A DNA stretch of 64,000 bases from Neoconidiobolus thromboides FSU 785 (taxonomy: Eukaryota; Fungi; Entomophthoromycota): positions 62,001 through 126,000 of the forward strand of contig MU626299.1 in the NCBI GenBank assembly GCA_025603075.1. The letters are read 5' to 3'. The notes beneath the pieces are model-generated. The model saw only the letters and a program-made list of their open reading frames with translations. It searched no databases and had not been told where the DNA came from. Of this stretch, positions 1-64,000 are shown in pieces. The position numbers and the translations under genes were made by a program. Numbering within the stretch: position 1 is the stretch's first letter; each line of letters begins with the position of its first letter.

Positions 1-771
1 AAAGTCAAGTCTTTAAATTACTGTTTATCAATTACATTGTATTTGATTGTTTTGTTCAATTTTACCCTTTTTACAAAGCTTTTGTAGACCAAAATATGAA
101 TAATTGTAAGCTAATGACAGAACAAAAGGTGGGGGATGTATTGATAAAAAAAGTGCCACCATTTTCAACAAAAGAGAATTTTATTTTATGCAAAAGATTT
201 TAAGATGTGTCAATATCTAATAATTTAACATTTTTTGTTAAAATTATATTAAAACTTGATTAAATTCATGAACTTTTTTAATAGCCTATGCCTCATTTGA
301 ACCACTTGCCTTAGTTGTTCATGAGGGACTGGTCTATAAAAACTTAGTGAAAAAGGTGTAAGTTTAATTTTTTTTGGATACTTTCTTTTTATTTGAAACT
401 TAATATATTATCAATAAAGTGTCTAAAACTAGACTTATTAATAAAACGGATTTTCATTGAAGACAAGTAATTATTGTAACAACTTTCTGATAAACTTACA
501 AATAAAGTTACTATTAACTAAAGATGTTACATCGAAATAGAGCATTAAATCATGGTATATAATATATAATATAATATAATGAAATCACTTTAAAAAAACA
601 AAAAATAAAATAATTTCAATTTTACAACCAAAAGTTTATCACTATCAGTCGATCAAAGTAAGGATCAACTTGAACTTTATAAAAAGCTAAAAACTTACCA
701 AAAATAAAAAATAAAAAATAAAAATTCAAATATTCAAGAAATATCTGTTAATATTTCAAAATAATAATAAC

Positions 772-2598
772 ATGAAATTACTCTTATTATTATCAACTAA
801 TATTTTACTCTACAAAGCTGCTTTTCATTGCCCTTCCGATCAACGTTTACAAAACTGTTTGGATTTTGATAGTGGAAAACAAGCTTCCATCTGTACCACA
901 CAACTCATATGTCCATTATCTTTTCCCTTACAATGCCCACAAAATACCGTTCTAAGTTTAATTGTTAATAAACAATTACAAACAGCTAAATGTTTAGATA
1001 ACAATGATAAAAGTGATTCAATTCCAATAATATTAGGAGAACCTAGATGTGAATTAGGTTATTCACTAATATTGTCTTTAAATGAGTTGAATCAAAAGTT
1101 TTATCGATGTAGGAAGAATGCTAGTATTCATTCAGATGTTAGTTTATCTATATTTGATCCTAAAATAGAACAATGTCCAATAGGTTATAGATTAAATCAA
1201 TTTTCATTAAAGGAAAAACAAGTATATTTATGTGAATTAAATGCTATTTGCAATAATAAAGATAAAGAATGTTTTGGCGGAGAAGGTTATATTGAAGGTA
1301 GTTTAAGAAAAGATAATAAAAAAGAGGAATTCGATAATAGTAGCAATAACATCAAAGGAAAAGAGAGTAAAGATCCATCAAGTAATAACAATCATTCAGT
1401 TAATAAGACTAGTGGTAATAGTTTAACTAATTCTAGTGATATTACATTAACTGAAGTTGGGGCATTTAAAGTTGTAGATAATACTATTTTAGATAAAAAT
1501 GGGAAAGATGACGGTCCTGGTAATTCTTTAGATAAAGGAGAGAAAGATAGAGCAAGCAATGATACATCTAAAACAGATTCTAAAAAAGGAACAGTAACTA
1601 ATTCAACAGCTACAATAGCTATTAATAATACAACAGTAGTAACACCAACCAATCTTAATAATACGAAACTTGATAAAACTAAAGAGGATGAATCAAAATT
1701 ATCTTTAATTACTGGTACGTTTGGTAAAGGTAATGAAGTGAGCAATGAAATTAAAACAGGAAATAATACATCATCTATAATTACAAAAGATAAAACACTA
1801 AATTCAATAGATTCAGGAAAAGATATTAGATTGTTAAAAGAAGAAGATGTTAATAATTTAATAGAAATGGGAAATAGAGAACTAAAACTGATATTAGAAA
1901 AAGGATGTGATGTTGGGTATCGATTAAGAGTATTTAGTAATTTAAAAGGAATCAACTATTTTTATTGTCAATTAAATGAATATAATAATAAAGGAAATGG
2001 ATTTTATGATTTTGATATAGAATTAGACAAATGTCCTATGGGTCATAAACCTAGTAAATGTGAGGGTAATTTTTTTAACGATTTTAAAAGTTATTATCTT
2101 TGTTTAAAAGAAGATAAATGTCCAATTTATAAATATAATATTGTTAGTAAAAATGGACTGAAATGCTATGATTATCAATTATTAATCCAATTTAATGATG
2201 CATTTAATGTATCAAGATATTATTGTTTAGATAAAGATTTATTATTTTTGATTTACAAAAATAGTGAAGTAAAATTACTAGATAGTAGTATTACTTTAAA
2301 ATGTCCCGAGAGTTATACATTAAAAAGTATTAATAATCCAGATAAATCCAATTATTTCTTTTGTCAAAAAGAGAACCGATTAGAAGTTGCTGAGAAAAAG
2401 TCTATTTTTGATTTAAATTTAAAATTAGAAACCTGTCCCTTAAAATTTAACTTATTATTGTGTTCTTTTTATGCTCGTCCATTTAATTATTGTTCCTTAT
2501 CTTTTACTTGCCCTGATGTCAATTACTCTAGAAATTTAGTACCTTCAAAATTGATATCAATTGTATCCTCTACCACAATTAATAATATTTATACTTGA
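772..2598 (+). CDS. Secreted Cys-rich protein (608 aa) with three copies of a C-x2-[GS]Y-x-L...C...D...CP module and a central S/T/N/K/D-rich linker
   Basis: Long intact ORF in very AT-rich DNA; hydrophobic N-terminus MKLLLLLSTNILLYKAA; repeated modules begin at C93, C379 and C511; no family recognised. Confidence 0.85.
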   Translation: MKLLLLLSTNILLYKAAFHCPSDQRLQNCLDFDSGKQASICTTQLICPLSFPLQCPQNTVLSLIVNKQLQTAKCLDNNDKSDSIPIILGEPRCELGYSLILSLNELNQKFYRCRKNASIHSDVSLSIFDPKIEQCPIGYRLNQFSLKEKQVYLCELNAICNNKDKECFGGEGYIEGSLRKDNKKEEFDNSSNNIKGKESKDPSSNNNHSVNKTSGNSLTNSSDITLTEVGAFKVVDNTILDKNGKDDGPGNSLDKGEKDRASNDTSKTDSKKGTVTNSTATIAINNTTVVTPTNLNNTKLDKTKEDESKLSLITGTFGKGNEVSNEIKTGNNTSSIITKDKTLNSIDSGKDIRLLKEEDVNNLIEMGNRELKLILEKGCDVGYRLRVFSNLKGINYFYCQLNEYNNKGNGFYDFDIELDKCPMGHKPSKCEGNFFNDFKSYYLCLKEDKCPIYKYNIVSKNGLKCYDYQLLIQFNDAFNVSRYYCLDKDLLFLIYKNSEVKLLDSSITLKCPESYTLKSINNPDKSNYFFCQKENRLEVAEKKSIFDLNLKLETCPLKFNLLLCSFYARPFNYCSLSFTCPDVNYSRNLVPSKLISIVSSTTINNIYT

Positions 2599-2711
2599 TG
2601 ATTTGAATTTGTCTAGACTTTTACTTAAATAAATATAAATAAATACAAAAACAATATTTTTTATCTAATATATATTAAAAAAATAAGTAGTTTATTTAAC
2701 AAATATTAAAC

Positions 2712-2985
2712 TTATAAAAAAGTTAATCCCATACTCTTTAACAGTCCACCAGCGACGGGTAAACTAGCTAATAATCGTCCATTACCATTGGATTTAGACA
2801 TAGGAATTTTGACCTGTTGAGTAGATTCAGGTAAGAAATTAGGATTGATTAAAGCGTTGGACTAAGAAAAAAGGGATTAGTACATTTGAAGGAATACTAT
2901 ATTAAAACAGTTGACTTACGTTAGCTCTAGACTGCAAGGTAAAAGCATTAATAACAAGTAGATTAATTAAATAATATAATTTCAT
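2712..2985 (-). CDS. Small secreted protein (71 aa, 2 exons; missed by the ORF track) of the LP-x-x-G amphipathic-tail superfamily
   Basis: Exon 1 is 2985-2920 (MKLYYLINLLVINAFTLQSRAN). Intron 2919-2862 has GTAAGT, a TACTAAT branch site and TTAG. Exon 2 is 2861-2712, in frame, ending GRLLASLPVAGGLLKSMGLTFL*. Confidence 0.85.
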
Positions 2986-4419
2986 GGGGATTTTAAGTGA
3001 GTTAATAATTAAGATTTTTTATGATTTTAAAAAAAATGATAGTTCTTCTTCTTTTATACTCTAAGCTATGTTTATATTTATTTAATTAAAGTTTAATAGC
3101 CATAAAACCGCTTATTAAAAACAAAAAATAAAGAGATTGCCTTATTTGTGTGGTACTTAAGGATATTAATATCTCATTTTTGTTTATTTTTAATAGGGTA
3201 CCCAGCCTAGCTAAAAAGTGGCTTAATTTTAAAGAAGTTTAAGTATAGCTGTTAAAGTTTAATTATGTAAGAATAAATTGTTTATTTTGAAGTAAAGTTT
3301 TACATGTCAAGCTGTAGGTCACCAAGATAATGTAAATCATTAGTTTTATAAATTATTACTAATTTTTACATAAATAAACTTTAATAGCTACATTAATTTT
3401 GACTTGTGAATAGTATTTGTAATAGTTAAATAGTAAAGTTAAAATTCATCACAGCTGATTTTGCTAATTATTCCAAAAAGGCGAAATAAATCACCTTATT
3501 TTTTTGTTATTGTGAGCTTTATTTGGTTTATCATGCAGATATTACTTAAATTACAACTCAAACTAATAAAATCCTTCTTGTAGTTTTAAATAAAGAAATT
3601 CAGTATTCTATCATTTTCCTATTTTTTACTTTTAGCTTTATTTTAAATAGGTATTAATTTTAATGCTTATTTTTCTATATGTTTTAGAACTTCGGAGGAT
3701 ATTGCTATTAACTTAAGTTATTTTGATTTTAAAATAAGGATAAAGCTTATAAAAACATCAATTTTTTTAAAAGAAAAAATTAAGTGATATTGCATCCTGA
3801 ATTTTATAAGGATAACGTTACTATTATAAATTCACTGCAAAATTATTTCTTTGAATACCCCATTGTAGTTCGAAAATTATTGCAACAGAAATGAACTTAA
3901 AGCGCATAGTTTTTGTTACAAACGGCAATAGTTTGCATAATCGACTGTATTGGTATTGTTATTGGATCTATATCACTTATAAATTGATACTATATCATTA
4001 TTTTTTAAATATTACAAAGGATCATATAATCAAACCGTATGTATAACAAAATAACGAATATAACGTTTAATTGGACCAAAGGCAATCTGATCCACGTGCT
4101 TTTCTATGAAAATATTCTATCAAGTTGACTTTTAGATTGTGAAATTTAAAACAATGTAAATAGCTCTTTAGCCTTTGTTACTTCCATTAATCTCGTATCC
4201 AATTTAGTTGATGAAAATTGTCAACAATCAGATTTTTTACATTAAAATTATTGCTCATAAACTATAATTTCTATATATGGGATGCCCAAATCGGTTTCAT
4301 TTTTTTTATCTAATTTTAAATATTTTAAATATTTTTTATTTTTTATTTTTTATTTTTTATTTTTTATTTTTTATAGACTTTATAATTTTAATTAAAATTA
4401 TATCACTTTTTTTAGCCTA

Positions 4420-4882
4420 TGTGAAATCTGGTACTCAGTGTTTGGAGTCAAAAACAGCTATTACTGGGTTGACTATACTATAAGTCGAAAGGTCTTAGTT
4501 TATGTGACCAAGATGGACTTGTATTATGAATAATAGTAAGTGATATGCTAAGATTATGTAAAACAAATAGAATAGACAGTACTAATGTAAAATCTACATA
4601 AAATAATATTAAGTAAACTTAGTAGCTTTATTAAATCTACGAGATATCAGGGAATAATTCAGTTAAAAAGCCTCAAACTACTATACTCTGAAAACTCTTT
4701 CATACTCTGAAAAGTATAAATATCAAAATGAGAAGATAATATTTTTTGGGATGGAGCTAGAAATTCTCATAACAAACCAAACTAAGAACATGGGATTGAT
4801 TTTCTCTGAACTTAAGGACACAACAGCTTAGGCGATTATTATGCTATAATTAACTATGAGACTGACAAAGCGATATTTCACA
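4420..4882 (+). mobile_element. Solo-LTR-like element, copy 1 (463 bp)
   Basis: TGTGAAAT...ATTTCACA termini; flanked by direct repeat CCTA/CCTA; three more copies in the window. Confidence 0.8.
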
Positions 4883-5085
4883 CCTATTAAATATTAAATA
4901 ATAATATAATTTATTGTTATGTTTAATAAAATATAAATGTTTTTCAATACCTCGTATCTTTGTTATTTTTTTGTATTTTTGTATTTTCGTACTTTTTAAA
5001 AATTATATTTGTTTTTTATTATTAACAATTAAGTTATTAATTTTACTACAATTATGAATAAAAATTTCGAAATTAGTTAATATTT

Positions 5086-5182
5086 GGGTATGTTTTTTTG
5101 ATTTCATTACTTTTTCCATTTTTTTAAGCGTTATTTGAGTGGAAAGGTTGTTAGTAAATTCCTAAACAAAAAAATACATCCC
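5086..5182 (+). mobile_element. ~99-bp MITE copy (strand is relative to an arbitrary consensus GGGGATGTTTTTTTTGGCTTCATTAC...AAAATACATCCCC)
   Basis: Matches the dispersed consensus; degenerate terminal inverted repeats. Confidence 0.75.
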
Positions 5183-5276
5183 TATATACTTGAAAAATAT
5201 TAACTTAGCTACTGCTCAATCTTTTAAATTTTTAAAATATTGCCATGTATTATTTCTTTACTTTTATTTAATATAT

Positions 5277-5374
5277 GGGAATGTATTTTTATGTTCAAGA
5301 ATTTTACTAATAATTTTTCCACTCAAATAGTGCTTAAAAGATGGAAAAGGTAATAAAGCCAAAAAAACATCCCC
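5277..5374 (-). mobile_element. ~99-bp MITE copy
   Basis: Reverse-orientation match to the consensus. Confidence 0.75.
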
Positions 5375-6018
5375 GTATATTATCTGATAAATACTTATTG
5401 CTGTTTCTTTTATTGAACCTTGACAAAATAGTTTAACTATTAAATAAATGTATAATGTTTTTAATTTGATCATTTTTTATATTTTTTATATTTTTTATAT
5501 TTTTAATAATAAATTATAACATTCATATTTTTGTTATTGTTAATTATTTTTGAATAGCTATATTAATTTTTATTCACGTTGAATCCAAAAAAATTATATT
5601 CATCAAAAAAACATATTAAAACTATAGTTGACAATAATGCTATTTGTTAGTTTTTATTTCCTGTTCTCTTTAAAGTATTAATTTTGTACATTATTTGATT
5701 AACAATAATAATAATAAACTTTAGTTTTTCATTGTTGCAAAATTCTATAAGCTCTGGGTTATTATAAATAGTTGTTAATATTAATGTATATGAATTATAA
5801 TGTTCGTATAATATGCTTATTATATTAAAATTTTTAAAAACTCCATTAAAGTTTAACTGCAAAAACTTGTTTTTTATTTTAATTTTAATAAAAAATGAAG
5901 TCAAATAACTATATATAAATATATTGTGTATCTATTAAACATTTAATAATAAAAGAATTAAAATGGATATTTTAAAGTAAGTTTATTTATTTTAAGCTTT
6001 TTAAATTTAATAATATAT

Positions 6019-6117
6019 GCGAGTGTTTTTTTTGACTTCATTATTTTTTCCATTTTTTAAGCACTATTTAAAGCGGAAAAATTGTTAGTAAAATCTTAAA
6101 CCCAAAAATACATCCGC
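6019..6117 (+). mobile_element. ~99-bp MITE copy
   Basis: Consensus match; ATAT/ATAT flanks. Confidence 0.75.
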
Positions 6118-7644
6118 ATATTGAGAACTTATAGATTTAAAAACTTAAAATTTAGACTAGTTTTTAACTAAATTCTGAAACCAATTCGAACATTTCCATA
6201 TTATAAGGTTGATATATATATAACATGGCTTGATAAGCTCTTATTTTAACTAAAAGGCTTTAATAATTAATAACTAAGAGCTATTTATTTGTTGACTATA
6301 AGCACATCCTCTCACATAAATTTTATTAATATCATCATCAAGTTTGAATGTACTGGGATGTCTTAGTAAAACACACTAAATACAACCAACTCTTATTTAT
6401 ATAAAAAGTTTTGTTTTTGACAAATATATTATTATGAATAATAACTAAATTCAAGCATTATTGTTTATAATATAATAAAATAAATTGTACCTAATTTAGT
6501 GTTCTAAGATACAGCCATTGAATTATCCTGGCTAATTATTAAAGTTTAATTTGTTCTATACCATATGGGGGTATAATACCAAATTATTACTAAACTGAGC
6601 AGAAAATGTTATCGATTATATATTTAAAAGTTGGATCATACAAATGTAAAATATACAGATAATGAATCAAGAGGATATTAATATTGCTTAATTCTAAAAC
6701 TCTGGATTGTAACATTTGAAGTTAAAATTTAATGACAAACTTAAAGCTATAAATATCGAAGATATATTAATAGTCAATATAATTGAAGCTACTGAATTTT
6801 GGTTTCTATTTTTACTTTATTTAGCAGTATCAAGCCTAGAATCGAGCTTTGATTAATTAATATATCTTTGAAAGGTAGATTGAAAATTAAAACTTAAATT
6901 GAAACTTAAATTAAAACCGAATTCTATTAAGCTTTATTTGGAAATTTTAGCTTATTATTATAGTATTGGAAGGCATTATAGTCTATGTAAAGGATAAATA
7001 GCAACGAAAATAGGTTTATCCGGGAGAGGAGAACCTAACACAATTTATAATTGAGGGTTAAAAGAAGAATAAGTGCTAGATATGAATGAGGTAAAAATAG
7101 TTAATTATACATATTTATTTAGGCATTAATTAAAGTAAAAGTTTGAATATCATAGTCATTAATTTTAATATCTATCCTTTTAATAAACTGAAGGTAGAAT
7201 CAAATTGAAGATTTAGAGCATCTAAATTTTTAATAAAATATGATTGTTTTACATACTCGTATTAGGGAGCTTCATTATTCTTAACATTGAATTTAAATCC
7301 GTGGATAATTATAAATGCATATAAACAAGACAAATTCTGAGTGAAATCATATTATTAAATAAACAATTATTGGATAAAGGTAATATCGAGTAGAATTTAT
7401 TAATATACTTTAATATTAATTTAAGGACATAATTAATTGAAACCTCAAAATGATAATGAAAGTCTTGAGTTTATTAATAAACTTGAAAAACAAAAATAGT
7501 AATATAGTTTAATAAAAGGTATAGTAACTATTAGACTAGTGTTTATAACAGTTTATTAACGTGATACTTTGGTAAATAGTATAAATAATCCAACATAAAA
7601 GTAAATGGCAATAAACAAAACGAATAATAATTTAAACTTCAAAA

Positions 7645-7962
7645 ATGAGATTTGATGTAAATCGACTACTTTTAATGGCTATTACTTTTAGTATAGTTAA
7701 TTGTTTTCTAGTGGAATTAGGTAATTTAAAACAAGATGGTTTTAATAACGTACCCAAAGAAGCTGTTGATGGAATCACTTTTGACAATGATGCTGTTGTC
7801 GCTTTGTTCATAAATAATGAACAGGAGTTAGAAAAGGAGAGCATTGAAAAAAGGATTCTAGTCAAAAGAGACGGTGGCGGCCTTAATATTCCCATTGTTG
7901 GTGATGTGCTATCACTATTAAATATTGGCTCTTGGTTTGGAATTCAAGGGTTAGGATTATAA
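7645..7962 (+). CDS. Secreted prepropeptide (105 aa): signal, acidic propiece, KR, then a 30-aa amphipathic peptide DGGGLNIPIVGDVLSLLNIGSWFGIQGLGL
   Basis: ATG preceded by AAAA; TATAAATA about 65 nt upstream; hydrophobic N-terminus; EQELEKESIEKRILVKR precedes the IPIVG motif shared with other genes in the window. Confidence 0.85.
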   Translation: MRFDVNRLLLMAITFSIVNCFLVELGNLKQDGFNNVPKEAVDGITFDNDAVVALFINNEQELEKESIEKRILVKRDGGGLNIPIVGDVLSLLNIGSWFGIQGLGL

Positions 7963-9094
7963 TTAATTAGGGTTAGATAATTTTATTTATAATGCTTAAT
8001 ATTCATAACCCTTATAATTTGGAATTCTAATTTGGAGTTTCGATATTTTTACAATAAACAACGTTCAAATCTACTTTCTTTACAATTTTATAACCTTTTA
8101 CATTTTATTAATTACTTACTAATATTTTACAATATTGAAATGTGTATGAGAAACAGAACTTTTGAGAAACAGTGTAATTGTCATAAAAACAGTAAAAAGA
8201 TAAACAAAACTGATAACCCAGTAAATTAACTGATTCTCAATTATAAACCATTTCTTTATAAAATTAAGTAAAATAAAACTCAAAGAACATTAATGAAAAA
8301 TAAAACTTTCAAAATATCTACTTCTAGATAAAGGTGTTATATTTACATGCAATCATTTAATACATAAACAAGAACATCACAGGCGACTTTAAAGTTGATA
8401 GTGTATTTTCCTATAAAAATATACCTATCGTAATTAAAACATTTATTCATTACATAACTAAAATTTCAAATATGTATATCGGTAATGTTTATTTGAGAAA
8501 AAAATCAGTTCAAAATAATAACAATGAACATAACTATAAAATCTACCTGTAATAAATGCTTGAAAATTAGTAGACAAATGATAATGATTAATATAAAAAG
8601 TTAATATTTTTCAAAATTCTCATAATTTATAATAATAAAGATCGCAGATATATAAAATTAAAAAATTCGTTATAGCCGTCATTTATTTTAGCTGTAGCAA
8701 TCTTCGTCATTATCATTTGCCTTTACTAAAGTATACAATATTTAAAAAATTTGTCCTAAAAAGTGAAGGGGTAAACTTTTTAGAACGAACCTTTTAAGCA
8801 CTGTAGATATGCTATATAATTAAGGCTAAATTGTTATATTGACTTTATATCTGTTTTATTATATTTGCAACTGTCTTTCTAAAAAATCAGGGCTTTTGTT
8901 GCATATTGGAATAGCTCAAAACCTTATACATCAAAATTATCGTTAGTAATATAAACTTTTTTAACATTAAATCAAGTTTCCAGTAAGATTATATGCCTTA
9001 GGGGATAGGTTTGGTAAATAAACTTAATAGCAAGTATTGAAATATTTTCTAAAAATGTCAATAAAATAAATCATAAATTTCAACCATACAATAA

Positions 9095-10612
9095 CTATTT
9101 ATTTTCAATTTCAATGTCAAATTTGCCCTGCTTTGGTTTTAAGACTAAAAAGAAATAAGGTTCTAATTCTTCATACTTTGGCCTCAACTTAAAATTAAAA
9201 TTCTTAAACATGTAAACCAAAGTAAGGTACATAGCCATCCAAGCGAATTCTCTACCGATACAAGAACGTGGGCCATTTAAAAAGGGTAAATAGTTCAATT
9301 TTTTATCTTTAGCATCTTGACCTAAAAATCGTTCAGGTATAAACTTATTAGCATCATGCCATAATTTTTCATTTCGATTATAAGCATAGCTACCAATCCC
9401 TACCTCCATATCTTTCGGTATAAAATAGGAGCCTAAGACTGCTCCTTCTTTAGGCACTACCCTTGGTAAAAAGCCTGCTCCAACAGGGTAGAGGCGCATA
9501 GCTTCATACAATACAGCTTCTAAATAAGGACATGCTTGTTTGATTTGTGAATAACTGATATCTTCATCATTCATATGACTAAAATTGGATTCGATTTCCT
9601 TTTGTATTTTCTCATAAACTTGGTCTTCTTCTAAAATGCATTTTAGTGCCCAAGTTAAAGTATTTGCGGTGGTATCTGTACCAGCAATAAAGCCAGTAAT
9701 TATTTCAGCAGTTAAAGTATTGATGAGATTTGGATCAGTGCTAATGACTTCTGAATTCAAAAAAGCTTGTAAGATATCATTGTAGTCACTTGGCTTCTTA
9801 TTTAAAGTCAATTGTTTCATTCTCAGCTTTACTTTGTCTTTACAAAAGTTAATGAATTGAGTGTAACTATTATATCCAGTACTTTGTTTATTATGATTGA
9901 AATATCTTATTATTGGATATTCATATTGCATTATGCCATAAACCTGGGCTTCTTTTAACCATTTCAATATTGGCAATTCGTTATTTTCATTTAATAAACC
10001 TAAATCTTCACTCAGTAAAAGTTGACCATTAATATTAAATAAAACCTTATGAATTAATTCATAAAAATCGACAAAATTCTGCTTATTATCGATCTTTTGC
10101 TTTATGAAATTTTTGAAAGGCAAAAAGCCAGTGTGTTTCATAACTGGTTCCAGTTGTTGAATATTTTTATTGCTAATAATTTTACCAATAATCTTTTTAC
10201 GTTCGGTATGTACGGTACGTTCATCAGTACTGAAAATATTAGCTGCTCCATAATCAAATGCTTGATAAAAGACAGATTTTTTAAACTTATACGAAGAGTA
10301 AATGGTGTCAGCTGCATTCTTTTCATTAAAGATGATACGGTTTGGTGCAAAATGAACAACAGGACCATAAATATCATGTAAACGCTTTAAGTGTTCATGA
10401 TATTTACCAATTGTTATATAGTATTTGATATACAATCCACTTAGTTTACCTAAAAATGGACCTGGGATGTGTCTTAATGGGGAGAAATAAAGAGTGTATG
10501 TTATCTATTTGAACTTTTGTTAATTTCATTCATTTATTTATACATTTTTATTTACCTTAGTAATTAGTATTACTGTACTCAATACAAGGAAATAACCAAT
10601 TAGTTGTATCAT
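9095..10612 (-). CDS. Cytochrome P450 (488 aa, 2 exons)
   Basis: Exon 1 is 10612-10556 (membrane anchor MIQLIGYFLVLSTVILITK); 51-nt GT-AG intron 10555-10505; exon 2 has YFSPLRHIPGP, I-helix AGTDTT, ExxR (EAMR), PERF and heme motif FLNGPRSCIG. Confidence 0.95.
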
Positions 10613-11688
10613 ATTAAAATTATATTTATAATTAAGCAGTAAAATAGAACGATAGAATAAGATATGGAAGTATAAATCACCAGGATTTAAAAATTAAAGT
10701 ATAATAATAAATGGAATTTTATTTTTTTATCTTATATATATGTTAGATTCAACTATATTACGACTAGTATAATCTATTGTAGTTTAAAAGATTGATTGCT
10801 TTTTTAATGCTCAATACAGTCGTTTCATCTCATCTCCGAATTGTTTAGCAAAGATTTTTACGGGTAAGTAATTTGCCCAACTAACTTTAAGCCTTGATTC
10901 TAATACTCTATAGAGTTCCGGCATACAAATTATTGTTAAAATGAAAGGTTATATAATCTGAAAAGAGATAAAACAATTATATTTATTTTTAAATTTATTA
11001 CTCAACATGGATGCATAAATAATAAAATTTCAAGTGGATAAATTATCAAGTGTAAGAAAATAGCGGGTCAAAAAAATTAGACGGTATTTTTTTAAGTTTT
11101 AGTTTCTCGTAGGGATCTAAGATTTCAAAAAAATCGAGTTTATTTTATGAAACTTAATATGGTAGTATTATTATTATAAATACGGGTCTATCTATTATAT
11201 CTTAATTTTTTAAAATTCGTAGTGAATAACTTACATACAAAAGCCTTATTAGCAATTAATAACTATAGTTTAAATAAGCTCAGTAGATCTAATATACAAT
11301 AACTATAGTGTAAAACTATGGCTTATTTAGTTTTTAATCTATTAAAATACTAAATAATAATACCAACGATTATTATAAGGTTTTAAAACAATTATTATAG
11401 GGGTTTTAAAATAATCAGTACTATGCTTAAGTCTCAAAGCAATTGATTATAAACAATAATGGAAAAATATTTATTAAATAAAGGCTAAAAGCTAAAAATA
11501 GCACCTTCTATACAGCCGTATTGAAATCTGATATATTGCTTATTACAAATAATAAAGATTTCTTAAGGAACCCCAGTAACTTAAAAAAGGTATAAAAGCC
11601 GTTGAAAGGACCCAATATCTTTAAACAATCAATTTTTTTTCTGGTAAAAAAAACTACATTTACATTTACATCTATATCTATATCAATA

Positions 11689-12027
11689 ATGAAATTTTCC
11701 TCCTTTATCTTTATCACTACTATTGTTTCCTTAACAAATGGAGCCGCCATCCAGTTAGAACGTCGTAAATCGTTTATTGAAACTCATCAAGAACATGGAC
11801 ATTTACCCGGTGGTAGTAACAATCCAGGTATTACGGCTTTAATTCCACAACTGATGGCCATGATAGGTGGTAAAAATCCAGCTCAAGTACTCAATGAATA
11901 CAATCAAAAAGCTGATGAAAAGAATGGTAAAGAGTATGGAGGTTCAGGCTCAGATGGGGGTTCTAAGGGTGGACTTATGTCTTCTTTAGGTCTTGAAGAT
12001 ATCCCTATCGTTGGTGGGTTAATGTAA
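11689..12027 (+). CDS. Small secreted protein (112 aa) with RR site, His patch and C-terminal GSDGG...IPIVGG motif
   Basis: Likely start MKFSSFIFITTIVSLTNGAA at 11689 (the ORF track starts at an upstream TTG); LERR then ETHQEHGH; C-terminus GGSGSDGGSKGGLMSSLGLEDIPIVGGLM shares motifs with the 49.9-64 kb array. Confidence 0.85.
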   Translation: MKFSSFIFITTIVSLTNGAAIQLERRKSFIETHQEHGHLPGGSNNPGITALIPQLMAMIGGKNPAQVLNEYNQKADEKNGKEYGGSGSDGGSKGGLMSSLGLEDIPIVGGLM

Positions 12028-14364
12028 CGGGTTTATTATTATACTTCAATAAATTTTTACTTATATAATAGCAAGGACCTTTTTTATGATTTCATTTCAA
12101 TTCTAAATTAGCCAGGGAATAATTTTATTTCATTCTCAATATTATTAATGGATTTGAAGATTTATTATTTAAAATAGATTGGATTAAACTAGAATGGTTT
12201 ATAGGTTATTATAGCTAAATCACAATTTTCAATTTAAATTTAAATTATTTAATAAAACTAATACTATTGTTATTCTTTGTGAAATTATTTTACTATAAGC
12301 TACAATGACTAATAACTTTTTTGGCATTTTACCAAAACAGTGCATGCTTATAAAAGTATGATGAAAAAATTCAATTGACAAGCATTATCTTAGACACATA
12401 TCTATAAAAAAAAATTAACTATAGGAATATACAGAAAAGCTTAGCCAATCTAATCAGTTAGAAAGTTTGTTTTGAGGTGTCTTTTGTTTCACATTTTTGT
12501 CCATTTTTTGACAAATAAATAAAAAATGACTTGAGATTCTGCGGAAACTTGTCATTTTTCAATTAAACTGCTAATATTGTCTTTAAACTTAAAAATTAAG
12601 ATCAAAAAGCGTTAAAATCTATAATATATATACTATTTATGTATAAGGTTGTAAAGTAAAATGGAGGTGCCAATGCAGTTTGGTAAATATTAATCGTACT
12701 ATATGTAATAAGCTGTTCCCATATCTCTTCTGTGGTTTACACTAGTGTTCATGAAATCCTTTTGCTTTTATAACACTTTTGATCCATTCTTTAAGGTACA
12801 ATGCCCAACATTTACATCAACTACTATTTTATTTAGGGGCATCTTACATAAACTAAAGCTAGGGAATTTCTAAAATATCACTTAAATCGGTTCTTAATTA
12901 GACTATTAGTGCTTTCGTGCTGTTTATTTTGAGACTTTAGTATCTTTAGATAGAAGATTCGATAAGACTATCGAAAGAATAAAAGTAAAAATATACTAAT
13001 GTAGTCTCTATTAAATAGTGTATTTTATATTATATATAGTTGGAGGATAGGCGAGTATAGAACTAAAACAGAGGAGGATATAGTATTTAATAAAAGATTA
13101 ATTGATATAGACAGTTTGTACTAACTTATTATTAACCGTCTATTACTTGTTTTGTTCAGTTAATTGTTTTATTTTCATCAACATGAAAGGCTTTGAATTC
13201 TTTGGATATTTGGGCTTTTGTTAATACCTTAGAAAAAAAGTGGGGCTGTATTTCGAATGATCTGATATTAATGAAAGTGAAAGTTTGGATACTGGATTAG
13301 TGTCAGCGGATAATCCAGATAATGAATCATATTTTCGAATCTAATGTATCAAAAAAATGGTTATGAAATTGTATTTCATGTGAGGAATTGATATAAAACT
13401 AAAACAATAATGGTAATAGTAACAGTAGAATCGAAAAGAGTATCAAAAACGATATTCAGTCAAGTAAATCAATAGATTAATTAAATCTAGATTATAAAGG
13501 AGCGGTATAGAATTGTACTTCATGTGATAAATCAATAGTTATAGACTATAGAAATAATAATAAGATGATTTGAAAAAAGATTGAAGATAATGGGTAATCA
13601 AATAGGCAAATAGTTGATCCGAATTCGGGGTACAGAAGATAGAGGTTGCTGCAATGTATTTTATACAACAGAGCTATAATTAGAAAACACAATATAATAA
13701 AAATTTAAAGAGAGGGTTTAACCATCGAGTAATTAAATAGTTATTTAAGTAAACAAATGAATTAATGCAGTCTAGAATAAAGAATAAATTTACATAAATA
13801 AATATATGACATAATAAGAAAAAATAACATGTTTTTATAAATGATATAATAAGATAAAAATATCTAATTATTTTTAAAGAGGATTCCAACCATCAAATAA
13901 TCGGGGATATGATTAAACCTTTTTAAAATCGATATAATTTACTTAATTTGATAACTTCAGCACAATGATTTTGACTAAAATTTAATGCATTCACATAATA
14001 TAACGTTAATAAAGTTATTAATAAAAGTTTGACTTTGATGAGCAATAATTAATATGAATGATAGTGGCTTCCAATTCTAGAATCAATCGATGAAATTAAT
14101 TAATATCAACAGTAATACAATTCAATTCATTATTACAATTTATTATGTTTAAATTTGTTTTTAGATTAAACCTCTGAATTTCAAAGTTGACTATTAAACC
14201 GCAAGTCAACTATTTTTAGTTGATTAATAAAGGACTAAAATTATGGTATAAAAACATCTTCAAATAACATTAAATTCAGTATAAAAATAACATCTATCTA
14301 TTGATTAGATATTACTTAATAAACAATCATCTTTTTGACAAAGATCTTTATACAGCCAACTAAT

Positions 14365-15771
14365 ATGGATTATTCATTACAAGTAATTAGCCCAACTCAA
14401 GCTACCTTCTTTCCTTCTCCAAAGCAGAAAAAGACAAGCAATTTAAAATTATTAGACCCAAGTTTATTTTCTGATCCTGGCTTAAAAGAATCTGTTAAAC
14501 GTACCTTTTCCGCTTTATTAAGTGAAAAACCAAGTCTTAAATCTTACTTCAATAACCTACCAACATGTGATGCTTTAACCATGATTAAAAAAGAACTCGA
14601 AAATGGTATGGAAGATTCCTTCTTAGTCGGAGATTTAGGCGAAACATATCGTATGTATAAGTTATGGACAGAAAATTTACCTATGGTCAAGCCTTTTTAT
14701 GCAGTGAAATCGAATCCAGATAGTAGTATGTTGAAGTTAATGGCAGCTATTGGGATTGGATTTGATTGTGCTAGCAAAAAAGAAATAAACACCATGTTAC
14801 AACATGGAGTTAAACCAGAGGATATCATCTATGCTAATCCATGTAAACAAGTATCTCATCTCAGATTTGCTAGACAAAATTCAGTAAAAAAGATGACCTT
14901 TGATAACTTGGAAGAATTACATAAGACCCATAAATACTATCCCGATGCTGAATTATATTTACGTATATTACCAATGGATTGTAACTCTAAAGTACCTTTT
15001 GGCGAAAAATTTGGTGCTGAAGTGAATGGATCTTGCGTTGATTTATTAAAAACAGCCAAAGAATTAAACTTGAATGTTACTGGTATTAGTTTTCATGTAG
15101 GTAGTGATTGTTTAAACCCACAGTCTTATGTAGAAACTATTAGAAGATCAAAATTAGTATTTGATCAAGCCAAAAAATTAGATATTAATATCAAAGTATT
15201 AGATATTGGTGGTGGTTTCCCAGGACATCAAAACAAGAAGGAATTTATTGAAATCGCCAAAGCAGTAACTGAAGCTTTAGATTTATATTATCAAAAAGAA
15301 GACGTGTCATTTATTGCTGAACCTGGTAGGTTCTTTGCTGCTTCTTATTTCACTTTAGCTACAACTGTTATTGGTAAACGTGTTTGTGAATCCAATGATG
15401 ATTATAAATCTAAAAGTATCATGTATTATTTAAACGATGGTGTATTTAAATCCTTTGCTGAAGGTGCATTTATACCTCAAATTTTATATAAGCCTAGGAT
15501 CTTAAAAAGAGGTGATGAAATCTATCCAAAGATTGAATCTACAGAAAATGATGTCGAATGCTCTTTATGGGGTCCTGCTTTAGGTGCTAAAGATAAAATT
15601 AATATTGAAAAAGGATTGAAATTACCAGAACTCAAATTAGAAGATTGGCTATATTTTGAAAATATGGGATCATATTCTACTTGCTTTAATATGGAATTTA
15701 ATGGTTTTGAACAATCGCATAAAGTTTATATTAATACCGAGAAAGAAGGAATTAACAAACTTTTAAAATAG
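14365..15771 (+). CDS. SPE1: Ornithine decarboxylase-like protein (group IV PLP enzyme, 468 aa) with non-canonical catalytic loop
   Basis: PFYAVK (PLP Lys), GFDCAS, IIYANPCK, KFGA, SFHVGS, LDIGGGFPG, AEPGRFF and YYLNDGV are all present; WGPTCDGLD is replaced by WGPALGAKD. First ATG is at 14365. The symbol denotes family only. Confidence 0.9.
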   Translation: MDYSLQVISPTQATFFPSPKQKKTSNLKLLDPSLFSDPGLKESVKRTFSALLSEKPSLKSYFNNLPTCDALTMIKKELENGMEDSFLVGDLGETYRMYKLWTENLPMVKPFYAVKSNPDSSMLKLMAAIGIGFDCASKKEINTMLQHGVKPEDIIYANPCKQVSHLRFARQNSVKKMTFDNLEELHKTHKYYPDAELYLRILPMDCNSKVPFGEKFGAEVNGSCVDLLKTAKELNLNVTGISFHVGSDCLNPQSYVETIRRSKLVFDQAKKLDINIKVLDIGGGFPGHQNKKEFIEIAKAVTEALDLYYQKEDVSFIAEPGRFFAASYFTLATTVIGKRVCESNDDYKSKSIMYYLNDGVFKSFAEGAFIPQILYKPRILKRGDEIYPKIESTENDVECSLWGPALGAKDKINIEKGLKLPELKLEDWLYFENMGSYSTCFNMEFNGFEQSHKVYINTEKEGINKLLK

Positions 15772-17259
15772 GAGTAGTTTTATAGTTTAATAAATAGTTT
15801 TATATGTTTAATTGATTTGTCTTAATTTTTGATTAAAATAATGTGCTACTATTTTTAAAGAATCTTCTTATACAACACTACCCACTTTCAATAATTAACA
15901 TAGTTAAAGTTATGATAAAGCTTTATAATATATTTATATTTTAATCTACTGAAATAAGTTAACATAAAAGCCTTTTAAAACAGTTATTAAAATCAAATTA
16001 TGTACTACTTGATTAATACACAATGTAAACATGTAATGAACTAATGTATATTAAGTAACTTAATAGTTTAAATAAAAAGTTAATTTACTATCTTATATAA
16101 TAGTAACAACGGCTTTTAAGTATAGTTTGTTATCATATTTTAAGGTTTTAGAACTATTACTTGTTTACATCAGAAAAAAGCGCAATCAGACATCCACCTC
16201 TATTCAATAGATGAAGGCCTTTAGGGCTAACAATTAGAACTCAACAAAAATAGACCTACTAGGCCCCAATCATCATCGAGGATTAACAATATGCACGAGG
16301 CACTCAGTTTTAACTATAAATTGCTCTAGCTCGTTGATGATAGCAAAGCATTAGCTTAAACTAATGCAATAGCTCACCAGGACTTTCATCACGGCCAAGT
16401 AGCCCAGGACTGAGTTCAATAAAGAACAAAAATATTAAGTTTATTATTCAGTTATTGTAAATATATTAATATGTTATATTATATTAGACAAAGCTACTTA
16501 AAATAGCTATAAATACCTTAGCCAAATAATTTTTTTAAATTAATTCTAATTCAATTACTAATATATTTCCTTAGTACTAGTATTTCTATATTTAGTTACT
16601 TTAATATATAAGAATGATTTTTTATTTGAGGGATTTATTAATGTTTTTCCGCTTAACAGCAATAAACCAAAGATGATATCCTCATGTGCTTATTGTTATT
16701 GTATCAAAGATAAGTATTTTTTGGCATCGCTTGTTTATATTGAAGATTTGATCTTTTTAAGATAAAAAGTAAAATGAGGAAGACATGAATTCAAATTAGA
16801 TCAAGACTCAATGAAAAAGTTAGCTTTCTGAGTTTAACACTTAAATGCTAATATATTATTTTAGTAGGATTTAATGTGTAATTAGTTATGTTTCAGCTTT
16901 TCAGGTAAGAGTTTCCACCGTTTCTTAATTGTTGTTTATACCCAAGGATGGATTAGTTTTATAGTAAAGACTAAGAAAAACTTGGTAAATAATCTCAATA
17001 ATATAGGATCCAAAGTTGAGAATTTTCAAAGTTGTCAAGTCAACGCAACAATAAAAGATTCAAATACTTGATATTAGGGAATATTAAATTCTAATTACAG
17101 TTTTAATTAATAATATCAATCTAATAAAATTATTGTTATATAGCTAACTCCTTATTACCAAACTTCAATCTTTCCAAATATCACAGAAAACAAACTTAAA
17201 TATTTAAAAAAATTTAGAATTAGTCTTTATTTATTAATTTAATATAATCAATCCTTTTT

Positions 17260-18759
17260 TTAAATCTTAGGTATAACCCATTTTAATAAATACCTAGGAT
17301 CAACCATAGATAATGGATCTCCGACTATTGGAATTTTAACAGCTGGCATCTTCATTTTAGACATATCAATTCCCTTTTTCCCTTCCCCAGCAGTACCATG
17401 ACCAATTTGGGTATCTGCTTTTTGATCTTGGGATTGTTTAGATTCATCGATATTATTGTAGGTTGGGTTTGCTGGGTATTTATTGTTATTTTGATTACTG
17501 CCCTCATAATTAGGATTGGTAGGGTATTTGTTTTGGTTATTGTTATTGTTTTTATTATTATTGTCATTTTGATTATTATTCCTACTATCAACCCCATAAT
17601 CCGCTTTACATTTATAAATCCCATTAGAATTGGTATAAATTGGATAATCTTCAATTTTATCTGACATAGTAACAGCTGCCATTGGAGCATTATTTGGCAT
17701 TGGCATATTAGAATGATCTTGTGTAACAGCTTTGTTGGGCATTGGCATATTAGAATGGTCTTGTGCAACAGCTTTGTTGGGCATTGGCATAGCAGAGTGA
17801 TCTTCATCTCCATGACGGCGTTGCAATTTAGAATGTTTACATGGGGTTTTAATATCCATATTTGCCATATTTGAATGATCTTCAGTAGTTTGGGACTCGA
17901 TTGGAGCACTGAAAGCAGCCATGTTAGGCATCGAGGCACTGTTATCTCCCATGTTCTTTATTGCAGCATCACCAGACATCATATTACCATTCATTTCAGT
18001 GTTTTGACTCATGCTTGGAATATTGGGCATATTTTCCATTGAAGCATCACCAGACATCATAGTACTTTCCATTGGGGCACTATCACTAGCCATATTTTCC
18101 ATTCCTGGCATATCTGGCATATCTTCCATAGTATCCATATTTTGCATAAACGCTTCATTTGGCATATTAACATGATTTTCATCACCATGACGACGTTGTA
18201 ATTTAGAGTGATCACATGGCTGTTTAATATTCATCTCAGACATATTAGAGTGGTCTTGATTAGATTGAGATCCCATTGGACTATTATTGTTCATAGTAGG
18301 CATCTCTTCCATATTAGTCATACTTTCCATACCAGGCATTGATGAATGATCTTCTTCACCATGACGACGTTGTAATTTAGAGTGATCACATGGCTGTTTA
18401 ATATTCATCTCAGACATATTAGAGTGGTCTTGATTAGATTGAGATCCCATTGGACTATTATTGTTCATAGTAGGCATCTCTTCCATATTAGTCATACTTT
18501 CCATACCAGGCATTGATGAATGACCTTCTTCTCCATGACGACGTTGTAATTTAGAATGATCACATGGTTGATTAGTAGCCATATTAGACATCATTGAATG
18601 TCCAGCATCACTATTTGATTCCATTGGATTATTATTATTCATATTCGACATAGTAGAATGATTTTCATTTCCATGGCGACGATATAAACTCAATGGTGAA
18701 GAGCTGGCTTCAGTTATGAGTAAGTATAATGATATTAATTTTAAACCAGTTAAATTCAT
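17260..18759 (-). CDS. Secreted His/Met-rich repeat precursor (499 aa) with five RR-HGxExH units
   Basis: Signal peptide; five L[YQ]RR|HG[NED]E[NGD]H sites; MxxM arrays; YTNSNGIYKCKA module; N/Q-rich region; C-terminal IPIVGD. Confidence 0.9.
   Translation of the reverse strand: MNLTGLKLISLYLLITEASSSPLSLYRRHGNENHSTMSNMNNNNPMESNSDAGHSMMSNMATNQPCDHSKLQRRHGEEGHSSMPGMESMTNMEEMPTMNNNSPMGSQSNQDHSNMSEMNIKQPCDHSKLQRRHGEEDHSSMPGMESMTNMEEMPTMNNNSPMGSQSNQDHSNMSEMNIKQPCDHSKLQRRHGDENHVNMPNEAFMQNMDTMEDMPDMPGMENMASDSAPMESTMMSGDASMENMPNIPSMSQNTEMNGNMMSGDAAIKNMGDNSASMPNMAAFSAPIESQTTEDHSNMANMDIKTPCKHSKLQRRHGDEDHSAMPMPNKAVAQDHSNMPMPNKAVTQDHSNMPMPNNAPMAAVTMSDKIEDYPIYTNSNGIYKCKADYGVDSRNNNQNDNNNKNNNNNQNKYPTNPNYEGSNQNNNKYPANPTYNNIDESKQSQDQKADTQIGHGTAGEGKKGIDMSKMKMPAVKIPIVGDPLSMVDPRYLLKWVIPKI
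17696..17800. repeat. 42-bp (14-aa) coding tandem repeat, ~2.5 copies (DHSNMPMPNKAVxQ)
   Basis: GGCATTGGCAT recurs at 17696, 17738 and 17780. Confidence 0.9.
18185..18543. repeat. 174-bp (58-aa) near-perfect coding tandem duplication
   Basis: CCATGACGACG (RRHG on the minus strand) at 18185, 18359 and 18533; the two intervening 58-aa units differ by one residue. Confidence 0.9.
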
Positions 18760-19239
18760 TAGTTTTATTTTTTATAATTTTTTATTAATATTATAGAGTT
18801 GCCATGGGCTGTTATATACCCTTTTGAATTAGCTTGAGTTATTTATTATGTATATTTTTAATCATTGTTATTAATGTCATTATCCTTTCCTTCATTTATT
18901 ACTGGATTATTTTATAGCGGGTTGACAATTAATAGTCCAATTTCAATACCTTTGGTAATTTGATATAAAATATTACAAATTTATATTTTATAATAAAACT
19001 ATTTTTGGATCAAATTTATTAGAATTGAGGAAAGATATTCTAGCAATTACAAGTGTTAAAATCATGCTAATAAATTAATCTAGAAATCTTTCTAAAAACC
19101 AATGTCGGGTTTAAAGTTCGTATTGTTAATATTATAAATAAAATAAATTGTAATAAAATAGCAAAATTATTAATCATCCTCAGTTTTTATTTTTATTTAT
19201 AACTATATTGATGAATTGTTTAAAAAACAAGTACCATAT

Positions 19240-19338
19240 GGGGCTGTTTTTTTTGGGTTCATTACTTTTTCTACTTTTTAAGCACTATTTGAGTGGAAAA
19301 ATTGCTAATAAAATTCTTAAATACAAAAATACATCCCC
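19240..19338 (+). mobile_element. ~99-bp MITE copy
   Basis: GGGG...CCCC ends; ATAT/ATAT flanks. Confidence 0.8.
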
Positions 19339-19607
19339 ATATCTTGAAATTCTTGAAAGAAAAATTCCTAAGTGGTTGATTAGTTGAAAAGAATTCCCAA
19401 TAATTAATGGGAAGCGGAAACAACTTAAGGCCTTAGCCCTTTACTTTCTTAATTATCCATGAATGTTTCAATGGCGGCCCAGCCGAAGCATCATATCATA
19501 TGATCTTTCCTTCAACAAAAATAATATTATTAAACATAAAATAAACATATTAATAAGCTTTGTAACTCAAAGCTCATTTATCACCTTAAAACAGATATTC
19601 TACCAAT

Positions 19608-21678
19608 TTACATGAAATCAGGCTTCAATTGATTCATCATAATAGGTTCATGATATTCACTTCTCAATAATTTTTGAATAATAATTAAGGAATCCTCTTT
19701 CACTCTGGACCTCTTATTTTTTAAATATTCCTTCTGTTTTTCCTCCATAAAACTTGAAGGAGCAGGCAGCTGAAAGCTTGGAAATAACGGAAAAGAATTC
19801 GATTTATCGTTACCCATCGCTTTAACGCCATAGTGTAAATTGAAATTATTTAGTTTTTCATACTCTTTTTGTAACTCTTTGTTGGTGGGATCAATACTAG
19901 CTAATTGTCGATAATCCTTTTTACTTTGTTCATGTAAGGTGTTAGGGTCTAATTCTCTAACATCTACTTCAATTTTCTTTCTTTTCTTATTTATCGCTGG
20001 TCTATTTACAATATTATTAATATATCCCTCCGTCTTTTTAGAATCTCCAAATCCACTGTTCATTTCCAAACAAATTTTTGAAATCTCTAGTAGTGCTCTC
20101 GATCTTCCTAATAATCCTTCAAAGTTCAACGGGCTAATTTCTAAGCATTTACTAAAATTTTCCGTTGCACATTCAAACTCTTTTAAAACCATTTGGCATT
20201 TTCCTAATTTTAAATAAAGTAATTCTAACATATTCAAGTACTCTTTTTTACACCCTATTTTTTCAATTTCGATTAAAGCCTTGATAAACCTACTCCTTGC
20301 AATTGTTGAGCTCTTTATCGATTCCCCAAATACAAATAAACCCATTTCAAAATGGACTATTGGATTATCATATTCAGGATGCTTTTTTACTCTTTTGTTA
20401 AGTAAATTATAATAAAGTATACCCTCCTCTGTGTTTTTAGTTATTCTATAATATTTAATTAATAATACATATGCCATAATAGTTTCTTTTTCTAATGTTA
20501 CTATATTTATTAATAATCTTAATACTCTTTCATAGCTTTGTAGCTCCATCATAATGTCACTAATAATCAACGATCCCATTATGTAATTTGGATATTTGTC
20601 TATTATCATTTCAAAATAATCATAACATTTATCACACCTTTCATTAAATTTAAAAATAATTCCATTAACTAATAAATATTGAGCTGAATTTTCATCTGTA
20701 TCATGTATTAATTGTCGAATCCTGATCAATCCTTCTATATCCTTTAAATAATATAGACAATAAATAAATTCATCCAAGCTTTCTATGTTAGGTGTATATC
20801 TATTAATATATACTTCATATATATCTTGACATTTTTTAAAATCTCCTTTTTTAAACGCTATTTTACCTATAGTTAATATTAGATTATTGTCATATTCCCC
20901 ATTGTTGATATCAAACTCCAAATACTCTTTCTCCTCCATTTCATTTAAAAAATAAATCAAATACTCTTTCCTCCTCTCTAAAAATTTTTGCTCATCATCT
21001 TCCATACTTTGATGCCAATTATTTAAAGTGATTAATTCCCTTATCGAAGTTCTATCCAATAACTTATATTTCATTAAATAAGTTAATGGCTCTCGATTAA
21101 AATAGTTCATTTGGAATCCTTTAGTTAAATTATTTTTACCCCTGAAGAGCGCCCTTTTAGAAATAAATGCCAGACCACGTAATACATACAATTGACTTAT
21201 ATTCTGTCTCTCCTCTATTCCATAATCATTATTATTGTTTATACTTTCCAAAAACTTTCCACTCCCAATCACTTTATCATATTGTTTTAATCCAAGATAA
21301 CATTTCCATTCTAGAATTAAATCCTCAATTTCATACTCTTTCATACTTTCTAAACACTCTTCATACTTATCTAACTTATAATAGATATCACATACAAATA
21401 ATCGGTCGTTAAAATTACAATGTTCTAAAGTTATTATATGAGTTGCCGTGGCTAATGCTGAAGTGTAATCAGCTTTTTTCATTTTTATAACCCTTTTGAG
21501 TCGTAATCTATCCATATGATTTAGTTGATTTATACTTGTTGTTAACGAATGAATATCATTATCATCATAATTGTCATTGAGCTCTGGATAGACGTTTTGA
21601 TCATATTGTTGTTCGGACACTATGGGTTAAGGTTAGATAAATGCACTGATTATAATGGGTTTTATGTTGGGACTTACT
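19608..21678 (-). CDS. TPR-repeat protein, divergent APC/C subunit Cdc16/APC6-like (670 aa)
   Basis: By-eye similarity to Cdc16 as I recall it: DRLRLKRV...DYTSAL...ND...YY; YVLRG; DNPIVHFEMG...F...A...F..AL..I..IG...E.L...LG...LKEF..A...P.N. The start codon is probably split by a 58-nt intron at 21677-21620. Confidence 0.7.
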
Positions 21679-22459
21679 TTTCCAAAATTGGAATTTGAGC
21701 AGTAAAGAATAATAATAAAAAGTACAAAAACAAAGTGTAAAAAAATTAACTCATAACTAAGTGTGAAATAATAGTACATTTAGATCTAACCCCCTAAGTA
21801 CAATTTTTATTTAAAAAATAAGGGTCACCACCAATTGAGTTTATAAATAATGTGTTTAAATACTTAATTGGGTGCTACTATTTTTATAAATTATGAATTC
21901 TAATTAAAAAAGTCAATGTGCTCATTATTTGGCACTTGGTTCATGAAAGTTTAAATTGAGTTAAAATTAAAAGGGATTTCGATCTATTATTAAAAATTGA
22001 ATTAGTTAATAAAGTTAAGAGAAATGAGTTTTAAAAGTAAATAAAGGGACGCATTTTTAACAAATCCATCTTTCTTTAACTTGTAAAAATACTCTGGACC
22101 CCTTCAAGTTTATTTACTTAAGTGTCCCTCTCTAAAGAATTTATAAAAATTACTGGAATTTAAAAACAATACTAAAGGATTTAAAAATTTTACTTTAAAT
22201 ATTAAATAAAGTTTGATATTTGGATCTATTAAACTATATTCAATTTCACCTCTGAAAGAGAATAGCTTGAACCACAATAAACATCTAGATAGTATACTTC
22301 ACACATAATTTAACCAAAATCATAATATTAGAATCAATACATTATGTTTTGTTTTTATTAAAAACTAAAATTTTATTCCATCTTCTCATAAAATTATATG
22401 CACTCTAAATTTATTATTATCCTCGCTTATCATAAGAAATTTCTATATCCAGCTCCAAT

Positions 22460-22876
22460 TTACTCTAAGCTACCCTTCTTTTCAGAATCTTGTTCAATTT
22501 TCTCCACAATTCTACCTGCAATACCTTCCTCTTCTCTGTCTTGAACAATCTCATCCCCAGGTTGCATTTTAGCCAAAGCAACTTTAATGCTTCGACCCTT
22601 AATGTAAGCCCCGTTTAATTCCTCTAACACTTTATCGGCTACACTACTTTCATAGTTAACAAAAGCAATACCTTTGAATCGACCTAATGGATCTGTTGGA
22701 TAACTTAAGCGATAAATGGTACCATATTTACTGACTAAATCTTCTAACTCTTCACGTTGTAAATTAAAGGGTATGTTACCAAGATATAACGCTTTTTGTT
22801 GTAAGCTACGGAAGCTGGTGTACAATGGTGTTTGAAAGCTGGACTTCAATAATGGTAATTTAGTGAATAAACTCAT
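22460..22876 (-). CDS. Single-RRM RNA-binding protein, probably mitochondrial (138 aa)
   Basis: RNP2 LYLGNI and RNP1 KGIAFVNY; N-terminus is rich in S/L/K/R with no acidic residues, like a mitochondrial presequence. Confidence 0.85.
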   Translation of the reverse strand: MSLFTKLPLLKSSFQTPLYTSFRSLQQKALYLGNIPFNLQREELEDLVSKYGTIYRLSYPTDPLGRFKGIAFVNYESSVADKVLEELNGAYIKGRSIKVALAKMQPGDEIVQDREEEGIAGRIVEKIEQDSEKKGSLE

Positions 22877-23210
22877 TGAAATTTTATTTTTGAATATTAT
22901 AGTAAATAAACTTGGAACTTAATCTATTTGAATTATCAGTTTACAAGTGATTGGATTGAATTTTATGGGATAATTGAACTTTACATAGTTTCTTTTTGAT
23001 TGGATTTTTTTTTAAAAATTAAGCAAATTAAGAATAATCTGAATGAAGATCTAAGAGTGAAATCCAGAAATCTTTGGGCAAATCTTGAATTTAGTTAAAA
23101 CTGGATTCATTGGATAATCAAGTAATAACTACTAAATATTATCTCATACAATATTTGATATGACAATTTAGGTATTCAGCGATTTAAGTTGGGATCTAAT
23201 AAATTTATAT

Positions 23211-23309
23211 GGTGATGTATTTTTTGGTTTCATTGCTTTTTCCATTTTCAAAGTGCTATTTGAGTGAAAAAATTGCTAGTAAAATCCTTAAACAAAAAAA
23301 TGCACCTCC
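23211..23309 (+). mobile_element. ~99-bp MITE copy
   Basis: Consensus match; ATAT/ATAC flanks. Confidence 0.75.
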
Positions 23310-23670
23310 ATACACAAATGAAATTATATAATAAGCCATGGTAATCAACCAATATGTTAATATTAAGCATCGATTTCAAAGTGAATTGGTAATATGTTTT
23401 AAAGAAAGCAGAAGCAGCAGAGTAATTTAGTATTTTAATAAGATTACTTAAAGAATATACTTGATCACAAAACAGATAATTGAACAGAATTTAATCAATA
23501 AAAAAATCCAAAGTATTTGTATTAATTCTTGTAGTACTAGAGTCATAAAAAAGGTCAAGAAATTAAAAAAGAGAAGTGAAAGCGATAAAGTCAAAGGGAA
23601 AAAAGTAAGCTTTATAAAAGCAAGTTGATTAAATCAGACTTTTTAAATATCCGGTTCAATATACTAAATT

Positions 23671-23764
23671 TGAGAATCTTTTTGATTTCATCACTTTTTC
23701 CATTTTTTAAGCACTATTTTAATGCAAAGATTGTTGATAAAATTGTTAAGCAAAAAAAAATTCC
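23671..23764 (+). mobile_element. Degenerate ~99-bp MITE copy, tandem with the next copy
   Basis: Internal consensus match (TTTCATCACTTTTTCCATTTTTTAAGCACTATTT); worn ends. Confidence 0.6.
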
Positions 23765-23768
23765 ATTT

Positions 23769-23866
23769 GGGAGTGTTTTTTTAACTTCATTATTTTTTCC
23801 ATTTTTTAAGCGCTATTTAAGCGGAAAATTTGTTAGTAAAATTCTTAAACACAAAAATACATCCCC
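23769..23866 (+). mobile_element. ~99-bp MITE copy
   Basis: Consensus match; ATTT/ATTT flanks. Confidence 0.8.
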
Positions 23867-24118
23867 ATTTATTGTTTATTTAAATTATTATTACTTTTTT
23901 TAGGCAACAATAAATTAATTAAGTTTTAAACTGTAATTTTTTATAAAATATGGAGCAGCTTAATTAAAAGCATGCAAAACATTGTTAAGTCCTGCTGGAA
24001 AACCCTGTAAATAAATGATAAAATCCACCTTATCTTACTAATCTTAACATAAATATTTAAAAAAATTCTTCAATACAGCATTGATTTTTTTATTAAACTT
24101 GAAAAACTATTAAACAGC

Positions 24119-25840
24119 TTAATGCCCATAAACTGGTAAAACATACGTTGGTTGATTATCAGGCTTAGTATGATGCTTAGTATGGTGTTTTTTATGCTTA
24201 CGCTTGGATGATGCGGATATGACTTGATCACAATCTTGAGTGCCTGTTGGGGAATTAGAGTCATAATTTGAAGCAGAAGTTGGAGAAGTATCATAATCTG
24301 AAGTGGAAGTAGGATAACTATTATCATTCTCTGGAAGACTGATATTGGGATTATAATTAGGATGAGCAAAGGGGAGGGGCTTAAGAATGGGAAGATTGAT
24401 GATTGGTAATTTGATATTTAAATGAGAAGAAAGATCTGGACGTTTAGCTAAACAGACTGGAGATTTAAATCCAATTTGATTATAAGCGGAAATAACTTGA
24501 GCCAATTTAGATTCTTGTTCACGTACTAAAGTTAATGGGTAATTGTTCATTCTAGCCCAACTTTCAGGCAATGGTTTAGGTAACCTTAATTTATATGGAT
24601 CTTGACGATCATTATAAGTTGGTCCTGTGATAGGGATGTTGTTATAAATTGGAACACCAACTCCGATTGTAATGTTAATATTGAGCTGATTGTATTTGAT
24701 TGGTAAGTAGCTTGGAATAGGAATATAAGAACTATAAGTGGGATAAGATCCATGGCTACTAGTGCTCGATGATGGAGTAGATGAGGCTGATCCGGAAGAT
24801 GAAGAAGTAGAGGTATTTGATCCAGAAGTAGTAGAGGAGCTGCCGCTTGAGCTTGAAGACGATGCGACACTTGAATTTGAGGAAGGTAAAGTAGAAGTAG
24901 GAGTGGCACTTGAACTTGAAGAGGAAGAAGTGGGATTAGGCATTGTATTGTTAACTTGAGGTGGTTTAGTAATATCAACGCCATCTTGGGTATAAGTATA
25001 ACAGAGGGAGTTAATATTCAAGCCCGCAGAAGAAGGAACATTAAAAGGTGCTTGTATGTCATTAAGACCTACATCACGGTTATTTTGATTTTTGCCGCTA
25101 ATAGTATTAGCTAAACTTGGGTTTGCCTGCTGCCAATCATGGTATATTTTATCAATAAAAGCATGATGGAGCCAAAATAATGGATCGTTAGTGCTAGCCA
25201 TTGTTTGCATATCACCACCAACTCCATTATGAACTGAACCGTGTGGTGCGTATTCAATTTGTTGCCTCAATTGATCATAAGTTTTTGAGTTTGTAATAAG
25301 CGATTGGATAGCTTCTGGGGAGTAAAAGGCAGATATTGTTCCATCACCTCCGTTAAACTTACGAGCTAAGCAATGTGGGCTGGCGTTGATATTATAGTCA
25401 TAATAACATTGCCAGTTAGCAAATTGGCCTTTAGTAACACAGTTATTTTGGCCAGTGCCTTCACCACCAAAGTAGTTATCTGAAAGGACACCACTTAACT
25501 CTGGAGCTTGGGAATCATATGACCAGTTCCAATAAGGTAAGGCTACATTTGGATTTACAGCTTGTAATGCTTTCTCAAACTCACGTAAGAACAAGCGATG
25601 CCATACTAAAAAGTTAGCAGTACCATGGTTATTTGGAGCATAAGTTAAATGAGTTTTAACAAAACTGGCATATTTGCTGGGCTGATTACCAGAATTTAAT
25701 GTTCTCACAGCTTGAAAAAATGCTTGGATTTCAGCACTACTTAGCTGTCTTATTTCTTTTCTTTGGTAAACAGTATTACATTGACCATCAATTGAAGCTG
25801 AAAGATAAAGGAATGCGCAGAGGATAGATTTCAAACCCAT
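24119..25840 (-). CDS. Secreted tyrosinase / type-3 copper protein (573 aa) with Ser/Thr linker and long C-terminal region
   Basis: Signal peptide; CuA His residues in KTH...NNHG...FLVWHR; CuB HGSVH...DPLFWLHHAFID; poly-Ser linker; His/Lys-rich end. Confidence 0.95.
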   Translation of the reverse strand: MGLKSILCAFLYLSASIDGQCNTVYQRKEIRQLSSAEIQAFFQAVRTLNSGNQPSKYASFVKTHLTYAPNNHGTANFLVWHRLFLREFEKALQAVNPNVALPYWNWSYDSQAPELSGVLSDNYFGGEGTGQNNCVTKGQFANWQCYYDYNINASPHCLARKFNGGDGTISAFYSPEAIQSLITNSKTYDQLRQQIEYAPHGSVHNGVGGDMQTMASTNDPLFWLHHAFIDKIYHDWQQANPSLANTISGKNQNNRDVGLNDIQAPFNVPSSAGLNINSLCYTYTQDGVDITKPPQVNNTMPNPTSSSSSSSATPTSTLPSSNSSVASSSSSSGSSSTTSGSNTSTSSSSGSASSTPSSSTSSHGSYPTYSSYIPIPSYLPIKYNQLNINITIGVGVPIYNNIPITGPTYNDRQDPYKLRLPKPLPESWARMNNYPLTLVREQESKLAQVISAYNQIGFKSPVCLAKRPDLSSHLNIKLPIINLPILKPLPFAHPNYNPNISLPENDNSYPTSTSDYDTSPTSASNYDSNSPTGTQDCDQVISASSKRKHKKHHTKHHTKPDNQPTYVLPVYGH

Positions 25841-26935
25841 TTTTAATTAGTTTAGTTAATATGGGAAAGTAGTGAATTAAATAAAATTAGGTAGAATAAA
25901 AAGAATTAAGTAAACTAAATCAAAGTAGTCATTAAAACTGTTTGCCTTTCTTATTTATATACAATGGCCTTACTTGTTTTCTATGGATCCTTTGAAACAT
26001 ATTCATTTTCCCCCACGAAATATAGAATTTTGATCTATTTGATATCTCTTAATATAATATTATTAAAATTTCATAAAATTATTTGAGAATGCGCTATTAA
26101 TTGATTGGTTGATGTTTAAACTTTGACTACAAATGATAGTTAAATATGGTTGTAAAATTAATTGGCCAAGATATAGTGGAGAAAACTTTTTGTTTATTAC
26201 TCCCGACTAACCGAAAATGGCCAAAAAGCTATTAACAGTTTACTTTCATTTTATTTCTACTGTTATATCGTTATGCCCTTAAACCGATAATACATTATTA
26301 AAAATAAGGTTTTTTACTTCCTTGACTAAATGCTATTTATCTTCTCCTTTTATATTGCAAGCCAATTTTAATTAATTATTAAAAAGTGCCATTTCTATTT
26401 TTTAAAATTTTTAATACTTGATAATCTCTTTCTATTCTAAATTATTAAAATCATAAAGCTATAGCATATGATTTATTTATCTTTAAAACTATTATGTGTA
26501 TTAATAGCTGTTCTTGATAGCTTGATAGATCACTTTATATCCTATCAATATTCTATCAAGCTTAAAACTATAAATCAATCTAAGTACAGTTAAAACTTTA
26601 ACACATTTTTGAAAAATCCCCTAATAGTTCTTTATTAAAAGCTGGAGGCTTTTATGAATTTAGTTTATTTTTTAATTTGTTTATTATGTTTTAAAGATAT
26701 TTTTTGTTAAACTGTAGTCATAATTGAACTGTTAAAAAGCTAACTGAAAAAAAATACAAAAAGCAATAAAGCTAAAACTTATGCATAGTTTACCATGTAT
26801 AAATAGTTATAATGCCAGGTTTGTATTAAGGTTGTTTAAATGATAAGAATTATTTTTTACCAAACAAAATTGTGATTGACTTTTTACTTTAGTGTAATTT
26901 ATTTATAATTTTAGATCTTAACGGCTGATTTAAGC

Positions 26936-27007
26936 GGTTGCGTAGTGTAATGGCTAGCACCCAAGATTCTGATTCTTGTAATCCGAGTTCGAGCCTCGGC
27001 GTGACCT
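26936..27007 (+). tRNA. tRNA-Gln(CUG)
   Basis: Acceptor stem GGTTGCG/CGTGACC; D-arm with TAATGG; anticodon arm CAAGA-TT-CTG-AT-TCTTG; T-arm CCGAG-TTCGAGC-CTCGG; followed by a T-run terminator. Confidence 0.95.
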
Positions 27008-27787
27008 TTTTATAAGATCATCTTTTAAATGGTAAGTATAGTTAGCCGAATAATTAAAATTAGTAGGGGATACTAAGTAGGTAGTAGTTTTTGCTAAAGT
27101 AATTGAGTTTTATCGAAAAAGTCACTGGTTAAATTTAATTAAATATGAACACTAGCTCCAACCCTAGCCCTAACATTATTATAGTATATAATAGCTGTAT
27201 CCAAATCCCAATCCTAGTTATTTTTTACTTGAAATAAGATTTTATCCAAAATAGAATTTTTTTACAATGAAAAAACTACTGCCTACTCAGTCAGTACCTT
27301 TCATCATAATTTTATTTAAGTTTTATCAATAACAGTTTTCAAAGCCTTTCAAATATATAAAAGTAAACTGTAAATACAGTTACCTATATTCAGGTTCTAA
27401 AAAGATTACATAGATATAGTTTTATCAACGAATTAGCTACATTCGAATACCTAATTTGTATGATAAAACTTAACAAGTGATTTTACGAAATATTTATGTA
27501 AATAAAATCAACATGTCTAGTTATGCAGATTCACAAAACTTTAGAAAAATCATCTTATATTGATCTCAAATGTTTTGTAATATTCTTTCAATCAAAGTAT
27601 GATATAAAGCAACAAATAGTAAAATAATAAAATGATCCATTTAATAACTAAAGCAATAAGAGACCAATCTCGAGCTTTGTTGTGTAAAAACCCTGGATTT
27701 CTTTACTAATAGGAAGCTATTTGGTACATAATTAAACTTCATAAGATGCTATAAAATTTTCGACTATTAAAAATCTAACCAGTTTAT

Positions 27788-28810
27788 TTAACTACTATTT
27801 TGCTGAATCCATTGAGCATAAGTATTTACACGTGCAAATACAGAAGGATAATCTGGATTAAGACATTTTAAGTCCTTAACAAAAGAAGTAACGCCAATAA
27901 TAGTGTTATCAATAACAAGTGGACCTCCAGAGTCACCTTGACAAACAGATGAGCGGCCTTCACGATAACCAGCACACAAATGATGAGACTTAGTTAAACC
28001 TTGATAGGCAGCATTACAAGACTCAAAAGAATATACAGGGAGATTAGCTTCTTGGAGCTTTGAAGCCAATTTTTGTTGATCGTTTGAATCAACCCTTCCC
28101 CAACCTGCAAATTTGGTTGAAGTACCTTCGCGATCACCTGTATTTTGGGTATCAATTTGGTAGAAATTACGTGTACTAACTGGGGCCGCTAATTTCCATA
28201 TCGCAACATCATATTGAATAAAGCCGGCTGAGGTATAACTAGGATGCTTAATGATTTGGCTCACTCTATGTTCGGTGTATGAGCCATCTGGCCCACCTTT
28301 GATCTGCCCTTGGCCTTGGCCTTGTTTTGGCTGCTGCTGTCCTTGTGGAATTTGTGGTTGTTGCTCATGTGGTTGTTGCTCTTGTGGTATCCACGGCATT
28401 TGTGGTTGTTGCTCTTGTGGTATCCATGGCATTTGTGGTTGTTGCTCTTGCGGTATCCATGGAATTTGTGGTTGTTGTCCTTGTGGTGGCCATTGACGCC
28501 TTTGTAGGTTTCCACCGGCATATGCCCACACAGAGACAGAGGCAGGAGAATGTTCGGAACAATGGGCAGCAGTTAAAACAGTGTTAGCATTCAAGAGAGC
28601 ACCACCGCAGGAATGTCCTCCATTAACACGTAATGAAACCAAAGATGGATAGTTTGCCCATGAACCGTCAGAGCCATTGATGATTTTGCTAGATGGAGTG
28701 TCATTCGATTTTGTTGAATTTCTATCGGCTGGTGCTGCTTGTGAAAATGCAGTTAAAGTAGCAATAACAACAACTTCAAGTGTTTTCATCAAAATTTCCT
28801 TCTGTACCAT
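27788..28810 (-). CDS. Secreted S1 (chymotrypsin-fold) serine protease with elastase-like pocket and internal Q/P repeat insertion (340 aa)
   Basis: Signal/propeptide, K|IING activation site, TAAHC, YDVA, CQGDSGGP; pocket residues read S189/V216/S226. Confidence 0.95.
   Translation of the reverse strand: MVQKEILMKTLEVVVIATLTAFSQAAPADRNSTKSNDTPSSKIINGSDGSWANYPSLVSLRVNGGHSCGGALLNANTVLTAAHCSEHSPASVSVWAYAGGNLQRRQWPPQGQQPQIPWIPQEQQPQMPWIPQEQQPQMPWIPQEQQPHEQQPQIPQGQQQPKQGQGQGQIKGGPDGSYTEHRVSQIIKHPSYTSAGFIQYDVAIWKLAAPVSTRNFYQIDTQNTGDREGTSTKFAGWGRVDSNDQQKLASKLQEANLPVYSFESCNAAYQGLTKSHHLCAGYREGRSSVCQGDSGGPLVIDNTIIGVTSFVKDLKCLNPDYPSVFARVNTYAQWIQQNSS
28350..28485. repeat. 33-bp (11-aa) coding tandem repeat PWIPQEQQPQ[MI]
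   Basis: GGTATCCA recurs at 28386, 28419 and 28452. Confidence 0.9.
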
Positions 28811-30005
28811 TTCAATTTAGTATCAAACTTAATTGTTTGATGTTTGCATTTGCTTGGCCTTCTCTTTTATAGTATTTGAGGTCCCGTTTTACTATGATGC
28901 TATGTGTTATTATTTTATGTTTATTAAGAAGCAACATGATTTTTCGTCAGTAGCCCCAGCTCCAATGATGACTACTTAGAAGAATTTTAAAGTTTATAAA
29001 GCAACATTAATGAAATTTAATATAAATCTGGGACTTTTAAAAAAGGAGTAAAATGATAAAGAGAAAAAGATTTAAAAAAAGATGCCAGGGTACCAATAAT
29101 AAATTAACGATACAAACTTCAATTTTTAAAGATAAAATAATAGATTTATAACTTATTTACTGTGTGATTTATTTATACTTTATTAAAATTTATATTAATA
29201 CTGTCTAAATATAAAGGATATTATTCAAATAAGTGAATTTAAACCAAGGTCCGAGGGTTCAACTTTTTTCCGATTCTATTTATTCCAAAGGTAAATTAAG
29301 TATAAATGATAAGCAAAAAGTGATTTCTCTATAAAAAAAATTACTAGTAGAATGTTAGATAAAATAATAACTCACGGGTTTTCATTTTTATTTTTTCCTA
29401 CCTTTTAGTCTTGTAAACTTGCAAGTTCAAACATTGATCAAAAATGGGAAAAAATATAAGTTCATTCAACCTGACTTTCAATATTGGTCGTAGCTTTTTT
29501 GTAGCCCCATATTTTTTAAACCATAGTATATTTGTTCTATAGTTTCATGTAGAGGTTCCAGAGATTATCAAGACAAAGGATATGTAAAAATTAGATTGAA
29601 AACTGAGTACAGTTTTCTAATGTAGCATGAGAAAACCGTAAGTTGTATCTGCTATATTCCAAAGTAAAGTCTTAATAAGAAGCTGCATTTTTGACCTTTG
29701 GTAAAGAGCAACTATTCGATTGAAGCCACTAAACAAATGGACCTAGCTACTCTCTAAAAAAGTGCAATTTTATATGTTTTTTTTAGAACAACAACATAAG
29801 AAGCAGCTCGACCTTTATTTAGAACAGTGGGACTACTATTTAATTCTTCGTCAATTCATTTAAGGATTAAGTGAAATCATAATAATAAAACAAAAATAGT
29901 AGAATTACATTAGCCAATAAATCAGAGCCAATATTCTGAAGCATAAAAATAATGATGATATATAAAATGATTAAGTAGTTAAATAAAGGTGTTTGTTTAT
30001 AAAAG

Positions 30006-30875
30006 ATGTTACAAAAATACAGTAAAATAGCATTTATAGGAGGAGGTAATATGAGCGGAGCGATCGTAGGCGGTCTATTAAAGGCAAAGTATCCGGCTAA
30101 CAAAATAAGTATAAGTGAGCCAAATGAGAACAGAAGGAAGGAATTAGAGACTTTATTTAGTGGAGTAACTATAACTGACAATAATTTGAAAGCAGCAGAC
30201 AACAGTGAAACAATAGTATTAGGAGTAAAGCCTAATATAACAAAAAAAGTATTGACTGAAAATGGGCTCTCAGACTTATTAAATGAACAAAGTAGTATAT
30301 TAGTTTCCTTAGTAGCGGGAGTTAAAGTTGATTCTATGAAAAAATGGTTAACAAATTATGAAAAATTGAAGATTGTTAGATGTATGCCCAATACCCCAGC
30401 TTTAGTAGGGCAAGGGGCTTTAGGTTTTTATTATGAAAATGAAGATCAAGGTTTAAGAAACAAAGTGGAATCGATCATGGGATCAATAGCTGGTGAGGGA
30501 GGTATGGTTTGGGTAACCAGAGAAAACTTGATGGATAGCATAACTGCTATTTCTGGTTCCGGTCCTGCTTACTTTTTTTATATGTTGGAATGTATGGAGA
30601 AAGAAGGTGTACGCCTTGGATTAGAGCCTTTACAAGCCAGAAGACTAGCCACGGTTACTGCGCTAGGTGCTTCTAAAATGGTTCTAAATCAATGCTTCGA
30701 TGGTGAAGTAGATCCTAAAGAATTAAGAAGAAGAGTTACTAGCCCCAATGGTACTACTTATGCTGCAATTCAACAGCTTATTAAAGACGATTTTGAGACT
30801 GTCATTAAAAATACTTTAAATGCATGTAGTGAGAGATCCAAAGAAATTGGCATTGAGATGGAGAATCAAAATTAA
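30006..30875 (+). CDS. PRO3: Pyrroline-5-carboxylate reductase
   Basis: IAFIGGGNM Rossmann motif, VKP, RCMPNTP, TAISGSGPAYFFY, VTSPNGTT. Confidence 0.97.
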   Translation: MLQKYSKIAFIGGGNMSGAIVGGLLKAKYPANKISISEPNENRRKELETLFSGVTITDNNLKAADNSETIVLGVKPNITKKVLTENGLSDLLNEQSSILVSLVAGVKVDSMKKWLTNYEKLKIVRCMPNTPALVGQGALGFYYENEDQGLRNKVESIMGSIAGEGGMVWVTRENLMDSITAISGSGPAYFFYMLECMEKEGVRLGLEPLQARRLATVTALGASKMVLNQCFDGEVDPKELRRRVTSPNGTTYAAIQQLIKDDFETVIKNTLNACSERSKEIGIEMENQN

Positions 30876-31084
30876 CATTATATTTGTAAAGTTCTTTATA
30901 ATAAAAGTCGAATATAATATAAAGTTTATTCCTATTTATTCTTTTAGTTAGCTTTGAAAATAATTCAGGGGGGGTACAATAATTTAATAAAAAGGCTCAA
31001 TTGACAATTTAATATTATGCTTAAATAAGCACCAATAAAATCCATAAACAATAAACAAGAACTTACAAACCTTTTTTTTACTAA

Positions 31085-31633
31085 ATGTTGGAAGATAGCT
31101 CAGCACTCACTAAAGATTCTTATCGTTTAGAAGCTATAAATGAAGTTAATTTATCGAAGTTAAAGCTTTTAAATAGTATCCTATTTCCAATCTCATATTC
31201 GCCTATATTTTATAAAATGGTGTTACTTATAGGGGATTATTCCCGTTTATGTAAGTAAATTTATTTTAATTTAAATATGATTTGACAATTGCTAGGCTTT
31301 TATAAAGACAATTGCGTAGGTGCAATTTGCTGTCGAGTAGACACAAGTGAGTTGGATGACACTTTAGAAGAAGGAGAATGTTCAATCTATTTAATGACGT
31401 TAGGGGTTTTATCGCCTTATCGTAGGCTAGGATTAGGTGGTGCTCTATTAGAATATATACTAGAAAAAACTAAGGATAGTCAGTTTAAAAGGATTTATTT
31501 ACATGTACAAATCAACAACGATGAAGCTATTCAATTTTATTTAAAGTATGGATTTAAGATTTTGGAAAGAGTGGGTAACTATTATAGGAATATTGAGCCT
31601 ACTGATGCATATATTCTTGAATTACAACTGTAG
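31085..31633 (+). CDS. NAA50: N-alpha-acetyltransferase 50-like (167 aa, 2 exons)
   Basis: Exon 1 is 31085-31250 (LNSILFPISY...FY); 45-nt intron 31251-31295; exon 2 has VGAICCR, YLMTLGVLSPYRRLGLG, YLHVQINN, FYLKYGF, YYRNIEPTDAY. Confidence 0.92.
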
Positions 31634-31716
31634 CTGTTTTGTAAGATTCTATTTTATTGTTTAATTAAAAATGTATTTCTTTTGTTTTAATTCTTTATTT
31701 CATTCTTACTGTTTTA

Positions 31717-32025
31717 TTAACCTCCCGATACTGGTGGAATGAATGCCAGAATATCCTTTTCATTGAGTTTTATATGCCCATAATAATATTTCAAAAAGCG
31801 CTCTAGCTCATCTACCTTTATTTCTTGATTAATATCAACTTCCTCAATGTAATTCTGATTGAGAGCTAATTTAACTGAAGGAAATCTAACCATAAAGTAG
31901 TCTTTAAATGCTGGATTTTTGGTAAACAAATGTAAAAGAACCAAGTCTAACTTATCTTCATTTAAGGTTTCTTCATAAGAATCGTATTTTTCTGCAGCTT
32001 CAGCAAAGAATTGAATAGTCACCAT
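31717..32025 (-). CDS. MOCS2A: Molybdopterin synthase sulfur-carrier subunit (MoaD/MOCS2A-like, 102 aa)
   Basis: N-terminal TIQFFA, LALNQNY, and C-terminal FIPPVSGG typical of ThiS/MoaD-type ubiquitin-like carriers. Confidence 0.85.
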   Translation of the reverse strand: MVTIQFFAEAAEKYDSYEETLNEDKLDLVLLHLFTKNPAFKDYFMVRFPSVKLALNQNYIEEVDINQEIKVDELERFLKYYYGHIKLNEKDILAFIPPVSGG

Positions 32026-32116
32026 TGTAAGATACTTAAGTAAAGTAATTAAAAAAGAAGTTCTGCGAAATTTGCAAAATTAAATGACAAAATTCTATAC
32101 AATCCTTTATTTGAGT

Positions 32117-32560
32117 TTAGTTCCTGAATCCAAAATGATTAAATAATGAGCTAAATCCCTCAAAGATTCTATTAATACCACTATTATTCTCAACCAGTTC
32201 ATCAAAATTGCTTAAGGGGGCAATGTAGGAGGCAGGATCATTTTTAGATTTAAAACTCTCCTCAATTTTTTCATTACCATCTGAATCTTTAGTAACTTTC
32301 TTTGTGTGAACGTTACCATCGCTGTCTTTATAGCTTGTCATAGTATAAGAGTAACTAAAATTTTTATTGTTCATCGAATTTAATCCATTTAATGCTGTGT
32401 TTAAGCTTTGAAATGGATTAAATAGAAATGAATCGGTATTGCTTGAAGCAATAACTTGCTCTCTTTCGTCTAAATTTCGCTGTTCTGGTTCATTCAGCAC
32501 ATCAAAAGGGGATTCTTTATTAAGAAATATATCTAATAAACTAACTGGATCAGGATTCAT
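32117..32560 (-). CDS. Hypothetical protein (147 aa), divergently paired with HSP20
   Basis: Intact ATG ORF with coding-like composition; FSYSYTMTSYKDSDG...KDSDGNEKIEE is only weakly reminiscent of MLF/HAX1-like proteins. Confidence 0.75.
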   Translation of the reverse strand: MNPDPVSLLDIFLNKESPFDVLNEPEQRNLDEREQVIASSNTDSFLFNPFQSLNTALNGLNSMNNKNFSYSYTMTSYKDSDGNVHTKKVTKDSDGNEKIEESFKSKNDPASYIAPLSNFDELVENNSGINRIFEGFSSLFNHFGFRN

Positions 32561-33038
32561 ATCTATTAAGCTAAGTATAAATAACTATAGATAAAACAAA
32601 ATTACTTTGAGGCCTTTTACCTTCTCGCTTCATCAAACTATCTCTTGGGGAATTCTAAAATAACATATTTAGAAATAAACATCTCATCTTAATATAATTA
32701 CCTTAGTTGTATTCTCATCGCTTAACAGAATTTCCCTTGGGTTTATATTGTTTGGTTCTTGATTAAAAGTTCTATCATGAGAGTTGAAAATGGTCTCTAC
32801 AATGTTGTTAAAAAAGTGGAAAAATTCGTCGTTGCTATTCATCTTAAAAAAATCATTTTATGATTTAGAAGACGTTGCTTGTTATGCTGAAATGCTTATG
32901 TTTACCCAAAGATATTAGTCAAACTTCGACTATCAATTTATTATCCAATAGAATCTATAATTGTATATATACCTATTTTCATTGGTTTTTTGATATTTCA
33001 ATGAACTCATCGCACAAAATTTTAGTAACCTAAAGTGA

Positions 33039-33053
33039 AGAAACTTCCAGAAA
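33039..33053. promoter_or_regulatory. Perfect three-unit heat-shock element (nGAAnnTTCnnGAAn)
   Basis: AGAAACTTCCAGAAA about 140 nt upstream of the HSP20 ATG. Confidence 0.7.
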
Positions 33054-33191
33054 ATTAACGAGTTGAACAGGAAAAAGTAGTCACTACTATAAACACAAAG
33101 AAAAATGCTAAGGTAGAAAAAAAAAAGTATAAAAGATGAACAATAAAACAATGAAATAATAAGAAAGAACATTAAATCTATAACACAAAAC

Positions 33192-33656
33192 ATGTCTACT
33201 CAATACACTATTACTGATTTATTTGATCAATACTCTCCAGTTGAGCTCCTTATGCTCAGCCATTTGAACCCAGAGCACAAGAAGGGTAATAAAGGGACAC
33301 ATAAACTACAAAACCGCAGCAAAAATATCCAAATAAACTTGATTGAAAATGAAAATGAATTTCAGATCCAAGCTTTGACTCCAGGATATGAGAAAAGCGA
33401 TATTTCAATTGATTATAGCTCTACTAACAATAGCATAATCATTGAAACTAAGGTTAAGGAAGCTATCGACTCGGAAAAAGAAAACAAACCAAAATTCTTG
33501 GTAAAAGAATTCGAGCCTTCGAAACTTCATCGTGAAGTCAAGTTGTCCTCTCCTGTAAATCCAGAAAATATCTCCGCTACCCTTGAGCTTGGTGTCCTTA
33601 AATTAACTGTACCTAAGCAAAATGTTGAAAAAGTTCATCGCATCTCTATTATGTAA
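33192..33656 (+). CDS. Small heat-shock protein (HSP20/alpha-crystallin domain, 154 aa)
   Basis: LIENENEFQIQALTPGYEKSDISI and ENISATLELGVLKLTVPK match the alpha-crystallin domain pattern. Confidence 0.93.
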   Translation: MSTQYTITDLFDQYSPVELLMLSHLNPEHKKGNKGTHKLQNRSKNIQINLIENENEFQIQALTPGYEKSDISIDYSSTNNSIIIETKVKEAIDSEKENKPKFLVKEFEPSKLHREVKLSSPVNPENISATLELGVLKLTVPKQNVEKVHRISIM

Positions 33657-34334
33657 ATAAAGTTTTTTTATCAGCTTAAATTTTTATTCTAATTATTAAA
33701 AATTATCGTCTAACTATGAGTTTACAGATTATTTATAAACAAAAGTAGTAGCCAAATAATAGGAAGTTAATTTGGATAAGATAAGATATAAATATAACAT
33801 GATCGACAAAGATATTAAGTAGCAAAATGAAATTCTGGAAATACTGAGTATTTGTATATTTTATAAGCATAGTAGCGAGAAGTGAACCGATGTAAAAATC
33901 CAATTTATCATAAATACTGGCAAACCCAATATGATAAATTAACACTAATGTTTTTTTGGTTAAAATTATTTTTCTTTAGTTTAAATTAATTATTTTAGAT
34001 AATAAATTAACAATATAACCTATATTTGTTGACTAGTATCATTATCACTTTAAATAAGCTTTATAACGATTGCTACTTTAACTATTAAGTGATAACACCT
34101 ATAATTTGATCTTAGTATAATATGTTCTATAAAATCAAATGACTTTTTACAAAATAAGAAGTTTCAGGTTTATATCACACTTATAGTCTTATATACTTAT
34201 TAGGGAAATTACAACACATTAAGTATAAAATTAAACTATGATTTTACTTCTACAATAGATTTATCATATTCCTAAACCTTAAGTATGATTAAATTGAATA
34301 ATTTATCACTCAAGCAGTGGGAAATTGTATATAT

Positions 34335-34424
34335 GGGGATGTTTTTTATTTAAGAATTTTACTAACAATCTTTCCACTCAAATAATGCTTAAAAATGGAA
34401 AAAGTAATGAAATCAAAAAAACGG
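34335..34424 (-). mobile_element. ~99-bp MITE copy, one end degenerate
   Basis: Reverse match to the consensus. Confidence 0.7.
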
Positions 34425-34845
34425 TTTTATATAATATAGCTTAAATGAATGCCATTTTTCATTCGAGTTTTTTGCTCATATTTTAACTAGCTTAAGTTTC
34501 AAAAGAAATATTAGCTAAATGTTACACAAACATGTTCCTATTAAATTTAATAAAACTCAAGATAACTAATAATAATACTATAGTTTATAAGTTTGTTTAA
34601 AATGTAGCAATTTTAAATCTCAAAGAACAAATATTTAGCCATTCCAATTATAGTATTGTAAGAAGAATATCACAATACTTGATAAGGTAATTCGATGAAA
34701 ACTTGCTTTAGCAAACTGGTTTATAAAATATTTTTATATCAAATTAAAGTTTGTTTTTAATATTTAAAAAAATATTTATAATATATAACGATAAAAAAGG
34801 TATACTGATTTCTTGATAACTTGGTTTTCAAAATTAACCAAAAGT

Positions 34846-36471
34846 ATGCTTGGAAGGATATTACACCGCTGTAATAAGTGTAAACATCACAAAAGAAATG
34901 ATCGTATTTTGTCTAGATGTATTCATTGTCAACCGGAAAATCTAAAATGCATTACTATGGGAAATGACAAATATAGTACGAAGCATAAAGGAAGCTTTGA
35001 ACCGTCTGATTCAATATCAACTAAAAACGTATACATAGATAATAACTTCAATTATACTTTTGAAACTAATATGGGTTTATGCACTTCCGTAAAAGCAGCG
35101 TCGTCATTAGTATCAATGCTACCCTCAAAATTATTAAAAGATAATCTACTATCACTTTTACAATATCCTCCATTAAATAATTTTAATAAAGGGATTGAAC
35201 TAATGGTATCTTTGGCTGTACAAATGAACAGACTAAGTCTACCAAGGTATTTGGCTGAAATAGAACTACTTCCGAAAGTTGAGAAACCTCATTATACCCC
35301 TTCACTTATACTTTTAGGGATAAGAAATTACCTGAAAACTGAGCATGTTACTATGCCAATATTTAACTTACAAATTTTCAATTTCAATATATGTCACAAC
35401 ACGACTAAACTAGCAATAATTGCATGTGGATTAAAATCAAATAGGGATAGGAAAGCAGTTGAGCTAGTTAACTATTGCGAAGTTCATCTGCATTCATATT
35501 TTAAAACACCGTACAATTGCAAACCAACTTTAAATACTCTTCAAAGTATTATTATTTTACTTTTAGAATTACGACAGTTTAAATGGGTAGCTAAGCTTAC
35601 TACAGAATTTGTCAATTATTTAGTTCAAGCTAAAAACATTTTAGGATTACAATTTACATGTCCGAAATTGAGTTTAGAAGCGAAGATTGAAAGAAAAATG
35701 GTATTTAATTCAATAAACTATATAGTAACTATGTTTTCAACTGCATCTTATTTTGTACATCCGGCTATTCAAGATTATCCCAACAAGTTACGTAGTTCAG
35801 TGGATTTCAACCTTAAGAAACTAAATTTGAAATCAACTCAAAGTGTTATTCATATCTGTTCATTATCATTTAATAGCTTTTTGGAAGAGTTTTCGTACCA
35901 TTTTGATAAAATAGTATTTATAAAAGCACAAGTAGCCGAAAAACTAGTCACATTTGAAGACTGCTATATTAATATTCAGTTAATAATTAATGATTTTACT
36001 GTTAGTTTCAATAAATACCAAAAATTAATTAAAAGTTTCAAGTTAACAAGTATAAGCATCCTGTACGCAAATCTTTTAGATATTTACATTTGCCAAGGTT
36101 ATTGTTTATATAGTTATTTCAAATTCTTTTCTCTTTCCTTAAAGGCATTCCATATCATCAACGAAACGTCAACTCAAACTTATACCAATTTATTGATTAC
36201 TAATGCTTTAAATGTGGTCAAATATATTTTGAAAATGCCTTTAGATTACATCACCCATATTATGATCGCTACCTTATATCATTGTTTGTTATTTCTTCTA
36301 AGAAATAGAAACCCAGAATATACTAAACTTATTGACTCTGCATTAATATTAGCAAAATCTAAACTTCTTGCTTTGACTTTACCACCTTACAATTCTTCTT
36401 CTGCAACCTTTAACTTAAACATGTTGAATATTACTGAGGATCTTATTATCCCTCAATATCTGCAACTATAA
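34846..36471 (+). CDS. Zn(II)2Cys6-like transcription factor with degenerate cluster (541 aa)
   Basis: First ATG at 34846; CNKCKHHKRNDRILSRCIHCQPENLKC near the N-terminus followed by a long helical region. Confidence 0.7.
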   Translation: MLGRILHRCNKCKHHKRNDRILSRCIHCQPENLKCITMGNDKYSTKHKGSFEPSDSISTKNVYIDNNFNYTFETNMGLCTSVKAASSLVSMLPSKLLKDNLLSLLQYPPLNNFNKGIELMVSLAVQMNRLSLPRYLAEIELLPKVEKPHYTPSLILLGIRNYLKTEHVTMPIFNLQIFNFNICHNTTKLAIIACGLKSNRDRKAVELVNYCEVHLHSYFKTPYNCKPTLNTLQSIIILLLELRQFKWVAKLTTEFVNYLVQAKNILGLQFTCPKLSLEAKIERKMVFNSINYIVTMFSTASYFVHPAIQDYPNKLRSSVDFNLKKLNLKSTQSVIHICSLSFNSFLEEFSYHFDKIVFIKAQVAEKLVTFEDCYINIQLIINDFTVSFNKYQKLIKSFKLTSISILYANLLDIYICQGYCLYSYFKFFSLSLKAFHIINETSTQTYTNLLITNALNVVKYILKMPLDYITHIMIATLYHCLLFLLRNRNPEYTKLIDSALILAKSKLLALTLPPYNSSSATFNLNMLNITEDLIIPQYLQL

Positions 36472-36878
36472 AGAAAAATTTTAGAGCTACAACTTTTTAA
36501 ACAATCTTTTTTCTAGTTCGATTGTGAAAAATTCTAGAGCTAAATAAATATTTTGTGATATATTTGTTTTGAAAGATTATATATTGCTTGTTGTTAGCTT
36601 ACTATATTAATAATAAATAAACACTAAACAGTATATATAATATTGTATGTCAGTTAGTCTTAAGATGCTGCTTTTAAAATCACTTCATTCATTATGTTAC
36701 AATGTAAATAGGTTTCAATAGATGATAGGAATTATCATTCTACTTTTGTTAAACTTTGAGAAAATATGCATTATAATTGTTCATATCATTACACAACTGT
36801 TCAACAAGGATTATTTATTACTTATTTGTTATTACTGAAAACAATAAAATCCATTATTATTATAAGCATTTTTACCGT

Positions 36879-37342
36879 TGTGAAATCTGGTACTCAGGGT
36901 TTGGAGTCAAGAACAGCTATTGCTGGGTTGACTACACTATAAGTTGAAAGGTCTTAGTTTATATGACTAAGATAGACTTGGATTATGAGGAATGGCACGT
37001 GATAGGTTACAAGCTATATAAGACAGATATAATAGACAATACTAATGCAAAACCTATGTAAAATACTATTAAGAAAACTTAGTGGCTTTATTAAATGTTC
37101 GAGATACCAGGGAATAATTCAGTTAAAAAGCCTCGAACTATTATACTCTGTAAACTCTTTTATACTCTGAAAAGTATAAATATCAAAATGAGAAGATAAT
37201 ATTCTTTTGGATGGAGCTAGAAATTCTCATAGCAAATCAAAATAAGAACGTGGAACTGATTTTCTCTGAACTCGAGAACACAACATCTTAGGCGATTGTT
37301 ATGCTATAATTAACCATGGGACTGACAAAGCGATATTTCACA
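36879..37342 (+). mobile_element. Solo-LTR-like element, copy 2 (464 bp)
   Basis: TGTGAAAT...ATTTCACA; flanks CCGT/CCAT; colinear with copy 1. Confidence 0.8.
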
Positions 37343-37362
37343 CCATATTAGTTGTCTATTAC

Positions 37363-37450
37363 TTTTTAGTATCATTACTTTTTCCATTTTTAAGCATTAT
37401 TTGAGTAAAAGATTGTTAGTAAAATTCTTAAACAAAAAAATACATCCACA
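37363..37450 (+). mobile_element. Partial MITE copy
   Basis: Matches the right-hand ~85 bp of the consensus. Confidence 0.6.
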
Positions 37451-37680
37451 TCTATTATTTGGGGATGTTTTTTATTTATATTATAAAAAATTTTACTTAT
37501 TAATATAAAAAATGTTATTTTGACATTTTAATATTTATATTTTTATGTAATACTTTAATCTAAAATATAAGAAAACTTTTTAGTATAGTAACTTTCTAAG
37601 TTTTATTATATTTAATTTAATAATTTTATTTTTCAATTATATTTAATTATAATGGTTTATACAACTTTTTAATAACATAA

Positions 37681-37776
37681 GGGAATATATTGTGTATTTG
37701 AGGATTCTACTAACAAATTTTCCGCTTAAATAGTGCTTAAAAGATGGGAAAAATAATGAAGCCGAAAAACACCCCC
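37681..37776 (-). mobile_element. ~99-bp MITE copy
   Basis: Reverse match to the consensus. Confidence 0.7.
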
Positions 37777-38229
37777 ATAAGTTATTTTTTTGATTACCCA
37801 TATAATTTGCTTAACTACTATATATATTGTTTATTTACAAATTTATATTTATATTTATGTTTAAATAAATATTAATAACTTAATGTTTAAACAATTTGAT
37901 TTTTTATTTTAAAATTTTTAATTATCTTTCTAATTTAGTTAGGTTTAAAAATATAAAAGCTAGTTAATTTTAAAAAAATATTGATTACTATAAGATTTCA
38001 ATAGTAAATTTTTTATTTTTTATGCCTATATCTGTTTTATAAAAAATAAATTTGTTAACAGTTTTAAAAAATTTTGATTTTTGAAAAACAATTGATAAAA
38101 TAAACGAAAACTTTACAAAAATTCAAAATAAAATTTATATAACCTTATGTATTTATAAATTTGTGGACTTATCTATAAAAATCAGTAAATGATATATAAA
38201 CTTTATTTTTTCAAGTTAAACTTATATTT

Positions 38230-38321
38230 GGGAGTGTTTTTTTGATTTTGTTATTTTTTCCATTTTTTAAGCGTTATTTAAGGTGGAAAAACTTGCTAGT
38301 AAAATTCTTAAATACATTCCC
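38230..38321 (+). mobile_element. MITE copy whose right end was hit by a solo-LTR-like insertion
   Basis: Left flank ATTT; the right flank ATTT is restored when element 38324-38785 and one CCAT are removed. Confidence 0.75.
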
Positions 38322-38323
38322 AT

Positions 38324-38785
38324 TGTGAAATATCGCTTTGTCAGTCCCATGGTTAATTACAGCATAATGATCGCCTAAGTTGTTGTGTTCTCAAGTTTAG
38401 AGGCAATTAATCCCATGTTCTTATTTTGATTTGCTATGAGAGTTTATATCTTCGTCTCAAAGATGTTATCCCCTCGTTTTGATACATATACTTGTAGGAG
38501 TATAAAAGAGATTCTAAAACATAGTAGCTCGAGGCTTTTCAACTGAACCACTTCCTGATATCTCGAACATTTAATAAAGCTACTAAGTTTTCTTAATAAT
38601 ATTTTACGTAGATTTTACAGTAGTAATATCTATTCTATTTATCTTACATAATTCGTAGTCTATTACGTGCTATTCCTCATAATCCAAGTCTATCTTAGTC
38701 ACATAACTAAGACATTTCGACTTATAGTATAGTCAGCCAGGCAATAGCTGTTTTTGGCTCCAATCACTGAGTACCAGATTTCACG
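38324..38785 (-). mobile_element. Solo-LTR-like element, copy 3 (462 bp)
   Basis: Reverse complement of copies 1 and 2; CCAT/CCAT flanks. Confidence 0.8.
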
Positions 38786-39338
38786 CCATTTATAGTTTAA
38801 GTTTTAATAGCTTTTATAATAATATCACTTATTAAAATATTTCTAATTTAATGACATTTCTAATTTTAATAATGTAAATTAAAAAATTGTTTTAAAAAAG
38901 CAAAATAATGTTAACTACTAAATAAAATAAAAACAGAAAATTATATCCAAATTTATTAAAGATAATATATAAAACTTATTAAAATTAATAAATAAGAATG
39001 GTTTTTTTTAGCTTGGTCCTATTGAGTTAACATTTTAATTGCTTTTACTTATTTATTTATTTAACAAAAGATTATGGAAAAAGTTAGAAGCTTTAAAATA
39101 AAATTATTTAAAAAACTTTTATGAAATCACCTTTTCAAGCAATAGTGAAAAATTCATAAATATTGATTGCCAACTCTTATAAACAAATTTATAAATATTA
39201 AATACAAAGAGTTATATTGTTTTTCTTTAACTTGTCAAAATTATACAAAGTCCACATTCTTTTTTTACACTTTTATAAAGTTGGTTGTAAATGCTAGGAT
39301 TTCCTACACTTACTTTAATTGGTATTGATATTTTAGAT

Positions 39339-39435
39339 GGGAGATGTATTTTTTTGTTTGAGAATTTTATTAACAATTTTTCTGACTAAATAGTGCTTAA
39401 AAGATGGAAAAAATGATAATTAAATAAACATTTCC
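39339..39435 (-). mobile_element. ~99-bp MITE copy (degenerate)
   Basis: Reverse match; AGAT/AAAT flanks. Confidence 0.65.
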
Positions 39436-39540
39436 AAATTAAATTTAGTAAAACATTGGATATAAAAGCTTTTTAAAAAGAAAAAAGTTATACATAAAAA
39501 ATGACTAAACTTTATAATATAATTATAATTTATTTTTCAA

Positions 39541-41106
39541 TCAATTATAATTTAATACAAAACTCTTACCCATTACTAAATGAGGATTAATATGGCAATG
39601 AGATAACCATTTTCCTGGATTATCAGCTTTAAGTCGGATAGCATACCAGCCACAGAAAACAACATCTCCCACAGTCCTTGGGTTAGCAAAATGAGTAAAC
39701 GTATCTTGTAATACAAGATTCTTTTTATGAGATAAAATAGTATCTTGAATCTTGATTGAGTCAGTAGAAGGATCATAAGGTAAAGTGCCATTGGAAACTA
39801 CATAAAAAGAGTGACCATGTAAATGCCAAGGATGAGTAACGCAATTACCTCCTATGGGTTGAAAATGTTGTAATATAATTTGTATATTAGTATTATTTTT
39901 TATAAAATAATCTTTATTTTCCAATTGATTATTAATTAGAAATTTAGGTACATTATTAGCTATTCCATTAGTAATGTTGATAATAATTTCCTGATCAATT
40001 TGTTTAGGTACTTGATAAATATGAGTATCTTGAACATCGATACAATTGCTTCGATAAAATTGTGAATTTTTCAATTTAGGTAAAATCCATAAATTCTCAG
40101 TTAAATTTAATCTCTCAGGCACATACAACTTTTTCTTTAATTTATCTGTTGGTTCTGCTCCATTATAATGTAATATTGCTACTCCATTATTAGGTAATAG
40201 AGGATTACTATTACTACCTGTAATTCTAGTCATCATATAATAATTATTAATAGGTTGATTCATTTTAACTAATATAGAATATCTCTGTGCTGGATGTAAT
40301 TCAATTCGATTAGTTAATATAGGTTCAATTAAAGTGCCATCTACTTCAATTACTTTGAATTCTATATGATTTTGAATTTCAAAGATTAAATTAGATAGTC
40401 CATTAGCTGCAATAATTCGAATTCGATAAATTTTATTAAAATCTACATTTTTTACATAATAACCCTCATTAAACAAATCCTTTTCTTTAGTGTTAGTATT
40501 GTTTTCCCAAACATCAAAAGTTCTACCATTAGTTAAGATAGATTGGGATGGAAATGGAAACTGAAAGGGTGGATTTAATAAATCATGATAAATTAAACTG
40601 GTATTTTTATGCCAACGTTCACTTAAAATTAAAGTAAATTCCTCATCATAATAATAGTTTTCATTGTATTCAATTAACTCTTTTAGAAACTTCTCTTTGA
40701 TAATCAATGCCCCATAAATTACTTGAATATCCAAATCAGTATGAGCATGATACCAATAAGTCCCACTTTGTTTATATACGTTAAATTGATATTTAAATGA
40801 ACTGTTTGTTAAGATCCTTGCTTGGGTTAATTCAGGTACACCATCCATATTGTTACTATTTCTCTGCTCAATTCCATGCCAATGAATAGTTATATTTCGA
40901 TGACTTTGATTATTAATTAATATATTAACTTGATCATGTTGTTCAATTTCAATAGTAGGACCTGGATAAACTCCATTAATAGTTATACCTTCAAAATTAA
41001 AATTATCTACTGCAATATCTTGATCTTTAACTTCCCATGAATAATAATGGACTTTACTATCAAGAGTATTAAGAAAACAGAATAATATTATGATTATGTA
41101 ATTCAT
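39541..41106 (-). CDS. Secreted multicopper oxidase (laccase/ascorbate-oxidase-like, 521 aa)
   Basis: Signal peptide; all four copper motifs: IHWHG, WYHAH, HPWHLHGH, HCHINPH. Confidence 0.95.
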   Translation of the reverse strand: MNYIIIILFCFLNTLDSKVHYYSWEVKDQDIAVDNFNFEGITINGVYPGPTIEIEQHDQVNILINNQSHRNITIHWHGIEQRNSNNMDGVPELTQARILTNSSFKYQFNVYKQSGTYWYHAHTDLDIQVIYGALIIKEKFLKELIEYNENYYYDEEFTLILSERWHKNTSLIYHDLLNPPFQFPFPSQSILTNGRTFDVWENNTNTKEKDLFNEGYYVKNVDFNKIYRIRIIAANGLSNLIFEIQNHIEFKVIEVDGTLIEPILTNRIELHPAQRYSILVKMNQPINNYYMMTRITGSNSNPLLPNNGVAILHYNGAEPTDKLKKKLYVPERLNLTENLWILPKLKNSQFYRSNCIDVQDTHIYQVPKQIDQEIIINITNGIANNVPKFLINNQLENKDYFIKNNTNIQIILQHFQPIGGNCVTHPWHLHGHSFYVVSNGTLPYDPSTDSIKIQDTILSHKKNLVLQDTFTHFANPRTVGDVVFCGWYAIRLKADNPGKWLSHCHINPHLVMGKSFVLNYN

Positions 41107-41413
41107 TATTGTTTTATAAATTTAATCATTGACTAAATGTTGAGTTTATATATATTATTTTTGAAGATAATTGTATATAATTATCTTTTTTGTTGATATC
41201 ATATATTAATTTTTAGATAGATAAATTAAGTATCTATAAATAAATTTGTATAAAATTCTTTTACTTTAATGTTATTTGAAAAATTAAGTTTAAGATACTT
41301 AATATAGTTAAAAACCATAAACATTAATAATTTATACCAACTTTTACTTCTTCTAAATATTAATATATCATCTACACAATATCTAATCAGCTATTTAAAT
41401 AACTCTAATATTT

Positions 41414-41512
41414 GGGAGTGTTTTTTTTGACTTCATTATTTTTTCCATTTTTTGAGCGCTATTTAAGCGGAAAATTTGTTAGTAAAATTCTTAGACACAA
41501 AAATACATCCCC
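41414..41512 (+). mobile_element. ~99-bp MITE copy
   Basis: Consensus match; ATTT/ATTT flanks. Confidence 0.8.
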
Positions 41513-42416
41513 ATTTGTTTCTTTTATTTCATTAAATTTAATTAAACCTCTGAAAAAATTATTAATTGACTTAAATGAATATAAGTTATTTAATTTAATT
41601 TATTATCAAATTTAATTTTACTTTGTATTTGAATTTAACTTTTAACAAAAATATTGGGAACCATTTTGTTTTTTGTTAAATCAAATTAGAAGGTGGAATT
41701 TTAAAAGGTCAATATCAGATGTTTTAATCAAAATATTCCCTTTGAGTTGAATTATTTTATTATATTGAGGTTCATCTATTCGGATTTTTAATTAAAAAAA
41801 TACTGAATGTTATTGACAATATCAAAAGATTAATCTTTGTTTGAATTTGTTCCTCCCTAATCACTCCACTTTCATAACATTATAAGCTAATAAACACAAA
41901 GCCCTTTGGCTTTAATTTTTAAAACTAATATCAAAAGATTAGTTGATTTTAAAAGCTGAGATTGAATGATTTACTATAAATAGAAATTTTTATGTAATAA
42001 ACTATTTAAATTTCAATTAAGCAAATTCATAATTGATTCTAATAAATAATGATAAATTGATATTATTAAGTTAATAAAAAGATATTAAACTTGAAATTGT
42101 AATCAAAACAAACAAAATAGTAAAACATTAACCATAGATGCTATTGATTTTTAAAAGCTTCGAAACAAATCAAATATTTTAAAAATAAGTTGAAGATACA
42201 CTGGATGGTTTTTATTAAAGATTTCTATTAAATTACTTTTAGAATCTTAACAAAATACATCTACCTTCTTTTACTAAATCAGCAAGTAGACAAAATTAAT
42301 AATTATCTTAAATAATATCTTTGTGTTTATTCGAAGCCTATAATACTTCTGTTTCCTAGCCCTATTCCATCACTTTAATCCCCCTTTAATCTATCATATA
42401 CCCCAACCCACTTCCA

Positions 42417-43487
42417 TTAAAATGTTTCCATCTCCACTTTCAATCCACAAATTGTGCATTTGCCTTCAGTTTCCCCTTGAATAAATTGATGTTCATGAAC
42501 TTGTATTTTTGGACGTTGCTGTTCCCAAGTTTCAGTACGAGTCCTTTTTCTTAAATCTAAATAAAGAAATAAAAAAATCAATATTAATTTTACTTTGAAG
42601 ATTGTTGAAAAATTGATTAGTCACCTTTTAATTTATTTTTAAATTTATCTGCTTTTTTCTTTTTTTTTACCATTTCTCGACGTTCTAATTCAGCGTCTAA
42701 GCCTTCACTACCGCCCCATTTTTTATAGGCATACATTTCTACCTTTTATTATTAAAGTATTAATATGGTAATGTTTTATTAATATTATTATAGTTTTATC
42801 TATTTATACTATTTACTTGTTCCCTTAAATATAACAACATATTATTCCAACTTGATTTTCTTGGATTTGGTTTACTCCAACAATTAAATAAATCTTTATC
42901 TCTTAATTCATCTAATAATTTTTGGTTGATTGTATTAATAAAAAAAATTTCAAAATAAATAGTAATATTTTTATAAATCACCTTCAGTTAACAAATAATC
43001 CTAAATAAAAAAATAGCGATTTAAAAAATTTAAAAACTAAATAAGATGTTATAAATATTTCAAGACTTACTTCTTTTACTTCTGTTTTTGTTAATAAGGA
43101 ATACTTTTCCGTTACTGATTTTTTACAATCACTACAAACTGATACTTTAAATAATTGAAAAAATAAGGGATCAACTCCTAATTTTTGACACTCTTTGCAG
43201 CGATCGTTATCTTCAGCTAATTATTGAATTATTAATATTCTTCATATAGGAAATTTTGGACTAATATAAATTCAATTGATAAATAAATCATTACGTATAT
43301 CTTTTAATAAAATAGGTTCGACTTGATTTAATTTAACTTGGGGATTTTCTTCTTCAATTAGAAAACCTCCTTTACTATCAACCATTTTACTTAAATCATA
43401 ATCTATATAATCCGATCGTTGGATTCTTTTACTACTCGTTGGGACTTTATTGATACTGCTTGTTTTTTTATTATCTGTTTCGCTCAT
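42417..43487 (-). CDS. RAD14: DNA damage recognition protein XPA/Rad14 (236 aa, 6 exons)
   Basis: Exons 43487-43295, 43216-43071, 43000-42982, 42911-42817, 42742-42625 and 42556-42417 splice in frame. They give YIDYDLSKMVDSKGGF, the zinc finger CKEC...VCSDC, KYSLLTKTE, KPNPR...M.LYLREQVE, KWGG and C-terminal HEHQF...CTICG. Confidence 0.93.
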
Positions 43488-43991
43488 ATCTATGAATTAT
43501 ATTTCAAAAAGATTTCAATTTTTTGGATTTTAGCTTTACTTTTTAGTTTGCTAAGCACTATTTTTAAAGTAAGAATTACTTTTTCCAAAATGATTGAGTT
43601 AAAAAGACACACTTTAATTTCAAATCAGCGTTATTTTGCACTTATTTTGAAAATCAACGATATGTAGTTACACTATCTGTAGTTTAAGATCTAAACCTTA
43701 TTTTTAAATAAACATTTAGTTAGTGTACATTTAAACTCAATCATATTTAGTTTTTGACACATTTTTAATTTTTATTTACTCAGCTTTTTCGGAAAAAGGT
43801 GTAAAAACATATTTGGTTTGGAATTTAAGGTAGTATGATAAATTAGAAACTAAAATAGATTAAAGATCGACTATAATATAAGGGATGATATATTTAATAT
43901 ATTGCTTACTAATATCTAGCAACTATTGAAAATTTATAAATGTTTGAAAATGTCAACTTTCATAAAAATAGTCTTTATTAAAAAAAACAAT

Positions 43992-45100
43992 TTATCTTTT
44001 AACCCTATAGTAAAAATAAGGTTAATATCAACTTAATATAATAATTAGTTCAAATTTCTTACCAAGTAAACTTCTTACGTGCTTTAGGTTGACCAGTCTT
44101 CTTACGTTCAACCACTCTTGGATCTCTATATAATAATTTGGCTAAAGAAATTTTAATGAAACTCCTTAAAAAAATGAAACAAAACCCTTACCTTCCTCTA
44201 AAACTGTTTCCAATTCAGGTTCATGAACAATCAAAGCTTTAGCAAGAGCTAATGAAGTAGCTTGAGATTGACCTAACCAAAAAATAAATATTTTGTTTAA
44301 AAGCCATAAAGAAGTTTACCTGTTGTACCACCACCTAAAGCAATTAACCAGGCATTATATTTACTCAAACTATTAGTTAAAGCCAATGGCAAAACAGCAT
44401 TTTCTCTATCTAAGTATCTACCAAAATACTCAGCCAATGGAGTACCATTGATCATCAATTTCCCTTCACCTTTAACTAACCAACATCTAACAGAAGCTTC
44501 TTTACGATAACCAACGGAATAAGCTCTACCCATAGAATCTAATTGGACTACCTTTCTTTGTTGTTCTTGTAAACTACCACTAGCAGAGAGTTTAGCTAAA
44601 TACTCTCTTAAACTTTGTGGTAAACTTTGTAAACGATTAACATCATTTTCAGCTATCCTATCTAATCTAGCAATAATGGAACGATATTGGTTTTTGGTTA
44701 AATCAGTCTTTAAATAACTTGCCATAGCGTTATGAGATAACCAATAAAATTGTCTCTCTTTATAAGGTACAATATCGGTAGGTTGTAATTTATCCGAATA
44801 AAATGGATCATTTGGAGTATAATATTCCAAACATTGATCTAAACCAACAATTAAATCATAATAAGTAGTATTACCAGTGAAGTAAGACTTGGAACTTGGT
44901 CTATCTTCTTCTACACTTTGTTCAATTTTGGGTGCACTCTTGATGGCCGATATATCAAGTTGAGATGTTAACTTTTTTTCATAGCTATTAGTAAAATTAT
45001 TTTTTAATAATGGTGTTGATGGGCTGACAAAACTTCTGACATCTAACTTTATAGGGTTAAGTTGACGCCTACCAGTTTGTAGTAGGCTTGTTCTATACAT
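43992..45100 (-). CDS. MRPS9: Mitochondrial ribosomal protein uS9m (317 aa, 4 exons)
   Basis: Exons 45100-44320, 44272-44192, 44141-44063 and 44004-43992; GYRKEAS, GGGTTGQSQA, RDPRVVERKKTGQPKARKKFTWVKR*. Confidence 0.95.
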
Positions 45101-45444
45101 TTTGAAAGTGAAGTTAAAATGGACAGTGTTGTTTGAAATCCCATTATAGTTTAGGAGTTATTTTATTGGTCGTAATTTTAAGTGGATTGATTGGCTGGAA
45201 TTGAGATTAAAATTGTAAGGAAGATAAATCAAAGTTGCTATCATCGAACGTGAATTGAAAGTTTATTTTGGTTAAAATTTCCAGTCTACCACTCAAGGTA
45301 GCATCAATTAACGTTTTTTCCCCTGCTCCTTTATTGCTTATCTATACTACCACTGTATAGTTTTTTTTAATATGGTCTTTACCTATAACTATTATACATT
45401 AGCAAATTTTAAATTTATTATCCAAAGGAAATAAAATTATATAT

Positions 45445-45542
45445 GGGGATCTTTTTTTGGCTTCATTACTTCTTTCATCTTTTAAGCACTATTTGAGTGG
45501 AAAAATTGTTAGTACAATTTTTAAATACAAAAACACATCCCC
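45445..45542 (+). mobile_element. ~99-bp MITE copy
   Basis: Consensus match; ATAT/ATTT flanks. Confidence 0.8.
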
Positions 45543-46460
45543 ATTTTATAATAACATCAATTTGCTTTAATTATAGTTTAATAAGTTTAAATATATGGAA
45601 TATAAGTTAAAAAATAAAAAGTGTTATTATATTTAGAAATAAAGTTTTGTTTTTAATTAAAAAAATTCTATAATATTTAAAAGATCAGTTCATTAAATAA
45701 CTTAATAAAATTATTATTAAACATAGTAACATTATTAATACTAAAAGTTTTAATCAATATTTTTAAATAGCAAACAGATAAATTAGACAAAGTAAAAATA
45801 ATTCAATAAATAGCCAAGTCAGAGTTTAGATTTAATACTTAGAATTTATTAACATTAATTTTTATATCATTGATAAAGCAGTAAATTTTTTGTACAAAAC
45901 TATTAAGATAGTATCTGTGGAACTTTTAAGCTATATAGACATTATTTATAAAAGCAAAAATTTAAAACAAACAAAGTTTAAATAAGAAGCTAATAAATAA
46001 ACAACTTAAATAATTAATTTTTTAGTTAATTATAAAAATAAAGAGGAGTAGAAATAAAAAATTGCTTTTTACTTTAAATTTTGATAAAAAAAGTTTGAAT
46101 AAATTATTTAAGCTGAAAATAATTAAAATTCTACGTTTTTTTTCTTAAAAATGAAGAAATAAATAAAGGTTATTATAAACTATTGAAATAGCATTAAAAA
46201 AGAAAATAAAAATCATATTTATAAATCTAATATTTATATAGTAAATGAATAAAAAATATTTTAAATCTTATTTTTGGTTTACGTTGATTTAAAAGCTATG
46301 ATTTTATTATATTCATAATTTAATTCAAAATTTGAAAATTTGTATGTATTAAATAAAAACCAAAAAAATTAATAAGATCAACCTATTTAAGAAAGATTAT
46401 TTTTTTAAATAAATAACTATAAGTATTCAAAATTTAATCGATTTTTAATTTTAGTTAAAT

Positions 46461-46552
46461 GGAAGTGTTTTTTTAGCTTCACTTCTTTATCTTAAGTGCT
46501 ATTTAAGCGGAAAAATTGTTAGTAAAATTCTTAAATCTGAAAATATATCCCC
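46461..46552 (+). mobile_element. MITE copy with internal deletion
   Basis: Consensus match; AAAT/AAAT flanks. Confidence 0.7.
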
Positions 46553-46687
46553 AAATAATTTTTAAATTTATGTATAAAATTAATATTATTAGAAAGTTAT
46601 ATATTAATACTTTTTTGCTTGTTTTCAAAGTACAATTTAGTAATAACATAAGAGCAAAAGTAATAAATTATGAAAATACTAGTATAT

Positions 46688-46786
46688 GGGGATGTATTTT
46701 TGTATTTAAGAATCTTACTAACAAATTTTCCGCTTAAATAGCACTTAAAGAATGGAAAAAATAATGAAGTCAAAAAAGACACTCCC
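46688..46786 (-). mobile_element. ~99-bp MITE copy
   Basis: Reverse match; ATAT/ATAT flanks. Confidence 0.8.
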
Positions 46787-46877
46787 ATATAGTAAGGAAA
46801 AAAAAAGTAAATTTAGCAATAATAAGTAGATTTGTTTTTTTTATTAATTTTCATAATATAAATACTCACTTAACAAC

Positions 46878-47537
46878 TTAAAGTATACCGCCTAATAAAG
46901 AATCTAATCCTAAAGATGAAACTAAATCACCAACAATAGGTAAACCCCCTAACATCCCTCCTTTCTTTTCAGGTATGGCTTTATCGCTTTTGTTAGGACT
47001 ATAATCACCCTTGGGTTGTTGCTGAGTATTTATTTGATGGCCATCCGAGTGTCCAGCTTGTTGGGTTTGGTGTTGTGTCTGTTGGTTATTTTGAGTTTGT
47101 CCGTTATTTTGTTGACTTTGTTGTTGATTGTTCTGATTCTGTTGTTGGTTTTGTTGGTTATTCTGATTCTGTTGGTTATTCTGATTCTGTTGTTGAGTCT
47201 GTTGATTATTTTGGCTTTGTTGGGTTGGTTGATTACTTCCATCTTCTGGATAAGTAGCTTTACATTTATAAATCCCATTTGGATTAGTATAAATCTGGTA
47301 ATTCTCTTCTTGGACTTGAATATTAGCATCGGTATTTAACATTGCGGCATGTGGGGTAGCTGTATTTGGGTTGTTTAGAACAACGCCGTTATTACCGTTG
47401 TTGTTTGTAGCCATATCTTGTCCCATTGGCATATTACTCATACTACCATGATCTTCATCTCCATGACGTCGAATCAAATCAATTGAACGACTTAAAGTTA
47501 AATTAATGAATAACGCTAAAATTAATTTGGTGTTCAT
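46878..47537 (-). CDS. Secreted family-A protein (219 aa): RR-HGDEDH, YTNPNGIYKCKA, N/Q-rich region, LPIVGD tail
   Basis: Signal peptide; paralogous to 48050-48691, 60893-61528 and to both ends of 17260-18759. Confidence 0.9.
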   Translation of the reverse strand: MNTKLILALFINLTLSRSIDLIRRHGDEDHGSMSNMPMGQDMATNNNGNNGVVLNNPNTATPHAAMLNTDANIQVQEENYQIYTNPNGIYKCKATYPEDGSNQPTQQSQNNQQTQQQNQNNQQNQNNQQNQQQNQNNQQQSQQNNGQTQNNQQTQHQTQQAGHSDGHQINTQQQPKGDYSPNKSDKAIPEKKGGMLGGLPIVGDLVSSLGLDSLLGGIL

Positions 47538-48049
47538 TATATTGGAATATTAATTGATATTATTATTATAAGATTAGCTGTTAACTTCAATTTCAAATTG
47601 ATAGTTTGTTATTATTTTTAGAGATTTAATGTAGATCAAGTGGGAGTATTTATATTACTGAACTTTAAAGAATAAAAACACAAAGTCTTAAGATCCTTGA
47701 ATTTTAAAAAACTCTTACGAATTGTATTATTAAAACCTCCTATTTAGCCTTTAAAATTTAATTAGAATTCTAAAGGTAGTGGACTGTTAATCTAGAATAT
47801 TTAATTAATATAACACAATTAAAAAATTAATAAGTTGGATTTATTTTTAGATGATTTCAAATTCTTAATTTAAGTTGAAATAAAAATAATATTAATGAAA
47901 ATAAAACAAAAATTTTTAAAAAATTTCGTAAAAATATTCAACTTCATAAAAACTTTAAAGAAAATACTGTTTTTTAGTTTATAATAATAACTAGTATTAT
48001 ATTTATTTCCTTAAGTTTCAAACTATAAGCATCCCACTTCCTGTCATAT

Positions 48050-48691
48050 TTAATAGATTCCGCCTAATAATGAATCAATTCCTAAAGAGGATGCTATATT
48101 ACCAATCACAGGTATTCCACTTAATAAACTAGTTTTCTTTTCAGGTAAAGGTGTGGGAGTTTTAGTTGATGTATAAATATCTTTATTTTGTGGTTGATTA
48201 TCCATTTGATGTCCATCGTAATGCTCTGGATGTGGAGTATTTTGATTATTTTGAGTTTGTCCATTATTTTGTTGACTTTGTTGTTGATTTTGTTGGCTCT
48301 GCTGATGATCCTGATTTTGTTGTTGATTGTTTTGAGCTTCTCCGCTATTCTTTTGACTTTGTTGTTGACTTTGCTGTTGACTTTGATTCTGTTGTCGATT
48401 ATTTGAATCTTTTGTATCTTCTGGATATTCTGCTTTACACTTGTAAATACCATTAGAATTTGTATACATCTCATACTTATCTTCATGTAGATTAACAATT
48501 GGATCACTACTAAATTTAGTTTCATGTGGAACAACAGCATTTTCATTACTATTTCCACTTGGACTAATATCTTCTTTAACTGGCATGATACTCATACTAC
48601 CATGATCCTCACCTTCGTGACGTCGATTCAAAGCAATAGAACGACTAAGGGTTAATTGAATGAATAAAGCTAGGAGTAATTTTGAGTTCAT
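48050..48691 (-). CDS. Secreted family-A protein (213 aa): RR-HEGEDH, YTNSNGIYKCKA, N/Q-rich region, IPVIGN tail
   Basis: Tandem paralog of 46878-47537 with the same domain order. Confidence 0.9.
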   Translation of the reverse strand: MNSKLLLALFIQLTLSRSIALNRRHEGEDHGSMSIMPVKEDISPSGNSNENAVVPHETKFSSDPIVNLHEDKYEMYTNSNGIYKCKAEYPEDTKDSNNRQQNQSQQQSQQQSQKNSGEAQNNQQQNQDHQQSQQNQQQSQQNNGQTQNNQNTPHPEHYDGHQMDNQPQNKDIYTSTKTPTPLPEKKTSLLSGIPVIGNIASSLGIDSLLGGIY

Positions 48692-49900
48692 TATGTTATT
48701 ATTGGAAGATTTATATTATATTATATTATATTATATTATTATTGGATTAGACAAGTACAAAGTTCAATTAAAAATTGGGCTTTTTTTAATTAAAATTTAT
48801 GATGAGTGAAGGGCACTATTTATATTTATTTTTGATTCTTTAAGCTTAACTCCTCCCATTTAACCATAATATTAATTGAGTATATTCATAGTTCCTTGGA
48901 CTGTGGAAATGTTTTGATTTAATATATAACAAAATAAACTCATTGATTTTAGTTTAGTTAGTCATAATGCTATCTACTTATTCTACTAATTTTTAAAATG
49001 TTTTAGTTTGTTATTTCATTTCTAACTATTAATGTTTGCTTTGAATTTCTAGTTATTTTTTTATTAGCATTTATTTTTTGACCCTTTTGTTTTACCGCTA
49101 ATTGGACCTCTCAGTTTTTTAAAATGAATAGTTTTTATCAATCCTTTCTTAAATTCTGTTAACTACTAGTTTATGCTATTAAAAATAGGGTCATAAATAG
49201 TACTCGATTATTAATTTAATAGATCAAAATTGAAATTTTAATATCTCAAATTCAATTCTACATCAGCTTAATAAAATATAATTAACTGTAACCTAATCGT
49301 AGCCTTAAATTTAATCAATATATTTCAATAAAACGCAATGTAATAGTTGAAATTCTAGTTTAATATGTCATTAAATTTTTACTTTATAATATAAGATGAT
49401 TTTTTTACTCATCTTACTCTAATACTATAGGCCTTTCTTTTAACTCCAACTTGAATTATTTTTATCTCTCATTTCACTTTAAGATTTTAAAGTGATCAAA
49501 AAGGACCACTGGTAAAAAGCATAGTCAAATCTATTATCTAATCCTAGGATCTTATTTATAGGAATTTTTAACTCCGTTAGATATTTACTATTGAAGTAAC
49601 AAGTGGTTTTCGAAATTTCAAATAAGGTATAAACTCCCTGTATTTTAGGAATATTTTTATATAAATATCACTTTTAATAACAATAACGCTAGCCATAACC
49701 ACAATAAAATACATTTGTTATTATAAAGCTATATTTCTATCTAATTCAATTTATTTAAAAAAGTAATTTCATTCACAAACACATTGAATATTAATTTTAT
49801 TATTAAAAAAGAACTATGAAATCTTAGCTCAATAAACGAGAGTTCATTTCCGATTAACGAAATGCCTTAAAAAGCATTCTTTTGTTGTATCATCTTTCAT

Positions 49901-50206
49901 TTATCCATCTATTGGAAGTTGATTAACAATTCCATACCCTTTATTATTATCTGTATTAATAATAGAAACTATATTTGATACCAATTCATCATTATTACTA
50001 GTGATACTATTGACTGTGGAAACGATACTAGTAATCGGATTGCTATTACCAAAGATAGGTTCCATTAATCCACCTTCAGAACCAGAACCAAAAACAGTGT
50101 TAACTATATTATTTAATGGAGAATTAGCATTATCTCTACGTTGAAGAGGAAGCGAAAAGATAGGGGAGGAAGTAAAGAGGAATAATACTAAAGTGTTGTA
50201 TTTCAT
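49901..50206 (-). CDS. Secreted family-B Gly/Leu-rich protein (101 aa)
   Basis: Signal peptide, PLQRR, GSGSEGGLME..FG, GIVNQLPID. Confidence 0.85.
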   Translation of the reverse strand: MKYNTLVLFLFTSSPIFSLPLQRRDNANSPLNNIVNTVFGSGSEGGLMEPIFGNSNPITSIVSTVNSITSNNDELVSNIVSIINTDNNKGYGIVNQLPIDG

Positions 50207-51004
50207 GATATTGAAGTTTTCAATAGAGTATTAATTAATAGTTGGAAATTAAATAAATATAAAAGAATTTCAAATAATTTGATTTGTGATAGAAATTGAA
50301 TTCTTAATGTACTTTTTATATACTATTTTGATAGTTTGATTATTATTTTCAATCTTTTTATATCTATCTTTTTATCTATCTATCAACTACTAATACCACT
50401 CAGTTTCCTCCAGTTTAATAGATTCAAAAATTTATCTAAGGTGTATATTATTTTATGAGTTATTTTTAGGTTTACCAATAGATAAAAAAGGTAATGTTAA
50501 GAAAGAAAGGGGATTTATTTGATGATTGGTAAAGCCAATCGAATAATTATTACTATTTTTATATTGAAGCGGATGTCTATTTGTTATTTTATTTGAGATG
50601 ATTTGTTATTTAGTGGTATTCTCTTCATTATTTGTTTTTTTATATTAAAGTGAAACTTGGAGTTATTTGTTATTATTTTATTTCGAAATATAATTTAAAA
50701 TATTTCATTGAGATTTTAATATATTTAAAAATTTTTCTTTTTATATTAAAATTAATAGATAAATCCTTTTATATTAAGCTACTTTGTTTGACTTATTTGC
50801 TATTATTAATTCTTTTATAGATATAATACAAATGTTCTATATATATGCTTTTTTAAATTTTACTTATGAGGATAGATTAAAAAGTTCAAAGACATAACTT
50901 TTTTGATAAAGTAGGTTTTTTTCATACAAATCTAATAATATATAAATATGCCCCATATTGCTTATAAAGTTCTACATCAATTGAATAACTCATTTTTAAG
51001 ATAT

Positions 51005-51103
51005 GGGGCTGTTTTTTTTGGCTTCATTACTTTTTCCATCTTTTAAGCGTTATTTGGGTGGAAAAATTGTTAGTAAAATTCTTAAATACAGAAATACATC
51101 CCC
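51005..51103 (+). mobile_element. ~99-bp MITE copy
   Basis: GGGG...CCCC; ATAT/ATAT flanks. Confidence 0.8.
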
Positions 51104-51656
51104 ATATAGTCATTATTAACAAGAATTTAACTTGTTTTTAGCTTGGGACAAAAAAGCTACCTCAATGTAACATATTCAAAGCTTTGATTATATCTCAATA
51201 ACAACTAATCAAATCAACAATAAGCTTGGCGTATATATCAGCTATAGTGTAATATTTATCTTTACGAAAAAAACTTTGTTATAATACTAATTGCTCTATT
51301 GTATCTTAATTTAGTTCATTTTTACAACAATTGAAAAGGTAGTCTTATTATTATCTTATTATCTTACTTCCCTATCTTTGCTTTTGTCTTTTGACTTTTT
51401 CATACACCTCGTATTTATCCATTTTTTAATATAGTAAAAAATACAATCGATTTGTTATTAAAATTCATTAATAAAAAAACTTCAAAATAGCTTTATTAAA
51501 AAAATTCGACACTTAGACTTCAGCTCTTGTACCTGAAAGTACATGTTCAACTTTCAAATATACATGTCCAACCAGTGGAACATCCTCATATTCTCAACTC
51601 TTATATCTAAAAGTACATATCCAGCCAGTGGAATCATATTCATTATCCTATCATAT

Positions 51657-51995
51657 TCAGATCGACTGAAAGTTTTCTTCATCCGTTGGTAAACTATTTA
51701 CAATTCCATTCCCAACTTCTTTCTTATTCCCTCGGCTTCCACCTATTAACAAATTACCTCGTAATCCATTATTACCACTCCCAACTTCGCCACTAGAGAT
51801 TCTAGCTGCGTTGAATGCTAAGCCTCCTATAGGTCCACTCCCGTTAAATAAAATTTCTAATAAACCACCATCGGAACCACCACCCAAGAAAATATTTAGC
51901 AAACCACCTCTTGGAGTATTGGCTCTACGTTGTAAGGGAAAAGGAGAAATGGGAAATACAACAAAAAGGAATAGGATTAGTATAAGAAGTTTCAT
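51657..51995 (-). CDS. Secreted family-B Gly/Leu-rich protein (112 aa)
   Basis: Signal peptide, PLQRR, GGGSDGGLLEILFNGSGPIGGL, GNGIVNSLPTD. Confidence 0.88.
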   Translation of the reverse strand: MKLLILILFLFVVFPISPFPLQRRANTPRGGLLNIFLGGGSDGGLLEILFNGSGPIGGLAFNAARISSGEVGSGNNGLRGNLLIGGSRGNKKEVGNGIVNSLPTDEENFQSI

Positions 51996-52858
51996 AATAA
52001 GAAGTTTCTAAATAATAAATAATAAATAATACTATCAAAGTATTAAATTATTTAATTTTGGATATAAAATCCAAATCAAATTTTAGTTTTCTAGTTTTTT
52101 ATATAGGTTTCAAATAATTTTTATTATTTAGTTCATTTTTAGTCAACCAATGTTTTTTGATATTAAACCCTCCCAACTATTGACTTCCACTTTTTAATCT
52201 ATACTAATTGATTGAGCTTTACTAGTCTAATATTATTTCAATATTTTACCAACTAATAAAAAAACTTATATTTATAAATGGAACAAAATTGTTGACGATG
52301 CCCAAGTTAATTAATTTTACTTCATTTTAATAAAAGGAGCTATTTCAGCCTAAGGCTTGATATTCTTTACATATTAATCTTTGAAAGGTAAAATAGTTAT
52401 AAATATTATGAAACTCAACTTTTTAGTTGTTATATTACAGTCACTTCTACCCTTTTGCAACCTATTTGGTGCTAATTTTTGTTATTAACTAATTTATGAA
52501 ACTTGCATATAGGGTATAGGTTTATATTGCAAGGTTTTATGAAATAAAAATACATATTCAACAAATAAAAGATTTACAGCTAAATAAGCAAATATTGATT
52601 CTTAATAACTTTGTAACTCTATTACGATCTAATTTGCGATAATTTTGAAGCTAAATTAGCAAGCAAAGATTTTTCTTAACTGTAGTAACCTTATAATTGC
52701 ATTGCGATATACTTAACAGTTTATTCAATAAATTTTTGCTAAAATTAAGTAAAGTTAAGACTATATATATTAAAAAGCAAAATTAGCAAGTATTTAGCTT
52801 TAAACTTATCACAAATTAGATCATAATAGAGTTACAAAGTTATTAAGAATCACTATTT

Positions 52859-52957
52859 GGGAGTGTTTTTTTTGACTTCATTACTTTTTCCATCTTTTAA
52901 GCGCTATTTGAGTGGAAAAATTACTAGTAAAATTCTTAAATACAAAAATACATCCCC
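52859..52957 (+). mobile_element. ~99-bp MITE copy
   Basis: Consensus match; ATTT/ATTT flanks. Confidence 0.8.
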
Positions 52958-53042
52958 ATTTGCTTATTTAGCTGTAAATCTTTTATTTGTTGAATATGTA
53001 TTTTTATTTCATAAAACCTTGTAATATAGACTTAACAGCTTA

Positions 53043-53138
53043 CGAGGCTGTATTTTTGTGTTTAAGAATTTTACTAAATTTTCCACTCAAATAGCGCTTA
53101 AAAAATGGAAAAAGTGATCAGGCCAAAAAACATTCCCT
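53043..53138 (-). mobile_element. ~99-bp MITE copy (degenerate ends)
   Basis: Reverse match to the consensus. Confidence 0.7.
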
Positions 53139-53983
53139 TATCTAACCTATAGTTTTATATTTAGTTAAAATTATATTTAGGTAAACAGTCAATTAATTTA
53201 AAAAAGTCAAATCAGGTATAAGTCACTTATAGGCGTTTTATTATTTTGGTATTGCTAAATTCTTTTATTTTAAAGTGCTGTATTTTGCAAGCTACAACCC
53301 CTCTTTTATATAACTTTATATAGCTAAATTTGACTTGACCTTAATTTTTTGCTATATCACCTTTTAAAATTTTTTTAAATTTGAATTTGCTTTAAAAAAT
53401 CATTGATAGCATTTTTATTAAGATTATTATAAACTAATAATAGTTGTGAAATGTTGCTTTATCAGCTTTATAATCAATTTAATTATGATTTATATAATAT
53501 AACTAATTCAGAGTTTTTTATTTTAATTTGCTATAAAAATATTTACTGTTTAATTACAAGGAACATCGTTTTGTTCTTTTGATATTTATATTTCGTAACT
53601 ATAATAAAAAATAACTATTATTATGTTTTTATATATAACCATTTAGTTAAAGTGTAAGTTTTTTTAATATAACAACTTAATTTTTTTTTAAAGTATTTTC
53701 TGATATTGTATTTTTAACAAAGTTGCTAAGTTTTTCTAATAGTATTTTGTATAGATTTTATAGCAATATATTTTGTTTTATTTGTTCTATATAGCTTGTA
53801 ATTTATTATATTTGACTTTTTATAATTCAAGTCTATCTTATACAAATTAGGATTTTTCAATTTATAGCTAGTTAATCAAGCAAAAACTGCTTTTAATTCT
53901 AACCACTAGGTATTGCTTTTATATTATGAAAACAAATAATTTAAATATTTAAACAAGTTTATTTATTTATTCAACTAACTTAT

Positions 53984-54079
53984 GGGGACGTTTTTTTTGG
54001 CTTCATCACTTTTTCTACCTTTTAAACAAATTTAGGCGAAAAACTGTTAGTAAATTCTTAAACACAAAAATACATCCCC
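53984..54079 (+). mobile_element. ~99-bp MITE copy
   Basis: GGGG...CCCC; TTAT/TTAT flanks. Confidence 0.75.
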
Positions 54080-55037
54080 TTATTACGAATAAAAATTTAT
54101 TACATTAAAATGGATTGTTATAGAGGTATTAAACTAAAAGTACGCCTAGGATGTTGATCTTAGAATTTAATATTGACTAAAATTATATAATCAATATTAG
54201 TTAATAGTATCAAATTTATAAAATTGTTATTTAAAATTATAAAACTATAAAATTTCATAAATAAACGATGCTTTTAACTAATTTACTATATTATAATACT
54301 ATAATATTATATATATTCAAAAGTTTTTATCTTTGTTTTTAACGAAAGCCAAATCAAGGTTTATTTTAGAATAAATATTTTACATAGCTAATAAAAAAAT
54401 TTTAAGGTTTTTATAAGGTATGATTTTTAATAGATTTATTTTAATAAAAACTTTCAATAGTTAAAATTATTATGGTATACAAATCAAGACAGTACTTAGC
54501 ATGTTAAATAGAATTTAATAAACTAGTTTAAAATTAAAATTAAAATTAAAAATACTGATATAAAGCTTTTTAATGAAATGTTATTATTTAATTATAAAAA
54601 TCAACTAAATATCTACTATATATGTTTGACTAAACTTAAAGCTTAATTTTAAGTTAATTTACTACAAAGTAAACCAAGCATGAGTATCTAAAAATAGAAA
54701 GCTCTTTTATTTGAAAATTTTAGTAAAATTTTAAATTGTTCTAAAAATAAAAAACAGTGGATAAAAAATATACTTCTCTCATAATTTTTGCCTTAGTTTA
54801 TCAAAATCAGACGAAATCTCTTTTGAATCATAGGCCAGGCAATTTTTTTTGGACTAAAGCAAAAATTGTAGTAGGAAGAATAATAACGCTTATTAGCTTC
54901 AAAGCTTAAAAATAGTTTTAATAAAAAAAGGTTTAAATTAGGTACCAAGCCCAACCACCAATGGCCCATAACGAACTTAATCAAAAATCTCACACTCCTG
55001 TCTCTCTTTAAATCAATTGAGAATTTCTTCGATTTCT

Positions 55038-55349
55038 TCAAAGATTATTAACAACTCCATTCCCAACTTTGTTATTTCTTTGGCCCTTTCCCACTGATAA
55101 GTTAGCTCTTAAACCATGATTGCCACTACCAACTTCGCCACTCGATAATTTGGCTGCATTATAAATTAAACTTCCAATAGGTCCATTACCATTAAACAAT
55201 AGTTCTAATAAACCACCTTCGGAGCCTTGACCCATCATCAAGTCAACTAATCCGTTCATAGGGTTTGGATTATTAGCTCGTCGTCCAAGAGGGAAACATA
55301 TAACGGAATAGAAAGTAAAGAAAACTAAGATTATTGAGATCAAGTTCAT
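55038..55349 (-). CDS. Secreted family-B Gly/Leu-rich protein (103 aa)
   Basis: Signal peptide, PLGRR, GQGSEGGLLELLFNGNGPIGSL; closest to 51657-51995 but stops earlier. Confidence 0.85.
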   Translation of the reverse strand: MNLISIILVFFTFYSVICFPLGRRANNPNPMNGLVDLMMGQGSEGGLLELLFNGNGPIGSLIYNAAKLSSGEVGSGNHGLRANLSVGKGQRNNKVGNGVVNNL

Positions 55350-56423
55350 AGCTTTGATACTTGAAATTGAAATGATGTTATTATATAATTAAAAATACTA
55401 AGATATTAAGATATTAAGTTGAATACAAATATTAACAATAGATATACTAATTAGTTTTCAGTTGATTTTAAAAGTTAAAAGCTTATTTTTAGGTGTATTT
55501 ATATAGTATTCTAACTTAGTTTAATAATATTATTTTTATCTAGTTTTATTATTTTTATTTTTTTATTTGAAGTCAAACCCTCCTAGTTTAGTTAATGCCA
55601 CTTTTTAATATATAATATTGGATTTAATTTCCATTAATTAATGCTATTTTAAGTTTTCAATCAATAATAATATACTTTTATTTATTAATAGATATGTATT
55701 ACTAACAATGGATAAGTTAATATTAATTTATTTTTATAGACGGATTAGTTTATCCATAGGTACAATATTTCTCCGATCTTCACTTTTACACAAAACTTAG
55801 AATATAGGTGGAAAACTAAAGAAGATGGACGCTTTTTCAATTGCTTTATTAAAATTCAATAAACTTCAACTTCAGATCCATTTCTTGAATTTTATAATCA
55901 AGCATTTAATTTAAAGTGATTTTTAATATATGATTTTTACTGGATATAAAAAAGAACAAAAAAGTTCAATAAACAAGAACTACATATATGAATTATCAAT
56001 GTTAGAACTTTAATAAGATTAAGTAAATTATCTTGAATTCGAATTGAGTTTGAATTTTATCTTGACTGAAATAATATTATTATTTAGACTATAATCGGCA
56101 ATAATTTATTTTCTAGTTTATTTACCCTATTAATCGTTTTTGAGATTTGTTAATTAGTTTGGATTAATTGATTGTTAATTACAATGTTTTTAAATGTTAT
56201 GGAATAGTGACCATTTGGTAATCTTTCTGCCTTGAACTTAGTAACTAAATTAATACTAGGCAAGCTCATATTATATTTAAACCATTCAATCTATTAATAG
56301 AATTAAGAAAATAAAGCTTCAAACCCCATTTTATTAAAAAAAGTTATTTAAACTCCAACCCAATATCAGTCAGTATCTTTCCAGTCAATGAAACTTTACT
56401 CTTTAATCTTATTATCCTCATAT

Positions 56424-56738
56424 CTAATGAGAATTCTCCTCATGTATCAAAAGATCATTAATAACTCCATTGCCAATTTCTTTTTTGTTTAAATTGTTAC
56501 TAGTTACTAGTAAATTAGCCTTTAATGCTTTATTGTCTCCTTGGTTGTTAATATTGGCTATTAATCCTGCAATAGGACCACTACCACCGAACAAGGATTC
56601 TAAAACACCACCATCGGAACCCCCACCCATAATCATATTTAATAAACCATCCAACGGATTATTGTCTCTATGCTGTAAGGGGATGGAAAAGACGGTATAG
56701 AAGGTAGTCGGGATAAGGATTAGATTTTTGAATTTCAT
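56424..56738 (-). CDS. Secreted family-B Gly/Leu-rich protein (104 aa)
   Basis: Signal peptide, PLQHR (the RR site has changed), GGGSDGGVLESLFGGSGPIAGL, GNGVIND. Confidence 0.85.
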   Translation of the reverse strand: MKFKNLILIPTTFYTVFSIPLQHRDNNPLDGLLNMIMGGGSDGGVLESLFGGSGPIAGLIANINNQGDNKALKANLLVTSNNLNKKEIGNGVINDLLIHEENSH

Positions 56739-57499
56739 GATAATTTAATTAATACTATCAAAGTAAGAATTTAGATGTTTTTAGTACGAAAATAGAAAAC
56801 TGATTTTTTATTCTTTTGACTTTTTATATACTGTTTTTAATATTCTATTAATATTTATTGCATTTATAATATCTTTTCTAATAAGCCTCTAAATGTTGAT
56901 TTTTACTTAATGGGTCACTTTAATATATTAAATTTTAATTTAGTTAGATTACTTTAATAAAAATTTTAAGCCTACACTAGAATGTAGTTTAAGTTAAGAA
57001 AGCTAGGGCGTCTAGTAGTGTATCAAATAGTAATAAAAATTGTTTTAAAAATAACTAAATCACTCAATGATCTAAATCCATTAATTAATTCTAGTCTATT
57101 TTCATTAATTAAAATAAGTTGACAGTTGAATTCTAAATGTTAATAGCATAGTGTCAACCAATATTTATTTCAATCATAATCTTTTTGAAATCTTGTTGAT
57201 TATTTAGAGTTTATAGATTATGATGACTTTAATTGAAACAATATTAAGAAATTCTCACGACTATTACAAATGCTCAAGGTAAGGGAAGGGGGGACATCTA
57301 GAGCTTTCGTTAGTTATGCGTTGAATTAGGGTGTCATACCAAATAGGAAAGTATATTATCTCTTTTTTTATCACCAATTTGATCTCTTATTTATTTTATT
57401 TTTATTATTTTTAATAAATCTTATTCAATTTAAATAATAAATAATAAAGTCTTGATATTTGTATACAGAAGATAAAACACCAGATTACGAATATTATAT

Positions 57500-57595
57500 G
57501 GGGATGTATTTCTGTGTTTAAGAATTTTGCTAATAATTTTTCCGCTCAAATGGCGCTTAAAAGATGGAAAAAATGAAGCCAAAAAAAACATCCCC
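57500..57595 (-). mobile_element. ~99-bp MITE copy
   Basis: Reverse match; ATAT/ATAT flanks. Confidence 0.8.
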
Positions 57596-57649
57596 ATATA
57601 ATATTAGTGAAATTTAAAACAAATATTAATTTTATTTAAAAAATATTAA

Positions 57650-58141
57650 CTAAACTCCAACTCCAATGTCAGAAAGAATATTACCAGCTACTGGAATCCC
57701 TGAAACCAACCCATTATTGCCAGGTCTACCTAAAATTTCTCCAGCCACTGGAATCCCCCCTAACAATCCATTATTATTACTTCCTCTACCAATTGGTGTT
57801 TCATCCATTGGGAGGCTAGTAACAATCCCATTACCAACTGTCATTTTGTTTTTATTACCTCCGGTGACTGGTAAATTGGATAATAATCCATCATTGTTAC
57901 CACCTACAACACCACCAAGTAAACCTCCAGTCCCCCCAGTCCCTCCAGTTACTCCATTAAGTAGCCCCCCAATTGGCCCGCCCCCACCTGTTAAGGATTC
58001 CAATAATCCACCATCGGATCCACCACCTAAAACACTGCCTAATAAACCGCCCAATAAACCAGCGTCTGCTTTACGCTGAAGGGGTGAGGCACCAATGGTG
58101 CATAAAGTGTAAAGTGTAAAGATTACTACATTAAATTTCAT
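57650..58141 (-). CDS. Secreted family-B protein, full-length form with IPVAG tail repeats (163 aa)
   Basis: Signal peptide, PLQRK, GGGSDGGLLESL, GNGIVTSLPMD, then LLGGIPVAGEILG and LVSGIPVAGNILSDIGVGV*. Confidence 0.9.
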   Translation of the reverse strand: MKFNVVIFTLYTLCTIGASPLQRKADAGLLGGLLGSVLGGGSDGGLLESLTGGGGPIGGLLNGVTGGTGGTGGLLGGVVGGNNDGLLSNLPVTGGNKNKMTVGNGIVTSLPMDETPIGRGSNNNGLLGGIPVAGEILGRPGNNGLVSGIPVAGNILSDIGVGV

Positions 58142-59208
58142 GTTTGTATAGATATTAGAAAATTATTAGAAAATTAAGTATATTAGATAATTATTAAGGA
58201 CAGTAAGGAGTTAAATACTATAAATGAAATAAATTATTAGTTCTACTAAATCCCTCTTTATTCTCTTGACTATTTATATAGTTTTGAATTTATCTTTTTT
58301 TAAAAGTTTAATTTACTTTTTTTTACCCTAATGTTTTTTGTATTTTACTTCCACTTAGTTACCTCTTCTTATAATCGTTTACTCAACACTTATCAAATTT
58401 TTATTATTTTTATTTTGAAATAAACCGCTTTTTTAATCGAGCGGTTTTTGAGTTCAACTTATTTTATTACTACTATATTTTGAACGTGAATTGGGCTTTT
58501 AAATTTTGTATTTACTGAATTTATTATCTAAAAATTTTCTATTTTTGTATCTAACAAATACAAAATTAAAAAGTCCAATCTACGTTTAAAATGTAATAAT
58601 AGTATATTCTGTTTTGATGTTATGATTGATATTTGCTAATTTTGGAAATTAAATTGATTTCAAGTCTAGTTTAATTTGTTTCTAGTTTTGCTTTGAATTA
58701 AAATATTATCATTTGGAAACTAAAGTAAATAATGAATGAATTCTTTTTTATTTAATAAACAATTTGACCAAATATATTTACTATCAAGTATATCTAAAGG
58801 TAGAGCTGAACTTTAGATTTTGTATTTGTTGAATATAACACAAAAAGTTATGATTAAATTTATGAGTGCAAAATTAAAACGCCAAATTCTGTTTAGGAAA
58901 ATTTAACAGAAACATGTTAATTATTATGATTTTGATAATAAAGCCTATTTTTTAAATAGAATTTTTGATAAGTTTAAAACTATTAATAATATTTAAACAA
59001 TAATGATAAACCATGTTCAAAATGATTTGACATACTACCTATATCCTAAAATAAGCGTTCATTACTGTAGAACATTTTTGTTTCTATTAAAAAATAAAGT
59101 AGAAAGAATAATTTTTTAATATCCATATTATATTAATATTTTTTTACACAACAAAATAAATATTTTTCATTATTTATAATAGAGATTATACGTGTCAATA
59201 TTATATAT

Positions 59209-59674
59209 TGTAAAATATCGCTTTGTCAGCTCCATGGTTGACTATAGCATAATAATCACTTAGGTTGTTATGTTCTCGAGTTCAGAGACAGTCAATTCCA
59301 CGCTCTTAGTTTGATTTGCTATGAGAATTTTTAGCTTTATCCCAAAGAATATTATCTTCCCGTTTTAATATTTGTACTTGTCAAAGTATAAAAGAGATTT
59401 TAGAACATAGTATAGCTTGGGGTTTTTTAACTAAATTATTCCCTGATATCTCGTACATTCAATAAAGCTACTTAGTTTTCTTGATAGTATTTTACGTAAA
59501 TTTTACATCAGTACTATCTATTTTATTTGTCTTACATAGTCTTAGAGCATATCGCTTGCTATTATTCATAATATAAGTCTATCTTAGTCACATAAACTAA
59601 GACCTTTCAGCTTACAGCATATTCAATAAATAATAATTGCTTTTGACTCCAATCGCTGAGTATCAGATTTCGCA
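59209..59674 (-). mobile_element. Solo-LTR-like element, copy 4 (466 bp, most diverged)
   Basis: Reverse match to copies 1-3; TGTAAAAT...ATTTCGCA; ATAT/ATAT flanks. Confidence 0.78.
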
Positions 59675-59928
59675 ATATGTGAATTTTAATACTAAGTCGT
59701 GTACAAAAAACAGTCTGTTTTAATATTAATAATGTATCTGAAGCATATTTTTATAAATATAGCAATATTATAAAAACAACTATTGTTAATTTTAAAAAAA
59801 AATTCAAGAGTTGAACATGTAATATAAATTCATAAGCTTTATAGCTTTAAACAAAAAATCAAAAAAACTATAAAGCATAAATAAAAAAACTATAATTTAA
59901 CATAATTTTTAAATCTCAATTAATATAT

Positions 59929-60027
59929 GGGAGTGTTTTTTTTGACTTCATTATTTTTTCCATTTTTTAAGCACTATTTAAGCAGAAAATTTGTTAGTAA
60001 AATTCTTAAACACAAAAATACATCCTC
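59929..60027 (+). mobile_element. ~99-bp MITE copy
   Basis: Consensus match; its right-flank ATAT (60028-60031) is shared with the next copy. Confidence 0.8.
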
Positions 60028-60031
60028 ATAT

Positions 60032-60121
60032 GGGGATATATTTGATTAATTTGCTAACAATCTTTCCGCTCAAATAGCGCTTAAAAAATGGAAAAAGTAA
60101 TGAAACTAAAAAAACATCCTC
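60032..60121 (-). mobile_element. MITE copy with small deletion
   Basis: Reverse match; ATAT/ATAT flanks. Confidence 0.75.
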
Positions 60122-60415
60122 ATATTACTAAGTTGAATTAACAAAATTAATTACATTTTAAGACATTAAGTAAAATCACTTTTCAATCATACTAAAATAA
60201 GATAAATAAAGAATCCATAAATCATTTGGTACATTAAGATATAGGTTTTTATATACAACTATAATTATTAATTTATAATTAATATATAAGTAAAATTTGA
60301 TCTCTCTAGAATTATTTATTTCCAAGACATTATCTAAAATGTGACAATTTTTGACCAAACTTATTTTATAAAATGTAGCGCAAAACAACTATCTAGTTAT
60401 AATTTTGACTATGTA

Positions 60416-60510
60416 GGGGTGTTTTTTGGTTTCACCACTTTTTTCCATTTTTTAAGCACTGTTTGAGTAGAGAAACTATTTAACAAAATTCTTAAAAAAC
60501 ATACATCACC
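60416..60510 (+). mobile_element. MITE copy (degenerate)
   Basis: Consensus match; shares ATAT 60511-60514 with the next copy. Confidence 0.7.
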
Positions 60511-60514
60511 ATAT

Positions 60515-60613
60515 GGGGATGTTTTTTTTGGCTTCATTACTTTTTCCACCTTTTAAGCGCTATTTGAGTGGAAAAATTGCTAGTAAAATTCTTAAATACA
60601 AAAACACATCCCC
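60515..60613 (+). mobile_element. ~99-bp MITE copy (near-consensus)
   Basis: GGGGATGTTTTT...AAAACACATCCCC; ATAT/ATAT flanks. Confidence 0.85.
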
Positions 60614-60892
60614 ATATCTTAGTGAAAAGCCATTGGATTAATATAATACTCAAAACATATATTAATTAAAGCCTGAAAAATATAACTGTGTAAAAAAATC
60701 ACGTATCAAATTTCAATTTTATTTATTTGTCTCATACTTTAAACTTTTTAACTTGCTCTTGTATATTAGTTATCGATAATATTACCAAAAATAGAGTTTT
60801 AAAAAAATCAAATAAATATTATGAAACTAAAAGACCTTGTTAAAATTTATTAATAATAACAGTTATTTTGTTTTAACTATATTAACTGATTT

Positions 60893-61528
60893 TCAATTTA
60901 CTATAGTATTAACTAAAGAATCTATATTTAACGATTGAAGTAAATTACCAACCACTGGTAGCTTAGCTATTAACTCAGGTACCTCTTGTGGTAGGAAGTT
61001 GGGGATTTTGGTTGATGTGTAGCTAGGGTTGGGTTTTGGTTGATTACTCATTTGGTTGGCATTGTATTGATCTGTATGTGGAGTTTTTTGGATGCTTTGG
61101 GTTTGACTATTGTTCTGTTGACTTCGTTGAGTCTGTTGAATGTTTTGGTTTTGTTGTTTGTTATTCTGAGCTTGGCTGTTGTTTTGTTGATTTTGCTGTT
61201 GATTACTTTGACCTTGTTGGCTTCGCTGCATCTGTTGATTATTAAGTCTATTTCCACCTTCTGAACACCCAGCTTTACAATCATAAATATCATTTGAATT
61301 GGTATAAGTTGAAATCTTATTGTCTTGTATTTGAGCAATAGGAACTTTACTAAATTTAGCTTCACGTAGATCAGCAGCGCTTCCATTATTATTTTCACTA
61401 GCATTTATATCTTCATTGAATGGCATAATACTCATACTATGATCCTCATTTCCATGACGTCGATTTAAATTAATTGAACGACTTAGAGTTAAATTAATGA
61501 ATAAAGCTAGGAGTAATTTTGAATTCAT
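60893..61528 (-). CDS. Secreted family-A protein (211 aa): RR-HGNEDH, YTNSNDIYDCKA, N/Q-rich region, LPVVGNLLQSL tail
   Basis: Paralog of 48050-48691 (near-identical signal peptide and shared upstream sequence). Confidence 0.9.
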   Translation of the reverse strand: MNSKLLLALFINLTLSRSINLNRRHGNEDHSMSIMPFNEDINASENNNGSAADLREAKFSKVPIAQIQDNKISTYTNSNDIYDCKAGCSEGGNRLNNQQMQRSQQGQSNQQQNQQNNSQAQNNKQQNQNIQQTQRSQQNNSQTQSIQKTPHTDQYNANQMSNQPKPNPSYTSTKIPNFLPQEVPELIAKLPVVGNLLQSLNIDSLVNTIVN

Positions 61529-62484
61529 TAGATAATTATTGACGGATTAATTAATAGATTAAGTTAAATTAGATTATATAAATATAATGTTCAATTGAAA
61601 ATTAAAAATTATTATTTTAGATTCAACTTTATGATGAGTGAAAGACATTATTTATATTATTTTTTCATTACTTAAGCTTAAACCCTCCGTTTTACCTTTA
61701 AAATTTATTATAATATTCATAAATCCTTCAGTTATCAATATGTTTTAATTTAACATAACATGAATTGAAGTCATGAAACATCAATTAATAATAACTCCAA
61801 CTTTGTTATATTGATTTTGAAAAATTATGTTTTATTCTTATATTTAAAATTGGAATTTAAAATTATTTTTTGTCAATACATTTTGTTTAAAATCTTTCAT
61901 TTTACCATTGATGTGACCTCTAAATTAATAACACATTAATTGATTTATATTAATGTTCCTCAAACTTAAATTAGAGAAAATGATAATCTTAAAAGATAAA
62001 TCAATTAAAGATCAATTTTCAGTATTTAACCTCCCATTATAAAATAAAAATTTAAGCTATGAGTTGCAATCAAGCATAATATTGTAAAATGTTGATTATA
62101 GAAAACAGCGCTAGACACTACACAGTTGAACTTTAATAGCTCTATTATAATATTGAATCATTAGATTTTAATATAAACTATTGTACATAAATTTAGCAAC
62201 CTATGTTTAAGTTACGAATAAAAGTTCAAAATTTGAAATTTATTGACAATGCTATATGCATTTTATTAATAGGAAAAGAGAAAGATTATTAATGATGTTG
62301 TTGTTATAAATTTATGCCTTCACAACCTTTATTTTATATACAAAAAGTACTTTAAGTCATAAGAGTAATTAATGTCAATTTTATTAAGAAAATACACATT
62401 CTAAACATTAACCCAGTATTCAAACCATATTCCTAACCAGTAGGAATCTTACCATAACTGCATCATTCCTTCACTAACAAACAC

Positions 62485-62775
62485 TTAGTCACTCATCAGT
62501 AAATTATTCCCTATAGCACAACTTTTACTCATTTCATCTAAACTAGCTAGTAATTGAATGTTATTACTAGCGACTTGATTTGATATACTAATTATTTCAT
62601 TGAAAAGATTACTTCTACCAAAGATAAGCTCTATTAAACCTCTATCAGATCTAACACTAAATAATTTATGTAATAAATCATCCAATGTACTACTAGAACC
62701 ATTTCTATTCTAAAGTTGTATAGAGATAATAGGATAAAAAATGAAGAGAGATACAGTTGAAACTATGGTTTTATT
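62485..62775 (-). pseudogene. Family-B pseudogene
   Basis: The frame reads signal-like TIVSTVSLFIFYPIISIQL, then an in-frame TAG at 62712-62710 where paralogs have PLQRR, then SDRGLIELIFG. No ATG is found at the expected position. Confidence 0.7.
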
Positions 62776-63466
62776 TGAGAGAAAGAGAAAGATTATGGAT
62801 AATGTTAAGATTTAAAAAATTGAAAAGGAGTTTAAAATAATTAAAAGCATGCATATTGAAATAGTAATTGAAAACTTTTCCATTCTTTATATAGCTATTT
62901 ATTTATTTTAGTTATTATTGAAAATATTTATATTTATTTATTTTTTATTACATCTATCGCAACTAACATCATTTAGTTTGCTTCTAATTTGATCAATTCA
63001 AAGCTATAATAAATTATGATATTATTTAGATATTTTTCTTGAGGTGGATGTAATAGATTGAAGATATTGTATTTATTAGAGCAGTTATTTATTTTATAAT
63101 AAAGGCATTATGAAATGCAAAAACTACTTCTTCTCTTACAACTCTATTCGAAAACTATAGTACTCGCCTACTTCATCACTTAAATTTGGTCTGTATACGA
63201 TTACAAATAACACTTTAAGCATTTTATCTACACTATCCAACTTCAATTCTAAAACTGCTTGGTTTACAGATTTTTCTCGTTCTGTTTCTAAGCTATCTAA
63301 TAGCAGAAATGGTAAAGAGGGCCTAGCCAGATGGCCAGTCTCACCTCTGCCCTACTTTTAGTACTTTATTATTAAGGAAACAAACCACCTAAAAATTCAT
63401 CCTTCCAAGGCTTTTTAAAAAAATAGCATAAAGTACACGTATGCCTTTTTTAATATAAGAGGTCTA

Positions 63467-63534
63467 TTAGCAGATTTTCTACTCAATAATGTTTAATAAA
63501 TGAAAAAAGTGATGAAACCAAAAAAATACCCTTC
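63467..63534 (-). mobile_element. Partial degenerate MITE copy
   Basis: ATGAAAAAAGTGATGAAACCAAAAAAATACCCTTC matches one arm of the consensus. Confidence 0.5.
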
Positions 63535-63840
63535 ATAAAGTTTGTATGTTTTTTGGTGAAAAATCGATTATTTTGAAATGTATTCGAAGTATATGTTTTA
63601 ACTAAAATACTAGTAACAATAATATTTCATGACAAAATCAGCGAAGTGAAATATTCCATGATTTAACTTTTTGAGCTCATAAGTATTTTTTCATGGTTAT
63701 AGCTTTCTATAACCCATCATAAAATTACTTCTACCCTATGATAGCATTATTATTATATAGTAACGAAACATAATTTTAATAAAACGGCATAAAAATGAAT
63801 AAAATTCAATATAAACCCAATTTTATTTAAAAAATAACGC

Positions 63841-64000
63841 TTAAACTCCGACCCCATAACTAGAGAGCTTACCACCAGCAAGTGGAAGTCCTGACGCAAT
63901 CCCATTATTTTTAGAGTTACCCATCATTCCACCAACCATTGGGAGCCCTGATATAATATTCCCACCGCTGACTGTTTGCATCATATCACCAACTAATGGA
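63841..64000 (-). CDS. 3' end of another superfamily member, cut by the window edge
   Basis: Open frame PLVGDMMQTVSGGNIISGLPMVGGMMGNSKNNGIASGLPLAGGKLSSYGVGV*: three motif repeats and the same GVGV* ending as 57650-58141. Confidence 0.85.
   Translation of the reverse strand, partial: PLVGDMMQTVSGGNIISGLPMVGGMMGNSKNNGIASGLPLAGGKLSSYGVGV

Follow-up and report, generated by a model that had tools for sequence, protein, structure and literature searches.

The minus strand of the 64-kb stretch of DNA analysed here (the window) contains, at 17260–18759, a 499-codon open reading frame encoding a protein of 499 amino acids, hereafter the focal protein. It starts with a putative signal peptide of about 18 residues (MNLTGLKLISLYLLITEA; 18706–18759, minus strand), which was called heuristically from the hydrophobicity of the N-terminus, its cleavage point being inferred by the -3/-1 rule. 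The segment aligns with the N-termini of three related proteins described below, and AlphaFold, given the family alignment, predicts a helix (residues 3–18) for the homologous paralog N-terminus. Behind it lie, all on the minus strand, a short propeptide, SSSPLSLYRR (18676–18705), which terminates in the first L-x-R-R site, four units and a C-terminal piece. Unit 1 (residues 29–74; 18538–18675) has 46 amino acids including the RR, an HGNENH head, six Met and the ending PCDHSKLQRR. Unit 2 (residues 75–132, 58 amino acids; 18364–18537) has an HGEEGH head, DHSNMSEM and PCDHSKLQRR, and unit 3 (residues 133–190, 58 amino acids; 18190–18363) is a recent tandem copy of it. Unit 4 (residues 191–315, 125 amino acids; 17815–18189) has an HGDENH head, 22 Met, a pI of 4.1 and the ending PCKHSKLQRR. 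The C-terminal piece (residues 316–499, 184 amino acids; 17260–17814) comprises an HGDEDH head, three copies of DHSxMPMPNKAVxQ with a period of 42 nt, YTNSNGIYKCKA, an N-rich linker, a KK pair and an IPIVGD tail. An earlier note, made from the sequence alone, had described a signal peptide and five RR sites, with HG[NED]E[NGD]H behind each and PC[DK]HSKLQ ahead of the last four, and on re-reading the frame we found the same arrangement. Its piece lengths of 46, 58, 58 and 125 residues, each starting with His, were likewise borne out. The C-terminal piece that it listed is also present, but is a homolog of an entire mature paralog and not a leftover.

The only [KR]R pairs in the 499 residues are the five RR, at residues 27, 73, 131, 189 and 314; one stands at each unit boundary, and the sites share the pattern L-x-R-R|H-G-x-E-x-H. 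Cysteine is confined to five residues, one per unit. Several N-x-S/T sequons fall within or adjoin the protein's motifs, so that glycosylation could interfere.

RNA contigs from two runs, X4 and X6, cover the gene unspliced over 17244–18924 (minus strand). Those of X4 lie at 17459–18211, 18182–18349 and 18494–18924, and those of X6 include 17244–17716 and 17694–18116; over the open reading frame all are colinear with the genome, with zero internal joints. In the downstream flank (16600–17069) depth was zero in both RNA runs versus 20–60 in the DNA runs. The focal gene is a real, transcribed, intronless gene encoding a precursor of secreted type. Among strains, its indels (24 and 9 nt) are in-frame only, and 0 of the 15 listed nonsynonymous changes touch Met, His, Cys or RR, while a rough dN/dS of about 0.4 from the listed substitutions indicates only moderate constraint.

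The earlier note had missed that the gene is one of a local family of four. Three paralogs with 42–55% identity in the alignment lie within the window, all on the minus strand. Paralog 1 (219 amino acids; 46878–47537) has a signal peptide, LIRR, HGDEDHGSMSNMPM, YTNPNGIYKCKA, a Q/N-rich linker and an LPIVGD tail, and is transcribed, being covered by an 806-nt RNA contig (X4). Paralog 2 (213 amino acids; 48050–48691), with partial RNA contigs (X6), has LNRR and HEGEDHGSMSIMP in the family layout, and paralog 3 (211 amino acids; 60893–61528) has LNRR and HGNEDHSMSIMP in the same layout. The order common to the family is a signal peptide, a propeptide of 7–10 residues ending in L-x-R-R, the head H-G-x-E-D-H-x-x-M-x-x-M, YTNSNGIYKCKA, an N/Q-rich linker and a (L/I)P(V/I)(V/I)G(D/N) tail; L..RRH..EDH..M..S.MP, YTN.N.IY.CKA and P..G are invariant in the alignment. 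By sequence comparison the focal gene is this layout with the head module multiplied: four extra duplications have affected the head together with a Met-rich spacer and a PC(D/K)HSKLQRR junction that is new. The family illustrates how a polyprotein may originate, one functional module being tandemly multiplied together with its cleavage site.

RR with His directly behind it is kept in eight copies (five internal, three in the paralogs), and conservation of the head RR|H-G-x-E-D-H-x-x-M-x-x-M throughout these eight copies at about 45% identity speaks for the importance of both the cleavage site and the His that would become N-terminal. LxRR or LxRK directly behind a signal peptide was also found in three unrelated small secreted open reading frames of the window. 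The LQRR of a neighbouring trypsin-like gene was considered as evidence on the use of LxRR and rejected, the activation site there being K|IING. We regard cleavage at the RR sites as likely. Should the protein instead stay whole, it might be a disordered protein of the hyphal surface or wall. Its Met region might then take up oxidants through sacrificial methionines or act as a spacer, with attachment or assembly left to the IPIVGD tail and the N-rich linker. The three paralogs, which are single-headed, do resemble surface proteins that carry a linker and end in a conserved tail, the predicted disorder would suit such a protein, and linkers rich in N/Q are a usual feature of wall or amyloid-like proteins (PMC8786786). 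However, LxRR|H is perfectly conserved at all five junctions and the 499 residues contain no further [KR]R, which argues that the sites are used, as does LxRR behind the signal peptide in all paralogs, and we judge an uncut surface protein to be unlikely.

Precursors of this kind are known in fungi as Kex2-processed repeat proteins (KEPs), which are defined by a signal peptide, at least three repeats, KR, RR or KK between the repeats, and repeats making up at least 15% of the protein (PMC6339444). The anatomy of the focal protein agrees with this definition, with a predicted signal peptide, five heads, RR at all boundaries, and units (residues 29–315) that amount to 58% of its length against the threshold of 15%. 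KEPs occur often in Mucoromycota, and in early-diverging fungi long units are more usual (Le Marquer 2019, PMC6339444; Umemura 2020, PMC7329392). The focal precursor differs in its Met/His-rich cargo with period-3 Met arrays, in the N-terminal His predicted on every product, in lacking a Ste13 (XA/XP) signature and in having a full-length family protein as its last unit.

The earlier note had also pointed to methionines at a period of exactly three, and their positions were confirmed and exceed what shuffled sequences give. In the 58-residue units Met occupies positions 9, 12, 15, 18, 21 and 24, and in the 125-residue unit it stands at position 9 and then seven times, with period 3, at 15–33. 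Over residues 29–360 a Met-Met spacing of 3 was observed 23 times versus 8.3±2.4 in shuffled sequences, and 0 of 5000 shuffles reached 23; by the same shuffles spacings of 6 and 9 are likewise over-represented, and those of 1, 2, 4, 5, 7 and 8 depleted. Methionine makes up 11.8% of the focal protein versus at most 3.8% in the 13 other open reading frames of at least 200 amino acids in the window. Part of this regularity is a product of recent duplication and of 9-nt slippage. Units 2 and 3 differ at two of 174 nt, having been recently duplicated, and therefore do not count as independent copies; TRF reports a 174-nt period with 2.3 copies and 96% matches, and unit 4 contains a 9-nt (DMP) slippage array (18105–18124) that is polymorphic among strains. 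The His/Met motifs are preserved at all three tandem periods of 174, 42 and 9 nt, and since the codons between the Met codons vary, the array is not a simple microsatellite.

Searches for relatives ended within the genome itself. A word-seeded protein search with the focal protein matched this genome's own copies only, and an exhaustive phmmer search of 1.84 billion representatives returned only its own proteins. A profile of the four-member family likewise returned own-genome proteins only among its best 8000 candidates, a set probably dominated by Q/N words. Two metagenome scans gave no homolog; sequence searches of Pfam, NCBIfam and PDB produced noise only (low-complexity matches to L36 and INO80), as did a literature search on DHSxM strings. 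Neighbours in the ESM Atlas, with scores beneath the reliable range, include the alpha-factor and apidaecin precursors. The peptide strings are absent from the text-form supplements of Le Marquer 2019 and Kamel 2017, the histidine-rich 'motif 19' of the latter (four proteins), which is given as an image only, lying outside this comparison. The earlier note had known of no described system of such design in early-diverging fungi, and the protein, metagenome and domain searches gave neither an equivalent nor a homolog of known function. To judge from these searches the family is lineage-restricted, and beyond this genome and its strains the focal protein is an orphan.

Were the gene merely a low-complexity sequence that evolves fast through replication slippage, in a 26%-GC genome, and is devoid of specific biochemical function, it would likewise lack homologs elsewhere, and would show the tandem arrays at four periods and the indels varying by strain that are found here. 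The gene is transcribed, however, its frame is kept in every variant, the paralogs conserve the head and tail motifs at about 45% identity, and AT bias does not favour Met and His so strongly. Such an origin is in our view quite improbable.

The focal protein is predicted to be disordered: its ESM pLDDT is 0.35, and the AlphaFold model built from the family alignment has a pLDDT of 43, with no strands and no helices past the signal peptide. Its ligand motifs invite comparison with several copper proteins. In the N-terminal 14-mer of hCtr1, which starts with MDHS.. and has an MxMxxM array, the N-terminal site takes Cu(II), while Cu(I) or Ag(I) is bound by Met-only motifs that still work at low pH (PMC9117721). 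As in the Ctr1 ectodomain, DHS is followed by MxM/MxxM arrays, and His and Met ligands occur in a disordered extracellular setting; by analogy with Ctr1, where the N-terminal Cu(II) site adjoins a Cu(I) thioether site, the focal peptides may combine the two. Unlike Ctr1, the focal product would be soluble and multi-copy, with no transmembrane helices and no Pfam Ctr domain, and since its His is at position 1 and not 3, there is no ATCUN motif. Among bacterial proteins, Pseudomonas syringae CopA can hold as many as 11 Cu in its Met/His/Asp-rich motifs, and for PcoE a role as an early periplasmic copper sink has been proposed (PMC3847284). Repeated Asp-His-Ser-x-Met and MxxM motifs outside the cytoplasm are common to the focal protein, P. 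syringae CopA/CopB, PcoA, PcoE/SilE and the CueO insert, and the high copper capacity of these sponges is proposed, by analogy, for the focal peptides. The focal protein differs from them in being eukaryotic and a putative protease-cut polyprotein, with no sequence homology to them and no multicopper-oxidase domain. In the histidine brace, an N-terminal His holds copper through its NH2 and a ring N, and a second His is a further ligand (PMC10952591); Bim1/Cbi1, a surface protein that can bind copper and release it, acts together with Ctr1 (PMC9258870). As in LPMOs, X325/Bim1-Cbi1 and CopC, an N-terminal His would be exposed by (here predicted) proteolysis, with a second His nearby. Those proteins have an immunoglobulin-like beta-sandwich, whereas the focal protein is predicted disordered, has its second His five residues away and shows no homology to them; the His1...His6 pair forms no ATCUN motif and is not an established brace. 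Unlike metallothioneins and Cys-rich copper peptides, it has no CxC or CxxC clusters.

We propose, tentatively and with a confidence somewhat short of even, that the focal gene is an expanded member of a lineage-restricted family, encoding a disordered secretory precursor that is cut to copper-handling peptides. A Kex2-type protease of the late Golgi would cut after each RR, and a Kex1-type carboxypeptidase would remove the RR; Kex2 cuts RR less well than KR. The products would be four acidic peptides of 44, 56, 56 and 123 amino acids (pI 5.6 to 4.1) and a protein of 184 amino acids, all with a free N-terminal His1 and with His6. Besides MxxM arrays and DHSxM motifs, each of the four released peptides would have a single Cys-x-His close to its C-terminus; the 184-residue protein would retain three DHSxM, with neither an MxxM array nor a Cys-x-His. 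Outside the cell, the acidic head with His1 and His6 might bind Cu(II), and the thioether arrays several Cu(I). By analogy with the systems above, copper binding by the products has about an even chance of being correct, and a role in extracellular copper handling is plausible. Thioether-only Met motifs have roughly micromolar affinity for Cu(I), so that a high-capacity, moderate-affinity buffer, sponge or relay would fit better than a tight, high-affinity scavenger.

Perhaps the precursor is processed in this way and the peptides have nothing to do with metal, acting in signalling, as effectors or as antimicrobials, with the Met/His richness incidental to a disordered acidic peptide. Fungal KEPs have mostly unknown or signalling roles (PMC6339444; PMC5293756), and roles of this sort are assumed for most of them and for the SP7-like repeat effectors of mycorrhizal fungi; alpha-factor and apidaecin precursors are among the low-scoring language-model neighbours, and the gene is effector-like in being lineage-restricted and strain-variable. 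Against this, the residues conserved over paralogs and copies are classic copper ligands (His1, His6, Met9, Met12 and DHSxM), the units (44–123 amino acids) are far longer than usual signalling peptides, and 11.8% Met at a strict period of three is hard to explain without thioether chemistry. We consider a non-metal peptide improbable, to about the same degree as the uncut surface protein.

Three ways are known in which fungi handle extracellular copper, by membrane transporters, by folded surface proteins such as Bim1/Cbi1 and by small-molecule isocyanide chalkophores. A secreted, multi-copy, gene-encoded copper peptide would, if real, add a fourth route. If the fungus is mycorrhizal, to which its GC content, a hit in a rhizosphere metagenome and the affinity of its multicopper oxidase with Mucoromycota would point, the peptides could bear on hyphal copper buffering or sequestration in soil and where hyphae meet the plant, and on the metal supply of secreted copper enzymes. 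It is possible, though rather doubtful, that the locus represents a fungal ribosomal copper system of new design, in which one Kex2-cut polyprotein gives rise to several disordered metallopeptides with a minimal histidine-brace-like His1/His6 and long MxxM arrays. These would amount to a protein 'chalkophore' or a sponge for copper, which would have arisen, in a probably arbuscular-mycorrhizal lineage, when the metal-binding head of a secreted surface family was multiplied.

The yeast Mac1-type copper-response element TTTGCKCR has three matches in the window, none upstream of the family genes and in number not above chance. The two copper enzymes to which the earlier note had drawn attention are present, a tyrosinase (24119–25840, minus strand), 5.4 kb from the focal gene, and a multicopper oxidase (39541–41106, minus strand), but their linkage to the focal gene is weak, housekeeping genes separating it from both. 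A P450 (9095–10435) and an ODC-like PLP enzyme (14335–15771) also lie in the window. In the ustiloxin cluster a tyrosinase, a PLP enzyme and a P450 accompany a Kex2-repeat precursor (PMC6514808), and like the dikaritin precursors UstA and PhomA the focal gene combines a Kex2-type repeat precursor with a tyrosinase (the UstQ/PhomQ counterpart) in the neighbourhood; it could conceivably encode a RiPP precursor of this type, tailored by the three neighbouring enzymes. However, the focal units have 46–125 amino acids versus 13–14 with a core of 4–6 in dikaritins (PMC6514808), the paralogs are one-headed and without repeats, and Cdc16-like TPR and RRM genes stand between the focal gene and the tyrosinase. 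No DUF3328/UstYa was found among the open reading frames of at least 85 amino acids at 2.6–35 kb, a search that an intron-split gene may escape, and 0 of 357 Mucoromycota KEPs have a DUF3328 neighbour (PMC7329392). A dikaritin-type precursor is thus highly improbable, and with housekeeping genes intervening and no DUF3328 seen in that range, the neighbourhood lends no support to a copper cluster or to a RiPP cluster.

Translation of the minus-strand ORF at 17260–18759 yields 499 open codons and a protein whose N-terminus is hydrophobic. Its [KR]R pairs number exactly five; all are RR (amino acids 27, 73, 131, 189 and 314) and have Leu at P4 (one LYRR, four LQRR). The arrangement described in the earlier note, with H-G-[NED]-E-[NGD]-H after each site and PC[DK]HSKLQ before the last four, was confirmed; the lengths of the first four pieces (46, 58, 58 and 125 aa) and the listed Met positions were the same upon re-translation, and the last piece is 184 aa long. 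Met makes up 11.8% of the protein (59 residues), versus at most 3.8% in the other 13 window ORFs of at least 200 aa, with His at 4.2% (21) and Asn at 14%; DHSxM occurs seven times and HxxM 11 times. Between amino acids 29 and 360, a Met-Met spacing of 3 was observed 23 times versus 8.3±2.4 in shuffles, none of 5000 shuffles reaching 23. Spacings of 6 and 9 are also enriched and those of 1, 2, 4, 5, 7 and 8 depleted. Tandem Repeats Finder revealed arrays of 42 nt (DHSNMPMPNKAVxQ), 9 nt (DMP) and 18/21 nt (N-rich). Since the codons lying between the Met codons are varied, the periodicity is no simple microsatellite, although slippage still contributes. The two 58-aa units differ at 2 of 174 nt and are thus a recent duplication.

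The main new result is that, judged by shared motifs, this gene belongs to a newly recognised family of four. A motif scan of all six window frames, together with alignment, located three paralogs on the same minus strand, at 46878–47537 (paralog 1, 219 aa), 48050–48691 (paralog 2, 213 aa) and 60893–61528 (paralog 3, 211 aa). Each comprises, in order, a signal peptide, L-x-R-R, H-[GE]-x-E-D-H-(x)-S-M-S-x-M-P, about 40 variable amino acids, Y-T-N-x-N-x-I-Y-x-C-K-A, a Q/N-rich linker of about 90 aa and a (L/I)P(V/I)(V/I)G(D/N)..S...DSL tail. Identity to paralog 1 is 42–55%, and the invariant columns fall exactly in the shared blocks. All eight heads, as we call the starts behind RR (five focal, three paralog), keep R-R-H, Glu4, His6 and Met at position 8 or 9; in seven the next Met lies three residues on, the exception being the 125-aa unit, which has Glu. 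Since a whole mature paralog aligns with the 184-aa piece, the focal gene has the family layout, but with multiple copies of the head together with a Met-rich spacer and a cleavage junction that is new.

Transcription was studied with contigs from two runs, X4 and X6, whose library type is labelled "RNA?". Their depth at the downstream intergenic stretch 16600–17069 is zero, while DNA runs cover it at 20–60, which argues for RNA and not contaminating DNA. X4 contigs lie at 17459–18211, 18182–18349 and 18494–18924 with zero differences from the window, and X6 contigs at 17244–17716 and 17694–18116, plus further pieces; none has a splice joint within the ORF. The focal gene is real, expressed and unspliced. 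An 806-nt RNA contig covers paralog 1 and shorter ones paralog 2. In other strains or labels the focal gene has in-frame indels only, of 24 nt at 17535 and 9 nt at 18104, the latter being one extra period of a Met array. The 27 listed substitutions (12 synonymous, 15 nonsynonymous) leave every Met, His, Cys and RR pair untouched, which is weak evidence since about three hits are expected by chance.

Two forms of the focal transcript (17244–18116) occur in X6, one about 99% identical to the window and the other about 9% diverged and carrying the 24-nt insertion; the latter may come from a second nucleotype or from a recent paralog. The 806-nt contig, from X4, skips 76 nt (46804–46879), beginning inside the stop codon of paralog 1. 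The skipped piece lacks GT-AG ends and has TACTTT as a direct repeat on its flanks; it resembles a non-canonical intron or an insertion/deletion polymorphism. Lacking these 76 nt, the ORF would continue into a T-rich stretch. A repeat some 100 bp long (19232–19345) lies upstream of the focal gene at a distance of about 470 bp. It is of very high copy (summed contig depth 10^4 to 10^5 in DNA and RNA runs), shows many rearranged joints and looks like a MITE.

Neither a word-seeded search nor an exhaustive phmmer search over 1.84 billion representatives matched the focal protein to anything but itself. Among the matches listed, a family profile found nothing beyond the window's own paralogs; two scans of JGI metagenome contigs gave zero matches, and Pfam, NCBIfam and PDB sequence searches nothing meaningful. 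A low-complexity orphan without function is one rival reading of this protein. Its ESM Atlas model has a pLDDT of 0.35, and AlphaFold on the family alignment gave 43, with the sole helix in the signal peptide. A second rival holds that the protein stays uncut, as a disordered surface protein with methionines that serve as a sink for oxidants. The ESM feature neighbours, whose scores are leads only, include the alpha-factor and apidaecin polyprotein precursors.

Kex2-processed repeat proteins (KEPs) are defined by a signal peptide, by at least three repeats that take up 15% or more of the length, and by KR, RR or KK between these repeats (PMC6339444); they are common in Mucoromycota (PMC7329392). 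The focal protein has every one of these features and is by sequence a member of the class. The earlier note knew of no described system of this design in early-diverging fungi, and the searched literature likewise holds no description of a Met/His-rich KEP cargo. Cleavage after LxRR and Kex1-type trimming would release peptides of 44, 56, 56 and 123 aa (pI 5.6, 4.8, 4.6 and 4.1; 6, 9, 9 and 22 Met; four His and one Cys in each) and a 184-aa protein. Since HG is no Ste13 substrate, His would remain at position 1.

The affinity of Met-only motifs for Cu(I) is micromolar; by analogy, these peptides would more likely be a copper buffer, sponge or relay than a tight scavenger. Counterparts of their ligand set have been characterised by experiment. 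In human Ctr1 the N-terminal 14 residues, which start MDHS.. and include an MxMxxM array, hold Cu(II) at the N-terminal site and Cu(I)/Ag(I) at the His pair and the Met-only motif, the latter functional at pH 3.5 (PMC9117721). In CopA of P. syringae, Met/His/Asp-rich motifs bind as many as 11 Cu, and PcoE is considered an early periplasmic copper sink (PMC3847284). In a histidine brace, the ligands are a second His and, from an N-terminal His, the amine and ring nitrogen (PMC10952591). The fungal surface protein Cbi1/Bim1, a partner of Ctr1, both binds copper and releases it (PMC9258870). On a further rival reading, the peptides are processed but serve a purpose that does not involve metals. 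Overall, the proposal of a secreted, multi-copy copper-binding peptide system is partly supported.

The two secreted copper enzymes to which that proposal pointed, a tyrosinase (24119–25840, minus strand) and a multicopper oxidase (39541–41106), are indeed present, and with the four family genes all lie inside 45 kb, which is weak evidence of linkage. The window also encodes a P450 (9095–10435), an ODC-like PLP enzyme (14335–15771), a TPR/Cdc16-like protein (19608–21620), an RRM protein (22460–22876), a trypsin-like protease (27788–28810, minus strand), P5C reductase, GNAT, a ThiS/Urm1-like ORF and Hsp20. Housekeeping genes are interleaved, and among ORFs of at least 85 aa between 2.6 and 35 kb no DUF3328 gene was found; there is no coherent biosynthetic or copper cluster, and no Mac1-type copper-response element was found upstream. 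A dikaritin-type RiPP precursor was rejected on this interrupted neighbourhood, the missing DUF3328 gene (within the stretch just given), the wrong unit length and the single-headed paralogs.

Four small secreted-type ORFs contain (L/I)Pxx[GD] motifs, at the C-terminus in three and also internally in that at 57650–58141 (minus strand; three in the second half), and none has the His/Met head. Those at 7645–7962 (plus strand, with KR sites) and 11689–12027 (plus strand) share IPIVG, the exact tail seen in the focal family. The latter has LERR, then a stretch rich in His (..THQEHGH..), and ends in IPIVGG; it may represent a further head variant on the focal theme. Together, the four could belong to a wider family of peptide precursors that have the motif in common. 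LxRR or LxRK directly follows the signal peptide in three unrelated small ORFs, at 11689, 49901–50206 (minus strand) and 57650; with the KR sites at 7645, this suggests that dibasic propeptide processing may be common in this organism.

The trypsin-like protease has an insert of about 70 aa, a Gln/Pro/Trp-rich repeat ((Q)PQ(I/M)PWIPQEQQ), right behind LQRR within the catalytic domain, its activation site being K|IING. Features of the tyrosinase include a long linker rich in Ser and a basic C-terminal tail rich in His and Lys (KRKHKKHHTKHHTK). A Glomeromycotina-type fungus might be guessed as the source from a GC content of 26%, from the nearest ESM cluster to the multicopper oxidase, which is from Mucoromycota, and from a rhizosphere metagenome run that has some 31-letter words in common with the window.
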